DNA of 56,515 bases, from the NCBI GenBank assembly GCA_044222065.1, contig JBGAOA010000013.1, forward strand, positions 1 through 56,515, read 5' to 3'. Source of the DNA: Candidatus Eiseniibacteriota bacterium. GTDB taxonomy: Bacteria > Eisenbacteria > RBG-16-71-46. The notes under the pieces were generated by a model. It did not search any database and was not told the origin of the DNA. It saw only the letters and a program-made list of their open reading frames with translations. Positions 1 to 56,515 of the stretch are shown piece after piece. The number at the start of each line of letters is the position of its first letter. Within the stretch, counting starts at the first letter, position 1. The translations under genes were made by a program, and so were the position numbers.

Positions 1-1
1 G

Positions 2-49
2 GGCGTCACGCTCCACGAGCTGACGCTCGACGAATCGAACGACGACTGA
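2..49 (+). CDS. 3' end of a CDS truncated by the window edge (...GVTLHELTLDESNDD*)
   Basis: Open frame with GC-rich third positions ending in TGA at 47-49, just before the RBS of the next gene. Confidence 0.4.
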   Translation, partial: GVTLHELTLDESNDD

Positions 50-76
50 CGCGCCGAACGCGCGATGGAGTGACCG

Positions 77-274
77 ATGCCGCTCTGCGTCTACCTGTGC
101 TACACGCCCGGCTGCCAGACGAAGATGGACCGCTGGATGCCGACGGCCGAAGAGGGCGCGAACGCGAAGTTCGAATGCCCGCGCTGCGGAGTCGTGATGC
201 AGGTCGCGTGGACCGGCACGCAGGTCGCGACGCCGAACCTGAAGGACGCCTCGAGTCTTCCGCCGCGCAAGTGA
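77..274 (+). CDS. Small Cys-rich zinc-ribbon-like protein (65 aa)
   Basis: CxxxxC (CYTPGC) and CPRCG motifs; GGAG RBS upstream of the ATG. Confidence 0.7.
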   Translation: MPLCVYLCYTPGCQTKMDRWMPTAEEGANAKFECPRCGVVMQVAWTGTQVATPNLKDASSLPPRK

Positions 275-310
275 CTTCGTAGCGCCCCCGGATTCGCCCC
301 GCGCCGCGGC

Positions 311-1490
311 TCACGTCGCGGCGCTCGTGTTTGCGGCGGGCCGCGGTTGCGCAGGCGCGAGCGAACTCAGCGCGCGCTTCAGGCGCGCCTTGACCGACTC
401 GCCTTCGAGCGCGTCGCACGTTCGCGCCAGTGCCCGCGCCCTCTCGAGCGAGCAGCCGAGATGCCGGAGCCACGGGACGACGCTGCGATCGGGGTCGTTC
501 TCGATCGCGTCGCGCTCCTGCTTCGCTTCGACCGCGCGTTCGCGCCTCGTCTTCATGAAGCGCTCGCCGGGCACGTTCGGCCTCGTACTGATTGTGCGCG
601 CGACGCGCAGTCTGGGGTGCCGACGGTCGAGCGCCGCCTTTCGCGTCCGGTAGCGTGATCCGAGTTCGAGGCGCGTGCAGGTTACCGGCGCTTCTGCCGT
701 TCGTGCCGACGAACGTGGCTGGGTCAAATCGCATCTGGCGCGCTCGCTGGCCGGCATGTCGCGACTTGCCGTCGCTCGTGCGGCGGCCAGGCGCTCCGTC
801 GCGGCGGCGCACTTCTCGGCCTGCGCGATCAGCGCGTCGAGCGCGATCGAGCACCTGCGCGACGTTCTTGTCGGGGATCGCGTGGCTCAGGGTTCCGCGC
901 GCGTTCGGTTGCGCCGCGTGTCGCGGATCGGTGACTTGAAGCGCGAAGCGCTCAGGGCGAGGGCGTCGTGCGGGACGGCGCAGCGCAGTCGGCAGGGCCA
1001 GGAGCTCGAACGCGATTCGAGGAACATCAGCAGTTTCGGAACCAGTTCGTTGCCGCTTTGCGTCGCGCCGAGCGGCTTCACGAACGCCGGCGGGACGGAA
1101 GCGCCGCGCGAGCAGCGTCGCGATCCTCTTTGGTGCGGCCCATCGCCGCCTGCGGGAGTTCGTCGGCGTTGGCAGGCGTGGTCGGCTGTTCTTCAGCGCG
1201 GCCGTGCAGCTGAGCCGCGCCGTTCGCCAGCATTTCCATCAGCCCGAACTCACGCCCCGCTCGCGCGACCTGGATGCGTTTGCGCTTCATCCTCCGAAAC
1301 CCGGCTCGCGCACGCCCGGCAGGCGTGCATCAAGCTTTACCGCGAGCAGCACGGAAAGAACTTCCGCTCGTCACTTCAGGGCGAGGTGCGCGAGCAGCTC
1401 GGCCGTCGTCGTGCGCTCGCAGGTGACGAGCGTGCGCAGCGGTCAGGAGACGAATCGTCGGCAGATGGAGTTGGCAGAGTAGCGAATCAC
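311..1490 (-). pseudogene. Heavily frameshifted HNH endonuclease-family gene (N-terminal DUF222-like region)
   Basis: Fragments in different minus frames: LRTLVTCERTTTAELLAHLA, DERKFF, KRIQVARAGREF, TPANADEL, TFVGTNGR, AHNQYEAER, FMKTRRERA; no continuous ORF; boundaries approximate. Confidence 0.65.
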
Positions 1491-1776
1491 GACGCAACTC
1501 CGCCGGGGGCGGAATCACGCAGGGGGCTGCGCGCATTTCATAGCACGCGCGTTTTCGAGCGCCACGCATTACATCGTCAGCGCGGTCATCACGCGCCGAG
1601 AGATCGCGCGAGCGCTCGGCAGCACAACTGGTACGCTCGTCACGCGCAGCGTCGCGTGACGCCACGCTGCGTCCGGCGAGCTTCGCGGTGCGCGCTCGAA
1701 TATCGCGTCAAGCGATTTCGCGCGCATCGCTCGTTGCGGCGAGGCGCGTCATCCGACGGCCGCCGCGCGAGCGCGC

Positions 1777-2615
1777 CTAGTTCATCTCGGCGACGCGTTC
1801 CTTGAGCCGCGGCCACATGCCCCTCGATGCGATCGAGGTCGGCGGCGTCGGGCGTGGCGCGCAGGTAGCCCGTGAGCCGTTCGAGAGCGGCCCCGTAGCG
1901 GTGCAGCCGGAACAACAGCAGGCCCTCATCGCGCGCCTCGAACGCGTCTTCGGGCCGCAGCATGCGCAGCCGTTCCACCGCGGCGAGCGCGCCGGCGTCG
2001 TCGTTCGCGCGCAGGTACGAGACCTTGAGGATTGTTCAGGAGTCTCCGGATCATCTCGCGCTTACCGACCGACGCGATGAGGGAGCGGTCGTAGTCGAGC
2101 TTGCCGTCGGAGATTTCGATCAGCATGCGGCGGCAGTCCTCCTCGTGGACCGAACGGCCTTCCGAGAACGGGTCGAGCAGCAGGTCGCGTTCTTCGCCCG
2201 TGAGCCGCACGAGGAAGTGTCCGGGGAAGCCGACGCCTTCGAGCGGCATGCCGGCGCGCCAGCCGATCTCGAGGAACAGGATCGAGAGCGTGAGCGGCAC
2301 GCCCTCGCGGCGGCGGATCACTTCGTGAAGGAGCGAATTGCTGGGGCTGTAGTAGTCTCGCCCGTCGCCGCGGAATCCGAGTTCGTCGAACAGGTACGAG
2401 CGCAGGCGGGCGAGCTTCTGCAGGTTGTTCCACTCGGGCGCCACGCGCGAGCGGAACTCCTCGGCCCAGCCGTTGAGCCGGCGCCACTCGGCCTCGACAT
2501 CGAGCGAGGGATCGCCTTCGGCGGCGACCAGGAACGCCGTGAGCGCGAGGTCGAACGTTTCCTCGGGTCTCCGGATCATCGCTTCGAAACTGGCTCGCGC
2601 CGATTCGGGATACAC
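1777..2615 (-). pseudogene. SirB1-like transglutaminase-core/TPR protein with two apparent +1 frameshifts
   Basis: LGFRG..DYYSPSNSLLHEVI.RR.G.P and GVGFPGHFL motifs; removing one C near 2030 restores LNNLKVSY and one G near 1808 restores ...LKERVAEMN*; GAGGAG RBS before GTG 2615. Confidence 0.8.
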
Positions 2616-2689
2616 GCTTGAACGCTCCTCCGCGCCGACTTCGCGCTCGCTCGTCCGCACCGCTGCCGCGTCTCGACGCCGGCCGGGCA

Positions 2690-3747
2690 GCGCATCGCCG
2701 CCTGCTCGCCTGGTTCCGCGCGAACGCGCGCGCGATGCCGTGGCGCGAATCCCGGGCGATCCGGCCATGATCCTGGGTGTCGAAGCGATGCTCCAGCAGA
2801 CCTTCAGGGTCAAGACGGCCATCATTACACGCGATTCCTCGAACGCTTCCCGACCGTCGCCGACCTCGCCTCGGCCGACGCCGACGACGTGCTCGAACGG
2901 TGGTCAGGACTCGGGTACTACCGCCGCGCCCGTCACCTGCACGAGGCCGCGCGCGTCGTCGTGCGCGACCACGGCGGGCGCGTGCCCGACGATCCCGAGC
3001 GCTTCGGACGCCTGCCCGGCGTCGGCCGCTGCACGACCGGCGCCGTGCTCTCCATCGGTTTCGGCCGGCCGCTGCCGGTGCTGGATGGAAACGTGGGGCG
3101 GGTGTTCTCGCGCTGGTTCGCGCTCACCGCGAGCCCGCGGGAGCCCGCCGCGGCGAAGCGCCTGTGGGATCTCGCCGCGGCGCACGTTCCGATGCGCGAC
3201 CCCGGCGACTGGAATCAGGCCTTGATGGAGCTCGGCGCCGTCGTCTGCCTGCCGCGCGCGCCGCGCTGCGCGGCCTGCCCGGTGGCGTCCGGCTGCCGTG
3301 CGTTCGCGCTCGGCCGGCCCGAGGACTTCCCGGCGCCGGCGAAACGCGCGCCGACGCGCGCGCGTGCGGCGCGCGATCGCGTGGCTCGAGCGCGGCGGCC
3401 GCGTGCTCGTCGTGCGCCGAACGGGAACGCTGCTCGAAGGGCTGTGGGAGCCGCCGGGCGTCGAGCTCGAGCCGCGCGAGGACGCGAGGACCGCGCTCGT
3501 GCGCGTGCTGCGCGACGCGGGCGCCGGCGCCCTGCGCCTCGAAGACAGCGGCGCGCGCGTGAAGCACGCGATCACGCATCGCGCGATCGAGGTCGAGGTG
3601 TGGCGAGGGCGGCTCGCGCGCCCGTCGCGCCGTTCCGTGGCCGCACGCTGGGTGTCGCTCGAGGCGCCCGAGGTCGGCCTCACGGCGCTCACGCGCAAGG
3701 CGGCGCGCGCGCTCGTGGCGCACGCTTCGCGCTCGCGCCGCGGCTGA
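2690..3747 (+). pseudogene. mutY: A/G-specific adenine glycosylase MutY, frameshifted in this assembly
   Basis: EAMLQQT, WSGLGYYRRAR, HhH LPGVG, DGNVGRV, NQALMELGAVVCxPRxPxCxxCPVxxxC Fe-S motif, C-terminal NUDIX-like GLWEPP and HAITH, spread over three frames; start approximate. Confidence 0.85.
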
Positions 3748-3907
3748 GGCCGGCGCTTCGTCCGGCGTCGCGGCGCGGACGAAGCGCTCGCGCCGTCGGG
3801 CGCGGTCCGGCCCCGTGCGTGCGCTCGCGTTCGGCATTCAGGCGACGCCGCCTGCCGCCGATAACGCCCGGTGTGTTTCCGGCGTTCTCTCGGCCACGGA
3901 GGTCGTC

Positions 3908-4663
3908 ATGCAGCCGCCTCGAGATCTGAATTCGTTCCAGCGCACGGCCGACTTCTCGGTCGTCGCGAAGGGCGTGAAGTCGTCCGGCATCGCCGCGACG
4001 CTGTTCGGCGTGATCGCCCTGTTCCTCGCGCTCCTGCCGCCCATGTCGATCGCGCTTCTCGTCCTCGGCGTCGTGCTCTCGTTCGCGGGCATCTGGAACC
4101 TCACGAAGCCGAACCCGATCGGCATCGTGCTCACCGGCGTGTGCCTCGTGCTCGTCGGCGGCTACAACATCGTCTCGAGCATCCTCGCCGCGGGCTCCGG
4201 CTCGTCCGGCTTCGTCGGCTGGCCCGTGCTCGGCGTGTGGCAGATGGTGTGGGGCTTCCAGTCGTTCGCGCGCTACCGCCGCTTCGCGAATGCGTTCGCG
4301 AACCCGCCGGCGGACCCGGCACGGCGCCAGATGGACCAGATGCTCGACGAACTGCGCAAGGCGAATCCGAAGCAGCACCGCGACGTCGTCGAGTTCACCG
4401 CGAAGGCGTTCACGCCGCAGCACGTGAAGGTGCGCCTCATGGCCGAGGGCGCGCTGTGCCTCGTGAACGCGGGCGACGACGTGCACGTGCTGCCGCGCGA
4501 GCGCTTCGACCTGCAGCTGCTGAAGGACGCGCCGTTCGGAAACGTGAAGGCGCGCGCGAACCTCGGCGGCAACGTGTACGAGGCGACGATGAAGCGCGAG
4601 CACTTCGACCGCTTCTCGGAGTGGAAGAGCGGAGCGGTTTCGCCGCTGCGCCGAGCGGCCTGA
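3908..4663 (+). CDS. Hypothetical membrane protein (about 4 TM helices plus a soluble C-terminal domain)
   Basis: GGAGG RBS before ATG 3908; hydrophobic segments; followed by a terminator hairpin. Confidence 0.7.
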   Translation: MQPPRDLNSFQRTADFSVVAKGVKSSGIAATLFGVIALFLALLPPMSIALLVLGVVLSFAGIWNLTKPNPIGIVLTGVCLVLVGGYNIVSSILAAGSGSSGFVGWPVLGVWQMVWGFQSFARYRRFANAFANPPADPARRQMDQMLDELRKANPKQHRDVVEFTAKAFTPQHVKVRLMAEGALCLVNAGDDVHVLPRERFDLQLLKDAPFGNVKARANLGGNVYEATMKREHFDRFSEWKSGAVSPLRRAA

Positions 4664-4684
4664 CGCCGCCGGGGCCGGAACGAA

Positions 4685-4714
4685 ACGGGGCGCCCCGAAC
4701 GCGGGGCGCCCCGT
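4685..4714. terminator. Hairpin between convergent genes (probable bidirectional terminator)
   Basis: acggggcgccccg-aacg-cggggcgccccgt, perfect 13-bp stem. Confidence 0.7.
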
Positions 4715-4727
4715 CGTCTTTCGGACG

Positions 4728-7700
4728 CTAGGCCTCGACGCCGCCCGCGGGCGCGCCGCCCGGCAGCGCGCCGGGTTCGAACGAGGGCGCGCGGTCGGGG
4801 CGCGGCTCCGACACGCGATGCGGTTCGACCGATTCCTGCGCCGCGTCCGCCGGCTCGCTCGTCCAGCGCTTCACGTACGCGCCGGCCCACGCGCCGAAGT
4901 CGTCGAGGTACGTGTACACGACCGGCACGACGATGAGCGTGAGCAGCGTCGACGTGATGAGACCGCCGATCACCGCGTGCGCCATCGGCGCGCGGAACTC
5001 GGCGCCGGCGCCGAGTGCGAGCGCCGTCGGCAGCATGCCGAAGATCATCGCGAGCGTCGTCATGACGATCGGGCGCAGCCGCAGCTCGCCCGCGTCCACG
5101 AGCGCCGCCTCGCGCGGCTGCCCGCGCTCGCGCGCCTGGTTCGTGAAGTCCACGAGCAGGATCGCGTTCTTCGTCACGAGCCCCATCAGCATGATGATGC
5201 CGATCATGCTCATGATGTTCAGCGTGCCGCGCGTCATCGCGAGCGCGAGCATGACGCCGATCATCGAGAGCGGCAGCGACAGCATGATGGACAGCGGCTT
5301 CAGGAACGAGCCGAACTGGCTCGCGAGGATGATGTAGAGGAACACCACCGCGAGCGACAGCGACTCGGCCATGTAGCCGACCGTCTCGACGAAGTCCGCC
5401 TGCTCGCCGCCGAACTCGAACGAATAGCCCGGCGGCAGCTTCATCGTCGCGAGGCGCGCCTCGATGTCCTTCGTGACGTCGGTGAGCGGCCGGTCCTGGT
5501 AGTTGCCCTCGATCGTCGCGACGCGCTCGAGCTGGCGGCGGTCGATCTGCGCCGGCGCGCCGCCGCGCCGCAGCGTCGCGACCTGCGACAGCGGCACGAC
5601 CACGGCCTTGCCCGTCCGCGGATCCACGTTCGAGGTCGCGACCGGCACGCGCAGCAGGTCCGCCTGCGACGTGCGGAACTCGGGCGCGAGCCGCACGCGC
5701 ACGTCGTACGACAGGCCCGTCGGATCCTCCCAGTCGCCGGCCTTCTCGCCAGCGAGCACGGGACGCAGCGCGCGCCCGACCTGCCCGACCGAGAGTCCGA
5801 CCTGCGCCGCGAGGTCGCGGTTCACGTCCACGATCCACTCGGGCTTGCGGCCCTCGAGCGACGACCGCAGTTCGACGAGCCCCGGCACGCCGTCGAGCTT
5901 CGCGATCGCCTGGTCCGTGAGCTGCTGCAGCGTCGCGATGTCGGGGCCGTTCAGGTTGATCTGGATCGGCGCCGACGAGCCGCCGACCGTGCCGATCTGC
6001 AGGATGCGCGCCTCGGAGCCGCTGAAGCGCACGAGCGTCTTGCGGATGTCGTTCTCGAACTCCTGCTGCGACAGCTTGCGGCGGTTGCGAGGCACCATCT
6101 TGATGAACACCGAGCCGCGGTTCACTTCGTTGTTCTGCGCCGCGCCGCCGAGGCTCAGGTACGTGTAGTCGACCTCCGGCCGCGCATCGAGCCAGCGCGC
6201 GATGCGCAGTCCCTTCTCCTGCGTGTACTCGAGCGACGAGCCGACCGGAGTCTCGAAGCCGACCATCGTCTGCTCGTCGTCGGACCTCGGCATGAACTGG
6301 CCGCCGACGAGCCCGAGCATCGGCATCGCGAGCGCGATCACGAACGTCGCCGTGGCGATGCCGACCGTGAGGAGCCGGTGGCGCAGCGCCCAGCGGATGA
6401 TGCCGCGATAGCGGTGGCTCAGCCCCTCGAAGGCGGCGTTGAAGCGCGCGAGCAGACGGCCGACGGCGCCCTTCTGCACGTGGCCCTCGGCCTGCGGGTC
6501 GTACCAGCGCGACGACAGCATCGGGTCGAGCGTGAACGACACGAACAGCGACACGAGCACCGCGAACGCGACGACGATGCCGAACTGGTAGAAGAACCGG
6601 CCGACGATGCCGCCCATGAACGCGACCGGCACGAACACCGCGATGATCGAGAGCGAGGTCGCGAGCACCGCGAAGCCGATCTCGGCCGTGCCGTGGCGCG
6701 CCGCCGTGAAGTGGTCCTCGCCGCGCTCGACGTGCCGCACGATGTTCTCGCGCACGACGATCGCGTCGTCGATCAGGATGCCGATCACGAGCGACAGCGC
6801 CATGAGCGTCATCATGTTGAGCGTGAATCCGAACGCGTAGAACACGAGGAACGCCGAGATCACCGACACCGGCAGCGTGAGCCCGGTGATCACGGTCGAA
6901 CGCCACGAGTTCAGGAACACGAACACGATCAGGATCGTCAGGATCGCGCCCTCGACGAGCGTCTTCTGCACGTCCTCGACCGAATGACGGATCCACACCG
7001 AGTTGTCCTGGATCACCGACAGCTTCGCGCCGCGCGGCAGCGTGCGGTTCAGCTCGGCGACCTTGCGGTTCACGTCGTCGGCGACGTCCACCGTGTTCGC
7101 GCCCGAGACCTTGCGGATCTCGACCGCGACCGAGCGCTCGCCGTCCACGAACGCGGCGTCGCGCGCTTCCTCCTCGGCGTCCTCGACGCGCGCGACCTGC
7201 CCGAGCCGGATGGACTGGCCGTCGCGCACCGCGACGACGACGTTCGCGAACTGCTTCGGCTCGACGATACGGCCCTTGATGCGCACGAGGTCTTCGGTCG
7301 CACCGCGCTGAATGCGGCCGGCCGGCAAGTCGGAGTTCTCGCGCTCGAGCGCCGCGACGATCTGGTCGGGCGACACGCCGAGCGCCTCCATGCGGTCGGG
7401 CAGCAGGAGCGCCTGGATCTCGCGGCGCAGGCCGCCGACGACGGTGACGCTGCCGACGCCGGACGTGTTCTCGAGCCGGCGGCTGATGTCCTCCTCGGCG
7501 AGCCGCGTGAGATCGCGCAGCGACCAGCCCGGGCCGCGCACCGAGAAGCTCATGATCGGCTCCGACTGCGGATCGAAGCGCGCGATCACGGGCGGGTCGA
7601 TGTCCTTCGGCAGGTCCTGGCGGATGCCGTCCATCTTGGAGCGCACGTCGGCGACGGCGTCCATGATCTTGGTCTTGAGCTGGAACTCGATGAAGACCTG

Positions 7701-7967
7701 CGAGTAGCCCTCGTTCGAGTACGAGAACACGCGCTTCACGCCTTCGACCGAGTTCACCGACTCTTCGACCTTCTTCGTGACTTCGCGCTCGACCGCTTCG
7801 GGCGAAGCGCCGGGGTAGGTCGTCGTGATGCTGACGAACGGCAGGTCCACCTTCGGCCACAGGTCCACCGCGAGCCGCCGGTACGAGAAGATGCCGAGCG
7901 TCACGAGCGCGACGATCATCATCGTCGCGAGCACCGGGCGCCGGATCGAGAGATCGCTCAGGAACAT
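4728..7967 (-). CDS. RND efflux permease (AcrB/AcrD/AcrF family)
   Basis: [47 protein letters not shown] motifs; 1079 aa. Confidence 0.95.
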
Positions 7968-7970
7968 CGT

Positions 7971-9053
7971 TCAGCGCTCCTTCCCGCCGCCGACTTCGAC
8001 GCGCTGGCCTTCGGCGAGCCCTTCGACGGGGCCCGCGACGATCGTGTCGCCCTCGCCGAGGCCGGAACGCACCCCGACGAGGCCGCGCGCTTCGTCGCGC
8101 AGTCCGGCGACGACCGCGCGCTTCACGAGCCGCCCGCCCGCGATCGCCATCGCCCAGGTGGAGGCGCCCTCGCCGTGCAGCGCCGCGATCGGCACGGCGA
8201 GCGAAGCCTGCGCTTCGTTCGTCACGACGTCGCCGTTCGCGAACAGCCCCGAGACGAGCCGGCCGCCGCGGTTCGGGACGCGCACGTACACCTTGACCTG
8301 CCGCGTCGCCGGGTCGGCGGCGGCGTTCACGCGCGCGACCACGCCGTCCACGTCGCCCGGAACGCCCGTGATCGAGAGCCGAACGCCGGCTCCCGGCTTC
8401 ACGGAGGCGAGGTACTCGCTCGGCACCGACGCCTCGAATTCGAGCAGCGAGGTGTTCACGATCGTGAACAGCGGATCGCCGGTGCCCACGCGGTCGCCCG
8501 CCTGGACGCGCCGCGTCGCGACCGCGCCCGCGAACGGCGCGCGCACGGTGGCGTCCGCGAGCAGCCTCGCGGCCGACGCGTTCGCGGCGTCGGCCGCGCG
8601 GTAAGCGGCCTCGGCCGCGTCCACGTCGCGCTGCGACACCGCGCCCTCGGCGAACAGGTTGCGCATGCGGTCGCGGTCCGCCGCCGCGACCTTGAGCTGC
8701 GCCGCGGCGCTCGCGGCCGCGGGCGTCACGCTCGTGAGCCGGAAGCGCGCGAGCGCCTGGCCCTCCGCCACGCGCTGGCCTTCGCGCACGAACACCTCTT
8801 CGACGACGTCGTCGAGCGGCGACGTGAGATTCGCTTCGCGGTCGGCCTCGAGCGTTCCCGACACGGGCACGCCCGCGTGCAGGTCGGCCTTCACGACGGC
8901 CGCGACGTCGCTCGCCGCGAGCAGCATCGGCGCGGCGTTCGTGTCGGGCGTCGCGGCGGACGCGGTCTCGGGCTCGGCGCCGTCGTGCTTCGAGCATCCG
9001 GAGAGCACGAGCACGGCGGCGAGCGCGACGGGTACGGTGATGCGGGCGGTCAT
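7971..9053 (-). CDS. RND efflux periplasmic adaptor (membrane fusion lipoprotein)
   Basis: Lipobox LSGC; VREGQRV, VRAPFAG, GLGEGD motifs; ATG at 9053 overlaps the TolC stop. Confidence 0.9.
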   Translation of the reverse strand: MTARITVPVALAAVLVLSGCSKHDGAEPETASAATPDTNAAPMLLAASDVAAVVKADLHAGVPVSGTLEADREANLTSPLDDVVEEVFVREGQRVAEGQALARFRLTSVTPAAASAAAQLKVAAADRDRMRNLFAEGAVSQRDVDAAEAAYRAADAANASAARLLADATVRAPFAGAVATRRVQAGDRVGTGDPLFTIVNTSLLEFEASVPSEYLASVKPGAGVRLSITGVPGDVDGVVARVNAAADPATRQVKVYVRVPNRGGRLVSGLFANGDVVTNEAQASLAVPIAALHGEGASTWAMAIAGGRLVKRAVVAGLRDEARGLVGVRSGLGEGDTIVAGPVEGLAEGQRVEVGGGKER

Positions 9054-10525
9054 CGGGAAGCCTCCTCGGCGGGAATCGCGGCGGACAGTTGATCGATCGG
9101 GACGGCGCGGGTGACGGGCGTCACGCCGGTCGCGCGCGCGAGTTCCGCCAGCGCGAGCCGGTAGTCCTTCACGGCGCCGATTTCGTTGACCTGGGCGTTC
9201 TGGAGCTGCAGACGGGCGTCGGTGACCTCGAGTTGCGTGGCGAGGCCGTTCGAGAACCGCACGGTCGCGAGGTGGTACGCGCGGGCCGCCCAGCCGGCGG
9301 TGCCGCGGCGCGCGACGAGCGTCGCGAGCGTGCGCCGCACCTCGTCGCGGGCGCGCGCGATCTCGACCTCGACGCCGTCCTGCGTCTGCTCGCGTCCGAT
9401 CTCGGCCTGACGCAGTTCGGCGGTCGCGCGCTGCACGGCGCCGAACGTCCGCGTGCCCTGGAAGATCGGCCACTCGAGCTTCACCGACGCGCTCGCGTCG
9501 CGGCGGAACTCGTCGAGCTCGGGCCGCTCGGTGGCGGGGAAGGCCTGGTGCGAGACCGTGCCCGACAGCGAGATCTGCGGCCAGCGCGCCGCGCGCTCGA
9601 TGCGCAGCAGCTGCTTGTAGCCTTCGACCTGCGCGTCGGCGCGCGCGAGCGAGGCGCGGTGCGCGGCGCCGGTGCTCGCGTCGTCCACGACGGGCACGAG
9701 GCTGTCGGCGAACGCGAGCGGCGAGCGCAGCGCGACCGGACGCTCGAGCGGCACGAGCAGCTGGCGCTTGAGCTCGAGCATCGCGAGGTCGCGCGCGTTG
9801 CGGGCGGCCACGACCGGCGGTTCCTGGTTCGCCGCGTCCACCTGCGCGCGCAGCAGGTCGTACTCGGACCGCGAGCCTTCGCGCTGGTAGAGCTGCACCT
9901 GCTTCAGCTGCGCGCGCGCCTGCGCGAGGCTCGCCTCGGCGATCGCGAGCACGTCGCGCGTGTAGAGCGCTTCGAGGTAGGCGCGCTCGGTCTCGAGCCG
10001 CACACGCGCGCGCGCCTCCTCGAGGTCGGCGTTCGCCGACTTCCGGTACGCCTTCGCCGCCGACAGCGCGGCGCCGACGCGGCCGCCGCTCCACAGCAGC
10101 TGCGACGCCGTCAGCTCCGCAGTCCACGAGTGCACGGCCGCGAACGACGTGTTCTTGAACAGCGACGCGATCTCGCCGGCGACGCCCGTGTCGGGCGTGA
10201 CGCCCTGGAAGATCGAGTCGAACTTGCGGCTGTAGACGAGATTCGCGTTGACCTGCGGCATCGCCGCGGCCATCGCCTCGCGCACGCGGCCGTTCGCGGC
10301 GCGGATCGCCTCGCCGGCGATGCGCGCGTCGGGCCCGTGTTCGAGCGCCCAGCGCACGGCTTCGTCGAGCGTGAGAGGCAGCGTGTCCGCCGGGGAGGCA
10401 GCCGCCGCCGGCTTCGTGGCCGCGCCCGCGATCGGTACGAACCACGAACCGAGCGCGCAGAGGGCGGCGAACAGGAGCGAGGTCGCGAGCAGGAACGTCG
10501 CGATCGGGCGCACGCGGGCGCTCAT
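9050..10525 (-). CDS. TolC-family outer membrane efflux protein
   Basis: Signal peptide; LTLDEAV, PQ repeats, WPIFQG, RFSNGLATQLEV; start at MSARVRP. Confidence 0.9.
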   Translation of the reverse strand: MSARVRPIATFLLATSLLFAALCALGSWFVPIAGAATKPAAAASPADTLPLTLDEAVRWALEHGPDARIAGEAIRAANGRVREAMAAAMPQVNANLVYSRKFDSIFQGVTPDTGVAGEIASLFKNTSFAAVHSWTAELTASQLLWSGGRVGAALSAAKAYRKSANADLEEARARVRLETERAYLEALYTRDVLAIAEASLAQARAQLKQVQLYQREGSRSEYDLLRAQVDAANQEPPVVAARNARDLAMLELKRQLLVPLERPVALRSPLAFADSLVPVVDDASTGAAHRASLARADAQVEGYKQLLRIERAARWPQISLSGTVSHQAFPATERPELDEFRRDASASVKLEWPIFQGTRTFGAVQRATAELRQAEIGREQTQDGVEVEIARARDEVRRTLATLVARRGTAGWAARAYHLATVRFSNGLATQLEVTDARLQLQNAQVNEIGAVKDYRLALAELARATGVTPVTRAVPIDQLSAAIPAEEASR

Positions 10526-11148
10526 CGCGAACCTCCGCGCGGCACGGCGAGTCCGTCGAGGACGAGCGTCAGCCGCTCGCGCAGCTCGTGTTCGAGCGGA
10601 ACCTGCGTCTCTTCGCAGTTCGCCCACAGGTAGAGCAGGCCGTAGTAGACGCTCGTCATCAGCTCGATCGCGCGCGCACGGTCCACGTCGCGGCGCAGCT
10701 CGCCCGACTGCTGTCCCTGCTCGAAGATGCGGTCGAGGATCGCGTCCCAGCGGCGCCCGGTTTCCTGCGCGGGCCCGAACTGCTGGTGCAGCAGTTCGCC
10801 GAGCACGAAGCGCGTGAGCTCGCGGTCGGACTCGTACGCCGACGCGGCGTGCGCGTACAGCGCGAGCAGTTTCTCGCGCGCCGGCTGGGGATCGGCGAAC
10901 AGCGCATCGCCGCGCGCCTCGATGTCCTCGAGGCGCTGCTCGCTCAGATACGAGAGCACCGCCTCCTTGCGTGGGAAATAGTTGAAGAACGTTCCCTTCG
11001 CGACGTCCGCGCGCACGCAGATCTCGTCCACCGTCGCGTTCTCGAAGCCGCGCTCGCGGAACAGCTTGATCGCCGCCTCGAAGATCCTCTGGCGCGTCTC
11101 TTCTTTCTTGCGCTCGCGCCTCGACACCGTGATTTCGGTCATGGCCAT
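10522..11148 (-). CDS. TetR/AcrR family transcriptional regulator
   Basis: RRERKKEETRQRIFEAAIKLFRERGFENATVDEI...KGTFFNYFPRKE HTH; first gene of the efflux operon. Confidence 0.92.
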   Translation of the reverse strand: MAMTEITVSRRERKKEETRQRIFEAAIKLFRERGFENATVDEICVRADVAKGTFFNYFPRKEAVLSYLSEQRLEDIEARGDALFADPQPAREKLLALYAHAASAYESDRELTRFVLGELLHQQFGPAQETGRRWDAILDRIFEQGQQSGELRRDVDRARAIELMTSVYYGLLYLWANCEETQVPLEHELRERLTLVLDGLAVPRGGSR

Positions 11149-11171
11149 CTTCCGTGTACTGGGTTCAAGAG

Positions 11172-11217
11172 TGACTGAGGACATAATTGACTTAGTACAA
11201 AGTTGAACTGGAGTCAA
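11172..11217. promoter_or_regulatory. AT-rich promoter with candidate TetR operator repeats
   Basis: Three related elements tgactgaggaca, tgacttagtaca, tgaactggagtca directly upstream of tetR. Confidence 0.4.
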
Positions 11218-11496
11218 AACGAACGGACCACGGAAAATGTTGCGGCCGAGCCAAGAAAGTCGACTCAGGGTGGCGGCGCTTGTAGCCGAAATGACCGTCA
11301 CACGTCCGGATCCGTTTCAGAAACGGGTGACGGTCGAGGCGCCTCGGCCAGTCGAACGGGGGTCGGGAGAGGCGCGAGCGGCTGGATCCGCTTCGGGGCG
11401 AGAGGGCGCGCCCGTCTGCGAATTAGCGCTCGCTCGCTGCGCTCGCGCGAGGCGGGAGCGCTGCACGCGCGGGAAGGCAACGCGTATTGTGCGGGC

Positions 11497-12669
11497 ATGA
11501 CTGCGCCCTCAGCCCGCTCCGCTCCGGGGCGGGTGCTCGTCACGGACGGTGAGTTCAAGCACAGCCTCGGGATCGTGCGGCACCTCGCGGATCGAGGGCA
11601 CGAGGTGCACCTGCTCGCGCGCTCCTCGCGCGCGCCGGCGGCGCACTCGCGGGCCGTTCGCGCGTGGCGGGCGGTTCCGGCGACGGGCGATCCGGCGTAC
11701 GGCGAAGCGTTGCTCGGCGCCATCCGCGCGCTCGCCCCCGTGAGCGTCGTGCTCGTCGGCAGCGGCGCGTTCGCGGCGGCCGACGCGCTTCGGGACTCCT
11801 GGCCGGCGGGCGGCCCCAGGGCGCTGCCGTCGGCCGACTCGTTCGCGATCGCGAACGACAAGTCGCGCACGGCCGAACTCGCGCGCTCGCTCGGCGTGCG
11901 CGTGCCGCGGGAGCGGCGGCTCGGGAGCGCGGCCGACGCGAGCTCGGCGTTCGCGGAGTTCGGCGCGCCGCTCGTCGTGAAGTCGGCGCGCGAGGAAGGT
12001 CGCAAGGTGCTGCGCTACGCGCGCTCGGCCGACGAGGCCGCGGCGGCCTACGAAGCGGTGCGCGCGGCCGCGAGCGCCGGCGTGCTCGCGCAGGAGTACG
12101 TGCGGGGCGAAGGCTACGGCTTCTCGGCGCTCTACTGGAACGGGACCCGCGTGCGCGGGTTCATGCACCGGCGCGTGCGCGAGTGGCCGCCGACGGGCGG
12201 CACGAGCGCGTGCGCCGAGAGCGTGCCCGAATGCGCCGAGCTGGAACGCGCGGGCGGCGCGATCCTCGATGCGCTCCGCTGGCACGGCGTGGCGATGGTC
12301 GAATTCAAGGGCCGGCCCGAGCCGGGCGGACTCGCGCTCATGGAAGTGAACGCCAAGTTCTGGGGCTCGCACGACGTCGCGCTCGCGGCCGGCGCGGACA
12401 TTCCGTCGGCGCTCGTCGCGCTGCTCGAGGGCCGCGATCCGGGGCCCGCGCCGCGCGTCCGGCCCGTGCGCTTCTCGTGGCCGTTCGGCGGCGACCTGTG
12501 GCACGGGCTGTTCGCGCCGTCCACGCTGCCGCGCGTGCTGTGGGACGCGGTGTCGCCCGCGGTCGCGCATCCGTACCGCTTCTCGGATCCCGCGCCGCTC
12601 GCGTACGAGATCGCGCAGTGGGTGCGCGGCACGCCCGGCGCGTGGCGCGAGCGCCGCGAGCTGCGATGA
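11497..12669 (+). CDS. ATP-grasp domain protein (carboxylate-amine ligase type)
   Basis: VLVTDG, ANDK, PLVVK, LAQEYVRG, GVAMVEFK, LMEVNAKFWGS. Confidence 0.85.
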   Translation: MTAPSARSAPGRVLVTDGEFKHSLGIVRHLADRGHEVHLLARSSRAPAAHSRAVRAWRAVPATGDPAYGEALLGAIRALAPVSVVLVGSGAFAAADALRDSWPAGGPRALPSADSFAIANDKSRTAELARSLGVRVPRERRLGSAADASSAFAEFGAPLVVKSAREEGRKVLRYARSADEAAAAYEAVRAAASAGVLAQEYVRGEGYGFSALYWNGTRVRGFMHRRVREWPPTGGTSACAESVPECAELERAGGAILDALRWHGVAMVEFKGRPEPGGLALMEVNAKFWGSHDVALAAGADIPSALVALLEGRDPGPAPRVRPVRFSWPFGGDLWHGLFAPSTLPRVLWDAVSPAVAHPYRFSDPAPLAYEIAQWVRGTPGAWRERRELR

Positions 12670-12718
12670 CGCGGTCCGCGCGTGGCTCCGCGGCGCGGAG
12701 TGTGCGAGTTTCCGCGCG

Positions 12719-13441
12719 ATGAGCTGGACGTTCGTCGTTCACTGCCACACGAAGCACTCGTTCGACTCGCGCGTCGAACCCGAAGCGCTCGCGCGCCACG
12801 CGGCCGCGCTCGGCGTCCACGTGCTCGCGGTCACCGACCACGACTCCTGGCGGGGTGCGGTCGAGACGCGCGAGGCGGCCGAACGCCTCGGCCTGCCGCT
12901 CCGCGTCGTGCTCGCGACCGAGGCCGCGACCGACCAGGGCGACGTGATCGGGCTGTTCCTGCGCGAGGACCTGAAGGACCTGCACGCGACGCGCTTCTGC
13001 GACACCGTGCACGCGCAGGGCGGTCTCGTGCTGCTGCCGCATCCGTACAAGTGGCACCGGCTCGACGACGCGCTGCTCGAGCGCGTGGACCTGGTCGAGA
13101 TCTACAACGGCCGCACCGCGCGCGCCGACAACACGCGCGCCGCGGAGCTGGCGCTCAAGCTCGGCAAGGCGGAACTCGTCGGGCCCGACGCGCATCGGCT
13201 CGGCGAACTGCACCTCGCGCGCGTCGAGTTCGAGGGCGACCTCCCGGCCGACGAAGACGCGCTCAAGCACGCGCTGATGCACGCGCCGCGGCGCTTCGTG
13301 ACGCGGCCCGGGACGATCTGGAACGAGTGGCTGAGCCAGGCGGTGAAGTGGACGCGCCGCCCGTCGCTCGTCGGCGCGGTGATCCTCGCGCGCGGCGCCG
13401 TGCGCCGGCTCGTGAAGCCGCGGGAGTACGAGCTGTGGTGA
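12719..13441 (+). CDS. PHP-domain phosphoesterase
   Basis: HCHT..SFDS, VTDHD, PHPY, EIYNGR, DAH. Confidence 0.85.
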   Translation: MSWTFVVHCHTKHSFDSRVEPEALARHAAALGVHVLAVTDHDSWRGAVETREAAERLGLPLRVVLATEAATDQGDVIGLFLREDLKDLHATRFCDTVHAQGGLVLLPHPYKWHRLDDALLERVDLVEIYNGRTARADNTRAAELALKLGKAELVGPDAHRLGELHLARVEFEGDLPADEDALKHALMHAPRRFVTRPGTIWNEWLSQAVKWTRRPSLVGAVILARGAVRRLVKPREYELW

Positions 13442-14592
13442 GCGCCGGGTCCGACGCCGTGGCCGCGGCGGACGCCGCACGCTTCCGCGGCCGCGCGCTC
13501 CGCGTGCTGCACGGCACGTACGAGATCGCGGGGCAGGGCATGATGCTCGCGCGCGCGCTCGCGCTCGCCGGCTGCGACGCGCATTCGTTCGCCTACCGCG
13601 TGGACTGGGACGGCCGCGTTCCCGACCTCGTCGTGCCGCTCGACGAGCGCCCGAACGGGCTCGCGCGCTTCGCCGCGATGGGCGCCGCGTTCGCCGCGCA
13701 CGCCGCTCGATTCGACGTCCTGCACTTCCACTTCGGGACGTCGTTCTTCTACGGCACGAAGTCGTTCCTGCGCGCCGTCCAGGCGCTCGAGCTGCGCGCG
13801 CTGCGCGCGATGGGCAAGACGATCGCGTTCCACTTCCACGGCTGCGAGGTGCGGCGCCGCGACCACATGCGCCGCACGCACCCGCTCGCGACCTGCACGG
13901 AGTGCGAGCCGTTCTGCGATCCCGCGCACCAGGACGAGCTGCGCGCGCGCGCCGCCGCGTTCGCGGACCTCGTGTTCTTCTCGACGCTCGATCTCGCGGA
14001 GTCGGTGCCGAACGGGCGCCACCTGCCGCTCGCGATCGAGGCCGCGCGCTGGGAGGAGGCCGCGCTCGCGCACGAGGCCGCGCGCGCCGACGGCCCGCCC
14101 CGCGACGGCGTGCACGGCCCGGTCGTGATCGCGCACGCGCCGACGAACCGGCTCATCAAGGGCACGCGCCACGTCGAGGCGGCGGTGGCGGCGCTGTCGC
14201 GAGAGTTCCCGAAGCTCGAACTGCGCATGATCGACCGGCGGCCGTGGGCGACGATGCCGGCGTTCCTCGCCGAGTGCGACGTGCTCGTGGACCAGGTCTT
14301 CATGGGCTGGTACGGCCTGCTCGCGATCGAGGGCATGGCCGAGCGCAAGGCCGTCGTCGCGTACCTGCGCGACGACTTCCGCGACCGGCTCTCGGGCTGC
14401 CCGGTCGTGAGCGCCGAGCCCGCGACGCTCGCGGACGCGCTGCGGCCGCTCGTCGCCGAGCCCGCGCGCCGCGCGGCGCTCGGGGCGGACGGCGCCGCGT
14501 ACGTGCGCCGCACGCACGATCTCGCGGTCGTCGGGCGCACGCTGCTCGCGCACTACCGCGAGGCGCTCGAGCGCCGGGGCGGTGGCGCGTGA
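13438..14592 (+). CDS. Glycosyltransferase (GT-B, family 1/4-like)
   Basis: DVLHFHF, FHGCEVR, HAPTNRLIKGT, DQ..MGWYG.LAIEGM; GTGA overlap with upstream stop. Confidence 0.8.
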   Translation: MSAGSDAVAAADAARFRGRALRVLHGTYEIAGQGMMLARALALAGCDAHSFAYRVDWDGRVPDLVVPLDERPNGLARFAAMGAAFAAHAARFDVLHFHFGTSFFYGTKSFLRAVQALELRALRAMGKTIAFHFHGCEVRRRDHMRRTHPLATCTECEPFCDPAHQDELRARAAAFADLVFFSTLDLAESVPNGRHLPLAIEAARWEEAALAHEAARADGPPRDGVHGPVVIAHAPTNRLIKGTRHVEAAVAALSREFPKLELRMIDRRPWATMPAFLAECDVLVDQVFMGWYGLLAIEGMAERKAVVAYLRDDFRDRLSGCPVVSAEPATLADALRPLVAEPARRAALGADGAAYVRRTHDLAVVGRTLLAHYREALERRGGGA

Positions 14593-15944
14593 CGATCCGG
14601 TTCGTGCTCGCGAGCGCCGCGTGCGATGCGGCCGAACCGCGCTGGGCGCTCACGCAGATCGCGCCGCTCCTCGATGCGCGCTGGAGCCGCTGCCGCTTCG
14701 ATTCCGACGCGGCGCGCGCGGCGTTCGCGGGCGACGATCCGCTCGTGTGGGTCGGTCCCGAGTCCGAAGCGCCGCCGGGCGCGGCCGCGGTCGTCGTCGT
14801 CGAGGACTGGCCGAAGTGGCGGCCCGAGGACGTGAAGCTCGGCGCGTTCGAGCGCGTGCCGCTGCCGTGCCCGGGCGGCGCGTGCCCGCCGCCGGCCGAT
14901 CCGCGCGTGCTGCCCGCGCCGTGGCTGCGCGCGATCGCGTGGACGATGAGCCGCGAGGAGGAGTACGACGATCCGCGCCGCGACCAGTGGACGTGCTACG
15001 CGGGCGGCTACACGCGGCTCCACGAACTCGGCGTGCTCGAGCGGCCGATCGTGAACGAACTCGTCGAGCGGCTGCGCGCGCGCCTCGATCACTGGGCGGC
15101 GGCGCGCGGCCGCACGCTCGAACGCGTGCCGCGCTGGAAGGGCGGCGCGCGCTTCGCGGCGACGCTGTCGCACGACGTGGACGACACGTCGCTGCATTCG
15201 CTGCCGCAGGCGCTTCGGCTGCTCGCGCGCGCTCGCTCGCCGCGCTCCTACGCCGCGCGCGCCGGACTCGCCGCCGCCGTGCGCGCGCTGCGCGCCGGCC
15301 GCACCGTGGATCCGTACTGGAACATCGAGGGCCGGCGCACGACCGTGCGCGAGCTGTTCCGCACGCTCGCCGCACGCGGCTTCGAGGTCGGGCTCCACGG
15401 CTCGTACGAGACGTTCCGCGACGGCGCCGAACTCGTGCGGCAGAAGGCGCAGGTCGAAGCCGCGATCGGCGCGCCGCTCGCGGGCACGCGCCAGCACTTC
15501 TTGCGCTGGGACGTCCGCGTGACGCCGCGCGCGCACGCCGAGGCGCGCTTCGCGTACGACGCGACGCTCGGCTACAACGAGTCGCCGGGATTCCGCTGCG
15601 GCGTCGCCGCGCCGTTCGAGTGGCTCGACCGCGGCACGGGCGCGGCGCTCGACCTGCTCGAGGTGCCGATGACCTGCATGGACGGCGCGCTCTTCCGCAC
15701 TCTGCGGCTCGATGCCGCGGGCGCCACGGCGCGCGTGCTCGACCAGCTCGCCACCGTGGAATCCGTCGGCGGGCTCGCCGGGCTGCTGTGGCATCCGAAC
15801 GCCGCGGCCGAGTCCGTGTTTCCCGGCTGGTGGCCCCCGTACGTCGCCGCCCTCGACCGGCTCGCCGAGCGCGGCGCCTGGGTCGCGCCCGCGGCCGAGG
15901 TCGCGGGCTGGTGGCGGGAGAGGAACGCAAGCCTGCGCGCGTGA
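14589..15944 (+). CDS. Polysaccharide deacetylase-family protein
   Basis: SHDVD, EVGLHGSY, RQHFLR, YDATLGY..PGFRCG, EVPMTCMD, LWHPN. Confidence 0.8.
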   Translation: MTIRFVLASAACDAAEPRWALTQIAPLLDARWSRCRFDSDAARAAFAGDDPLVWVGPESEAPPGAAAVVVVEDWPKWRPEDVKLGAFERVPLPCPGGACPPPADPRVLPAPWLRAIAWTMSREEEYDDPRRDQWTCYAGGYTRLHELGVLERPIVNELVERLRARLDHWAAARGRTLERVPRWKGGARFAATLSHDVDDTSLHSLPQALRLLARARSPRSYAARAGLAAAVRALRAGRTVDPYWNIEGRRTTVRELFRTLAARGFEVGLHGSYETFRDGAELVRQKAQVEAAIGAPLAGTRQHFLRWDVRVTPRAHAEARFAYDATLGYNESPGFRCGVAAPFEWLDRGTGAALDLLEVPMTCMDGALFRTLRLDAAGATARVLDQLATVESVGGLAGLLWHPNAAAESVFPGWWPPYVAALDRLAERGAWVAPAAEVAGWWRERNASLRA

Positions 15945-16143
15945 GGCGGTTCGCGCGCCGGGCGAACCTCGGGCCCCGGGTTCTCGTTCCCTCTTTCGGA
16001 CGCCGCCTCGGAATTCGACCGGTCGCGCCGTCCTCGCTTTCGGCCCGCTCCGAGCGGCTCGGAGCTTGGCCCGCGGGCGCGAGAGGACTAGGCTTCTCCG
16101 CGATTCCCCCAGCCGCAGCGTCCTTTCAATTCGAGGTGGGCCC

Positions 16144-18672
16144 ATGGTCCCCGGTTCCCTTCGCCGTCGCGGTCCGATCGCGAGCGCACTCGCGATCTCG
16201 ACGCTCCTCGTTTCGCTGTCCACCGCCGCGCACGCGGCGCTCGAATACCAGCCTCCGGTTCTGTACTACGCCGGTGCGAGTCCGTCGCACATCGTGCTCG
16301 GTGACGTGACGGGCGACGCGCGGCCCGACGCCGTGTCGCTGCCCGCGAGCGGCGACCAGGTCATGACGCTCGTCAACCAGGGCGACGGCACCTTCGCCGA
16401 GGGCCTCGTGTTCGGCGTCACCGGGGCGATCGATCTCGCTGTGGGACCGCTCGACGGCGACGCGTTCGCGGATCTCGTCGTGGCGAGTGCGCAAGACACC
16501 ACGGGGTCGGGAGGCGGTCCGGCCGGCGGTCTCGTGCTGCACGTGTTCCACTCGAACGGTGACGGCACGTACGCGTCGCTCGCCGACTTCGTGATCGGTG
16601 AGGTTCTGAGGGGGCTGCAACTCGGCGACGTCGACAACGACGGCGACCTCGACATCGTCGTGAGCCGCACCAAGGTCGATCCCTTCCCGGCCCACGACCT
16701 GCTCGTGATCCGCAACGACGGCGGAACGTTCGCGAGTCCTCTGTCGTTTCCCGCCGCGCTCGCGGTCGGGCTCCGCCTCGCCGACTTGAATGCCGACGGA
16801 AACCTGGACGCGCTGCTCGGCGAGAACGTCTCGATCGCGCTGTATGGAAACGGCGACGGGTCGTTCGCAACGCCGGTCGCGATCGGGCCGTTCGAGGGCC
16901 TGAGCTCCGTGCCCGCCGACTTCGACGGCGACGGCGACCTCGATTTCGCTGTCAACGACGAGACGGGCGTCACGCTCCAGATGAACGACGGCAGTGGCCA
17001 GTTCATCCCCGGCGATCGGGCGATGTTCTACGCCTACTCGAACACGCTGTTCGCTGCCGACCTCGACGGCGACGGCGACCAGGACGTGTGTACGGCGAGC
17101 TACGACCTCGCGCGCGTGAGCGCGTTCCGGGGCACCGGCAGCGCGTCACTCGAGCTGCCCGTGCTGTACTTCTCGACGCTCAGCACGCCGCGCGTCGTGA
17201 CCGGCGCCGACCTGAACGGCGACGGCACGCCGGACCTCGTCACGACGAACTACGGATACTCCGGCACGATGTCGGTGCTGATCGGCGGGTTCTTCAACGG
17301 TTGCGGCCGCACGGACGTCACGACGGCGCCCGGCAACACGATGATCGCGATCGCCGACTTCAACGCCGACGGCTTCGAGGACGTCGTGTCCTCCACGCAG
17401 GACCATCGCGCGGTGATGATGTTCGGCAACGGCGCGGGCGTGTTCGCGAACCCGGTGTCGTTCCCGGCCGGCACGCTCTGTCAGGGGATCGTCGCGGCGG
17501 ACTTCAACGGTGACCAGCTGCCCGACTTCGCCGTCGCGGACTACGGCGAGAGCCGCGTCGAGGTGCGGCTCAATCTGCTGGGCCACGACTTCTCGGCGGC
17601 GTCCCTGATCCCGACGGGCTACCACCCGCGCTTCGTGATCGCGCCGGACGTGAACCGCGACGGGCGCGCGGATCTCGTGACCGCCGACTACGGGGACGCG
17701 ATCTCCCCCGGCAGCATCACCGTGCGGTTCGGCAACGGCGACGGCACGTTCGGAGCCGCGACGACGTACGAATCGGGCGTCGGACCCTACGGCGTGTGGG
17801 CGGCCGATCTGAACGGCGACAGCTACCCGGACATCGTGGTGACGAACTACGACGAGGCGTCGCTGAGCGTCTTCATCAATCGCAAGGACGGCAGGTTCGA
17901 CCGCACGTCGGTGATCCCGAACCGCTGGAACCTCGGCGCCGCGCTCGCGGACTTCGACAGCGACGGCGACGTGGACGTCGTGACGTGCAACTTCAAGGAG
18001 AACTCGCTCACGCGCTTCACGAACGACGGCACGGGCGCCCTGACGTGGACGCGCGAGCTCCCGGTCGGCCAGAACCCGCGCTACGTTGTGCCGACGGTGC
18101 TCGACACGGACGGCCGCATGGACCTCGCGGTCGTCATCAATGGCTCGTCGCAGGTGAAGCTGCTCGCGAACGACGGCGACTCGACGTTCGTGGACAAGGC
18201 GACGTGCGTCGTGGGCGCGAACCCGTTCTCGATCGCGACGCTCGACATCGACCGCAACGGGGCGCTCGACGTCGTGACGGGCAACGCCGGCGGCGGCAGC
18301 ATCACGCTGCTGCGCGAGATCGCGCCGGCCGGCAGCAACTGGAACTCGGTCCACGCGCGCTTCCCGATGAAGCCGCTGCACGACCCGTCGCGCCAGCTCG
18401 CCGAGTTCGAACCGGTGCGGCCGAACCCGTCGCAGATCGCGCCGACCGCCGCGTTCCACCTCGAGAAGGCCGCCACCGTGGACCTGCGCGTCTTCGACCT
18501 CTCGGGCCGGATGATCCGCACGCTCGCCTCGCGCTCGTTCGGCGTCGGCGACCACGCGGTCGTGTGGGATCGCGCGGACGACGCGGGCCGGCAGGTGCGT
18601 CCGGGGCTGTACTTCGTGCGCATGCGCGCGGCCGGCGTCGAGACCACGCGCACCGTCGTGCTCGCACAGTAG
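16144..18672 (+). CDS. Secreted FG-GAP/VCBS repeat protein with C-terminal FlgD/T9SS-like domain
   Basis: Signal peptide; many DxDGDGDLD repeats; C-terminal PNP...VFDLSGRMIRTL...WDRADDAG...GLYFVR. Confidence 0.88.
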   Translation: MVPGSLRRRGPIASALAISTLLVSLSTAAHAALEYQPPVLYYAGASPSHIVLGDVTGDARPDAVSLPASGDQVMTLVNQGDGTFAEGLVFGVTGAIDLAVGPLDGDAFADLVVASAQDTTGSGGGPAGGLVLHVFHSNGDGTYASLADFVIGEVLRGLQLGDVDNDGDLDIVVSRTKVDPFPAHDLLVIRNDGGTFASPLSFPAALAVGLRLADLNADGNLDALLGENVSIALYGNGDGSFATPVAIGPFEGLSSVPADFDGDGDLDFAVNDETGVTLQMNDGSGQFIPGDRAMFYAYSNTLFAADLDGDGDQDVCTASYDLARVSAFRGTGSASLELPVLYFSTLSTPRVVTGADLNGDGTPDLVTTNYGYSGTMSVLIGGFFNGCGRTDVTTAPGNTMIAIADFNADGFEDVVSSTQDHRAVMMFGNGAGVFANPVSFPAGTLCQGIVAADFNGDQLPDFAVADYGESRVEVRLNLLGHDFSAASLIPTGYHPRFVIAPDVNRDGRADLVTADYGDAISPGSITVRFGNGDGTFGAATTYESGVGPYGVWAADLNGDSYPDIVVTNYDEASLSVFINRKDGRFDRTSVIPNRWNLGAALADFDSDGDVDVVTCNFKENSLTRFTNDGTGALTWTRELPVGQNPRYVVPTVLDTDGRMDLAVVINGSSQVKLLANDGDSTFVDKATCVVGANPFSIATLDIDRNGALDVVTGNAGGGSITLLREIAPAGSNWNSVHARFPMKPLHDPSRQLAEFEPVRPNPSQIAPTAAFHLEKAATVDLRVFDLSGRMIRTLASRSFGVGDHAVVWDRADDAGRQVRPGLYFVRMRAAGVETTRTVVLAQ

Positions 18673-18686
18673 CGGCGCACACGACG

Positions 18687-18719
18687 CGGGCCCGCGAGGC
18701 GTCGCGCCTCGAGGGCCCG
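18687..18719. terminator. Hairpin between convergent genes
   Basis: cgggccc(g)cgaggcg / cgcctcg(a)gggcccg followed by ttcgttt. Confidence 0.6.
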
Positions 18720-18730
18720 TTCGTTTGCGC

Positions 18731-21043
18731 TCAGAACTCGACGCGCGCGCCGAGCAGCCAGTTGCGCGTCGCGGCCGGCGTGAACACGGGCTCGAGCAGG
18801 TCGAAGTCGTAGTAGCCGCCGGTCTCGTAGCGCGCATCGAGCGCGTTGAACACGCGCAGCGTGAGTTCGGCGGCCGAGCCCGCGACGCGCGTGCGCGCCG
18901 AGGCCGTGAGGTCGAGCGTCGTGCGAGGCGCGATGCTCACGGGCCGGCTCTCCGAGTTGTCGAGCCAGATGCGCCCCGCGTGCTGGACCGAAGCGCCGAG
19001 CGCGAACGCGCGCCACGCGAGCGTGCCCGCGACGTTCGCGAGCCGGTCGGGGAAGTAGGCGAGCGCGTTGCCGTCGTAGCTCACCTCGTCCGCCGCCGTC
19101 GGGCCGTAGCGCTCGCGGTACTCGACGAAGTGGTTGTCCGCGAGCGACGCGTTCGCATCGAGCGCGAACGACGCGCCGCGGGCGAGCGGCCACGCGCCGC
19201 GCGCGGCCAGTTCCACGCCCTGGTGCACGCTCGCCGCGGCGTTCCCGAGGATCGGGTAGCCGAGGTCGGTGTCGTACTGCCCGGCGTAGACGAGTTCGTC
19301 GCGGAAGTCCATGCGGTAGAGGTTCGCGCTCGCGTTCAGCGCGGCGCCCGCGCCGCCCGGCTCGCCGCGCCGCCACGAGGCGCCCGCTTCCCACGCGTTC
19401 ACGCGCTCGGGCCGCACGAGCGGATCCGCGTAGACGTTGTTCGCGAGGTCGCGCACGCGGTAGAGCGGCACGCTGCCCGGCCCCTCGGCGTCGTACAGGT
19501 CGCGGAACGCCGGCTCGCGGCGCGCGTTCGACCACGACGCGAACGCCGAGACGTCGCGCCGCGGCGTCCACGTGAGGCCGAGGCGCGGGAGGCCGAAGTC
19601 GTAGGGCTGGTCGAAGCGGATGCCGTCGAAGCGGTCGTCGCGCATCGCGTAGGACTGGTGCCGCCACGCGAGGTCGCCCGTGACGAGCAGCGCCGGCGCC
19701 GCGTTCCACTCCTCGCGCACGAACAGCCCGGCCGCGAGCGTGCGCGGGTGGTAGTCGTAGTACGCGTGGTTCGGCGCGGTGCCGAACGGCAGCGGCGCGC
19801 CGGCGATCACCTCGCCGAAGTGCCGCCCGTCGTGCGCGCGCAGTTCGCCGCCCACGGTGAGCGCGCCGCCCGGGTGATCGATGCGCGCGCGCGGCACCCA
19901 GCCGAAGTGCCGGTTCACGACCGTGCGCCGCCGCACGAGGTCGAAGCGCTCGATCGTGAAGCGGCCGCCCGAGTCCTCGGCGAGCGAGCCGTCCGGGTTC
20001 TGTGCGTAGTAGTCGCGCGGCGCGAGCGTCGAGTCCGCCGTGACGATGTCCAAGAGCCGGTAGTCCGCGAGCGCGCGGCCCGCTCTCCGCTCGTCGTAGA
20101 AGCCCTTGCCGTCGAACCAGAAGAACGTCTGCGACAGCGCGAGGCCCGTGCGCGGCGACCACGTGTGGAGCAGCTCGTAGTGCGGCTCGAAGAAGTGGTC
20201 GCGTTCGTTCGCGTAGGTGATCGGATTGAAGCGCCGGTCGCGGTCCGGGTCCCCCGTGATCGCGCCGTCGAGCGTCGAACGCGGCACGCCGAGGTAGGCG
20301 AGGTGCGTCTCTTCGGGACCGCCGTAGAGCGTGACGCGGAACGACTGCGCGCCCGTCTCCTTCCGCGCCGAGAGCGCGTACGACCAGAGCTTCGACCACG
20401 ACTGGTCGCGATAACCCAAAGTCTCGATGCGCGAGTAGCGGCCGTAGAGGTCGAAGCCGCCCGGGAGCCGTCCCGAAGACTGCTCGAGCACGAGCCGCTT
20501 CGTGTCGAACGAGCCGTACGACACGCTCGCCGACGCGTGCGGGTCGGCCGTGAACGGCGACGTCTCGACGTGCACGCTGCCGCCGAGCGAGGCGGCGCCG
20601 TAGAGCGCCGAGCCGACGCCGCGCTGCACCTCGACGCTGCTCGTCGAGGCGAGCAGGTCGGGATGGTCGATCCAGTAGACCTCGTGCGACTCGGGGTCGT
20701 TCAGCGGCACGCCGTTCACGAGCACGCTGATGCGGCGCTGCGGGAAGCCGCGGATCGCGAGGTACGAGTAACCGATGCCGTTGCCCGCGTCCGAGTAGGC
20801 GTAGGCGCCCGGCAGCGTCGCGAGCGCCATCGGCGTGTCCTGGCCCCAGTTCTTCGCGACGAGGTCCCTGCGCGTGAGGGACGCGCGCGCGAACGGCGCG
20901 CGCTCGCCGACGCGCGTCGTACTCACTTCCTGCTCGGGCAGCGTGAGCACGGTGTCGAGCGTGGCCTCGCCGGCGTGCGCGGCGCCGGCAAGCGCGAGCG
21001 ATGCGGTGAGCGCGGCCGCGAGCGGGAAGAGGCGTGTCGTCAT
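18731..21043 (-). CDS. TonB-dependent receptor, probably for thiamine or a precursor
   Basis: Signal peptide; plug motifs IRGF..RISVLVNGVPLND and VQRGVGSALYG; C-terminal Phe; downstream of a TPP riboswitch. Confidence 0.9.
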   Translation of the reverse strand: MTTRLFPLAAALTASLALAGAAHAGEATLDTVLTLPEQEVSTTRVGERAPFARASLTRRDLVAKNWGQDTPMALATLPGAYAYSDAGNGIGYSYLAIRGFPQRRISVLVNGVPLNDPESHEVYWIDHPDLLASTSSVEVQRGVGSALYGAASLGGSVHVETSPFTADPHASASVSYGSFDTKRLVLEQSSGRLPGGFDLYGRYSRIETLGYRDQSWSKLWSYALSARKETGAQSFRVTLYGGPEETHLAYLGVPRSTLDGAITGDPDRDRRFNPITYANERDHFFEPHYELLHTWSPRTGLALSQTFFWFDGKGFYDERRAGRALADYRLLDIVTADSTLAPRDYYAQNPDGSLAEDSGGRFTIERFDLVRRRTVVNRHFGWVPRARIDHPGGALTVGGELRAHDGRHFGEVIAGAPLPFGTAPNHAYYDYHPRTLAAGLFVREEWNAAPALLVTGDLAWRHQSYAMRDDRFDGIRFDQPYDFGLPRLGLTWTPRRDVSAFASWSNARREPAFRDLYDAEGPGSVPLYRVRDLANNVYADPLVRPERVNAWEAGASWRRGEPGGAGAALNASANLYRMDFRDELVYAGQYDTDLGYPILGNAAASVHQGVELAARGAWPLARGASFALDANASLADNHFVEYRERYGPTAADEVSYDGNALAYFPDRLANVAGTLAWRAFALGASVQHAGRIWLDNSESRPVSIAPRTTLDLTASARTRVAGSAAELTLRVFNALDARYETGGYYDFDLLEPVFTPAATRNWLLGARVEF

Positions 21044-22437
21044 CGAGGAGCGTCCTTTCGAAAGAGCAGCCAGCCGGGCGCGTAGACGAGCAGCGAGGCC
21101 GCGAGTCCGGCGTAGATCGGTTCGAGTGCGAGGGGATAGCGGCCCGCGGGCGACGCGTTCCGGGCGAGCACCCACGCGAGCGTCACGGCGAGCGGCAGCG
21201 CGAGTGCGGCGAGCGTTGCGCGCGCGCCGAGGCGACCGCGTCCTGTGAGCGCCGTGCCGACCGGGAGCAGCAGCGAGGGCGTCGTGATGGAGCCGAGGTC
21301 GTGCCAGAGCGCGATCACGCTCGGCTCGGCGCACGCGAGTGCGCCCGCGAATCCGCCCGCGATCCAGAGCCCGGCGCGCGAGTACGCCGGGATGCGCGAC
21401 TCGTCCGCGCCGCGGCGGAAGCGCCACCACAGGTCGCGGCCGAACGTGGTCGCGGCGATGAAGCCGTACGAGTCGATCGTGCTCATCACGGTCGCGATCA
21501 TGCCGAGGTAGAAGAGCCCGAGCGCCACGGGCGGCAGCGTGAGCTTCGCGACCTCGGGGAACGCGAACACCGGGTCCCCGAGGTTCGGCAGCAGCGCGCG
21601 CGCGTACAGCCCGCACGACGTCGTCATGAAGTCGAACACGACCCAGAACGCGATGGACCACAGCACGCCGCGGCGCGCGACGTTCGGATCGCGCGCGGCG
21701 TAGGCGCGCTGCCAGAAGCCCGGGTCCACGAGCGTCGAGAGCGCGATGACGTACCACACGAAGATCGAGGCCGCGGGCGTGCCGCCGTTCCACGTCCAGT
21801 GCGACGCGGGCACGCGGCCGCCGAGGAACGGCAGCGTGCCGTGGCCCGCGACGAGGAAGGCGAGCAGCAGCGCGAAGCCCGCGTACATGAGCACGAACTG
21901 GATCTGGTCCATGAACACGACCGTGCGCAGCCCGCCCTTCGAGACGTAGAAGATCGAAGTCGCGGTCGCGAGCGCGATGCACGCGAGCAGCGGCCAGCCC
22001 GTCATGGCGGCGAACAGCGTGCCGAGCATGAGCACGTACGCCGCAGGCGCCGAGGTGAGGAACACGAGCACGGCGCCCGCGAGTGCCGCGCCGCGGCCGT
22101 AGTGGCGGTCGAGCAAGTCGGGGATCGTCGTGAAGCCCGTCGTGCGCGCGCGGCGCGCGAACAGCAGCGCGAACAGGAGCGCGCCGACGTAGTACGGCAC
22201 GCCGAACACGAGCCAGTTCGAGACGCCGTAGCGCCACGAGTACTCGCCGACGCCGAGGATGCCGCCGTACCAGGTCGTGACGAGCGTCGCGACGAACGCC
22301 GGCAGCGTCACGCGGCGGCCGGCAACGAGGTAGTCGTCGGTCGAGTGCGCCGCGCCGAATCCCCGCGCCCACACGAACGCGAGGAAGCCGAAGTAGAGTG
22401 CGATCAGCCCCCAGTCGAGGGGGTTCGAGCTGAACAT
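21040..22437 (-). CDS. Sodium:solute symporter family protein (putative thiamine or precursor transporter)
   Basis: DYLVAGR, TIPDLL..YG, GGLRTVVFMD.IQ, WQRAYAA, MSTIDS. Confidence 0.88.
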   Translation of the reverse strand: MFSSNPLDWGLIALYFGFLAFVWARGFGAAHSTDDYLVAGRRVTLPAFVATLVTTWYGGILGVGEYSWRYGVSNWLVFGVPYYVGALLFALLFARRARTTGFTTIPDLLDRHYGRGAALAGAVLVFLTSAPAAYVLMLGTLFAAMTGWPLLACIALATATSIFYVSKGGLRTVVFMDQIQFVLMYAGFALLLAFLVAGHGTLPFLGGRVPASHWTWNGGTPAASIFVWYVIALSTLVDPGFWQRAYAARDPNVARRGVLWSIAFWVVFDFMTTSCGLYARALLPNLGDPVFAFPEVAKLTLPPVALGLFYLGMIATVMSTIDSYGFIAATTFGRDLWWRFRRGADESRIPAYSRAGLWIAGGFAGALACAEPSVIALWHDLGSITTPSLLLPVGTALTGRGRLGARATLAALALPLAVTLAWVLARNASPAGRYPLALEPIYAGLAASLLVYAPGWLLFRKDAPR

Positions 22438-22483
22438 GAGCGGTCCCGGCGACGGTGCTTCATCGCGGCGCGAGGTCGCAACG

Positions 22484-22510
22484 AAAACGCCGTCCGCGAA
22501 GGGACGGCGT
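22484..22510 (-). terminator. Intrinsic terminator forming the riboswitch expression platform
   Basis: Minus strand acgccgtcc-cttcgc-ggacggcgt followed by ttt, between the aptamer and the SSS start. Confidence 0.65.
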
Positions 22511-22540
22511 GGAGGCAACCGGAGAGCTCGCTTGCTTCGC

Positions 22541-22620
22541 CGTTTCCCTACGCTGGTTCTAACCAGTTCAGGTTCGAAGGGTGTGCTCTCAGGCCCGCTT
22601 CTTTCGGGCCACCCCTAACG
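22541..22620 (-). ncRNA. TPP (thi-box) riboswitch
   Basis: Minus strand aggggtg...ctgagag..acccttcgaacctgaactggttagaaccagcgtagggaa matches TPP aptamer hallmarks; ends pair (cgtt/aacg). Confidence 0.93.
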
Positions 22621-22687
22621 GACGAGCGGCAGAATGCTCTCGATGTGGCGCGAACGCAAGAGCGCGGCGCCGCCGGCGGGTGCGAGG

Positions 22688-23206
22688 CTAGAGGTAGCGC
22701 GCGACCGACATGAGCGCGACGACGACCAACCCGAGCGTCGCCGCGATGCGCGAGCCCGTGAGCATGCGCGCTTGCAGCGCCGCGATCTCGGCCGCCTGCT
22801 CGGGCGTCGGCGCGGCGCCACTCTGGGCGAGCGGGCCCGCGATCGCGGCGAGACGCTTCGCCGAGGCCGACACGAGGCCGTGACCCACTCCCGCGGACGC
22901 GAACGCGAGCACGAGCGACACGCCGTACGCGAGTCCCGTCGGCGAGAGGATCCACTCGAGCTTGCCGTGGTGTCCGTACCAGCCGTAGAGCGCGAGCCCC
23001 GAGAGCAGCGACAGCAGCATGGCGACGTTCGTCGCGACCGGGAGCTTCCGCACCTGCACGAGCTGGCGCATGACGGCGCCGCCCGCGGAGCCCGCCGCGA
23101 TGACCGAGGGCATGAGGAAGAAGGCGTTCGAAATTCCGGAGCCGACCCAGAAGACGCCGGCGACGATGTGGACGACGCGCAGCAACGCGATCACGAGAGC
23201 GGGCAC
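22688..23206 (-). CDS. Hypothetical 4-TM membrane protein
   Basis: RVVHIVAGVFWVG N-terminus, hydrophobic helices, ends MSVARYL; GGAG RBS. Confidence 0.7.
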   Translation of the reverse strand: MPALVIALLRVVHIVAGVFWVGSGISNAFFLMPSVIAAGSAGGAVMRQLVQVRKLPVATNVAMLLSLLSGLALYGWYGHHGKLEWILSPTGLAYGVSLVLAFASAGVGHGLVSASAKRLAAIAGPLAQSGAAPTPEQAAEIAALQARMLTGSRIAATLGLVVVALMSVARYL

Positions 23207-23319
23207 GACGAATTCTCCGAGCGAGTGGAGCGAGGGACCGGCGGGAAGCGAAACGCGGCGCCCGCAGGATCACGGGCGCCGCGTCGGGGCGTCAAGCGAG
23301 GGGGAGCGAGGCGTCGCGA

Positions 23320-24492
23320 CTACCCCCGCTCCCACCTGCGCGCGAACACTCGCGCGAGCGCGAGGAACGCGACGGTCATCGTGGCGAGCACGCCGACCTG
23401 GGGCAGCAGCGAGGCGAGCGGCGCTTCGCGCCAGAACACTTTCAAGTAGCCGTCGAGCGCCCACGCGTTGAAGGTCGCGAGCCCGACCTTCTGCATGCCC
23501 TCGCTCATGAGGAAGCGCGGGAACATGCTGCCGCCGAGCGCCGACATCGACAGGATGAGGAGCGTCGCGATGCTGCCGAGCTGCTGGCGCGTGCGTGACA
23601 ACGTCGCGAGCACGAGGCCGAACGCGCCGGCCGCCATCGCGGTGAACGCGGTGACGAGCGCGAAGCCCGGCAGGTGGCCGACCAGGTCGAGCCGGAACGC
23701 GAGCATCGCCCACACGAACATCACGACGATCTGCGTCGCGCCGACGAGCGTCAGGTGCACCCACTTGCCGGCGAGCAGCCCGTTCATGCCGGCGCGCGTT
23801 CCGAGCACGCGCTCGAGCGTTCCCGAGTCCTGCTCGTCGAGCAGCGCTCCGCCGCCGCTGCTCGCCGAGAACAGCAGGAACATCACCGCGATCCCCGCGG
23901 CGTAGTAGGCCACCATGCGGCCGTTCTGCTTGGGATCCCCGAGCACGTCGCGCACCTCGCTCGGCACCGGCATCATGCCGCCGCCCGAAGCGCCGCCGCC
24001 CGCGCCGCCGCCGCCCGTGGCGCCCGACATCATGCGGCCGCCCGCGCGCTGGAGCGCGCCGTTCGCGAGGTGCCGCGCGACCGGGTTCGACGGGTCGTTC
24101 AGGATCTCGACCTTTGAGCCCACACCGGCGAGGTCCGGGAACGTGCGGCCCCAGCCCTCGGGGATCGCGATCGCGACGTCGGCGTCGCCGGCCTTTACCA
24201 TCGCTTCCGCGCGCTCGCGCGTGATCGCGCCGCCGCCGCGCTTCGCGTCGAGCGAATCCGCGACACGCAGCGTCGAATCGCCCTTCAGCGTCTCAACGAG
24301 CCACGCGCTCGCATCGGAGCGGTCGCCGTCCGCGACCGCGACGTCGAGGCGCGAGGTCGAGATCACCTGCGGTCGCCCGAAGATGAGCGCGAAGATCGAG
24401 AAGAACCCGATCGGCAGCACGAACGCCATCGTCTGCGCGACTCTGTCGCGGCGCAGCGAGAGCCGTGAGATGCGAAGCAAGGTCGCGATCAT
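23320..24492 (-). CDS. ABC-2 type transporter permease
   Basis: LRRDR..FVLP, EQDSGTLERVL, LGGSMFP; start MIATLL. Confidence 0.88.
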   Translation of the reverse strand: MIATLLRISRLSLRRDRVAQTMAFVLPIGFFSIFALIFGRPQVISTSRLDVAVADGDRSDASAWLVETLKGDSTLRVADSLDAKRGGGAITRERAEAMVKAGDADVAIAIPEGWGRTFPDLAGVGSKVEILNDPSNPVARHLANGALQRAGGRMMSGATGGGGAGGGASGGGMMPVPSEVRDVLGDPKQNGRMVAYYAAGIAVMFLLFSASSGGGALLDEQDSGTLERVLGTRAGMNGLLAGKWVHLTLVGATQIVVMFVWAMLAFRLDLVGHLPGFALVTAFTAMAAGAFGLVLATLSRTRQQLGSIATLLILSMSALGGSMFPRFLMSEGMQKVGLATFNAWALDGYLKVFWREAPLASLLPQVGVLATMTVAFLALARVFARRWERG

Positions 24493-25427
24493 TCGCGCAG
24501 CTCCTTTCCGGTGAGCTTGAGGAACACGTCCTGGAGTCCGCGGCGCTCGACCGCGACGTCGTCGATCGCGACGCCCGCGGCGCGCAGCGCGTGCAGCAGC
24601 GACGCCAGCTCCTCGCCGACGTCGGCGACGCGCGCCTCGACGTGGCCGTCGCGCCACTCGGCGCCGCGCGGCAGTGATTCCGGCGCGCGGTCTGTCGTGA
24701 TCCGCACCGTGCGCTCGCGGCCCGCGTGCGCGGCGAGCAGCTCGCGCACGGTGCCTTCGGCGACGAGGCGGCCGTGGTCCACGATCGCGACGCGGTCGCA
24801 GCGCCGCTCGGCCTCTTCGAGCTGGTGCGTCGTGAGCAGCAGCGCCGCGCCTTCGGATTTCAGCGCCGCGAGCATGTCGTAGATCTTCTCGCGGCTCTGC
24901 GGATCCACGCCGACCGTCGGCTCGTCGAGCAGCACGAGCTTCGGCCGGTGGAGCACGCCGCACGCGATGTTGAGCCGCCGCTTCATGCCGCCCGAGAAGT
25001 CGCGCACGAGCGCGTTCGCGCGCTCGCCGAGCGCGGTCCAGCCGAGCGCCCACTCGATGCGCTCGCGAAGTTCGCCGCGCGGCACGCCGTGCAGCTCGCC
25101 CCACGCGGCCAGGTTCTCGCGCGCGGTCAGGAGCGGGTAGAGCGCGATCTCCTGCGGCACGACGCCGAGCGTTCCTGCGCGCCGGCCGTTCGCGAGCGTC
25201 TCGCCGAAGATCGCGACCGCGCCGGCGTCGAGACGGAGGCGTCCGGCGACGGCGCGGATCAGCGTCGTCTTGCCGGCGCCGTTCGGACCGAGCAGCGCGA
25301 GCAGTTCACCCTCGCGCACGGTGAGCGAGAGCCCCGCGAGCGCGTGCGTCGCGCCGAACGACTTCTTCGCGTTCGCGACGCGCAGCGCTTCGCGCGGCGG
25401 AGCGGCGGGGGGAGCGGCAACGGTCAT
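24489..25427 (-). CDS. ABC transporter ATP-binding protein
   Basis: [29 protein letters not shown]. Confidence 0.92.
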
Positions 25428-25752
25428 GGGTCCTCCGGGAGCGAGCCGCGAAGCCGGGCGGCGGTGCCATCGCACCGCCGCCCGCTCGCGTGTCCGACGA
25501 AGGCACGCTACGGCGCCTCGCGCCCGCCCGATACGCGCGCGCCGACGGACGGTCGTTCGGGCCGGATGAACGGTCGCGAGGGCCGTTCGCGGACCGGCGA
25601 CGGTCGCCCTGCTCGACGCCGGCACCGATGGGCGTATGCTGCCGGCGATCCGGCGCGTCCGCGGGCCGCGGGAAACGCCGGCTGGAGCCCGGATCGCTCC
25701 CGGCCGATAACGCATCCGATTCCCTGTCCGCTCGCCCCCCGGGACACCGCAC

Positions 25753-26820
25753 ATGCACTGGCCACCGCCCATTCGACGCTGGACCCGCGAAGGACTCGCG
25801 CTCGCCCGCGACGTCGCCGAGGACTTGCTCGGCGACGCCGACGGCGCCGCGTCGGAGGCGTCGCGCGAGCGTTTCCTCGCCGAGCTGACGCGCCTCGTCT
25901 CGGAGGGCGACAGCGACGAGTTCTTCGCGCTCGCCGAATCGCTGGCGCCGGACGAGCTGTGGGCGCTGCTGGAATCGCTCGGCGACGCCGTCGAGCCCGA
26001 GAACTGGGACCGCGTCGCCGAAGCGCTCACCGATCTCACGGCCGCGCGCGAGGAGCGCGAGCGGCTCGCGCATCCGTCGGCCTGGCGGCGTGCGCTCGCC
26101 GTGAAGCGCCTCGGACTGCTGCGCCACGAGCCGTCGCGCGAGGCGATTCGCCGCGCGCTCGAGCGCGGGCCCGCGCCGGTGACGTTCGCGGCCGCGGCGG
26201 CGCTCGCGCGCTTCGGCGACTTCGACGCCCTTCGCTGGCTGCTCGAACACCCCGAGGCGACGAGCACGCGCCGCCGCTTCCAGCTCGTCGCGCTGCTGCG
26301 GCGCTTCGGCCCCGGCGCGGCGCCGATCGTGCGCGACGCGCTGCGCGGCTGGGAGGCGACGGCGCCGATCCACCTCGCGGCGATCGAGCTGCTCGGCCAT
26401 TTCCCGGAAGCGCAGAGCGTGAGCCTGCTCACCGAGACGCTGAAGAGCGGCGGCGCCGAAGCGCGCGTCGCCGCGGCGCGCGCTCTCGGCGGACTCGGCG
26501 ACCTCGCGCCGCCGCTCGCGCTGCAGCAGGCGCTCGACGATCCGGAATGGACCGTGCGCGCGCAGGCCGCGCGCTCGGTCGGCGCGATCCGCTACTGGCC
26601 CGCGCTCGCGTACCTCGCGAACCTCGTGCAGCACGACACCGAGTGGTGGGTCCGCCGTCACGCCGCGGTCGCGCTCGGCGACATGGGCGATCTGGGGCGC
26701 GACCAGCTGCGGCAGGTCGCGGAGCAGGGCGACCCGCTCGCGCGCGAGATCGCGCTCGAGGTGCTCGAGGCGCCGCCGTCCGACCCCGAGCGCGCGGGAG
26801 GGCACAGTCATGTGGCCTGA
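25753..26820 (+). CDS. HEAT-repeat protein
   Basis: Repeats such as RVAAARALG, DPEWTVRAQAARSVG, WWVRRHAAVALG. Confidence 0.8.
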   Translation: MHWPPPIRRWTREGLALARDVAEDLLGDADGAASEASRERFLAELTRLVSEGDSDEFFALAESLAPDELWALLESLGDAVEPENWDRVAEALTDLTAAREERERLAHPSAWRRALAVKRLGLLRHEPSREAIRRALERGPAPVTFAAAAALARFGDFDALRWLLEHPEATSTRRRFQLVALLRRFGPGAAPIVRDALRGWEATAPIHLAAIELLGHFPEAQSVSLLTETLKSGGAEARVAAARALGGLGDLAPPLALQQALDDPEWTVRAQAARSVGAIRYWPALAYLANLVQHDTEWWVRRHAAVALGDMGDLGRDQLRQVAEQGDPLAREIALEVLEAPPSDPERAGGHSHVA

Positions 26821-28234
26821 GCACGGCCAGCCGCTGAGCCTGTCGCCGATCGGCATCGCCGCGCTGCTCGTCATGGCGGTCGCGGCGCTCGCGGCGATCG
26901 CGCGCGCGACGCTCGCGTGGCTCGTCGCGCTCACCGAGCGCGACCGGCTGCGCGTCGAGGATCACCTCGGCGTGTTCGAGGCCGATTTCGCTCCGCCCGT
27001 GAGCATCCTGACGCGCACGCGCGACGAGCAGGACGGCGTGGTCGAGCGCGTGCGCGAACTGCTCGCGCAGCGCTACCCGGCGCTCGAGGTCGTCGTCGTG
27101 AACGACGGCTCGAGCGACGCGACGCTCGCTTCGCTCACGCGTGCGTTCGGGCTCCGGACGGTGCGCCGCACGCGGCGCTCGCCCGTTTCGACCGCGCGCG
27201 TGCGCGGCGTGTACGCCGCGGGAGGCAGCGTGCCGCTCGTCGTCGTCGACGCCGAGCGCGCGGGTGAAGCCGCGTCGCTCAACCTGGGCCTCGCGTTCGC
27301 GCGCTATCCGCTCGCGCTGCCGGTGAGCGCGGCCGAGTCGCTCGAGCCCGACACGCTCACGCATCTTGCGGCGCCGTTCTATGAAGACTCGTCGGTCGCC
27401 GCCGTCACCGGCGTGTCGCGCGTCGGCCCGCGCGTCGGCGCGACGTTCGAGCTGCCGCGCCGCCTGTTCGCGCGCTTCGAGGCGCTCGAGGCGCTGCGCG
27501 GCTTCGGCGCCGGCGGCCCAGCGAGCGGCGCGAGCGCGCGGCTTCTCGCGCCGCACGAGCCGCCGGGCCTCGTCGCGCGCGACGAAGCGCTCGCCGCGGG
27601 CGGCTACCGCACCGACTGCACGTCGCCGCGTCTCGATCTCGCGCACCGGCTGCGCGCGCAGGCGGCCGACGGCCGCCGCGGGGCGCTGCGCTTCGTGCCG
27701 AGCGCCGTCGCGTGGGTCGAGCCCGCGAGCGGACTCGTCACGCTGACGCAGGCGCGCGTCGAGCGCTCGCGCGGCGGTCGCCGAGGCGCTGTGGCGCTCG
27801 ACCGCGCACGCGGGCGGCGCGGCGGCGGCACGTTCGCGAAGTTGGTCGAAGGCGCGCAGTTCCTCGCGGTCGAGTTCGCCGTGCCGGCGATCGAGTTCGC
27901 GATCGCGGGCGTCGTCGTCGCGGCGATCGCGACCGGAAACGCCGACCTGGCGTTCATCGTGATGTTCGTCGCGCTCGCCGTCGTCGGCGGCGCGGTGCCG
28001 GCGCTGCTCGGCGTCGCGCTCGAGCGCGTCGCGTGCCCGCGCTTCACCGGCCGCGACGAGGTCGAGACGATGGCCGTGGACTCGCTCGTCTCGGTCGTGT
28101 TCTACCGCCCGCTCACGACGATCTGGCGCCTCGCCGGCGTGTGGAGCGTGTGGATGGGCGCGCGCCGTCTTCCGCACGCACGCACGACGGCGGCCTCGCC
28201 GCCCGCCTCCGAAGCGACGCACCAGGCCGCCTAG
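26810..28234 (+). CDS. Membrane GT2-family glycosyltransferase-like protein with degenerate catalytic motifs
   Basis: PPVSIL, YP.LEVVVVNDGSSD, AGGY, FVP..V.W.E; N- and C-terminal TM helices; DxD, ED and QxxRW not evident. Confidence 0.75.
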   Translation: MWPEHGQPLSLSPIGIAALLVMAVAALAAIARATLAWLVALTERDRLRVEDHLGVFEADFAPPVSILTRTRDEQDGVVERVRELLAQRYPALEVVVVNDGSSDATLASLTRAFGLRTVRRTRRSPVSTARVRGVYAAGGSVPLVVVDAERAGEAASLNLGLAFARYPLALPVSAAESLEPDTLTHLAAPFYEDSSVAAVTGVSRVGPRVGATFELPRRLFARFEALEALRGFGAGGPASGASARLLAPHEPPGLVARDEALAAGGYRTDCTSPRLDLAHRLRAQAADGRRGALRFVPSAVAWVEPASGLVTLTQARVERSRGGRRGAVALDRARGRRGGGTFAKLVEGAQFLAVEFAVPAIEFAIAGVVVAAIATGNADLAFIVMFVALAVVGGAVPALLGVALERVACPRFTGRDEVETMAVDSLVSVVFYRPLTTIWRLAGVWSVWMGARRLPHARTTAASPPASEATHQAA

Positions 28235-28354
28235 AGCGCGGCGCGCATCGCGCGCGCGTTCGCGTATGCTGCGCGGCGCGCGGGTGACGCGAGCCCCGCG
28301 CCGCGCGCTCCGCGTCCGCGGCGGCCGCGACCCGTCGCCCGCGAAGGCGCCCCG

Positions 28355-29377
28355 ATGTTCACGTTCCGCCCGATCGGCGTCGTCCGCAGTCCGTTCACCG
28401 ACACGTCCGCGATCCCGAAGGGCCCCGATGCGAAGCACGACGCCGGGGGCGTGCTCGAGATCGATCCCGCGCTCGAGGCGGGACTCGCCGACATCGAGGG
28501 CTTCTCGCACCTCTACGTGCTGTGGGTGTTCGACCGCGCCGAGCCCGGCGACCTGATCGCCCATCCGCCCGCGGACGACCGGCCGCACGGCGTGTTCGCG
28601 ACGCGCTCGCCGCGCCGGCCGAACCCGATCGCACTGACGGTCGTGCGGCTCGTCCGCCGCGACGGATCGAAGCTGCACGTGCGCGGCGTCGACATGCTCG
28701 ACGGCACGCCGATCGTGGACCTGAAGCCGTACCTGTCGAACGTGCCCGCGAGTGAACTCAAGCGCGGCTGGCTCGCCGAGGCCGAGTCGCGGCGCGCGGG
28801 GCAGCCGGGCGTCGCGCCGCCGCGCTCGTTCGCCGGGCTCACGCTCGAGACCGAGCGGCTGACGCTGCGGCCGTTCGTCGAGTCCGATGCCGAGGCGCTG
28901 TTCGAGATCTTTCGCGACGCCGAAGTGACCCGCTACTGGAGCACGCCGCCGTGGGAGTCCCTCGAGCCCGCGCACCGGCAGATCGCGCGCGACCGCTCCG
29001 CGATGGCGGCGGGCGAGTTCCTGCGGCTCGGACTCGTGCGAAGGAGCGACGCGCGGCTCGTCGGCATGTGCACGCTGTTCGCGTTCCACGACCAGTGCCG
29101 CCGCGCGGAACTCGGCTACGGACTCGCGCGCGAGGCGTGGGGCGGAGGCGTCATGAGCGAGGCGCTGACGGCGCTGCTCGACCACGCGTTCGGGGCGCTC
29201 GGGCTGCACCGCGTCGAGGCCGACACCGACACGCGCAACGCCGCCTCGTGCCGGATGCTCGAGCGGCTCGGCTTCGTGCGCGAAGGCACGCTGCGCGAGC
29301 GCTGGATCGTCGCGGGCGAGATCTCGGACACGGCGTTCTACGGAGTGCTCGCGAGCGACTGGAAGGCGCGCCGGTGA
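28355..29377 (+). CDS. tsaA: TrmO/TsaA tRNA t6A37 N6-methyltransferase domain fused to a RimJ/RimL-type GNAT
   Basis: PIGVVRSPF, GVFATRSPRRPNPI, DMLDGTPIVDLKPY followed by LETERLTLRP, AELGY, NAASCRMLERLGFVREG. Confidence 0.85.
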   Translation: MFTFRPIGVVRSPFTDTSAIPKGPDAKHDAGGVLEIDPALEAGLADIEGFSHLYVLWVFDRAEPGDLIAHPPADDRPHGVFATRSPRRPNPIALTVVRLVRRDGSKLHVRGVDMLDGTPIVDLKPYLSNVPASELKRGWLAEAESRRAGQPGVAPPRSFAGLTLETERLTLRPFVESDAEALFEIFRDAEVTRYWSTPPWESLEPAHRQIARDRSAMAAGEFLRLGLVRRSDARLVGMCTLFAFHDQCRRAELGYGLAREAWGGGVMSEALTALLDHAFGALGLHRVEADTDTRNAASCRMLERLGFVREGTLRERWIVAGEISDTAFYGVLASDWKARR

Positions 29378-29799
29378 GCGCGGCATCGCACTTCGTCCTG
29401 TACGTCGCCGATCAGGACGCGAGCACGCGCTTCTACGCCGCATCACTCGCGCTCGCGCCGCGGCTCCACGTGCCGGGCATGACGGAGTTCGACCTTCCGG
29501 GCGGCGGCGTGCTCGGCCTGATGCCCGAAGCCGGCATCCGCCGGCTGCTCGGCGACGCGCTGCCCGATCCCGCCGCGGCACGCGGCGCGCCGCGCGCGGA
29601 GTTGTACCTCGTCGTGGACGATCCCGCGGCGCACCACGCGCGCGCGCTCGCCGCCGGAGCGCGCGAACTGAGCCCGCTCGCGCCGCGCAACTGGGGTCAC
29701 GACGCCGCCTACGCGCTCGACCCCGACGGCCACGTCGTGGCGTTCGCGCGGGTGAGCGGAGGGAAGTGGCGCGGGGGCGGGGCGCCAGCGTCGCAATGA
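29374..29799 (+). CDS. VOC/glyoxalase family protein
   Basis: LYVADQ..S.RFY, ELYLVVDD, WGH..AY..DPDGH. Confidence 0.85.
   Translation: MSAASHFVLYVADQDASTRFYAASLALAPRLHVPGMTEFDLPGGGVLGLMPEAGIRRLLGDALPDPAAARGAPRAELYLVVDDPAAHHARALAAGARELSPLAPRNWGHDAAYALDPDGHVVAFARVSGGKWRGGGAPASQ
29740..29756 (+). repeat. Left copy of 17-bp direct repeat gcgttcgcgcgggtgag
   Basis: Identical to 30356-30372. Confidence 0.85.
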
Positions 29800-29841
29800 G
29801 ATCGAGCTTCCGCGCGTGCGGAACGATGATAGTCTCGACAC

Positions 29842-30081
29842 ATGTCGCCGACGATTCTGCGCGAAGGACCCTATCGTTTCTTCTTCTTCAGCAACGAATC
29901 GGGCGAACCCGCGCACATCCACGTCCAACGAGAGCGTTCCCTCGCGAAATTCTGGCTCGCGCCGGTGAGCCTCGCGCGATCGACAGGCTTCTCGTCGCGT
30001 GAGTTGAAGCGAATCGAAGCACTCGTAGTCGAACACGAGAACGTCTTGATGGAGGCATGGAATGGGCACTTCCCCGATTGA
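29842..30081 (+). CDS. DUF4160-domain protein (putative toxin-antitoxin component)
   Basis: MSPTILREGPYRFFFFSNE..EPAHIHV...AKFWL.PV.LA.STGF...W. Confidence 0.85.
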   Translation: MSPTILREGPYRFFFFSNESGEPAHIHVQRERSLAKFWLAPVSLARSTGFSSRELKRIEALVVEHENVLMEAWNGHFPD

Positions 30082-30322
30082 GCATCGGCCTCTCGCCCGC
30101 ACGGTGCTCGTGGGAGATGACGAACTCACCGTGGGGCTCGCCGATGGTCGTTCGATCACCGTTCCCCTGGTCTGGTTTCCGCGCTTGCTGCGGGCGAGCG
30201 CAACCGCGAGATCGAACTGGCAGATACTCGGAGACGGTGAAGGGATCCACTGGCCCGACGCAGACGAGGACTTGAGCGTCCAAGGTTTGCTCGCCGGAAA
30301 TCGAGCCCGGGGCGCGGCGTGA
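30062..30322 (+). CDS. DUF2442-domain protein (putative toxin-antitoxin partner)
   Basis: L.DGR.I.VPL.WFPRL..A...R.NW...G.GIHWPD.DEDLSV.GLL. Confidence 0.85.
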   Translation: MGTSPIEHRPLARTVLVGDDELTVGLADGRSITVPLVWFPRLLRASATARSNWQILGDGEGIHWPDADEDLSVQGLLAGNRARGAA

Positions 30323-30355
30323 ACCCGAAATTCGCGGGATAGCGCCTTCGGAGTT

Positions 30356-30372
30356 GCGTTCGCGCGGGTGAG
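30356..30372 (+). repeat. Right copy of 17-bp direct repeat gcgttcgcgcgggtgag
   Basis: Identical to 29740-29756; with flanks reads VAFARVSG*. Confidence 0.85.
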
Positions 30373-30429
30373 TGGCTGACTTGTGGCCCTCACTTGGACC
30401 CCTGTCGCTGACGAGCCGCGGCGTCTTGA

Positions 30430-30987
30430 TCAGCTCAGCGATCTCCACGCCGACCATGCGGTCGCGCACAACGCGAGGGCGGCGAGCACGTCGACACGAC
30501 GAAGCCAGAGCCAGCGCAGCGCGATCACCACAGACAGGAACAGCGCGAGCAGGATCTCGATCGTCACGATCAACACTTGCACTGGACCGAGGTCATTCCC
30601 GCCTTGCAACGAGGCGAGCAGAGCGAACACGCCGACCAGGACCGCAAAGAAGTCGAGACGACGTTCGAGGGGCACGCCTTGAGCGGTTCCGAGGGGGCGA
30701 CTGGAATTGGCATCCTCGGGCGGAAGCGCACGAACTCGTTCGGCCACGGCCTTCTCTGCGAATCTGAACGCCGCGTATTCAGCTGCCAGTCCGACGACCA
30801 AGACTCCGAGCGTGACGATCCAGCCCCGATCCCGGGAGACGTACGAAAGCACCATCCCGGCGATTGTGCACGCGACGACTACGAGCAACTGAAGGAGAAG
30901 GAAGGCGGCCACCCCGCCGAGCAGGATCGGCGCGACGACCTCGAAGCGCCTTGCCTGCACGACCTCTTCCAGCTCGAACTCGCTCAT
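30430..30987 (-). CDS. Hypothetical membrane protein with atypical codon usage
   Basis: Several hydrophobic helices; visibly more A/T third positions than neighbours; start could be upstream (31026). Confidence 0.55.
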   Translation of the reverse strand: MSEFELEEVVQARRFEVVAPILLGGVAAFLLLQLLVVVACTIAGMVLSYVSRDRGWIVTLGVLVVGLAAEYAAFRFAEKAVAERVRALPPEDANSSRPLGTAQGVPLERRLDFFAVLVGVFALLASLQGGNDLGPVQVLIVTIEILLALFLSVVIALRWLWLRRVDVLAALALCATAWSAWRSLS

Positions 30988-31111
30988 GACTGGCTCCACG
31001 CGGGTGACGCTCTCGAAAGCGGGCACGAATGGCGAGCATCCAGCGTCATCGTTCTGGAGATCGGCCTGCCCCTCAAGCGACTTGACGACGCCGTGCTACC
31101 TTCCGCGCGCC

Positions 31112-32821
31112 ATGGCGCGCATGCACCCCGATCGCTTCCCCGACCAGCTCGCGCGCGAGCGCGCGGCGAGCGCCGAACGCGAGGTGTGGGACCGGCTCGC
31201 GGACGAGCTCGACGACCGCTGGAGCGTCTTCCACCGCGTGCGCTGGCTCGACCGTCCGGAACAGGGCGCACCGCAGGACGGCGAGTGCGACTTCCTGATC
31301 GCGCACCCCGAGCGCGGGCTGCTCGTGCTCGAGGTAAAGGGCGGGCTCGTCGGCATCGACGCCGCGACCGGACGCTGGATGAGCGTGGACCGCGACGGCG
31401 TGCGCCACGAGATCCGCGACCCCTACGACCAGGCGAACAACGCGCGCCACGTGCTGCGCCGCAAGCTCGAGTCGCTGCCCGCGTGGCGCGGCAAGCGCGT
31501 GCCGATCGCGCACGCCGTCGCGCTGCCGCACGCGTCCAAGCACGCGGGCGGCGTCGCGGACGCGTCGCTCGACGTGACGCTCGACGCCGAGGACCTGAAC
31601 CGCGCGGGCGAGGCGCTCGAGCGCGTGCTCGCGTTCTGGCGGCTCGAGCCCGACACGCACTGGCGCACGAACGGCATTCCCTGGCTCGAGCGGCTGTTCG
31701 TCCACCGCGACTTCGCGCGCGTGAAGCTCGGCACGCAGCTCAAGGCGCACGAGGCCGAGTTCCTGAAGCTCACGGCGGAACAGTCGCGCATCCTCGACGC
31801 GCTGTCCGCGCACCGGCGCGCGAAGATTTCGGGCTGCGCCGGATCGGGCAAGACGATGCTCGCGGTCGAGAAGGCGCGCCGGCTCGCGGGCGAGGGCTTC
31901 CGCGTGCTCGTCACGTGCTTCAACCGCGCGCTCGCCGACTTCATCCGCGCGCAGCTGCCGAAGCCCGCCGCGCGCCGCCCGACGGGACACACGTCCGAGC
32001 TGTCGCAGATGGATTTGTTCGGCGGCGCGAAGGTGGACGTCGAGTCGTTCCACCGTCTCGCGGGCGCGTGGGCGCGGCGCGCGGGCGTGTCGCTGCCCGA
32101 GGCGGGCGACGAAGCGGAGCGCGAGCGCATCTACGACGCCGCGCTGCCCGAGGCGCTCGTGCAGGCGACGGCGAAGCTGCCCGAGCGCTACGACGCCGTG
32201 ATCGTGGACGAAGGCCAGGACTTCCACGAGGACTGGTGGGTCGCGATCCAGTCGCTGCTCGCCGATCCCGACCACGGCATCCTGTACGTGTTCTACGACG
32301 ACAACCAGAGCCTGTACACCGCGGGCGCGTCGCTGCCGATCGAAGGCCCGCCGTTCCTGCTCACGAAGAACTGCCGCAACACGCGCCAGATCCACGAGTG
32401 GGTCGGGCGCTACTACCACGGTGACGCGTCGCCCGAAGTCGGCGGCCCCGAGGGCAAGCCGCCGGTGATCCACCGCTACCGCGGCGCGCACGAGTTGCGC
32501 GAGCACGTGCGGCGCGCGCTCCACCAGCTGGTCGCCGAGGAGAAGGTCGAAGAGCGCGACGTCGTCGTGCTGTCGCCGTTCGGCCGCGCGAAGAGCGCGC
32601 TGTGGCGCGAGCCGCAGTTCGGGAACGTGCGCCTCGTGGACGCGTGGCCGCCCGCGCCCGGGCACGTCGAGTTCTCGACCGTGCACGCGTTCAAGGGGCT
32701 CGAACGCGCGGTCGTGATCCTCGCCGAGATCGCGAAGGACGTGCGCCGGCCCGAGGAGCTGCTGTACGTCGGCGGCTCGCGCGCGAAGAGCCACCTGATC
32801 GTCGTGCAGGAGGCGGAATGA
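31112..32821 (+). CDS. NERD nuclease domain fused to SF1 (UvrD-like) helicase
   Basis: GECDFLI.HPERGLLVLEVKGG...PYDQ; Walker A GCAGSGKT; VDEGQD; DDNQ; NCRNT; TVHAFKGLE; YVGGSRA. Confidence 0.88.
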   Translation: MARMHPDRFPDQLARERAASAEREVWDRLADELDDRWSVFHRVRWLDRPEQGAPQDGECDFLIAHPERGLLVLEVKGGLVGIDAATGRWMSVDRDGVRHEIRDPYDQANNARHVLRRKLESLPAWRGKRVPIAHAVALPHASKHAGGVADASLDVTLDAEDLNRAGEALERVLAFWRLEPDTHWRTNGIPWLERLFVHRDFARVKLGTQLKAHEAEFLKLTAEQSRILDALSAHRRAKISGCAGSGKTMLAVEKARRLAGEGFRVLVTCFNRALADFIRAQLPKPAARRPTGHTSELSQMDLFGGAKVDVESFHRLAGAWARRAGVSLPEAGDEAERERIYDAALPEALVQATAKLPERYDAVIVDEGQDFHEDWWVAIQSLLADPDHGILYVFYDDNQSLYTAGASLPIEGPPFLLTKNCRNTRQIHEWVGRYYHGDASPEVGGPEGKPPVIHRYRGAHELREHVRRALHQLVAEEKVEERDVVVLSPFGRAKSALWREPQFGNVRLVDAWPPAPGHVEFSTVHAFKGLERAVVILAEIAKDVRRPEELLYVGGSRAKSHLIVVQEAE

Positions 32822-33600
32822 CGGCGAAGCCGGCGCGGGCGGCGGCGCCACGCGGCGGCGCGCTCTCCGCGAAGAGCGTCGCCGCGCTCCGCCGCGAGAT
32901 CCGCTCGCGGCTCGAGGACGCGAGCGAGGCGCGCGTGCGCGAGGGGCTCGCGATCGTGTGCCCCGGCGCCGAAGTGATCGGCGTGCGCGTGCCGAAGCTG
33001 CGCGCGCTCGCCGCCGCGTTCCGGAAGGAGCGGCCCGACCTCGGGCTCGACGCCGCGCTCGAACTCGCCGACGCGCAGTGGGCGACGCGCGTGCGCGACG
33101 AGATCCTGTTCGCGATCTTCTTCGTCGCGCGCTTCGGCCGCGCCGCGCGCGACGTGCCGTGGGCGCGCATCGAGCGCTGGCTCGACGCGATCGACAACTG
33201 GGAGACGTGCGACCAGCTCGCGAACAACGTCGCCGCCGCGATCGTGGACGCGCATCCCGAGCTGGAAGCGCGCGCGCTGAAGCTCGCGGCGAGCCGCAAC
33301 CTGTGGCGCCGGCGCTTCACGCTCGCGCTCGCGTCGTCGCTCAACCACGCGGGCCGGCGGCATCCGGCGTTCGCGCTGGCGGCGGCCGAGGCGCTGTTCT
33401 TCGACGACGCGCCGATCGTGCGCAAGGCCGTCGGCTGGGCCGTGCGCGAGGCGTGCCGGCACGACGCGGACGGCGCGTACCGCCTGCTCGTGAAGCACGC
33501 CGCGCGGCTGCATCCCACCGTGCTGCGCGAAGCGGGGGAGAAGCTGAGCGCAGCGCAGCGCGCCGAACTCGCGCGACGAAGGGAAGGAGCGAAACGATGA
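32818..33600 (+). CDS. DNA alkylation repair protein (AlkD-like HEAT glycosylase)
   Basis: GVRVPKLRALA, IDNWETCD, W.RR, VRKAVGWAVRE. Confidence 0.85.
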   Translation: MTAKPARAAAPRGGALSAKSVAALRREIRSRLEDASEARVREGLAIVCPGAEVIGVRVPKLRALAAAFRKERPDLGLDAALELADAQWATRVRDEILFAIFFVARFGRAARDVPWARIERWLDAIDNWETCDQLANNVAAAIVDAHPELEARALKLAASRNLWRRRFTLALASSLNHAGRRHPAFALAAAEALFFDDAPIVRKAVGWAVREACRHDADGAYRLLVKHAARLHPTVLREAGEKLSAAQRAELARRREGAKR

Positions 33601-34103
33601 GCGGCACGAAGTACCGGATTCCCGCGGCGACCGACGTCGGCCACGTGCACCTGAAGGTCTCGAACCTCGACCGCGCGCTCGCGTTCTGGCGCGACACGCT
33701 CGGCTTCGATCTCGTGCAGCGGCTCGGCGACCAGGCGGCCTTCCTGTCGGCGGGCGGCTACCACCATCACATCGGGCTCAACACGTGGGAGAGCCGTGGC
33801 GGCCACGCGCCGGGGCCGGGCACGACGGGGCTCTACCACGTCGCGATCCGCTACCCGACGCGGCGCGATCTCGGCGCGGCCGTGAAGCGCGTGATCGAAG
33901 CGGGCGTGGACCTGCAGGGCGCCGCCGATCACGGCGTGAGCGAGGCGGTGTATCTTGCCGACCCCGACGGCAACGGCGTCGAGCTGTACCGCGACCGGCC
34001 GCGCGAGGAGTGGCCGCGCGAGAAGGACGGTTCGCTCGCGATGGTCACGGAGCCGCTCGACCTGCGCGCGCTCGTCCGCGAGGCCGGCGATCGGGAGCGA
34101 TGA
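33597..34103 (+). CDS. VOC family protein (CatE-like)
   Basis: GHVHLKV, FLSAGGYHHHIGLNTW, GLYH.A, DHGVSEAVYL.DPDGNGVELYRDRP. Confidence 0.88.
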   Translation: MSGTKYRIPAATDVGHVHLKVSNLDRALAFWRDTLGFDLVQRLGDQAAFLSAGGYHHHIGLNTWESRGGHAPGPGTTGLYHVAIRYPTRRDLGAAVKRVIEAGVDLQGAADHGVSEAVYLADPDGNGVELYRDRPREEWPREKDGSLAMVTEPLDLRALVREAGDRER

Positions 34104-34113
34104 GGAGGAGCGC

Positions 34114-34626
34114 ATGACGGCGAATCCGGCGGGCGCGCAGGCGGCGCCGAGCCACGCGGCCGCGAAGCTGATCGACGTGCTCGCGATCGGCGTGCTCGTC
34201 GCGCACGTCGCGATCCTCGCGTCGCAGTTCGGCCGGCTGCCGGCCGAGATCGCGACGCACTTCGACGTGTACGGCAACGCCGACGGTTTCGGTCCGAAGG
34301 CGTGGCTGTGGTCGCTGCCCGCGGTCGGCGCGGGGCTGCTCGTTCTGCTGCGGTGGGTCGGCGCGCGCACCGAGCGCATGAACCTCCCGGTGTCGGCCGA
34401 GGTCACGAGCCCTTCGCGCATCTACGCGCTCGCGCGCCGCATGGTGAGCACGCTCGGCCTGATTGTGAACGCGATGCTGCTGTGGGGCTGCGTTCTGACG
34501 ATCCGCGTCGCCCTCGGCCTCGCACAGGGGCTCGGGCCGGCCTACCTCGCGGTGAGCCTCGGCGCGATCGCGATCGTCGTGATCATGTTCCTGCTCGCGA
34601 TGACGCGCGCCGCCGGCGGCGAGTAG
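34114..34626 (+). CDS. DUF1648-domain membrane protein
   Basis: LPAEIATHFDVYGNADGFGPK motif plus TM helices; GAGGAG RBS. Confidence 0.8.
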   Translation: MTANPAGAQAAPSHAAAKLIDVLAIGVLVAHVAILASQFGRLPAEIATHFDVYGNADGFGPKAWLWSLPAVGAGLLVLLRWVGARTERMNLPVSAEVTSPSRIYALARRMVSTLGLIVNAMLLWGCVLTIRVALGLAQGLGPAYLAVSLGAIAIVVIMFLLAMTRAAGGE

Positions 34627-34684
34627 CGGAGCGACCGATCCGCGCGCCGCGCCGGGCGCGCATCGCGGGTGCTCCCGCGCGCGC

Positions 34685-34912
34685 TCAGCCGCTCGTGCGC
34701 TTCACGCCGACGACGCTGCCGAGCACGATGCGCGCTTCGACCGTTTCGCCCGGCGCGAGGTCGTGCGGGCAGTCGCCCGCGGCGACGCGTCCCGTGAGCG
34801 GCGGCTCGCCCGCGGGCTCGAGCGCGACATCCACCCAGCGATCGCCGTGGATGTCCACGAGGCGGGCGCTCACGACGCGCGCCGCGACGGTGCGGGGGAG
34901 GAGGAAGGTCAC
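34685..34912 (-). CDS. Small hypothetical protein (75 aa, beta-rich)
   Basis: VTFLLPRTVAARVVSARLVDIHGDRWVDV...LAPGETVEARIVLGSVVGVKR; GC-rich third positions; fills the intergenic gap. Confidence 0.5.
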   Translation of the reverse strand: MTFLLPRTVAARVVSARLVDIHGDRWVDVALEPAGEPPLTGRVAAGDCPHDLAPGETVEARIVLGSVVGVKRTSG

Positions 34913-34999
34913 GGCCGCACTCTGACGAGGGCGGGCTCCGGCGCGCAAGCCCACCGCCCCCCTCGCCCCGCGCCTCGCGCTCCCGTATCCTGCCGCGCC

Positions 35000-35830
35000 A
35001 TGCGACAGACCACCGGAGCGATGATCTGCCCGCACTGCGGCAAGCTGATCGGCGTCAACGAGCCGCAGTGCCCGTTCTGCGGCACGCGCAATCCCTCGCT
35101 GTTCGGCTACGCACCCGCGCTGCAGCGGCTGTTCGGACGCGAACTCGAGTTCTCGGGCTCGGTCACCGTGACGTGCGTGATCCTGTACGTGATCTCGCTC
35201 GCGCTCCAGCCCGAGGCGATCTTCCAGATGCGCGGGTTCCTCGACTTCCTCGCACCCGGCTCGCGCGCGCTGTTCCAGCTCGGCATGACGAATCGCGACG
35301 TGCTCATGGAGGGCTGGTGGTGGACGCTCTTCACCGCCGTGTTCCTGCACGGCAGCGTTCTGCACATCTTCTTCAACATGCTCTGGGTGCGGAACCTCGG
35401 GCCCGGCGTCACTTCGGTGTACGGCCCCGCGCGCGCGTTCGTGATCTTCATGCTGTCGGGCGCGATCGGCTTCCTCGTCTCGGACCTCGCGAGCGGTCAC
35501 CCGAGCATCGGCGCCTCGGGCGGAATCTTCGGTCTGCTCGCCGCGCTCATCGTGTACGGGCGCAAGCGCGGCATCTCGACGCTCACGGCGCAGCTCTGGC
35601 AGTACGCGATCCTGATGTTCGCGATGGGCTTCCTCATGTCGGGCGTCAACAATTGGGCGCACGCGGGCGGCTTCGGCGGCGGCTGGGTCGTCGCGACGCT
35701 GCTCCCGCTCGACGACGAGAAGCGAGAGAGCCCGCTCGTCCAGCTGTTCGCGGTCGCGCTGATCCTCGTCACGCTCGGCGGCGTCGTGGCCTCGTTCGTC
35801 CAGGTGACCGGCATCCTGATGGGACACTGA
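35000..35830 (+). CDS. Rhomboid intramembrane serine protease with N-terminal zinc ribbon
   Basis: CPHC...CPFC; FLHGSVLHIFFN; GASG; NWAHAGG. Confidence 0.9.
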   Translation: MRQTTGAMICPHCGKLIGVNEPQCPFCGTRNPSLFGYAPALQRLFGRELEFSGSVTVTCVILYVISLALQPEAIFQMRGFLDFLAPGSRALFQLGMTNRDVLMEGWWWTLFTAVFLHGSVLHIFFNMLWVRNLGPGVTSVYGPARAFVIFMLSGAIGFLVSDLASGHPSIGASGGIFGLLAALIVYGRKRGISTLTAQLWQYAILMFAMGFLMSGVNNWAHAGGFGGGWVVATLLPLDDEKRESPLVQLFAVALILVTLGGVVASFVQVTGILMGH

Positions 35831-36086
35831 GTCCCGCTCCGGTCCGCATTCCGACCGGAGTGTCCTGAGGAAATCGAGCCGACTTCCGCCGACGTCTGCG
35901 GATCTCCGCAGTTCGCTTGCCCTGCACCGAGCGCACACGGGCGCATGCAAGCAGCGTTGCGCGATCGAGCTGTGGAGACGCTCGTCCGCCCGCGCGCCCG
36001 GGCCCCGCTCTTGCCCTTTCGGATCTGCACGCTCGATAGCGGCGGCACGCTGTCGCCCGGTCGAATCCACCGAAAGGACGTTCCCG

Positions 36087-37475
36087 ATGCGCTCCCGACT
36101 CCTGGCTCGAAGCCTCTCGTGCGTGGCACTGATGTCTCTCGTGGCGCCGGCCTCGCGCGCCGCGACGCCGATTCAGATCACACCACCCAATCTCGGACGC
36201 GGCTTCACCGTCACGTCGTTCGCCACCGGCTTCGGCGCCGCCCCGGGCGCACAACCCTGGCTGCACGCTCCCGGGATGGCGTTTCTGCCGAGCGGCGAGG
36301 TCTGGGTGACGGATCCGCTGGGATCCGGCGCGCTCTACCGCTTCCCGAGCCACGCGGATGCTCAGGTCGTGGATTCTTCGAACCTGCTCGTCGACATCTC
36401 CGAGGCCTGCCCCACGCAGATGGTGCAGGTGCGCAGGAACGGCGTGTGGAAGGTGTACGCCCACTCGCCAAACTACGGCGCCCCCTGGGAAATGCAGTCC
36501 CTCGCCGAGCTCGACCAGACCACGGGACGACCGCTCGCCTTCTGGCGACCGCCGTTTCCGTTCTACGCCAACTCCGCGATGGCCGCCTATCCGGCGGGCG
36601 TGAATCCCGCCTACGAGGGCCACGTGTTCGCGATTCTCGACGAAGGTCCGGGGCTCGCGATCTACGACCTCGATCCCGAGCTGCACAGCGCCGCGCTCTT
36701 CGCGCGCACGTACGACATCCTGCCCACACAGCTCGTCGTCTCCGCGGACGGCTCGACGTTGTACACGCTGCGGCAGCGCCCCTTCGGTCCCTGCGTCGTG
36801 GCGCTGTCGATTCCGGGAGGGTTCGAAACCTGGGTCAGCCCGAGCCACGGGGGTGGCGGCGAAGACAACTTCATCGGCATGGCGCTGGGGGCGGGCAGTC
36901 TCGACGGGTACCTGTACGTCGGGACCGACCGCAGGATCTGGGAGTTCGGGCTTCCGGGAGGCCCGCACGCAGGCGTGGACAACCTGCTGGCCGTCGCCGA
37001 CACGAGCCGCGGCCAGTATCCGATGAGCACGATGTTCGTGGATTCCGACGTCACGTGCCCGGGAGGCCACCCCTCGCTGCTCGTCACGCACGACGACACG
37101 ATCCAGCGCATCGATCCCCCGGGCGGCGGGTGGTTCGGAGCGCCGGCGAGTACCGCGGAACCGATCGCCAACTCGACGACCTCGGTGGATGAAGCCGCGA
37201 AGAACGAGGTCGAACTTCGCGTGACGCCGAATCCCGTGTTCGCCGCGGCTCGCGTGGAGTTCGCGCTGGCGCGAGCCGGCCGCGTGTCGCTCGACGTGCT
37301 GGACGTCCAGGGGCGGGTGATCGCCGAGCTGAGCAGCGGATGGAAGTCGGCGGGGATTCACCACGCTGCGTGGGACGGCACGACGGGCTCGGGACGCGCA
37401 CGCGCCGGCATCTACTTCCTCCGACTGCGAGGTGCGGGCCACGGCGCGACGCAGCGCCTCGCGCTGGTTCGCTGA
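36087..37475 (+). CDS. Secreted beta-propeller-like protein with C-terminal FlgD/T9SS-like domain
   Basis: Signal peptide; C-terminal PNP..LDVLDVQGRVIAEL...WDG...GIYFLRL. Confidence 0.75.
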   Translation: MRSRLLARSLSCVALMSLVAPASRAATPIQITPPNLGRGFTVTSFATGFGAAPGAQPWLHAPGMAFLPSGEVWVTDPLGSGALYRFPSHADAQVVDSSNLLVDISEACPTQMVQVRRNGVWKVYAHSPNYGAPWEMQSLAELDQTTGRPLAFWRPPFPFYANSAMAAYPAGVNPAYEGHVFAILDEGPGLAIYDLDPELHSAALFARTYDILPTQLVVSADGSTLYTLRQRPFGPCVVALSIPGGFETWVSPSHGGGGEDNFIGMALGAGSLDGYLYVGTDRRIWEFGLPGGPHAGVDNLLAVADTSRGQYPMSTMFVDSDVTCPGGHPSLLVTHDDTIQRIDPPGGGWFGAPASTAEPIANSTTSVDEAAKNEVELRVTPNPVFAAARVEFALARAGRVSLDVLDVQGRVIAELSSGWKSAGIHHAAWDGTTGSGRARAGIYFLRLRGAGHGATQRLALVR

Positions 37476-37802
37476 GCCGGGACGACGCGGTGTTCGGGCC
37501 CGGCTGCACTCGTCGAATCCCGCGGGAGAGGTTCGGGGCGGCGCCGCGCCGTGCAATTCGCCTGATGACCCCGCCCCGGGGCGTCTGTTAGAGTCGCGCG
37601 CGTCTTCGCGCTCCGGCTCGCGCCGGTACCTGCCGAACACAGGCGGCGGAGACCCCGGACGGCGGTTCTCCGCCGCGCGGAAGCAGGTCGTGTTCACGAG
37701 GGATGGGCTCGCGGCGGGGACACTCGTTCGCGGGTCCGAGAGCAACAGACGGTTCCCGTAGGGCCGAAGGGCCTGGCTGGAGCCCCACCGAGGAGGAATC
37801 CC

Positions 37803-40016
37803 ATGTCCGATCTCCGTTCCCGCCCCGCTTCGAACTCCGCGCACTCGCGTCAGCCCCGCGGCTTCGAAGCCCCGCGCCAGCCCGATGGCCACCGCATGCC
37901 GGTGAGCGCCTACTTCGGGCGGCACACGCTCGACCTCATCAAGCTCAAGGAGCGGCTCCCGCGCGAGGCGTACCAGACGCTGCTCGCGACGCTGAAGAAC
38001 GGCAAGCCGCTGCCGAAGGAGACCGCCGAGACGATCGCCTCGGTGGCGCGCGACTGGGCGATGGCCCACGGCGCGACGCACTTCACGCACTGGTTCCAGC
38101 CGATGACGGGCCTCACGGCCGAGAAGCACGACAGCTTCATCGACCTGAACGTGACGATGCCGGGCGAGCTCAAGGTGCTCGAGAAGTTCTCGGGCTCGCA
38201 GCTCATCCAGAGCGAACCGGACGCGAGCTCGTTCCCGTCCGGCGGCATGCGCTCGACGTTCGAGGCGCGCGGCTACACCGCGTGGGACCCGTCGTCGCCG
38301 CTGTTCCTCGTCGAGAGCGAGAACGGCCGCACGCTGTGCGTGCCGAGCGTGTTCATCAGCTATCACGGCGATTCGCTCGATCACAAGACGCCGCTGCTGC
38401 GCGCGATCGAGGCGATGAACCGCCAGTCGCTGCCGTTCCTCAAGCTGCTCGGCGACGTGGACGTCGCGTCGGTTCACACGACGCTCGGCTGCGAGCAGGA
38501 GTACTTCCTCGTGGACCGCGACCACTACGCCGGCCGGCCGGACCTGATCATGTGCGACCGCACGCTGATCGGCGCGGCCTCGGCGCGCGGCCAGCAGTTC
38601 GAGGACCACTACTTCGGCTCGATCCCGCCGCGCGTGCTCGCGTTCATGGAAGAGATGGAGTTCGAACTCCACCGCCTCGGCGTGCCCGTGCGCACGCGCC
38701 ACAACGAGGTCGCGCCGATGCAGTTCGAGATGGCGCCGATCTTCGAGGACGCGAACCTCGCGAACGACCACAACGCGATCGCGATGGACATCGCCCGCAA
38801 GGTCGCGCTGCGGCACCACCTCGTGTGCCTGTTCCACGAGAAGCCGTTCGCGGGCCTGAACGGCTCGGGCAAGCACTGCAATTGGGCGATGTCCACCGAC
38901 CGCGGCGACAACCTGCTCGATCCGGGCCGCACGCCGCACCAGAACCTGCGCTTCCTCGCGTTCGTCGGCGTCGTGCTGAAGGCCGTGCACGACCGGGCGG
39001 ACCTGCTGCGCTGGTCGGTCGCGAACGCGAACAACGACCTGCGGCTCGGCGCGAACGAGGCGCCGCCGGCGATCATCAGCGTGTTCCTCGGCGACCTGCT
39101 CACGAAGGTCATCGAGCGCATCTCGGCCGGCGAGAAGATCGACGACCCCGAGCACTTCGTGATCGAGATGGGCGTCGCGCGGCTGCCGCAGCTCGCGCGC
39201 GACAACACCGACCGCAACCGGACGTCGCCGTTCGCGTTCACCGGGAACAAGTTCGAGTTCCGCGCGGTCGGCAGCTCGGCGAACTGCGCGATGCCGATCA
39301 CGGTGCTCACGGCGGCGGTCGCCGAGTCGCTCGGAGCGCTGACGAAGCGGCTCAAGGCGAAGCTCGACAAGGGCGGCGCGCGCGACGCGGCGGTGATCGA
39401 GCTGCTGCGCGAGGTGTTCCGCGAGACCGCGGCGGTGCGCTTCGAGGGCAACGGCTACAGCGACGAGTGGAAGCAGGAAGCGGCGAAGCGCGGCCTGCCG
39501 AACCTCGTGGACACGCCGGCCTCGATCGAGTCCGTGAGCGATCCGAAGCGCACCGAGTTCCTGTCGGAGCTGGGCGTGTACTCGGCGCGCGAGATGCAGA
39601 GCCGGATCAACGTGTCGCTCGAGCGCTACATCAAGACCGTGACGCTCGAGGCCGAGACGCTGATCGAGCTGCTGCGCACGTTCGTCATCCCGGCGGGCGA
39701 GTCGCAGCTCGGCGCGTCGCTCGGGAACCTCGAGGGTCTGAAGTCGGCCGGCATCGCGGTCGGCGACGGCCTGTCGTCGCGGGCGAAGCAGATCGCGGCG
39801 GCGCTCGACGAGGTGGCGCGCGAGACGAACGACCTGCAGAAGCTCCTCGACGCCGCGGACGCGGTGCACGACGAGCTGAAGGAGGCGAAGCACCTCGCCG
39901 CGAAGGTGCGGCCGGCGATGGACTCGGCTCGCGCCGCGGCGGACCGGCTCGAACACCTCGTCGGCGACGCGCTGTGGGGGCTTCCGAAGTACCGCGAGAT
40001 GCTGTTCGTGCGCTGA
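37803..40016 (+). CDS. glnA: Glutamine synthetase type III
   Basis: GATHFTHWFQP.TG.TAEKHD, EPDASSFPSGG.R.TFEARGYTAWD, HNEVAP.Q.E, NGSGKH.NW, DRNRTSPFAFTGNKFEFR. Confidence 0.96.
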   Translation: MSDLRSRPASNSAHSRQPRGFEAPRQPDGHRMPVSAYFGRHTLDLIKLKERLPREAYQTLLATLKNGKPLPKETAETIASVARDWAMAHGATHFTHWFQPMTGLTAEKHDSFIDLNVTMPGELKVLEKFSGSQLIQSEPDASSFPSGGMRSTFEARGYTAWDPSSPLFLVESENGRTLCVPSVFISYHGDSLDHKTPLLRAIEAMNRQSLPFLKLLGDVDVASVHTTLGCEQEYFLVDRDHYAGRPDLIMCDRTLIGAASARGQQFEDHYFGSIPPRVLAFMEEMEFELHRLGVPVRTRHNEVAPMQFEMAPIFEDANLANDHNAIAMDIARKVALRHHLVCLFHEKPFAGLNGSGKHCNWAMSTDRGDNLLDPGRTPHQNLRFLAFVGVVLKAVHDRADLLRWSVANANNDLRLGANEAPPAIISVFLGDLLTKVIERISAGEKIDDPEHFVIEMGVARLPQLARDNTDRNRTSPFAFTGNKFEFRAVGSSANCAMPITVLTAAVAESLGALTKRLKAKLDKGGARDAAVIELLREVFRETAAVRFEGNGYSDEWKQEAAKRGLPNLVDTPASIESVSDPKRTEFLSELGVYSAREMQSRINVSLERYIKTVTLEAETLIELLRTFVIPAGESQLGASLGNLEGLKSAGIAVGDGLSSRAKQIAAALDEVARETNDLQKLLDAADAVHDELKEAKHLAAKVRPAMDSARAAADRLEHLVGDALWGLPKYREMLFVR

Positions 40017-40040
40017 ACCGGCACGCGACTCGAAAGACGA

Positions 40041-40072
40041 ACGGGCCGGCGGAGGCGACTCCGCCGGCCCGT
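40041..40072. terminator. Hairpin between convergent glnA and protease genes
   Basis: acgggccggcggag-gcga-ctccgccggcccgt, 14-bp stem with GNRA loop. Confidence 0.75.
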
Positions 40073-40101
40073 CGTACGTCGCGGACGCCCGCGCGAACGC
40101 C

Positions 40102-43014
40102 TCAGCGCACGCGCACCACCGTGCGCGTTCGTTCGATCGCGCCGGCCTGGAGCCGCAGCCAGTACGTGCCCGCGCGCGCCGCGTGCCCCGCGTCGTCGCG
40201 ACCGTCCCAGCTCGAGACGTGCGCACCCGCCGTCGCCGCGCCGCGCTCGAGCGTGCGCACGAGCCGGCCGCCGACGTCGTACACGGCGAGCGACGCCTCG
40301 CCGGCGACGGGCAGCGACCAGCGGATCGAGAGCGTTCCCGCGAACGGATTCGGTCCCGCGGCGAGCGACAGCGCGGCCGGTGTGGCGGTCGGCACGTCGG
40401 TCGTGGACGGCACGGCGAGCAGCCGCAGGTCGTCCACGCCGGCTTCGACGAGCGAGCCCGCGCCGTAGTCCGACGCGCGGAAGCGCAGCTGCAGGTTCGC
40501 CGTCGGCGTCACGACGTCCGACACGAAGAACAGCGCGCGGCGCCATTCGCCCGCGCTCGACGTTTCCTCGAACACCGGCGTCCACGTCGTGCCGCCGTCG
40601 TTCGAGATCGCGACGTGGAACGTGTCACTCGCGGGCGCGCCGCCGAGGTCGTTGCGATACCAGTACCAGTATTCGATCAAGGGATCCGTCATTCCGGTCG
40701 CGTCGAACGACGAGCTGACGAGCGTGACGTGGCCGCCGTCCACGTCGTTCGTTCCGGCGGCCGCGCCCGCCGCGGCGTTGCCCGTGATCCAGCACTGGGC
40801 GCCCGCGGGCGAGTGGTCGTCCTCGGGCTGGCTCGCGTCGGATCCGACGTACGCGCCGACCGGATCGGAGCGCGTCCACGCGCCCGAGGTCGCGTTGTCC
40901 CCGGCGCCGCCCGCGATCCAGCCGGCGGTCGTTTCCATGTCGTTCGAGAACTGCGTCGCGAACGGGCCCGCGAGGAACAGGTGGTTGCCGCGGAACGGCG
41001 CGCCGTAGGGCTCGCCCGCCACGCCGCCGTAGACGTCGGTCGCGGTCAGGTAGTAGCGCACGATGCCGGTGAAGAGCGCGGGGAGGTTCGCCTGGTACTC
41101 GTCGGCGACGCCGGTCGGCGTCATCGCGATGCCCTGGAACGGACCGTTGTCCACCGAGTAGTGCAGCGTGACGCCGTTCGCGGCGAGCGCGCCGAACGGC
41201 CCCGAGTACTGCACGACGGCAGCGATGCGATAGGGGCCGTGATCCGGCGTATCCGACAGCGGGCCGTGCACGATCGTCGTGAAGAACCCGGTGCCGATCC
41301 CGTGGGCGTTGAACGCGGACACGATCTCGGCGAAGTGCGGCGTGCCGTTCGCGAGATTCGCGTCGTCGTCGTCCGCGACGAGCACTTCGACGAAGTACTC
41401 GTGCATCGCGACGCCATTGTCGAAGTCGTCGGGCGTGCCGTAGCGGCTGAAGTGCGCGAGCAGCCGCGTGGGCGCGAGGCCGATCGCCTCGCGCAGGTCC
41501 CACATCGCGCCGCCGACGATGAGGCCCGCGAAGTGCGCCTCGCCGTCGTCGTCGGGCCACGTGTTCGTGTTGTCCGTGTTGCGCAGCACGGTGCCGACGC
41601 CCGTGAAGCCGCGGCCGACGAGCGGCGTGTCGAGCAGCAGGCAGGCGTTGACGTCCGCCGTGCCCTCGTGGAGCGCGCCGTTGACCATGCCGAACGGCTG
41701 GCCGAGCGCGGCGTACAGCTGGTCGTTGATGCCGTGCCCGTACTCGTGGAACACGACGTCGGGCATCGAGGCCGTGTTCGGGCAGCCGCCGCCGGCGAGG
41801 TAGAAGTTGATGCCCGTGCCGTCCCAGAACGCGTTGCACACGTCGTTGATGTTCACCGCGCACGGCATCGAGTAGTCGAGCGCCGTCATCGCGGGATCGA
41901 GCCCCTTGATGTAGTCGTGCACGATGTTCACGCTCCGGAACGCGTCGCGCTCGGCGTCCTGCGAGTTCACGGTCGTCCACGTGAAGTTCGCCACGCCGGG
42001 ATCCGGCGTCACGCTCGACTGCGATGCGTCCGTGCCGTTCTGGCGGTTCACGTTCACGAACGGACCTTCGAGCCGCGCCGTGACGGTGGACGTGACGCCG
42101 GCCGCGAACGAGTAGAAGCCGCTCGCGTCCGTGACGGGGAACGAACCGCCGATCGTGAGCCACTGGTTCTTGAACGGCACGCTCGTGAGCGGGTCGGTCG
42201 GAAGGTCGGCGTGCACCTGGCCCGTGACGGTGCCGGTGATCGCGTGGCGCACGCGGTCGAAGCGCAGACGCACCTCGCCGGTCGCGGCGTCCACGAGCGT
42301 CACCCAGCGCGCGGGCGGATCCTGCGTCACGATCTCGACGGTCGCGACGGGCCGCAGCACGACGCCGTTCTCGGTCCGCACCGGCAGCAGCGCGAGTTCG
42401 CCCGCGCCCGAGGCGTCGTCGGTCGCGGGATCGAAGCGCAGGCCGTTCGTCGCGGCGGCGCGCAGCACGCTCGCCGCGAGCTTCGGCGCGGTGAGCGCCT
42501 CGGCCGGCACGTCGCGCATCGCGTCGGCGCCGAACGCGACGAGCGCGCCGTTCGCGCCGACGCGGAACTCCCAGTCGGCGAACAGCACGGGCAGCCCGTT
42601 CACTCGCTCGCGGAAGCGCACGTACCAGGTCTCCCGCGCGCGCACGGCGGAGACGAGTTCGAGGTCGGGCGCGCCGAACAGGCCGGGCTCGGACGCGACG
42701 AATGCGCGCACGGCGCCCTCGACCGAGGCGGCGTCGTTCGCGGCCCCGGGCAGCGCGAACGAGGGCCCGAACGCGCGGTGCGGCGTGCCGGTGGCACGAT
42801 CCCACATCACGCTCCAGCGCCCGTGGCGTGACTCGAAAGACGCCCAGGCGGCGGCGCGCGCCGCGGGAACGCGCGCGTCCATCGAAGCCGTGTTGAGGCT
42901 CGCGAGCGGGACGGCGCCGGGCGCGACGGCGGCCGGTGTGACGAGCGCGCGGGCGGAAGCGGGCAGCAGCGCGGCGGCCAGGAGCAGGGTGAGCAAGGGG
43001 CGTGTGCGAGGCAT
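40102..43014 (-). CDS. Secreted M4/M36-like zinc metallopeptidase with propeptide and C-terminal FlgD/T9SS-like domain
   Basis: Signal peptide, FTP/PepSY-like region, NAFWDG, DVVFHEYGH, GALHEGTAD, C-terminal PNPF...YDVGGRLVRTL...WDGRDD. Confidence 0.88.
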   Translation of the reverse strand: MPRTRPLLTLLLAAALLPASARALVTPAAVAPGAVPLASLNTASMDARVPAARAAAWASFESRHGRWSVMWDRATGTPHRAFGPSFALPGAANDAASVEGAVRAFVASEPGLFGAPDLELVSAVRARETWYVRFRERVNGLPVLFADWEFRVGANGALVAFGADAMRDVPAEALTAPKLAASVLRAAATNGLRFDPATDDASGAGELALLPVRTENGVVLRPVATVEIVTQDPPARWVTLVDAATGEVRLRFDRVRHAITGTVTGQVHADLPTDPLTSVPFKNQWLTIGGSFPVTDASGFYSFAAGVTSTVTARLEGPFVNVNRQNGTDASQSSVTPDPGVANFTWTTVNSQDAERDAFRSVNIVHDYIKGLDPAMTALDYSMPCAVNINDVCNAFWDGTGINFYLAGGGCPNTASMPDVVFHEYGHGINDQLYAALGQPFGMVNGALHEGTADVNACLLLDTPLVGRGFTGVGTVLRNTDNTNTWPDDDGEAHFAGLIVGGAMWDLREAIGLAPTRLLAHFSRYGTPDDFDNGVAMHEYFVEVLVADDDDANLANGTPHFAEIVSAFNAHGIGTGFFTTIVHGPLSDTPDHGPYRIAAVVQYSGPFGALAANGVTLHYSVDNGPFQGIAMTPTGVADEYQANLPALFTGIVRYYLTATDVYGGVAGEPYGAPFRGNHLFLAGPFATQFSNDMETTAGWIAGGAGDNATSGAWTRSDPVGAYVGSDASQPEDDHSPAGAQCWITGNAAAGAAAGTNDVDGGHVTLVSSSFDATGMTDPLIEYWYWYRNDLGGAPASDTFHVAISNDGGTTWTPVFEETSSAGEWRRALFFVSDVVTPTANLQLRFRASDYGAGSLVEAGVDDLRLLAVPSTTDVPTATPAALSLAAGPNPFAGTLSIRWSLPVAGEASLAVYDVGGRLVRTLERGAATAGAHVSSWDGRDDAGHAARAGTYWLRLQAGAIERTRTVVRVR

Positions 43015-43185
43015 GGGCGTCTCCGGGGGTGCGGGTCCGTGCGGCGTTGCGGGGGATTGTTCCCGGCGCGACGGCGTCCTCGCAAGCGGGAAAGCGCGGG
43101 CGGCCGCGCGGTGACGCCGGGCGGAGCGATTCGATGGAACATCGCGGCGCTCGTCACGCCGCCGGTTGCCGCGACCGCGGCCCGC

Positions 43186-43378
43186 CCTGGCCCGGCGTAT
43201 TCGTGGGCGATCGGCCTACCAGGCGTCGGCCCCGCGTCCTCCGCAGCGTCGCCGCCCAGCACCGAGAGCCTCGACGTGTCTCCGACACGCCCTGCGGCCC
43301 GGAAGCGGGCGGCCTCTACGGCGGCTGCCGCGGTGCCACCGCCTTCGGCTCGACGTTCACCGAATACGCCGGGCTGGG
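43186..43378. repeat. About 190-nt imperfect palindrome (MITE/REPIN-like element or structured RNA)
   Basis: Terminal IR gcccggcgtattcg/cgaatacgccgggc, nested complementary blocks, central hairpin cgtgtc-tcc-gacacg at the midpoint. Confidence 0.65.
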
Positions 43379-43405
43379 AATTTCGCCCACTTCCGGAGGC
43401 ACTCG

Positions 43406-44103
43406 ATGTCCGACTCCCGGGACGCGCGCCGCCGTGCCGCACGGCGCACGCCGGGTCGCTCGCTCTGCTTCGCCGCGTTCCTGTCGCTCGTGCTCGCCGC
43501 GGCACCGGCGCGCGCCCGCGCCCAGATCCACCCGCGCCGAGCGAGCGTCAGTTCCTCCAGCTCGCCCACTGGATCTCGGGCTCCTACAGCAGCGCGGCGC
43601 AGGCCGCGCGCGACACGAGCTATCGCGACGTGCAACTGCACGTCACGCCGATCTGGACCGAGCGCGGCGAGGGTTACCGCTGGTACTACCTCGAGCAGGC
43701 GCTCGCGAGCGCCCCGGCGCGCCCGTTCCGCCAGCGCGTGTACCGGATGAGCGACCTCGCCGACGGCACGTTCCTGTGCGTCGTCTACGCGCTGCCGCGC
43801 CCGCAGCGCTTCGCGGGCGAATGGCGCGCCGAGCTGCCGCTCGTCCGGCTCTCGCCCGACTCGCTGCTCGAGCGCGAGGGCTGCGAGCTGATCTTCCGGC
43901 GCTCGGCCGACGGCAGCTTCGCCGGAGCGACGCGCGAACGGCGCTGCCCGAGCGAGCTGCGCGGCGCGAAGTGGACGACGTCCGAGGCGGTCGTCACGCG
44001 CGAGCGGCTGCTCTCGCTCGAGCGCGGCTACGACTCGACCGGCGTGCAGGTGTGGGGCCCGACGAAGGGCGCCTACGAGTTCCTGCGCGTCCGCGACCGC
44101 TGA
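43406..44103 (+). CDS. CpcT/CpeT-family lyase-like secreted protein with one apparent frameshift near 43530
   Basis: GGAGG+ATG 43406 with signal peptide in one frame; GSYSS.AQA, Y.EQA, PFRQRVY, GC.L, ERGYD..G.QVWG in another. Confidence 0.75.
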
Positions 44104-44116
44104 CGGCGGCGCACGC

Positions 44117-45292
44117 TCAGTCCTCGATCGTCGCGAGTCCGGCGAGCGTGACGCGCGCGACCTCGCGCGCGAGACGTTCGCGAGGCACGCCGGACGCGCC
44201 CGCGAGCCGCGCGAGCGGCGTGCGGCGCAGCGCCGCCTCGACGACCGCGATGCTGGTCAGGTCGGCGTCGAGCACGCGGCGTTCGGGTCCGTGCACGAGC
44301 AGCGGCCGCTCGCCGCGCAGCACGCCGACGTGCGCGGGTTCCGCGACGAGTCGGCCGCGGCCCGAGTCGAGGCGCGACTCGACTTCGCGCGTGACGCGCT
44401 CGAAGTCCTCGACGGTCGCGCGCGGCGAGCCGCCGGCCTCGCGCCACAGCACATACGGCGCGATCCACGAGCCCCACTGCTCGGGCTCGCGCTTCACGCG
44501 CGTCTCGAACCACGCCCACAGCGCGCGCGTCGCTGCGGCGAGCCCGTCGGCGTCGTCCCGGTCCGGCGGCGCGATCGGATCGCCGTAGACGATGCCGCGC
44601 TTGCCGAGTCCCGCGCGATAGGCGAGCGCGGGCACGATCGGCACGCGAGCCGCGGCGGCGAACCACGCGGGGCTCGTCCGCACGCGCAGCGGCACGCCGA
44701 GGAAGTCCACATCGGCCGAGTGGTGCTCGCGGTCGCGCGCGCCGCCCGCCACGCTCATGCCGTCGGCGTAGATCGTGACCGCGCCGCCGCCCTTGAGCGC
44801 CGCGAGCGCGCGGCGGACGTCGGCCGCGCTGCGCGCGATCAGCCCTTCGTAGCGGATGCCGCCGCGCGCAGACGTTCGCGTGAAGTCCTCGCCCGAGAGC
44901 CCGGCGAGGTCGTCGAGCATGAGCGCCTTCACGTCCACGCCGAAGTGCGCCGTCTCCCACGGCACGAAGTAGAGCGGGCCGTAGTGCAGCGAGCCGACGA
45001 CGAATCCCTGTTTCGCGTCGCGCAGCCGCTCGACCACGGCGCCGCCCACGACCTCGTCCACGCGCTGGCCGGCGAGCAGGTCGAGCCGGTCGAGAGCGCC
45101 GAGCGCGAAGCTGCGCTGCACGCGCGCGGCGAGCGCGCGGAGCTGGTCGGGCGTCATCGTGCGGCCGAACGCCGACGACACGCTGATCGGCAGCATGCGG
45201 AACTGCTCGGCGTAGGCCGAGCGCTCGATGCCCTTCGAGAACCGCGCGCCGAGCAGGTGGACCGCACTGCGCGCGGCGAGCACGACGTTCAT
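44117..45292 (-). CDS. LpxL/HtrB-like (LPLAT) acyltransferase with putative C-terminal RRE/winged-helix domain
   Basis: SLHYG, TIYADG, VDFLG...PAWFA..ARVPIVP, VKREPEQW.SW; extra about 85-aa tail with a strands-then-helices pattern ending LAGLATIE. Confidence 0.78.
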   Translation of the reverse strand: MNVVLAARSAVHLLGARFSKGIERSAYAEQFRMLPISVSSAFGRTMTPDQLRALAARVQRSFALGALDRLDLLAGQRVDEVVGGAVVERLRDAKQGFVVGSLHYGPLYFVPWETAHFGVDVKALMLDDLAGLSGEDFTRTSARGGIRYEGLIARSAADVRRALAALKGGGAVTIYADGMSVAGGARDREHHSADVDFLGVPLRVRTSPAWFAAAARVPIVPALAYRAGLGKRGIVYGDPIAPPDRDDADGLAAATRALWAWFETRVKREPEQWGSWIAPYVLWREAGGSPRATVEDFERVTREVESRLDSGRGRLVAEPAHVGVLRGERPLLVHGPERRVLDADLTSIAVVEAALRRTPLARLAGASGVPRERLAREVARVTLAGLATIED

Positions 45293-46323
45293 CGCGCGCC
45301 CCGCAGTTCGCGCAGGACCGCGGGGCCGACGACTCCGAGCGCGAGCCACGCGGTGAGCGCGAGGTGGGCGAGTAGCGCGACGGCGTAGATCGCGCTCGCG
45401 CGCCCGGGCGGCGCCTGCGGCGCCGCGTCGCGGCCGCGCAGCCGGCCGAGCCAGCGCTCGCCGAGGCCGCGCACGCCGAGCGCGTCGGCGAGCAGCCAGT
45501 GGCCGTCGAATCCCGGGAGCGGGCTCAGGTTCGAGAACGCGCTCGCCGCGACGAGCAGCGCCGCGCGCATCCACGCGTCGCTGCCGGTCGCGGCGTGCAG
45601 CGCGCCCGCGGCGCCGGCGAGCAGGAGCTGCACGTACACGCCGCCGAGGTCCACCGCGATCCGGCCCCGGCGATCGAGCAGCGCCGAGCGGCGCACGTCC
45701 GCGTAGAGCACCGGCGAGAGCCCGACGAGGCGGAACCCCACGGCGCCCGGCGTCTCGCCGTGGCGGACGAGCGCCGCGGCGTGCCCGAGTTCGTGCGCGA
45801 ACACCGAGACGAGCAGCGCGCCGAGAGCGGGCCACCAGGCGGGCGAGAGCCAGTGCCGCTCGCCGCTCACGAGTCCCGCCGCGCTCGCGAGCGCGGGCGC
45901 GAGACCCGCGAGCGCGAGCACCGCGAGCCCGATCGCGACGCCCGGGGCGTGGAGCGGTGCGAGAGCGCGCGCGAGCGGCAGGACCGCGCGGGGCGGAAGC
46001 AGCTCGAGACGCGCGCCCGCGGGCGGCGGAGCCTCGGACACGCGCACGGGCGGCGTCGCGTCGGGGACGCCGACGAGCCCGATCGGCCACAGCACCTCGC
46101 GCAGCGCGCGCTCGACGGCGGCGCCGTCCACCGGGCGCCCCGAATCGCGCGAGTACGCGAGCGCGATCGCATCCGCGTCGCGCCGGCCGTCCACGAGGGC
46201 GAGCAGCCGCGCGGCTTCCTCGCTGAGGTGGAAGACGCGATCGGGCGGCAGCGTCACGGTGACCTGACGCTCCGCCCGATCTTCGAACCGGATTCGCACG
46301 CCGGTGACGGCGGTCGGAATCAT
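45289..46323 (-). CDS. PqqD/RRE-like domain fused to M50 (site-2 protease) metallopeptidase
   Basis: N-terminal FHLSEEAARLLALVDGRRDADAIA...LWPIGLV; HELGH zinc motif, PVLYADV, GGVYVQ, NLSPLPGFDG; GGAG RBS before ATG 46323. Confidence 0.85.
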   Translation of the reverse strand: MIPTAVTGVRIRFEDRAERQVTVTLPPDRVFHLSEEAARLLALVDGRRDADAIALAYSRDSGRPVDGAAVERALREVLWPIGLVGVPDATPPVRVSEAPPPAGARLELLPPRAVLPLARALAPLHAPGVAIGLAVLALAGLAPALASAAGLVSGERHWLSPAWWPALGALLVSVFAHELGHAAALVRHGETPGAVGFRLVGLSPVLYADVRRSALLDRRGRIAVDLGGVYVQLLLAGAAGALHAATGSDAWMRAALLVAASAFSNLSPLPGFDGHWLLADALGVRGLGERWLGRLRGRDAAPQAPPGRASAIYAVALLAHLALTAWLALGVVGPAVLRELRGAR

Positions 46324-46397
46324 CCGGTGCTCCTGCGGGGTCGCGCGGGGATCCACGGCGAAAGCCGGCGGGCCGGTGCGCGTCCGCGGAAGTGTCG

Positions 46398-46550
46398 TCA
46401 GGCCTTGATGGTCCCGAACGAGTAGTAGATGAGGTAGATGACTTCGCCGAGGAAGCTCGTCGAGTCCACCGACAGCTCGCGGCGCTCGGTCAGCTCGCGG
46501 GCGGAGACCGCCGGGAACAGTTCGACCTCGTCGTGACGCAGGTTCTGCAC
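46398..46550 (-). CDS. Putative RiPP precursor A3: MQNLRHDEVELFPAVSARELTERRELSVDSTSFLGEVIYLIYYSFGTIKA (50 aa)
   Basis: Manual translation; GTG start with AAAGGAG RBS; leader homologous to A1 and A2. Confidence 0.85.
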   Translation of the reverse strand: MQNLRHDEVELFPAVSARELTERRELSVDSTSFLGEVIYLIYYSFGTIKA

Positions 46551-46668
46551 GGGAAGCTCCTTTCGAACTCGCCCGCGGGAACGGGCGTGGGGGGCTCGGT
46601 CACGGGGCGGCCGTGGAATCCCGTGAACGCGGCGGGACGCTAGCAGAAGCGCCGTGCCGCCAGAAAGC

Positions 46669-46696
46669 GAAGGAGGCGGCTTTCGCCGCCTCCTTC
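46669..46696 (-). terminator. Strong hairpin after precursor A2
   Basis: Minus strand gaaggaggcggc-gaaa-gccgcctccttc then gctttct; perfect 12-bp stem. Confidence 0.7.
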
Positions 46697-46719
46697 ACGC
46701 GAAGATTTCGGGAACGAGC

Positions 46720-46854
46720 TCAGTCCCACCAGTAGAAGGACGCGTAGAACAGCTCCTCCAGGAACGACGAGTAGCCATGGAGTTCGCGACGCTCTTCCAT
46801 CTCGTGGACTTCCACCGCGCGGAACAGCTCGACCTGCTCGGTCTGCTTCAGCAT
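46720..46854 (-). CDS. Putative RiPP precursor A2: MLKQTEQVELFRAVEVHEMEERRELHGYSSFLEELFYASFYWWD (44 aa)
   Basis: Manual translation; AAGGAGG RBS; shared leader. Confidence 0.88.
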   Translation of the reverse strand: MLKQTEQVELFRAVEVHEMEERRELHGYSSFLEELFYASFYWWD

Positions 46855-46932
46855 CCCTGGAATCCTCCTTGATTCGCGGGCGAGCGGCCCGCCTGGTTGG
46901 GGAGTGGTGCCTGAAGGGGTCTGGTTCGCCGG

Positions 46933-47076
46933 CTAGGCGCTCGGCTTTCCGAAACCGTAGGAGGCCTTGATCAGCGCGAGGATGAACGAATAGCCGCGCA
47001 GGTCGCGAGCTTCCTCCAGCTCCTTCACATCCACGGCCCGGAACAACTCGATCGACTTCTGATCATCGTGCTGCAT
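46933..47076 (-). CDS. Putative RiPP precursor A1: MQHDDQKSIELFRAVDVKELEEARDLRGYSFILALIKASYGFGKPSA (47 aa)
   Basis: Manual translation; AGGAGG RBS; shared leader. Confidence 0.88.
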   Translation of the reverse strand: MQHDDQKSIELFRAVDVKELEEARDLRGYSFILALIKASYGFGKPSA

Positions 47077-47224
47077 CTCAGCCTCCTGTCGGTCGTGTAA
47101 GCCGGAACGTGAGTGGGCACGTGCGCGAATCGCGCGGCGGACAATTTACAAAAACGCGCGGCGGTGTCCAGCCTGAAACGCTCCCCGGCCCCGGCAGGCC
47201 GTTTGGCTCGTGTATGGTGTCGGC

Positions 47225-47944
47225 ATGGCCACGCCCTGGGATCACCTCCTTGCCGCGGTGCTCGTGGTCGGTCTTCCGTTGCGTGCGGTCTGGCTCTTCC
47301 GGCGGCTCGCGAACTCCCCGTCCCAGGACCGCGCCGCCGTCCGGAAACGCCTCTATCTACAGGCGATGGCCATGCAGTGGACGCTGGTGGCCGGGCTCGC
47401 CGCCCTGTGGCTCGCGACCGGCCGTCCGTGGGGCTCGCTCGGCCTCGTGCCGCGGGCGAACGGGGGGTTCTGGGGCGTCCTCCTCGGCCTGCTGTTCGTG
47501 ACGCCGCTGCTGTTCCGGCGACTCCGGTCGCTCGATGCCGCGACGGTCGCGGCGGCCCGGGCGTCGTTCGCCCCGGTCGAGTCGCTCCTGCCCCGGACCG
47601 TCCCCGAGCGGAACCTGTTCTACGCGCTCTCGGTCACGGCCGGCTGCTGCGAGGAACTGCTCTACCGGGGGTTCCTGATCGACTACTTCGGGCGCTGGAC
47701 GGGAACGCTCCAGGCGATGCTGCTCGTCGCGGTGCTGTTCGGGGTCGGGCACGCCTACCAGGGCCTTTCGGGCGTGCTCAAGACCGGCATCGTCGGCGCG
47801 TTCCTCGGCACCGCCTATCTGCTCACGGGATCGCTGCTCTTGCCCGTGATCGTGCACGCGCTCATGGACGTCTACGCCGGAACGCTCGCGCACCGCGTGC
47901 TCACGTTCGAACCCGCGCCTGCCGCCGTGGAGCGCACCGCGTGA
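47225..47944 (+). CDS. CPBP (CAAX/Abi) intramembrane glutamic endopeptidase
   Basis: EELLYRG, FGVGHAYQG, H.LMD motifs; TM helices; TATGGT hexamer shortly before the ATG (possible leaderless transcript). Confidence 0.9.
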   Translation: MATPWDHLLAAVLVVGLPLRAVWLFRRLANSPSQDRAAVRKRLYLQAMAMQWTLVAGLAALWLATGRPWGSLGLVPRANGGFWGVLLGLLFVTPLLFRRLRSLDAATVAAARASFAPVESLLPRTVPERNLFYALSVTAGCCEELLYRGFLIDYFGRWTGTLQAMLLVAVLFGVGHAYQGLSGVLKTGIVGAFLGTAYLLTGSLLLPVIVHALMDVYAGTLAHRVLTFEPAPAAVERTA

Positions 47945-49065
47945 GCGCCCGATTCGACGTCGCGATCGCCGGGCTCGGCGCGATGGGCGCCGCCGCCGCG
48001 TACCATCTCGCGCGCCGGGGCCTGCGCGTCGTGGGCTTCGACCGCTTCGCCCCGCCGCACGCGCTCGGTTCGTCGCACGGCGAGACGCGCATCATCCGCG
48101 AGGCCTACTTCGAGGATCCGCGCTACGTGCCGATCGTGCAGCGCGCGCTCGCGGCGTGGCGCGAACTCGAACACGACGCCGGCCGGCCGCTGCTCGTCGA
48201 GACCGGCGGACTCATGCTCGGGCCGCCCGGCGGCGAACTCGTGCGCGGCGCGAAGGCGAGCGCCGATGCGCACGGGCTGCCGTACGAGCTGCTCGAGGCC
48301 GCGCGCGTGCGCAAGCGCTTCCCGGCGATGGCGCCGCGAGAGGACTGGGTCGGCGTGTGGGAGCCGCGCGCGGGCGTGCTGTTCCCCGAGGCGTGCGTCG
48401 CGGCGCACCTCGAGGCCGCGCGCCGGGCGGGCGCCGAGCTGCGCACCGACGAGCCGGTCGAGCGCTGGAGCGAAGACGGCGCGGGGGTCCAAGTCGAGAC
48501 CGCGCGCGGCCGCGTGTCGGCGGGATCCCTCGTGCTCGCCGCCGGCGCGTGGCTTCCGGCGCTGCTCGACGGTCTCGAGCTGCGACTCGAGGTCGCGCGG
48601 CAGCCGCTCGTGTGGTTCGAGCCCGCGCCGCCCGTCGAGCGTTTCGCGCCCGAGCGCTTCCCGGTCTGGATCTGCGAGCACGAGGCGGGGCGCTACCTCT
48701 ACGGGTTCCCGGCCTTCGGCGGCCGGCTCAAGGCCGCGATCCACGGCGAGGGCGAGGTCGGGCCGATCGACGCGCTCGACCGCGGCCCGCGCGCCTCGGA
48801 CGTGAGCCTGCTCGCCGCGCCGCTCGAGCGGCTGCTGCCGGGCTCGACCGCGCGCGCTCTCGAGACGGCGGTGTGCTGCTACACGAACACGCTCGACCGC
48901 CACTTCGCGATCGGCCCGCATCCCGCCCACGCGAACGTGTTCGTCGTGAGCGCGTGCTCGGGCCACGGGTTCAAGTTCGCGAGCGCGATCGGCGAGGTCG
49001 TGTCGCGCCTCGTCGCGGGCGAACCCGCGGGCTTCGACCTCGAGCTGTTCCGCATCGGGCGCTGA
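47941..49065 (+). CDS. solA: N-methyl-L-tryptophan oxidase / monomeric sarcosine oxidase-like FAD enzyme
   Basis: GLGAMG, GSSHGETRIIREAY.E, CCYTNT.D..F, CSGHGFKF. Confidence 0.85.
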   Translation: MSARFDVAIAGLGAMGAAAAYHLARRGLRVVGFDRFAPPHALGSSHGETRIIREAYFEDPRYVPIVQRALAAWRELEHDAGRPLLVETGGLMLGPPGGELVRGAKASADAHGLPYELLEAARVRKRFPAMAPREDWVGVWEPRAGVLFPEACVAAHLEAARRAGAELRTDEPVERWSEDGAGVQVETARGRVSAGSLVLAAGAWLPALLDGLELRLEVARQPLVWFEPAPPVERFAPERFPVWICEHEAGRYLYGFPAFGGRLKAAIHGEGEVGPIDALDRGPRASDVSLLAAPLERLLPGSTARALETAVCCYTNTLDRHFAIGPHPAHANVFVVSACSGHGFKFASAIGEVVSRLVAGEPAGFDLELFRIGR

Positions 49066-49078
49066 GCGCGCCCGCGCG

Positions 49079-50407
49079 TCAGGTCTTCGCGGCGAGCCGG
49101 CGGTGTTCGCGGCCGAGCGCGACCACGACCGCGATCCACGCGAACACGAGCACGAGGTTCACGCCGGCGAGCTGGCGCGGCCCCCACTGGAGCTGCGTCG
49201 CCGCGAACACGAGGCCGCTCGACAGCAGGTCGCCGCCGCGCACGAAGAACGAATCGATGGCGGCTTTCGCCTTGTACTTCGCCTCGCGCGAGGTCGGCAG
49301 GAACAGCGCGTGGCGCGCGGTGTTCTGCAGCGAGTAGTCCACCGCGTTCTCGGCCACCTTCGCGACGCGCACGACGGCGAGCAGCGGCGCGAACGCGAGC
49401 AGGCCGTAACCGCCGAGCGCGATCGCGGGCAGCACGAACAGCGCGCCGCGCACGCCCGCGAGCCGGATCACGCGCGAGACGAGGAACGCCTGCGCGAGCG
49501 CCGCGACGACGTTCACCCACGCGAAGTAGTCCGCGTAGAAGCCGCCGATGAAGCGCTGCGTCCATTCGCCCGCGTCGCCGGCGCCCGCGGCGCCGGCGGC
49601 GACGCGCCGCGCGGCCTCGATCGTGACGGTCTTGCCGAGGATGTACTCGCCGTTCGTGTTCACGAAGTTGAGCGCCAGCATGAGCAGCGCGATCAGCAGC
49701 AGGTAGCGGTCCGCGAACACGAGCCCGAACCCGCCGCCGGGGGCGAGCGGTGATTCGGCCGGGCGCCCGTCGGGCACGCGCGCCTCGCGCGCGTTCACGG
49801 CGTGCGTGAGCGCGATGCAGCCGAGCAGCAGCGCCGCGCCGACGAGCATGAGCGGGTAGACGCCCACGGCGCCGATGAGCTGCTTCGCGAGCCACGCGCC
49901 GAAGATCGCGCCGCTCGTCGCGCCGAAGCCGACGATCGCGAACAGCCGCTCGCCCTGCTCCTTCGTGTAGACGTCGTTCGCGTACGCCCAGAACTGGGCG
50001 ACGATCATCATGTTGAAGATGCCGACCCACAGGAAGAACGCGACGCCGAGGAACGGCGTGCGCGCGAGCGCGAGCGCGTAGAACACCGCGAGGTTCGCGG
50101 CGAAGAACAGCGTCACCCACGTCACGAGCTGCACGCGGTTCACGCGGCTCGCGAACCGCCCGTACGCGGGCACGGCGAAGAGCAGCAGCGCGGCCATGCC
50201 GGCCGCGGCGTAGCTCTTCACCTCGGCGCCGCCGCCCGCCAGGATGAGCGGCTCGCGCGCCGTCTTCACGAGGTAGTACGCGGTCAGCAGCAGGAACACG
50301 TTGAGCATCAGCAGCAGGGCGGTGACGCCCTCGCCGGCGCGCACGTCCGCGAACGGCGCGAGCAGGCGATCGAGGAACGAGCCGCGCGCGCGTGCCTCGC
50401 CGCTCAT
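49079..50407 (-). CDS. NTT/TLC-family (ATP/ADP translocase-like) transporter
   Basis: YYLVKTARE, AQFWAYAND.Y...GERLF, DYSLQNTAR..LF.P...KYKAK..ID....RGGD. Confidence 0.85.
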   Translation of the reverse strand: MSGEARARGSFLDRLLAPFADVRAGEGVTALLLMLNVFLLLTAYYLVKTAREPLILAGGGAEVKSYAAAGMAALLLFAVPAYGRFASRVNRVQLVTWVTLFFAANLAVFYALALARTPFLGVAFFLWVGIFNMMIVAQFWAYANDVYTKEQGERLFAIVGFGATSGAIFGAWLAKQLIGAVGVYPLMLVGAALLLGCIALTHAVNAREARVPDGRPAESPLAPGGGFGLVFADRYLLLIALLMLALNFVNTNGEYILGKTVTIEAARRVAAGAAGAGDAGEWTQRFIGGFYADYFAWVNVVAALAQAFLVSRVIRLAGVRGALFVLPAIALGGYGLLAFAPLLAVVRVAKVAENAVDYSLQNTARHALFLPTSREAKYKAKAAIDSFFVRGGDLLSSGLVFAATQLQWGPRQLAGVNLVLVFAWIAVVVALGREHRRLAAKT

Positions 50408-51711
50408 CGCGCGGACCCGGAAGGCTCGAAGCGCAACGCGTCGAGCGAGTCCACGGCGCCGCCGCCGCGCACGCGGAACACGTCGAAGCGCGCGACGCCG
50501 TCGCGATCGCCCGCGGGCGGCAGCACGAGCCGCGCGTAGTGATACGCGCGCACGGCGCGGAGCGAGGCGCGTTCCACCGCGAGTCCTTCGGGCAGCGGGC
50601 GGGCGAGTTCGCGGTCGCGTTCGGCCGGCTCCACGGGGTAGAGCGGCGCGCCGCCGCCCGCGGTCGTGACGTGCCAGAAGCCGCCCTCGGGCGTCCGCAC
50701 GCGCACCCGCTGGTAGAGGTGCTCGTGTCCCGCGAGCACCGCGGTCACGCGCCCGCGCGCGCACAGCGCGAGCAGGCGGGCGCGACGCCTCGCGGCGGGA
50801 GTGTCGTGCGCGCCGCCCCAGTCCTCGGTGTAGTGCCCGGCCGAGAGCAGCGGATGGTGGAGCACGACGAACGTGAAGCGGTGGGGCGCGGCGAGCTGCG
50901 CTTCGGCCCACGCGAGCTGCGCTTCGGCGAGCGAGTCCTCGAGCGCGCTCGCGCGCCGGTCCTGCGCGTCGGTGAGCACGTTCGAGTCGAGGAACAGGAA
51001 GCGCGCGTCGCATTCGCTGACGTCCACCGCGTACCAGAGCCGCCCGGGTTCGGCGGCCTCGCCGGTCGCGGCGCGCCAGTCGCGCTCGGCCTCGGGCTCG
51101 TACGTGCGCTCGTGGTTGCCGGGTGCGGCGAACAGCGGGATCGCGCGACGCAGCGGCGCGACGCGCCGGACCCAGTCCTCCCACAGTCGCCCGCGCCGGC
51201 CGTCGCGCACGACGTCGCCGGTCGAGATCACCGCGTCCGCCGGCAGCGCCCGCTCGAGGGCGGCGAGGACGCGACCCTCGCCGCCGCCGTTCGGGCGCTG
51301 CGTGAACGTCGAGACGAGGTCGCGCGGCCCGTCGAGGGTCGGAACGAACGCGTTCACGAGGAAGACCGGCAGCCATAGCAGTCCGCGCCCGAGCTTCGCC
51401 GGGTCCGTGAACGTCGTGTGCTTCACCGGGTAGTAGGCAGGCGAGTTCGCCTCCATGCGGAAGCCCGGGCGGTTGTCGCCGTAGACGAGGAACGTGCGCG
51501 GTGCGTTCGCGCGCGCGGGGGCGAGGTCGCCCGCGACGTGGCGCGCGCGGTCGGTCGAGCCCGCGCGGAACGCCGCCGCGCCGCCGTCCGCGAACGCCTA
51601 CATCGCGCCCGGCGCCGGCGCCGCGCCGCGATAGGGCGCGAGCGGGGCGCAGCCGAGGACGGACGAGAGCGCGAGCGCCGCGGCCGCGCCGCGCGCGATC
51701 GCGCTCGTCAC
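50404..51711 (-). pseudogene. Lipoprotein calcineurin-like metallophosphoesterase with in-frame TAG at 51598-51600
   Basis: GTG 51711 overlaps the upstream stop; lipobox VLGC; YGD, GD, GNHE, HHP, GHEH motifs continue in the same frame across the stop. Confidence 0.75.
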
Positions 51712-53021
51712 GGCACGCGCTCCGCGCGAGCCTCGGGCCGCCAGTGCGCGACGAGCCGGTCGCGCCGCTCGATCAGCGTGCGCGCGAGGTACTCGGCCGC
51801 GCGCGGGTCCGAGTAGCGGCCGCGCGCGACGGCGGCGCGGATCAGTTCGTCGCTCATGCCGCTCAGGATACGCGCTCCCCAGCGAACGTCGCGCCCGGTG
51901 CGTTCGTCGAACGCCGGGTTGGGGTAGTCCGGGCGCCAGTTCGCGGGATCGAATGCCCGCGACTCGATGAAGCCGATCGAGGGGTAGTGCGGGTCCTCGA
52001 CCGACTCCCACGCGAACGGCGCGAGCCCGAGCGTGAGCGCGGACTTCGCCATCACGCCGTAGTCCACGAAGTACTCGCCGCCGGTGGGGTAGGAGCGCGC
52101 GGCGAGCGCGCCCGAGCCGAGGCACGAGCCGAAGTCGATCAGGAAGTGGCGCACGAACGACCGGCCGCCCTCGGTGACCCAGGTGTCGAGCGAGTTCGGG
52201 CCGCGGACGTCGGCGTGGTTCGTCCACGCCGCGATCGTCCACAGGCCGCGCAGCTCGCGGCGGTGCTGGTGCGGCACGAGGTCCTCGGGGTCGTCCCTGC
52301 GGCGCCCGCGGTATTCGAACGGTCCGAGCGGCGTGCCGGGCAGCAGCCGGCTCGCGAGCGCGCGCACGGTGCCGTCGGCGCCGCGCGGCAGCTTGCCGAG
52401 CACGTCGTTGAAGAACTCCTGCGAGATCGGCCGCTTGCGACCGAGCGCGTCCACGTACGTCGCGCCGTCCGCGACGGCGAGGCTCTCGGGCCGGAAGTAC
52501 ACGATCGCGTTGTCCGGGACGTTGTAGCCCGCCGCCCAGTACAGGTAGCTCGCGACGACGTCGGCGCCGGTCGCCATCTCGGGGAACTTCGGCGGATCGA
52601 ACTTGAGGATGAAGCGCTCGCCGCGCGCGTCGCGGACGAAGAACCCCGGCGTGACGCCCTGCGTCTTCGCGCGCGTCACCTCCCAGCGTCCGGGTGCGGG
52701 GCCCGTGCCCGGGCCGGGGCCCGACAGCAGGCGCTCGACCGAGATCTCCTTGAAGCCCGCGCGCGGCTGCCACCACGTGCTCGGCAGGCGCACGTCGTCG
52801 CGCTCGTCCACGTTCGCGGCCTCCCGCGGAAGTCCCGCGATCCGGCGCGCGAGGCGCGCCGGGTCGAGCACGCGCGTGATCGGGCGCACGACGCTGTGCT
52901 CGAGGTTGTCGTAGTAGTACGAGATCTCCGTCGCGCGCGGACGCGGCGCGTCGGCCCGCACGTCGCCCGCGGCGAGCACGCCGAGGCACGCGAGCGTGCC
53001 CGCGATCCGGCGCGCGCTCAT
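51708..53021 (-). CDS. Secreted atypical kinase-like protein (HipA/PI4K/CotH-like motifs)
   Basis: Signal peptide; FILKFD, EMATGA...GYNVP, HADVRGPN (DxxxxN), LIDFG. Confidence 0.65.
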   Translation of the reverse strand: MSARRIAGTLACLGVLAAGDVRADAPRPRATEISYYYDNLEHSVVRPITRVLDPARLARRIAGLPREAANVDERDDVRLPSTWWQPRAGFKEISVERLLSGPGPGTGPAPGRWEVTRAKTQGVTPGFFVRDARGERFILKFDPPKFPEMATGADVVASYLYWAAGYNVPDNAIVYFRPESLAVADGATYVDALGRKRPISQEFFNDVLGKLPRGADGTVRALASRLLPGTPLGPFEYRGRRRDDPEDLVPHQHRRELRGLWTIAAWTNHADVRGPNSLDTWVTEGGRSFVRHFLIDFGSCLGSGALAARSYPTGGEYFVDYGVMAKSALTLGLAPFAWESVEDPHYPSIGFIESRAFDPANWRPDYPNPAFDERTGRDVRWGARILSGMSDELIRAAVARGRYSDPRAAEYLARTLIERRDRLVAHWRPEARAERVP

Positions 53022-54373
53022 TCGACGCCTCCGATCGAGAAGCTGAAGCGCACCGCCTCGCGGCTCCAGTCCACACCGAGCGCGCCGAGCGGCGCGACGG
53101 TCGTGCGCGGCCGGAGCGCGACGCCGAACGAATGCTCGAGCCGGTCGAGCCGCGCGTCCGAGAACAGGTCGTCCATCACGGAGCCCCACTCGGCGTGCAG
53201 GTCCATCTCGAAGTGCTGCGCGAGCGGGAACAGGTAGGTGAGCCGCGCGAGCACGGCGTCGCGGTCGCGGTAGCGGTAGGGATCGAATCCCTCGAGCCCG
53301 GCGCTTCCGCCGAGCAGCGCGTGGTCGCCGAGCAGCAGCACCGCTCCCGTGTCGGCGCCCGCGAGATGCGTCGCGCGGACGCGCAGCCGCAGCGTGCGCG
53401 GGTCGCGGCGGAACGACGCGCCGGCCTCGGCGTCGAGCGTCGTGCGCGTGAACGAGGCGGCGTCGCGAGCGCCCTCGGCGTCGCGCGCTTCGAAGCGCTC
53501 GGCGGCGAGTGCGACGCGCGCGCCGCGCGACCAGTGCGGGGCGCCGGCGCGGCCGTCGAGTTCGAGCCGCGCGCCGCCGAACGCGTGCGACACCGCCACG
53601 TCGAGGTCGCGGGCCCGGTCGGGGAAGCGCGCCTCGATCGAGGGGTCGTCGCCGAGTTCGCGTCCCGGCAGTTCGCGCATTCGCCGCAGTCCCGCCCACG
53701 CTTCGAGCGACGGGCGCCACGCGTGCTCGCCGCGCGCGAGCGGCACGCGCCCCGCGATCGTGCCGCGCTCTTCCTTGCTCGCGAACCGCGAATCCTCTTC
53801 GGGCGCCGCGGCGGGACCGAGTCCGTAGAACTCGTCCGAGCTGCGCCAGTTCGAGACGTACTCGGCGTACAGCTGCGGACGGCCGGCGCGCACGCGCGCG
53901 CGAGTGTATTTCATCGTCGAGCCGCTCCACTCCGCGGTCACGAGGCGGCCGAACGCCGGCGGTGAGTACCCCACGGCGAGTCCGAAGCCCGTGCGATCGC
54001 CGAGGCTCGCGGGCTCGATCCGGATCCCCGCCTGGAGCGGCGCGAGGAAGAAGAACAGCGTCTTCGGGACGACGAAGGACTGCTCGACGTGCAGGAGTCC
54101 CGCACGCGTCGCCGCGCCGAGCGCCGACAGCGGCAGCGTCGCGACGCGGCCCGGCAGCCGCAGCGCGGTCTCCCACGGCTCGCCGTCGCCGACGGGCCGC
54201 TCCGGCGTCCACGGCGGTGCGCTCGTCGCCGCGAGCGGATCGGCGGACGCGGAATCCACCGCGGCACGGGGCTCCGCCGCGGCGCACGCGCGGGGGGCGA
54301 GCGGCGACGACGGTTCGACGGAGGAGAGCGTGACGACGGCGAGGACGAGGAGGAGCGGGCGAGCGAAGCGCAT
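53018..54373 (-). CDS. Omp85/BamA-TamA-like outer membrane beta-barrel without POTRA domains
   Basis: Signal peptide; FYGLG, LGG...LEGF.PYRYRD (variant of the lid motif), amphipathic C-terminal strand VRFSFSIG. Confidence 0.7.
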   Translation of the reverse strand: MRFARPLLLVLAVVTLSSVEPSSPLAPRACAAAEPRAAVDSASADPLAATSAPPWTPERPVGDGEPWETALRLPGRVATLPLSALGAATRAGLLHVEQSFVVPKTLFFFLAPLQAGIRIEPASLGDRTGFGLAVGYSPPAFGRLVTAEWSGSTMKYTRARVRAGRPQLYAEYVSNWRSSDEFYGLGPAAAPEEDSRFASKEERGTIAGRVPLARGEHAWRPSLEAWAGLRRMRELPGRELGDDPSIEARFPDRARDLDVAVSHAFGGARLELDGRAGAPHWSRGARVALAAERFEARDAEGARDAASFTRTTLDAEAGASFRRDPRTLRLRVRATHLAGADTGAVLLLGDHALLGGSAGLEGFDPYRYRDRDAVLARLTYLFPLAQHFEMDLHAEWGSVMDDLFSDARLDRLEHSFGVALRPRTTVAPLGALGVDWSREAVRFSFSIGGVE

Positions 54374-54543
54374 CGGGTCGGGGCACTATTCGGGGCCGTG
54401 GCATCCAAGTCAACGACGACCTTGCGCGAATCCGAGTTGCCGGTCGAATGCGGGACGAAAGGTCTCGAACGCGCCCCTCCGCCCTTGTCGCTCGCGGCTC
54501 GCGCCGCTAGCGTCCACGGCGTTTCCAGACCCACCGAGGTTCC

Positions 54544-56515
54544 ATGCTCGCCCGCCTCGCCCGACACCTCCGGCTCGAAGTCGTCGAACTGCAGCGCGCC
54601 CTGCTGCTGTCCGCGGCGCTGTTCGCGCTCACCGCTTCGTACACGCTCGTCAAGACCGCGCGCGACACGTTCTTCCTCGTGTCGTATCCCGCGAGCGTCC
54701 TGCCGTGGGTGTTCCTCGCGGTCGGCGCCTTCGCGCTCGCCGCCACGCTCGTGTTCTCGCAGTTCACGCGCCGCCGCAGCCCGGTCGAGGCGCTCGCGCT
54801 CACTTCGATCGTTTCGGCGCTCGTGCTGCTCGGATTCGCGTGGGCGCTTCGCGCACGCGTCGCGGCGGCGCCGTTCGCGTTCTACCTGTGGGTGAACGCG
54901 TACGGCGTCACGCTGCTGTCGCAGTTCTGGATCTACGCGAACTCGGTTTCCGATCCGCGCGAGGCGAAGCGCATCCTGGGTCTCGTCGGCACCGGCGGAA
55001 TCCTCGGCGGACTCGCGGGCGGTCTCGTCGCGGGACCGATCGCCTCGGGTCCCGGCACGGTCGCGCTCATCGCGGCGGGCGCGCTGCCGCTCGCGGGCGT
55101 CGCGATGCTCGTGTTCTGGCGAGTGCGTCACCACGCCACGACCACGGCCGTCCGGGAGCCCGTCGCGCCGGGGCGCCCGCTCGCGAACGCCTACGTGCGC
55201 TGGCTCGCGCTCTCGGCGCTGTGCTCGGTCGTCGTGACCGGACTGCTCGACTACCAGTTCAAGGTCGAGATCCAGAGCCGCTACGCCGACCCCGCGCGGC
55301 TCGCGTCGTTCCTCGGCGCCTTCTACTCGCTCGTGAACCTCGCGTCGCTCGGCGTGCAGGTGTTCTTCACGCGCTGGGCGCTGCAATCGCTCGGCGCGGG
55401 CTGGTCGGCCGCGGTGCTGCCGACGGGGCTCGGGATCGGCGCCGCGCTCACGCTGCTCGTGCCCGGCTTCGGCTCCGTGCTCACGTCGCGACTCTGGGAC
55501 CAGGTGCTGCGCCAGTCGCTCAACCGCGCCGCGAACGAGATCTTCTACTTCCCGCTCGAGCCGGGGTTGCGCCGCCGCGCGAAGCAGCTGATCGACGCCG
55601 GCATCGAGCGCGCGGGCGACGGGCTCGCGGGCCTCGTGATCCTCGCGGCCGGCGCCGCGATGAGCGTGTCGGTCGGGCTCGTCGCGGTCCTCGTCTCGGC
55701 GCTCGTCGTGGGCTGGGTGCTCGCGTGGATGGGCGTGCGGCGCGGGTACGTGAACGAACTCGCGAAGAACCTGCGCCGGATGAACCTGGAGCACCGGGAG
55801 GAGTCCGTGTCCCTGCGCGAGGCGAGCCTGCTCGCCGAGATGCAGCGGCTGATCGACTCGCCGTACGAGCGCGTCGTGCTGCACGGCGTCGAGCTGATCG
55901 AGGACAACGCCCCCGAGGCGCTCGAAGCGATCGTGCCGCGCCTGCTCGCGCACGCGTCGTCGGCCGTGCGTTCCCGCGCGCTCTCGATCGTCGCGGCGCG
56001 GCGCCTGTCCTCGTTCGCCGCCGCCGCGTCCGAGCATCTGCACGATCCCGATCCCGCGGTGCGGGTCGAAGCGCTGCGCGCGCGCTGCGTGCTCGAAGGC
56101 GGCTCGGCCGACGGAGCGATCGACGCGTTCCTCGAGGATCCGGACGTGCGGCTGCGCGCGGCGGCGCTCGAGCTGCTGGTCGAGTTCTGCGGCGATCTCG
56201 ACTTGCCGCGCGTGCAGGCGCGGCTCGAGGAGCGGCTGCGCGCCGGCGCGCCCGAGGAGCGTCGCGCGATCGCATCGGCGCTCGCGCGCCGCGAGCCGCC
56301 GCACCCGCTCCACGACCTGCTCGGCGCGCTGCTCAAGGACCCGGTGCTCGAGGTGCGCCGCACCGCGCTCGAGAGCGCGGGCGCCGTGCAGCGGCGCAAC
56401 CACATTCCGATCCTGCTCGAAGCGCTCGGCGAGCGCGCCACGTGCGCCGCCGCGCGCCTCGGGCTCGCGCGCTTCGGCGACAAGGTCACCGGCACGCTCG
56501 CCGACTACCTCGCGG
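54544..56515 (+). CDS. NTT/Npt-family transporter domain fused to HEAT repeats (3' truncated by the window)
   Basis: Not in the ORF track; manual frame MLARLARHLR...YTLVKTARDTFF, SQFWIYAN...REAKR, LDYQFK, RRRAKQLID...R.GD, RRGYV, then HEAT repeats DPDP.VR. Confidence 0.85.
   Translation, partial: MLARLARHLRLEVVELQRALLLSAALFALTASYTLVKTARDTFFLVSYPASVLPWVFLAVGAFALAATLVFSQFTRRRSPVEALALTSIVSALVLLGFAWALRARVAAAPFAFYLWVNAYGVTLLSQFWIYANSVSDPREAKRILGLVGTGGILGGLAGGLVAGPIASGPGTVALIAAGALPLAGVAMLVFWRVRHHATTTAVREPVAPGRPLANAYVRWLALSALCSVVVTGLLDYQFKVEIQSRYADPARLASFLGAFYSLVNLASLGVQVFFTRWALQSLGAGWSAAVLPTGLGIGAALTLLVPGFGSVLTSRLWDQVLRQSLNRAANEIFYFPLEPGLRRRAKQLIDAGIERAGDGLAGLVILAAGAAMSVSVGLVAVLVSALVVGWVLAWMGVRRGYVNELAKNLRRMNLEHREESVSLREASLLAEMQRLIDSPYERVVLHGVELIEDNAPEALEAIVPRLLAHASSAVRSRALSIVAARRLSSFAAAASEHLHDPDPAVRVEALRARCVLEGGSADGAIDAFLEDPDVRLRAAALELLVEFCGDLDLPRVQARLEERLRAGAPEERRAIASALARREPPHPLHDLLGALLKDPVLEVRRTALESAGAVQRRNHIPILLEALGERATCAAARLGLARFGDKVTGTLADYLA

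Follow-up and report, generated by a model that had tools for sequence, protein, structure and literature searches.

Within the 56,515-nucleotide stretch of Candidatus Eiseniibacteriota DNA analyzed here (the window), the reading of open reading frames (ORFs) placed on the minus strand, in this order, three precursor peptide genes (A1, A2 and A3), a gene for an RRE-fused M50 protease and a gene for an acyltransferase (AT), whose ATG start overlaps the protease stop codon (ATGA). The features of the locus are as follows:

47210-47944, plus strand: CPBP/Rce1-like intramembrane protease, divergent (Pfam E 1.1e-20)
47143-47170, minus strand: promoter-like site TGGACA-16 nt-TAAATT, with A1 downstream of it
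46933-47076, minus strand: precursor A1, 47 aa; leader with the IELFRAVDVKELEE motif, core aromatic and hydrophobic
46720-46854, minus strand: precursor A2, 44 aa
46667-46698, minus strand: GC-rich hairpin of 14 bp with a GAAA loop, directly past the A2 stop
46398-46550, minus strand: precursor A3, 50 aa, GTG start
45289-46356, minus strand: RRE-fused site-2 (M50) metalloprotease, 355 aa (HExxH, profile matches, fold)
44117-45292, minus strand: LpxM/PatA-fold acyltransferase with a C-terminal RRE-like domain, 391 aa (Pfam, fold)

The preliminary description of this DNA had placed three homologous short ORFs with ribosome-binding sites upstream of the protease gene. All of these genes were found, Shine-Dalgarno sites (GGAGG for A1 and A2, GGAG for A3) lie 5-9 nt upstream of the starts, and the reported overlap of the protease and AT genes agrees with the ORF coordinates. 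Identity to A1 is 48% for A2 and 40% for A3, and the alignment of the three has 12 invariant columns, among them E-L-F, A-V and S-F. This genome holds only one such cluster and only three such peptides. When the window's peptides were aligned with those of 14 related loci (26 in total, with 1-3 precursor copies per locus), a common leader, VELFxAxxVEEIxxR, was apparent, with the E-L of VELF invariant, while the cores differed. Glu makes up 20% of the leaders; the cores are hypervariable and Ser/Tyr/Gly-rich (23% Ser, 14% Tyr and 12% Gly, with 1% Arg and 3% Lys). Extra precursor-like ORFs were identified at loci L031, L041, L042, L047 and L050. The earlier view that the leader is not of the Nif11/NHLP type is consistent with these results, as the precursors are short and searches of Pfam and NCBIfam with them returned no match.

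Signals and contigs pointing to transcription were then compared with this layout. The promoter-like site was found once in 43900-48100, where shuffles predicted 0.1 occurrences, and in two studies RNA-library contigs start at 47119-47126, which hints weakly that transcription begins here. The matching contigs come from sludge RNA libraries, may include DNA and give neither strand nor level. A1-A2 were covered without mismatches by contigs of X15 and X17 (46698-47124/6) and in three of the four RNA runs examined (two studies), A3 by an X17 contig (46343-46683, 0 mismatches) in one run, and parts of both enzyme genes, again with 0 mismatches, in 4/4 RNA runs (three studies). The hairpin is unusually stable (MFE -40.3 kcal/mol for an 83-nt stretch, z = -3.25, with 0/200 shuffles as good), and the terminator scan did not call it because it is without a T run. 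Contig depth in run X17 is 15.8 upstream of the hairpin and 2.8 downstream of it (46343-46683), although contig depths rank poorly. It is possible that the hairpin is an attenuator or RNA-stabilizing element separating A1-A2 from A3 and the enzymes.

The protease carries an RRE at about residues 10-101 (46054-46329) and the HExxH motif at residues 188-192 (45781-45795). Its alignment shows invariant H188, E189 and H192, D284 and G285 of an NLxPxxxxDG-type motif, and D56 and G57; an alternative ATG at 46323 is preceded by a GGAG site. The best NCBIfam match was daptide_HExxH (E 9.8e-27), at 94 bits against a cut-off of 300, while Pfam Peptidase_M50 gave 25.1 bits, below its cut-off of 27.2, and the PqqD profile matched weakly. 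In the AF2 model (pLDDT 83.5, pTM 0.74), the membrane part resembles RseP (7w6z, Z 8.7), MjS2P (3b4r, 8.5) and SpoIVFB (8.2). Residues 10-101 resemble TigE (Z 9.0), MibB (8.7), lasso B1 (8.7), TbiB1 (8.6) and PqqD (7.5), so that the RRE proposed earlier for this protein was indeed recovered as an N-terminal fold. Because Z values of 6-9 are common among small domains, we based the RRE assignment of this domain, and of the one in the AT, on the enrichment of RiPP RREs among the top matches and not on single scores.

The AT domain occupies approximately residues 30-290 (44423-45205) and is followed by the RRE-like domain (residues 312-391, 44120-44359), which matches TigE (Z 7.8), MccB (7.5), MibB (7.4), CteB (7.3), TbiB1 (6.9), lasso B1 (6.6), PqqD (6.5) and the PbtF RRE (6.2). 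This second RRE, as well as the natural fusions of protease and AT described below, had been missed in the preliminary description. Its proposal of an LpxL-like acyltransferase held: the protein scores 31.2 bits against Pfam Lip_A_acyltrans (PF03279), above the cut-off of 22.3, and has the LpxM/PatA fold. The AF2 model (pLDDT 87.5, pTM 0.85) matched LpxM (E 6.4e-12) and PatA (about 1e-11 to 1e-10) in Foldseek, and the fold comparison gave Z 23.3 with LpxM (5knk, rmsd 3.7 over 266 residues) and Z 22.9 with PatA (7ojt, rmsd 2.8 over 235 residues). H103 was aligned by profile with the histidine of HFGTWE in LpxM. H103, G105, P106 and D177 are invariant in 16 AT orthologues, and 15 distant AT-RRE proteins, relatives that are only ~20% identical, retain H103 and D177 without exception.

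Orthologues of the AT (E < 1e-30, full length) were found in 19 of the 206 genomes of the phylum. We examined 20 related loci, two of which are cut by contig ends upstream; leader-bearing precursor-like ORFs were present upstream of the AT in all 18 with readable upstream DNA. As the same order of peptide and AT genes recurs in 18/18 loci, the sequence comparison indicates that the arrangement is not due to chance. Two outcomes that the preliminary description named as refuting its proposal, enzyme pairs without neighboring leader-bearing peptides and a lack of the RRE fold, were thus not observed. In 8/20 loci the protease and AT form a single ORF (RRE-M50-AT-RRE), complete at 684-686 aa in L037, L040, L043 and L046, with further fusions in L036, L039, L044 and L045; two library proteins, P0003 and P0018, show this architecture as well. 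A strong M50 orthologue (E < 1e-40) was present in 15/19 AT-positive genomes versus 3/187 others, counts that come from related genomes and are not independent observations. In one of the three AT-negative genomes with the M50 orthologue, the AT is cut by a contig end. The protease is not obligatory, since 6/20 loci had no M50 gene within 7 kb and three of the five genomes searched (completeness 65, 93 and 83%) had none at E <= 1e-5.

The CPBP gene is present and divergent as previously described, but it is not specific to the cluster: homologues occur in 79/89 genomes of the bacterial family, versus 14 for the AT, and where the AT cluster is absent, the CPBP gene pairs with a PLD gene. It is thus probably a neighbor and not a dedicated cluster gene.

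Related clusters were also found in Acidobacteriota. Each of the four loci (L053-L056) has two AT-RRE genes and an arginase-family enzyme; L053-L055 (3/4) also have an RRE-M50 gene and a precursor with a related leader, LFEELxVxELEDRLEL. L055 encodes MbnB/TglH-type RiPP enzymes and a PqqD protein.

We moderately favor a model in which two RRE-bearing enzymes act on the peptides, the LpxM/PatA-fold AT fatty-acylating the core and the site-2 protease removing the leader, each with its own leader-binding (RRE) domain. The AT would bind the leader via its C-terminal RRE and move a fatty acyl group from the acyl-ACP or acyl-CoA pool of the cell to the core, with His103 as the general base and Asp177 probably assisting. 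The acceptor would most likely be a Ser or Tyr hydroxyl or, alternatively, the new N-terminus. The RRE-fused protease would next act on the cytoplasmic side of the membrane and cut off the leader, giving a lipopeptide in or at the membrane. The genes, folds, conserved catalytic-type residues, synteny, natural fusions and the peptide genes in RNA libraries are observed; we infer that the peptide accepts the acyl group, and also which residue carries it, what acyl group it is, in which sequence the two enzymes act and what the product does. The cluster probably represents a new RiPP class, with a candidate chemistry, defined by the LPLAT-fold, RRE-fused acyltransferase. No published or curated description of such a cluster was found in the literature or in curated families, in line with the earlier suggestion of a possibly undescribed class, and, if true, the model would add a previously undescribed pathway to ribosomal peptides bearing fatty acyl groups.

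The AT lacks the +5 acid of HX4(D/E) (Tyr, His or Phe instead), and the Pfam match is limited to its C-terminal half, the N-terminal half of the domain having diverged, so the acyl pocket may differ from that of LpxM/PatA. The AT could then act on the peptides without a fatty acid, using an acyl group that is short or unusual (acetyl, aminoacyl or hydroxyacyl) or catalyzing an intramolecular ester/amide exchange, such as macrolactone formation via a Ser or Tyr hydroxyl, and the product would be modified and not lipidated. Cores rich in Ser, Tyr, Cys and Asp could support cross-links, and window-type clusters are without a fatty-acid-activating gene: gene clustering of the window cluster and the 20 related loci revealed no acyl-activating enzyme and no carrier protein, and these loci had no dedicated exporter. 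We nevertheless consider this unlikely, as the closest folds (Z 23) are long-chain acyltransferases, fatty-acyl-AMP-ligase-like (FAAL-like) AMP-binding enzymes adjoin the AT-RRE genes in 3/4 acidobacterial loci (L053, L054 and L056), and no enzyme that would activate peptide carboxylates with ATP is encoded.

The precedent of the family is the acylation of lipids and glycolipids (LpxL, LpxM and PatA, according to PDB titles and the accessible part of PMC8519569), and a conserved PLD-type (phospholipid-enzyme-like) gene adjoins the operon in seven related loci. The AT might thus acylate a membrane lipid or glycolipid for self-protection or a coupled envelope change, its winged-helix domain being regulatory or peptide-sensing, and would not act on the peptides; these would be cut by the site-2 protease and serve, without modification, as a bacteriocin or signal. 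This appears quite improbable: the C-terminal domain resembles leader-binding RREs, the invariable neighbor of the peptides is the AT and not the protease (18/18 loci, six of them without an adjacent protease), and the PLD gene is single-copy in 74/89 genomes of the family, with and without the cluster alike. Three canonical Lip_A_acyltrans genes (172, 150 and 92 bits) lie elsewhere in the genome; therefore, the divergent fourth copy (31.6 bits) is not needed for lipid A.

That the AT is an inert leader-binding scaffold or chaperone from which the protease receives its peptides unmodified (pheromones or bacteriocins), as might be suggested by its missing +5 acid, the LytTR two-component systems beside Bacteroidota relatives (a hint of signaling) and the non-catalytic RRE-bearing partners of RiPP pathways, such as the daptide DUF-RRE protein MpaB that hands the peptide to MpaC (accessible part of bioRxiv 10.1101/2023.03.08.531785), is highly doubtful, given that the invariance of His103, Gly105, Pro106 and Asp177 is hard to explain without catalysis and that tandem AT-RRE duplications (P0027 and P0035) and the paired AT genes of the sister clusters suggest several catalytic events.

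The acylation-and-cleavage model shares features with three known systems. In daptides, an RRE is N-terminal to the intramembrane site-2 protease (MpaP) that removes the leader, and the accessible part of the same preprint describes, as in the window, several short precursors per cluster, an RRE-site-2 leader peptidase, a further RRE carried by a tailoring partner and a leader whose motif is acidic and contains ELE. However, the window protease does not reach the equivalog cut-off of daptide_HExxH, the leader is VELFxAxxVEEIxxR and not ELExMEAP, the cores end in Ala, Asp and Ala instead of an invariant Thr, the tailoring enzyme is an LpxM/PatA-fold acyltransferase, and no aminotransferase, methyltransferase, alcohol dehydrogenase or MpaB-like gene adjoins the window cluster. 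With LpxL, LpxM and PatA, the AT shares the fold and the His at the catalytic position, and its conserved acid, 74 residues past the His, has the spacing of PatA His126/Glu200 in the available text of PMC8519569, by analogy and not by alignment. It differs from these enzymes by the absence of the +5 acid, by the extra RRE-like domain, by NCBIfam equivalog scores of 12-20 bits that are far under the cut-offs of 209-384, by its three canonical paralogues elsewhere and by its operon, shared with peptide genes and a leader peptidase to which it is sometimes fused. With lipidated RiPPs, the shared concept would be a dedicated transferase that fatty-acylates a ribosomal peptide, and selidamides combine, in principle like the acidobacterial sister clusters, an Arg-to-Orn-type enzyme family with acyltransferases. 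The preliminary description had cited selidamides as a precedent for LPLAT enzymes; this was incorrect, as the accessible portion of PMC8784127 names their acyltransferases GNAT (38 mentions) and never LPLAT or LpxL (0 mentions). The consulted part of the lipoavitide preprint likewise groups the fatty acyltransferases of lipolanthines, goadvionins, selidamides and lipoavitides as GNAT. The window has no lanthionine or avionin machinery and its precursors are short and of a non-NHLP/Nif11 type, and in place of a GNAT-superfamily transferase it has an enzyme that joins an LPLAT-superfamily fold (PF03279) to an RRE.

On the minus strand of the window, the three homologous peptide reading frames, the protease gene and the acyltransferase (AT) gene stand in the arrangement that the preliminary description had proposed, and comparison with other genomes has strengthened this arrangement considerably. 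The features of the region are as follows:

46933-47076, minus strand: open reading frame of precursor peptide A1, 47 aa
46720-46854, minus strand: open reading frame of precursor peptide A2, 44 aa
46398-46550, minus strand: open reading frame of precursor peptide A3, 50 aa, GTG start
45289-46356, minus strand: RRE-fused M50 (site-2) protease, 355 aa, downstream of A1-A3
44117-45292, minus strand: AT, 391 aa, its ATG overlapping the protease stop as ATGA
47210-47944, plus strand, divergent from the operon: CPBP/Rce1-like gene (Pfam)
47170-47143, minus strand: sigma-70-like promoter match (motif scan)
46667-46698, minus strand: 14-bp perfect GC hairpin with GAAA loop, directly after the A2 stop
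40102-43014, minus strand: M4-like (thermolysin-type) secreted protease, 970 aa, with a C-terminal FlgD_ig domain
43039-44103, plus strand: CpeT/CpcT-family protein, its reading frame extended at the N-terminus by about 170 aa

The ribosome-binding sites described for the three peptide genes were found as GGAGG or GGAG, 5-9 nt before each start, and a possible alternative start of the protease, an ATG at 46323, is also preceded by GGAG. The promoter match was the sole site of the region, where shuffled sequences predict 0.1. The hairpin after A2 lies in an 83-nt stretch that folds at -40.3 kcal/mol (z = -3.25), and the terminator scan made no call at it. Pfam matches in the flanks of the operon comprised CpeT, the M4-like protease with its FlgD_ig tail, a DAO oxidoreductase, an MFS/TLC-like transporter and a metallophosphoesterase; these genes appear unrelated to the operon. 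The N-terminal extension of the CpeT/CpcT protein may be an over-long open frame in this genome of 72% GC.

Identity to A1 is 48% for A2 and 40% for A3, and the invariant residues include E-L-F, A-V and S-F. When 26 peptides from the window and related loci were aligned, a leader of the form M-x(3-8)-VELFxAxxVEEIxxR was conserved, with E-L invariant, and the cores were hypervariable. The leaders are rich in Glu (20%) and Arg (9.5%), and the cores consist of 23% Ser, 14% Tyr, 12% Gly, 5% Cys, 3% Trp, 1% Arg and 3% Lys. Gene-encoded short precursors with a conserved leader, a variable core and adjoining enzymes are what the general definition of a RiPP cluster asks for. A1-A3 gave no Pfam or NCBIfam match at E <= 1, in agreement with the earlier remark that the leader is unlike the Nif11/NHLP type, and a search of the organism's own genome for extra precursors or a second cluster found none.

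The protease carries an HExxH motif within one transmembrane helix and, downstream, the Asp-containing (N/L)xxPxxxxDG motif, the features by which site-2 proteases are recognized; all 10 sequences compared share H188, E189, H192, D284 and G285. Against Pfam Peptidase M50 it scored 25.1 bits, just under the cut-off of 27.2, and its best curated match was the daptide intramembrane metalloprotease model NF041824 (E 9.8e-27, 94.1 bits, cut-off 300). The membrane part of its predicted structure (AlphaFold, pLDDT 83.5, pTM 0.74) matched RseP (Z 8.7), the S2P of M. jannaschii (8.5) and SpoIVFB (8.2).

AT matched Pfam Lip_A_acyltrans PF03279 over residues 151-277 only, with 31.2 bits against a cut-off of 22.3 (31.6 bits in the whole-genome scan). 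The same genome holds three canonical Lip_A_acyltrans genes elsewhere (172, 150 and 92 bits), so that AT is not the housekeeping enzyme; the candidate role of sole lipid A late acyltransferase of the organism was rejected on the same ground. A word-indexed protein search with AT returned itself and one weak match only, and the leads from the ESM Atlas were limited to generic 'lauroyl/myristoyl acyltransferase' clusters. A profile of 16 AT orthologues picked up LpxM and PatA among solved structures. The predicted structure of AT (AlphaFold, pLDDT 87.5, pTM 0.85) has the Lip_A_acyltrans fold, matching LpxM with a Foldseek E of 6.4e-12 and a VIA-align Z of 23.3 (rmsd 3.7 over 266 residues) and PatA with a Z of 22.9 (rmsd 2.8 over 235 residues). 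Together with the PF03279 match, this fold bears out the LPLAT-type identity first assigned to AT.

In the profile of 16 orthologues, H103 aligns to the His of the LpxM motif HFGTWE. All orthologues share H103, G105, P106 and D177, and of these H103 and D177 stay unchanged in a further 15 relatives of only ~20% identity. Within HX4(D/E), the His is invariant and position +5 is Tyr, His or Phe, not Asp/Glu; the missing acid is the residue mutated in the E127A structure 5knk. In PatA, according to the available text of PMC8519569, the general base His126 is assisted by Glu200, 74 residues further on. The spacing of H103 and D177 in AT equals that of this pair, and by this unaligned analogy D177 may replace the missing acid.

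Both enzymes are predicted to carry a further domain. The N-terminal unit of the protease consists of three strands and three helices, and residues 10-101 of the model matched solved RREs, namely TigE (Z 9.0), MibB (8.7), lasso B1 (8.7), TbiB1 (8.6) and PqqD (7.5), with further matches to CteB, MccB, LynD, TbtB and PbtF. The RRE proposed for the protease was thus recovered in predicted structure, its PqqD matches in sequence being weak. Residues 312-391 of AT form a separate predicted unit of strands and three helices that matched TigE (7.8), MccB (7.5), MibB (7.4), CteB (7.3, rmsd 1.6), TbiB1 (6.9), lasso B1 (6.6), PqqD (6.5) and the PbtF RRE (6.2), although Z-scores of 6-9 are common among small domains when taken singly. 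LynD, NisB, ThcOx, TbtB, TglHI and McbBCD were further structural neighbors of this unit, and its assignment as RRE-like rests on the number of RiPP RREs in the match list rather than on single scores. At the level of predicted fold, the protease and AT would therefore each bear a leader-recognition element.

To follow the operon through the phylum, 206 genomes were compared. A full-length AT orthologue (E < 1e-30) was present in 19 of them, including the organism's own, spread over three families; in one more genome AT is cut by a contig end, and in another it is in three pieces. The latter (L050, G011:C30:39914-41030) has the pieces in different frames with a precursor-like ORF still upstream, which points to gene decay or to a fault in the assembly. 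Twenty related loci were compared, with as much as 7 kb of flanking sequence to either side and less at contig ends. One to three precursor-like ORFs lay directly upstream of AT or of the protease-AT pair at 18/18 readable loci, L034 and L044 being left out of this count as a contig edge falls just upstream. The homologous enzymes thus do adjoin leader-bearing peptides, on which the initial reading of the cluster depended.

The protease was more variable in its placement. It is a separate gene in the window and five related loci, is fused in frame to AT (RRE-M50-AT-RRE) in eight, four of them complete at 684-686 aa, and is absent from the flanks of six. Since precursors adjoin AT at all readable loci and the protease is sometimes absent, what does not vary in the system is the peptide together with AT-RRE. 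Two of the six protease-less loci belong to genomes with a protease gene elsewhere, beside a CPBP gene; in three other such genomes no protease was found at E <= 1e-5 (completeness 65, 93 and 83%). The two relocated genes (L075/L076, G103:C68:5036-6076 and G104:C19:184714-185901, from one genus) lie ~1.6 kb from the CPBP gene and had no precursor found nearby; as the peptide and AT pair is on another contig, the pathway of these genomes is split over two loci. Overall, strong protease orthologues (E < 1e-40) occurred in 15 of the 19 AT-positive genomes versus 3 of the 187 others, related genomes not being independent of one another. Strong RRE-M50 homologues (E ~1e-47) were also seen at G001:C10:6616-7608 and G002:C12:101704-102672, in genomes without an AT orthologue, and may serve another peptide pathway with the same kind of protease.

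The preliminary description had counted the divergent CPBP gene as a component of the cluster. This did not hold: CPBP homologues (E <= 1e-20) are found in 79 of the 89 genomes of the family, versus 14 with an AT orthologue, and by this distribution the gene was rejected as a cluster member. A two-HKD PLD gene, which adjoins the operon in two arrangements at seven loci (L037, L038, L039, L040, L043, L045 and L046) and overlaps the AT stop in L038, was rejected as a specific member as well, being a single-copy gene in 74 of the 89 family genomes and lying on another contig in the organism's own genome (C12:17968-19200). The divergent PLD-CPBP pair also occurs without AT, for example in G113, G114, G088, G122, G116 and G128. 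Being widespread and paired in the absence of AT, CPBP and PLD appear from their distribution to be conserved neighbors of the operon and not dedicated cluster genes, though either might still play a role. The operon was repeatedly found at the PLD/CPBP site.

Beyond the phylum, the AT profile was searched against 1.84 billion representative proteins, with 61 matches at E <= 1e-30, 1,936 at <= 1e-10 and 8,816 at <= 1e-3. Among the top matches are eight proteins of 675-836 aa in which AT matches the C-terminal half, and inspection of the sequences showed P0003 and P0018 to be protease-AT fusions. In P0027 (854 aa) and P0035 (829 aa), the whole AT-RRE unit is duplicated in tandem within one protein. 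The library relatives that were looked up were unnamed or named only 'lauroyl/myristoyl acyltransferase', as is the source entry of P0035, a protein from an organism of lower GC.

A narrower alignment, made of distant AT-RRE proteins, was used as a scanning query and gave 22 loci. Four of these, in Acidobacteriota MAGs (L053 at 1174-9225, L054, L055 and L056), share a common plan in which two AT-RRE genes accompany an arginase/agmatinase-family enzyme (PF00491, E ~1e-54 to 1e-63) in 4/4 cases. This enzyme has a long N-terminal extension in three of the four, the L056 gene starting at a contig end. L053-L055 also encode a precursor with the related leader LFEELxVxELEDRLEL and a core starting R-C-x-C-R, together with an RRE-M50 gene; the upstream flank of L056 is shorter, and neither was found in it. 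A fatty-acyl-AMP-ligase-like (FAAL-like) AMP-binding enzyme is present in L053, L054 and L056, and L055 has instead two MbnB/TglH/ChrH-family RiPP enzymes and a PqqD-domain protein. For the membrane protein encoded between the AT pair of L053, a CPBP-like identity was considered and dropped, as the protein had no Pfam or NCBIfam match. To our knowledge, the peptide arginases described belong to a different family, of the OspR type, and a PF00491-fold peptide arginase would be new in itself.

Other sister loci keep parts of this plan. In a Chitinophagaceae MAG (L065), a peptide with VEKLEERLEM is accompanied by an RRE-M50 gene and AT, with a lantibiotic dehydratase N-terminal-domain gene ~3 kb further downstream, past an outer-membrane barrel gene, and a Krumholzibacteriia MAG (L071) has a peptide with IQELQERLEF immediately before AT. 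In the cultured Bacteroidota Runella, Ferruginibacter and Hymenobacter (L057, L061, L062 and L064), the AT homologue comes after a small ORF, whose sequence is conserved between two Runella species (FGDKDPxASCxGI). LytTR-type regulators stand beside AT, joined in Ferruginibacter and Hymenobacter (L061 and L064) by a histidine kinase, a setting that hints at a context of peptide signaling or bacteriocin regulation. According to the MAG and isolate records, the AT-RRE logic extends to at least four other phyla (Acidobacteriota, Bacteroidota, Krumholzibacteriia and Fibrobacteraceae), where its partners are arginase-fold, FAAL-like and MbnB/TglH-like enzymes and the LanB N-terminal-domain gene.

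Metagenome and RNA libraries bear on the occurrence of the operon. Between 60 and 94% of the sampled words of 44117-47100 were present in activated-sludge, wastewater and biofilm metagenomes of nine studies, not counting the possible source, so the organism is met repeatedly in engineered water systems. Metatranscriptome contigs of four libraries from three studies were compared with the window; they can include DNA and reveal neither strand nor level. Libraries X15 and X17, from one study, each gave a contig identical to 46698-47124/6 at a depth of about 15, spanning A1 and A2, with one end just downstream of the promoter-like site and the other at the first base of the hairpin. X19, from another study, covered 46830-47119 at depths of 14-61, and X17 also covered 46343-46683, including A3, at 2.8. 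Both enzyme genes were represented in pieces at depths of 2-5, where parts lacking cover do not signify silence. These contigs show that the operon is represented in RNA libraries, and they hint weakly at an A1-A2 transcript that is short and abundant. Because the organism recurs in sludge and wastewater metagenomes and its peptide genes are found in RNA libraries from sludge, it is probable that the product is made in nature.

Taken together, the most likely reading, which we consider rather probable, is that the operon represents a new RiPP class with two RRE-fused enzymes, one of LpxM/PatA fold that acylates the core and a site-2 protease that cleaves off the leader. In this model the fused RRE would recruit AT to the leader peptide, AT would O-acylate Ser or Tyr hydroxyls of the core with fatty acids from primary metabolism, and the intramembrane protease, physically coupled to AT and in some genomes fused to it, would remove the leader; through this coupling, lipidation and leader removal would both take place at the membrane. 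Acceptor residue, acyl group and biological role are all features that we infer, Ser/Tyr O-acylation fitting both the chemistry of the family and the composition of the cores. The fuller proposal, a founding RiPP class in which an LPLAT-superfamily AT recruited by an RRE O-acylates Ser/Tyr with such fatty acids, is coupled or fused to an intramembrane leader peptidase and follows the same logic in at least four other phyla, stands in our view at even chances.

Three less likely, though still conceivable, alternatives were weighed against peptide lipidation. AT might transfer an acyl group other than a lipid. The strongest indirect support for fatty-acylation of the peptide comes from the sister clusters, through their FAAL link and the established RiPP enzymes they carry. 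The acceptor might be lipid A or a glycolipid, which LpxM/PatA-fold enzymes normally serve, but the context opposes it: the RRE fusion, the peptide operon and the three canonical paralogues. Finally, AT might be an inert scaffold, a reading that its missing +5 acid would favor and its invariant H103 and D177 speak against.

If peptide lipidation is right, the system would offer a gene-encoded two-enzyme route to designer lipopeptides, in which AT may put ester-linked fatty acids on Ser or Tyr, and the natural protease-AT fusions would be a ready model for the coupling of modification to intramembrane leader removal. The family is small, yet spans several phyla, and experiments are feasible since some of its members are found in strains of Runella, Hymenobacter and Parapedobacter that have been cultured.

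No model of NCBIfam release 20 was passed by the cluster proteins or peptides, and the top results of a full-text literature search described no such system, although the supplementary lists of the daptide and RRE-Finder studies may include related RRE-protease groups. Daptides are the nearest known system on the side of the protease, which is a relative of the MpaP-type RRE-site-2 protease and not an equivalog (94.1 versus 300 bits for NF041824). The leader motif differs from that in the available part of the daptide preprint, the last residues of A1, A2 and A3 are A, D and A, and the MpaB (DUF-RRE), MpaC dehydrogenase, MpaD aminotransferase and MpaM methyltransferase families are absent from the Pfam matches of the flanking genes. 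On the side of AT, selidamides had been cited as a precedent for LPLAT enzymes acting on peptides. This precedent fell away: in the available text of PMC8784127 the acyltransferases are GNAT-superfamily N-acyltransferases (38 mentions of GNAT, none of LPLAT/LpxL), in contrast to the PF03279 match and LpxM/PatA fold found here. Selidamide precursors are of NHLP/Nif11 (proteusin-like) type, whereas the peptides of the window, at 44-50 aa, have no such match. The lipoavitide preprint, in the part available, likewise gives the fatty acyltransferases of lipolanthine, goadvionin, selidamide and lipoavitide as GNAT. Every published ribosomal lipopeptide pathway that we found uses a GNAT acyltransferase, and a second, unrelated acyltransferase family with its own leader-binding domain would, if true, widen RiPP chemistry.

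Follow-up and report, generated by a model that had tools for sequence, protein, structure and literature searches.

Gene organization and transcription of the locus

The window, meaning the whole stretch of DNA that was analyzed (56,515 nt), holds on its minus strand an operon in the order A1, A2, A3, RRE-M50 protease, and LPLAT acyltransferase, where A1, A2, and A3 are short peptide genes and each of the two enzymes carries a domain that resembles a RiPP leader-binding domain (RRE), at the N terminus of the protease and, as predicted, at the C terminus of the acyltransferase (Table 1). The three open reading frames described in an earlier note on this DNA are all present, with the lengths listed in Table 1, and the leader blocks and cores quoted there agree exactly with the sequence. 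None of the three peptides contains Cys and, as that note had claimed, the core of A2 is devoid of Lys. The likely start of the protease is the ATG at 46323, preceded by AGGAG 6 nt upstream, and its stop codon overlaps the ATG of the acyltransferase as ATGA.

Table 1. Position of the genes, domains, and candidate regulatory elements in the window
Feature	Position	Strand	Basis
Promoter-like site (TGGACA, 16-nt spacer, TAAATT)	47143..47170	minus	upstream of A1
A1, candidate precursor peptide, 47 aa	46933..47076	minus	ATG start, GGAGG 5 nt upstream
A2, candidate precursor peptide, 44 aa	46720..46854	minus	ATG start, GGAGG 9 nt upstream
Perfect 14-bp hairpin, GAAA loop	46667..46698	minus	22 nt past the A2 stop
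A3, candidate precursor peptide, 50 aa	46398..46550	minus	GTG start, AGGAG 6 nt upstream
RRE (PqqD-type)-M50/site-2 metalloprotease, 355 aa	45289..46356	minus	NCBIfam, Pfam, motifs, PqqD profile
LPLAT acyltransferase domain, residues 1-296 of a 391-aa protein	44405..45292	minus	Pfam, Foldseek
Predicted RRE-fold domain, acyltransferase residues 297-391 and stop	44117..44404	minus	predicted structure
CPBP (Rce1-like) intramembrane protease, divergent	47210..47944	plus	Pfam Rce1-like, E 1.1e-20

Several observations indicate that the peptide genes are coding. Each start lies 5 to 9 nt downstream of a Shine-Dalgarno site (GGAGG or AGGAG), and the base composition in the claimed frame (GC3 of 0.83 for A1, 0.87 for A2, and 0.92 for A3; GC2 of 0.29-0.37) is the coding signature of the host genome, which has about 75% GC. 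The three peptides share the leader (V/I)ELFxAVxVxE(L/M)xExR(E/D)L and end in Ala (A1 and A3) or Asp (A2). Within the 19-codon leader block, each pair of paralogues has 10 to 12 of 19 residues identical, 5 to 7 of these being encoded by different codons, with a pS of 0.52-0.64 vs a pN of 0.21-0.36; this agrees with the conservation of the protein despite synonymous divergence on which the earlier note had relied. A profile of the peptide family searched against the 4.2-Mb genome (E≤1) finds exactly three places, A1 (4.3e-12), A2 (3e-15), and A3 (4e-11), far above chance. A2 corresponds to a called gene in the protein collection (P0170), with relatives that carry only the name hypothetical protein, and a homologue in another assembly (P0197) has 70% identity. 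No match to A1, A2, or A3 was obtained in scans with Pfam or, at E≤1, with NCBIfam.

The promoter-like site is the sole sigma-70-like match within positions 44000-47400. The RNA-library contigs of two studies stop at 47124-47126, 17 to 19 nt downstream of its -10 hexamer, a position that weakly hints at transcription starting near this site. The contigs match the window with 0 mismatches; those from one study, obtained in two runs, span 46698-47124/47126, and that from a run of a second study spans 46859-47124, while a further one lies over A3 (46343-46683), so that both A1-A2 and A3, for which the earlier note had asked whether any expression exists, are represented in RNA libraries; this evidence consists of assembled contigs, which have no strand and no true ends and could include DNA carry-over. 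The DNA stretch was also detected in sludge, wastewater, and bioreactor runs.

The hairpin past A2 folds with -40.3 kcal/mol (z -3.25, 0 of 200 shuffles being as good) and is a possible attenuator or stabilizer. The RNA-library contigs break exactly at this element (46667-46698), possibly because the palindrome disturbed the assembly. Moreover, their mean word depth is 14.8 and 15.8 over A1-A2 vs about 2-3 over A3 and the enzymes, and a drop past A2 would fit attenuation at the hairpin; this is taken as a hint only, because the depth of a contig is no basis for ranking genes and the palindrome itself could have caused the break. Among the stretches downstream of family peptide genes, 11 of 33 fold better than 90% of control windows. 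Long hairpins comparable to the one described here follow peptide genes in other loci too.

Domain architecture of the two enzymes

The translation of the protease contains HELGH and NLSPLPGFDG, in agreement with both M50 motifs, HExxH and NxxPxxxxDG, the latter being the second motif of site-2/M50 proteases. Its best NCBIfam match is daptide_HExxH (NF041824, E 9.8e-27), whose architecture it shares, yet it scores 94 bits where the curated cut-off is 300 and does not qualify as an equivalog of that family. The match to Pfam Peptidase_M50 (PF02163) is slightly below the cut-off (25.1 vs 27.2 bits). At the N terminus, the PqqD model TIGR03859 matches with an E-value of 2.5e-4, and a profile built from 10 N termini over the first 95 residues finds the PqqD structures 5sxy (3.4e-8), 5vrd (3e-7), and 3g2b (6.9e-4).

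The acyltransferase matches Pfam Lip_A_acyltrans (PF03279) with an E-value of 1.8e-7 and 31.1 bits, above the cut-off of 22.3. The model of its LPLAT domain has a pLDDT of 89.7, and a Foldseek search with it returns LpxM (5knk, E 3.1e-12) and PatA (5oce and 5f2z, with PatA entries at 2.5e-11 to 7.5e-10), with TM scores of 0.6-0.7 on the target; a profile search likewise gives PatA (9e-6) and LpxM (2.3e-5). The catalytic motif of LPLAT enzymes is H-x4-(D/E). Here, H103 aligns with the His of the PatA segment PHSGNWD and is kept in 22 of 26 family members, the other four being without His. An acidic residue at H+5 (position 108) is found in 0 of the 26 members, where H, F, R, M, L, or W occurs instead. 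D177 is invariant (26/26) and could stand in for the missing acidic residue. The protein is an Ala-rich sequence.

For the 95 C-terminal residues of the acyltransferase, an RRE fold is predicted, with a pLDDT of 96.7. The model comprises a linking helix followed by four strands, three helices, and one strand, fitting the winged-helix fold of solved RREs, with its three-stranded sheet and three helices. In Foldseek, the top match is the lasso B1 protein with leader (6jx3_B, E 0.029, probability 1.0), followed by TbiB1, TruD/LynD, and PqqD among others, with all E-values above 0.001. Structural alignment with VIA-align gives Z scores of 9.2 for MccB (rmsd 2.3, 76 aa), 8.9 for TigE, 8.6 for MibB, 8.2 for CteB (rmsd 1.6, 66 aa), 7.9 for TbiB1, 7.1 for PqqD, and 6.8 for the PbtF RRE, values of 7-9 being middling, in the range that the tool terms common. 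The best structural matches are nearly all RiPP leader-binding domains. At the sequence level, Pfam PqqD has no match in this domain among 15 members, a PDB profile search returns only weak wHTH regulators (E 0.07-0.3), and the hhalign comparison with the RRE of the protease is not significant (E 0.018, probability 2.6%). LPLAT relatives in the protein collection were gathered by a full HMM scan, and each of the 48 best representatives has the C-terminal domain. Ordinary LPLATs that lack it occur in many Eisenbacteria genomes, including some that also have the RRE-bearing form.

The peptide family and its association with the enzymes

Homologues of A1-A3, which the earlier note had suggested to seek by profile, were found at 39 places, spread over 20 of the 206 Eisenbacteria genomes searched, and in 48 clusters of the protein collection. 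Purifying selection acts on them, as four orthologue pairs show with dN/dS values of 0.13-0.36 and a pooled pS of 0.246 vs a pN of 0.070. An alignment of 33 family peptides (35-53 aa) shows the conserved N-terminal leader (V/I)ELFxAxxVxE(L/I)xExRE(L), followed by hypervariable cores of about 15-25 residues that fall in several unrelated subfamilies and are rich in Ser, Tyr, Gly, and aromatic residues. All 33 cores contain at least four Ser/Thr/Tyr residues (median 7), none of which lies at a fixed distance from the leader in the aligned peptides, whereas Lys is present in 16 cores and absent from 17; Cys occurs in 12. Lys as a shared acyl acceptor, already doubted in the earlier note from the core of A2, is therefore unlikely for the family as a whole.

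Co-occurrence was tested from both sides in the 206 Eisenbacteria genomes, with the LPLAT and with the peptide profile. An LPLAT reaching into the C-terminal domain is present in 21 genomes. Both the peptide family and the RRE-bearing LPLAT are present and adjacent in 19, and neither is found in 185. There are three exceptions, one genome with peptides only (G003), one with the LPLAT only (G122), and one where the LPLAT is accompanied by a diverged peptide that was spotted by eye (G070); the first two are one-sided because contig ends cut both loci. In all 19 assessable loci, the peptide genes, present in one to four paralogous copies per locus, lie directly upstream of either an LPLAT-RRE or an RRE-M50-LPLAT-RRE gene, so that homologues adjoin a candidate modifying enzyme in every case that could be assessed. 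Taken together with the purifying selection and the RNA-library contigs, this supports the proposal of the earlier note that A1-A3 are translated leader-core precursors served by neighboring RRE-bearing enzymes and an acyltransferase; none of the three refuting outcomes listed there was encountered.

The protease is absent from the fetched stretch at 6 of the 19 loci. In other cases, it forms a single open reading frame with the acyltransferase, as in two of the genomes (G001 and G023) and in 8 of the 48 best representatives, the protease part coming first. In a quick tree, fused and split forms are interleaved; one fused clade has a support of 96*, and a fused protein (P0012) is sister to a stand-alone one (P0018) with 97*. 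Also, two genomes (G002 and G029) have a lone RRE-M50, with the peptide and the LPLAT located elsewhere. Three low-GC metagenome loci (L079-L081) have an LPLAT-RRE followed by an RRE-M50, and no precursor was found in them; the metagenome scan used a low-GC LPLAT subgroup, these three were its only full family members, and they are not independent, because all come from one sample series. A further metagenome locus with a tandem LPLAT (L103) has no convincing small open reading frame.

As regards the neighborhood, no conserved third partner gene is found in the 13 loci whose neighbors were scanned, where PLD-like genes occur in five, an HlyD/ABC exporter in one, and an MBOAT in one. The operon in the window contains no exporter. 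The divergent CPBP protease lies within a few kilobases of the peptides in seven loci of the same family of genomes, and it also adjoins the lone RRE-M50 of G002 and G029. It was rejected as a core component because it goes with the protease even where the peptides lie elsewhere. It is possibly an accessory protein, for immunity or a second processing step; for the same reason, plain synteny is possible too.

A proposed lipopeptide pathway, its alternatives, and its relation to known systems

The genes, their leader-core architecture, co-occurrence, fusions, folds, purifying selection, and presence in RNA libraries support a RiPP reading of the locus. We regard it as reasonably probable that A1-A3 are RiPP-type precursors whose leader is read by both enzymes, the LPLAT acylating the core and the protease removing the leader. 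The two enzymes would be co-transcribed with the precursors, and each would recognize the leader by its RRE. In this sequence of events, the acyltransferase would dock on the leader through its own C-terminal RRE and, on the inner side of the membrane, would attach a fatty acyl group taken from acyl-ACP or acyl-CoA to the core, most likely to a hydroxyl of Ser, Thr, or Tyr. Then, the site-2/M50 protease, engaged through its PqqD-type RRE, would remove the leader, and a short lipopeptide would be released. We infer the acylation itself, its donor and acceptor atom, the order of the steps, and the role of the product, the chemistry of the enzymes being that expected from their family membership.

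A different order is conceivable and was also raised in the earlier note: the protease could cut first, and the LPLAT would then N-acylate the new α-amine of the core in a reaction coupled at the membrane. This order best suits the fused RRE-M50-LPLAT-RRE proteins, since the enzymes are joined in many members with the protease part first, and the new N terminus would offer a universal acceptor in peptides whose Ser, Thr, and Tyr residues lie at no constant distance from the leader. Nonetheless, we consider it unlikely, because an RRE on the acyltransferase would be useful only with the leader still attached, because six loci have peptide and LPLAT without an adjacent protease, and because the acceptors of the structural relatives LpxM and PatA are hydroxyls. 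More doubtful is a role of the LPLAT-like protein as a leader-binding scaffold or chaperone, or as a dead enzyme, the products being plain proteolysed peptides such as a bacteriocin or a pheromone. The missing acidic residue of H-x4-(D/E) and the four members without His would agree with such a role, and RRE-bearing non-catalytic partners such as DapB are described in daptide clusters (10.1101/2023.03.08.531785). However, His is kept in most members and D177 in all of them, the whole LPLAT fold is modeled with high confidence, and the neighborhoods hold no other conserved modifying enzyme that a scaffold could serve.

It is also improbable, and clearly more so, that the small proteins regulate an acyltransferase of envelope lipids, or act as its membrane partners, and are not its substrates. 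The usual substrates of PF03279 enzymes are lipid A or PIMs, and PLD-like lipid genes are near 5 of the 13 scanned loci; but hypervariable cores after a conserved leader, one to four paralogues, and a protease of the leader type that bears a PqqD domain fit substrates better, and ordinary LPLATs without the C-terminal domain exist in many Eisenbacteria genomes, some of which have both forms. As for chance open frames in GC-rich intergenic DNA, spurious frames are common in high-GC genomes (25 occur in 1.5 kb here), whereas the Shine-Dalgarno sites, the GC3 values, the 39 homologues in 20 genomes and 48 clusters, purifying selection on the peptides, and their exclusive linkage to a single family of enzymes all argue the other way, and the matches of the family profile in the host genome and in the 206 Eisenbacteria genomes effectively refute this explanation.

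Returning to acylation of the leader-bound core, it is conceivable, although we hold this broader proposal only tentatively, that the locus represents the founding example of a RiPP class in which an LPLAT that gained an RRE makes O-acylated, Ser/Tyr-rich lipopeptides together with a daptide-like protease, the two enzymes having been repeatedly fused or split, and which is centered on Eisenbacteria, with relatives of the enzymes in Desulfobacterales and Planctomycetota MAGs. Ribosomal lipopeptides are rare, and, to our knowledge, the known ones (selidamides, lipolanthines, and goadvionins) all use GNAT-type acyltransferases. If the proposal is right, an RRE-guided LPLAT would be a new route to place a lipid on a gene-encoded peptide, and two or three genes would constitute a compact, programmable lipidation module that, as the roughly 50 very dissimilar natural cores suggest, tolerates a wide range of substrates. 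The daptide-type RRE-site-2 protease would then also serve a second pathway, and Candidatus Eisenbacteria, a phylum often found in activated sludge that, as far as we know, has no cultured members, would gain its first specialized-metabolite function. In the literature searched, neither an LPLAT-based RiPP nor an RRE fused to an LPLAT acyltransferase was found; the supplements of the daptide preprint may list RRE-peptidases outside daptides.

The closest known system is that of the daptides, with the precursors MpaA1-3, the RRE-fused site-2 protease MpaP/DapP, several paralogous precursors with conserved leaders per cluster, and DapB (DUF-RRE), an RRE-bearing non-catalytic partner of the daptide decarboxylase (10.1101/2023.03.08.531785). 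In both systems, the M50 protease is intramembrane and carries an RRE at its N terminus, each cluster has several short paralogous precursors with a conserved acidic leader motif, and a second protein of the cluster has a C-terminal RRE, which is DapB in daptides and the LPLAT here. However, the leader motif is VELFxA..VEE in the peptides reported here and ELExMEAP in daptides. Also, a C-terminal Thr is found in 0 of 3 peptides in the window and in 2 of 33 in the family, and the protease stays at 94 bits against the daptide cut-off of 300. Moreover, the partner enzyme is an LPLAT, without daptide tailoring enzymes: neither DapB nor an alcohol dehydrogenase, aminotransferase, or methyltransferase is detected with Pfam in the operon or in the scanned GC3-supported open reading frames about 10 kb to each side.

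Selidamides are fatty-acylated RiPPs in which GNAT maturases acylate Lys or (hydroxy)ornithine of proteusin/Nif11-type precursors (PMC8784127). A ribosomal peptide and a fatty acyl group added by a dedicated maturase would be common to both systems. In contrast to selidamides, the enzyme here is an LPLAT (PF03279), with no GNAT in the operon, the core of A2 and 17 of the 33 family cores lack Lys, and no NCBIfam model matches the leaders. Lipolanthines and goadvionins, which are N-terminally acylated lanthipeptide-type RiPPs, depend on lanthipeptide or avionin enzymes together with a GNAT and an acyl unit that derives from a PKS/FAS. They would share with the product proposed here the joining of a ribosomal peptide to a lipid, whereas the lanthipeptide/avionin enzymes, PKS/FAS, and GNAT are all absent, according to Pfam, near the genes of the window.

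Finally, the acyltransferase shares the LPLAT fold, and the His aligned with that of PatA, with LpxM/LpxL and with the PIM acyltransferase PatA. However, the additional C-terminal domain with a predicted RRE fold and the leader protease, fused or adjacent, are particular to the enzyme reported here, which also has no acidic residue at H+5 and whose presumed acceptor is a peptide and not a glycolipid. Moreover, its C terminus resembles, over the whole domain of the predicted structure, the PqqD-like RREs of lasso B1/TbiB1, the MccB peptide clamp, LynD/TruD, CteB, and MibB, and the N terminus of the protease resembles PqqD by sequence.

Putative precursor genes, their operon and matching RNA-library contigs

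The three minus-strand small ORFs A1, A2 and A3, proposed as peptide genes in the earlier note, are present where it placed them, and the sequences it quoted are identical. Each carries GGAGG or AGGAG 5-9 nt upstream of its start. Their proposed reading frames have a GC3 of 0.83-0.92 and a GC2 of 0.29-0.37, and the local GC drops to ~0.63-0.69 at the peptide ORFs versus 0.75-0.80 in the flanking genes. Over the 19-codon leader block, the paralogues have 10-12 residues in common, 5-7 of them with different codons; with pS 0.52-0.64 versus pN 0.21-0.36, the claimed protein-level conservation with synonymous divergence holds. Moreover, the peptide-family profile retrieves exactly these three sites from its own 4.2-Mb assembly (E ≤ 1).

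Features of the window and of related loci
Feature	Locus	Coordinates	Strand	Remarks
A1 precursor peptide ORF	window	46933-47076	minus	47 aa
A2 precursor peptide ORF	window	46720-46854	minus	44 aa
A3 precursor peptide ORF	window	46398-46550	minus	50 aa, GTG start
RRE-M50 protease	window	45289-46356	minus	355 aa; downstream of peptides, same strand; HELGH and NLSPLPGFDG in sequence
LPLAT-RRE acyltransferase	window	44117-45292	minus	391 aa; downstream of peptides, same strand
Perfect 14-bp hairpin	window	46667-46698		site of lower RNA-contig break
RRE-M50, CPBP and FAD oxidoreductase	L024 (G002:C68)	2700-6230		without peptide or LPLAT
RRE-M50, CPBP and FAD oxidoreductase	L025 (G029:C19)	6370-10040		without peptide or LPLAT
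PLD-like gene	L067	2784-4319
PLD-like gene	L070	354-1673
PLD-like gene	L072	7592-9811
PLD-like gene	L075	32-1402
PLD-like gene	L076	2309-4045

The ATG of the acyltransferase overlaps the stop codon of the protease (ATGA). For the protease, NCBIfam ranks the model of the daptide intramembrane metalloprotease first (E 9.8e-27; 94 bits, under the cut-off of 300), weak PqqD matches are also found, and a profile of ten protease N-termini matches solved PqqD structures with E 3.4e-8. The acyltransferase is above the Pfam threshold for Lip_A_acyltrans (31.1 versus 22.3 bits). According to Pfam, a CPBP/Rce1-like protease and an FAD oxidoreductase are divergent, upstream of the operon, and a CpeT-family gene is convergent, downstream of it. 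No daptide tailoring enzyme was found among the GC3-supported ORFs scanned within ~10 kb. Also, the minus strand at 40102-43014 encodes a large protein that looks secreted; it matches the thermolysin (M4) catalytic domain weakly and ends in an FlgD Ig-like domain, and other genomes show no link between it and the peptide module.

A 3.15-kb stretch is present in DNA runs that carry the labels bioreactor, biofilm, activated sludge, sludge and wastewater, and partly in six metatranscriptome runs. The RNA-library contigs examined come from four runs. Two runs of one study gave contigs with 0 mismatches at 46698-47124 and 46698-47126, a second study gave 46859-47124, and another contig spans 46343-46683; as all of these are assemblies, neither strand nor true ends nor levels can be read from them, and DNA carry-over is possible. 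The shared upper end lies 17-19 nt downstream of a -10 hexamer, the only promoter-like one of the region, and the lower break may come from the palindrome itself disrupting assembly. At other loci, too, long hairpins recur behind the family's peptide genes, and in 11 of 33 downstream stretches the fold is better than that of 90% of the control windows. Perfect hairpins of 10-16 bp follow one peptide gene per locus in the window, L026, L027, L068, L070, L075, L077 and L078, this gene often being the last or last but one of its locus, and they may be attenuators setting the precursor:enzyme ratio.

The acyltransferase and its relatives

The acyltransferase model, obtained from a 26-sequence alignment, has a pLDDT of 89.7, and its residues ~30-290 resemble LpxM (5knk, E 3.1e-12) and PatA (E ~1e-11 to 1e-10) in Foldseek. 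The LPLAT motif is H-x4-(D/E); His103 is present in 22 of the 26 family members and Asp177 in all, and the acidic residue expected four positions past His103 is missing in this alignment. The last 95 residues, modelled separately (pLDDT 96.7), form strands followed by three helices. Foldseek places 6jx3_B, a lasso-peptide B1 protein with bound leader, on top (E 0.029), followed by TbiB1, TruD/LynD and PqqD, all E-values being above 0.001. Alignment with VIA-align gives Z 9.2 for MccB, 8.9 for TigE, 8.6 for MibB, 8.2 for CteB, 7.9 for TbiB1, 7.1 for PqqD and 6.8 for the PbtF RRE; nearly all good structural matches are RiPP leader-binding domains, each over the full domain. Sequence-profile tests of this domain as an RRE gave no significant match, and therefore the RRE fold is a structural, predicted assignment.

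When 1.84 billion representatives were scanned with an HMM of the acyltransferase, 48 proteins reached E ≤ 1e-30; the complete ones all match up to their C-terminal end, whereas a few truncated fragments do not. These comprise stand-alone forms (360-410 aa), eight RRE-M50-LPLAT-RRE fusions (675-836 aa) and two tandem double LPLAT-RRE proteins, P0031 (854 aa) and P0037 (829 aa), each with two full units. In the tree, their first halves cluster together and the second halves likewise, so the duplication is old. A quick ML search with midpoint root on 44 domains interleaves fused and split forms, with support of 96 for a fused clade and of 97 for fused P0012 as sister to stand-alone P0018. Source names of the relatives are "hypothetical", "lysophospholipid acyltransferase family protein", "lauroyl/myristoyl acyltransferase" and "putative peptide zinc metalloprotease"; Desulfobacterales and Planctomycetota MAGs are the source of some of them.

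Three metagenome contigs of ~32-33% GC (L079-L081) carry distant members in reverse gene order, LPLAT-RRE and then directly RRE-M50, with a TonB-dependent-receptor-like gene in front; small ORFs resembling a precursor were not found on them. On two others, L140 (4048-6300) and L149, an ordinary-looking LPLAT shows no match to the C-terminal domain, and the ORF after it weakly matches the protease-type RRE (E 4e-4 and 1e-3).

Linkage of peptides and acyltransferase

Among 206 Eisenbacteria genomes, the enzyme profile separates the proteins of 21 from ordinary LPLATs: in these 21 the match has E ≤ 1.8e-51 and extends into the C-terminal domain or ends at a contig end, whereas ordinary LPLATs have E of at least 9e-32 and the match stops near position 290. 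At the 21 loci, the leader HMM finds 33 peptides in 18, always directly upstream. Genome G070 has a diverged peptide, spotted by eye, and the loci of G122 and G115 are truncated by contig ends, the G115 peptides being on another contig. That the leaders have homologues is confirmed by 39 profile matches spread over 20 genomes. Of these genomes, 19 belong to the 21; in the twentieth, G003, the matches lie at the extreme contig end. Neither peptide nor LPLAT-RRE occurs in 185 genomes. The protease is adjacent to or fused with the module in 13 loci, and none was found in the examined stretch at six. Two of these six genomes, G002 and G029, have a homologous RRE-M50 elsewhere, beside CPBP and FAD oxidoreductase, with peptide and LPLAT on another contig; in G002 (L064) these two immediately follow HlyD, ABC and ABC-2 export genes, and in G029 (L065) they adjoin an MBOAT gene. 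Therefore, the invariant module is peptide(s) plus LPLAT-RRE.

At L077 (G071:C30, 6915-8046), the LPLAT-RRE aligned as three pieces in different frames, with a TGA within the match, which probably reflects a disrupted copy or faulty assembly; upstream of it, a leader-type peptide is nonetheless present. Also, PLD-like genes (PLDc_2, cardiolipin-synthase-type) lie within a few kb of the module in 5 of 13 neighbour-scanned loci, which may reflect synteny or a lipid-related partner.

The family peptides are 35-53 aa long, with the leader consensus M(D)R....VELF(R/E/H)A(F/Y/L)xVEE(I/L)xERREL. Ser makes up 22% of their core residues, Gly 13% and Tyr 11%; all 33 cores contain at least four Ser/Thr/Tyr, 16 contain Lys, 12 Cys, and two end in Thr. 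Subfamilies are GGKFS(S/T)P(Y/F)RGExSSSY, GYGGYGDxYYGC, CxWC types and the window type, (R/H)GY(S/Y)SFLEEL. In a collection of 5.8 billion proteins, such peptides form 48 clusters, and no cluster has a Pfam domain or an informative name; P0197 is an A2 homologue, 70% identical. Purifying selection on the homologues is also observed, with dN/dS 0.13-0.36 in four orthologue pairs, a limited set drawn from two genus pairs. In three pairs pN is below pS in leader and core alike, and in the fourth the leader is identical.

Proposed mechanism and comparison with known systems

Precursor-like genes, two RRE-bearing enzymes (the acyltransferase RRE being predicted), their obligatory linkage, fusions, selection and RNA-library presence are established. 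On this basis, the LPLAT would dock on the leader and move a fatty acyl group onto the core. The likeliest acceptor would be a hydroxyl, because this is the sole nucleophile class common to all cores and because LpxM and PatA acylate hydroxyls. Since an RRE would be useful only with the leader still attached, the site-2 protease would cut the leader away after acylation. The main variant of this scheme, an N-terminal acylation coupled to cleavage, is a possible but rather unlikely course. That the LPLAT-like protein is a non-catalytic scaffold appears improbable, and a role of the small peptides as regulators very improbable.

Full-text literature searches, covering the openly accessible text rather than subscription journals and supplements, returned no LPLAT-based RiPP. 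No report was found of a RiPP with a lipid A biosynthesis acyltransferase and precursor peptide, nor of a RiPP recognition element together with a lysophospholipid acyltransferase; RiPP with LPLAT gave irrelevant matches only, fatty-acylated RiPPs nothing relevant to the LPLAT system, and Eisenbacteria RiPPs surveys only. In its protease and its several-precursor layout, the system works like the daptides described in 10.1101/2023.03.08.531785. However, it falls outside that class in three respects: its leader motif is another one, and both the C-terminal Thr and the four tailoring enzymes are missing. In selidamides, according to PMC8784127, GNATs acylate Lys or ornithine, whereas here the enzyme is another and the acceptor would be too. 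Judged by its sequences, the window system would be a RiPP-type pathway whose tailoring enzyme class is new.
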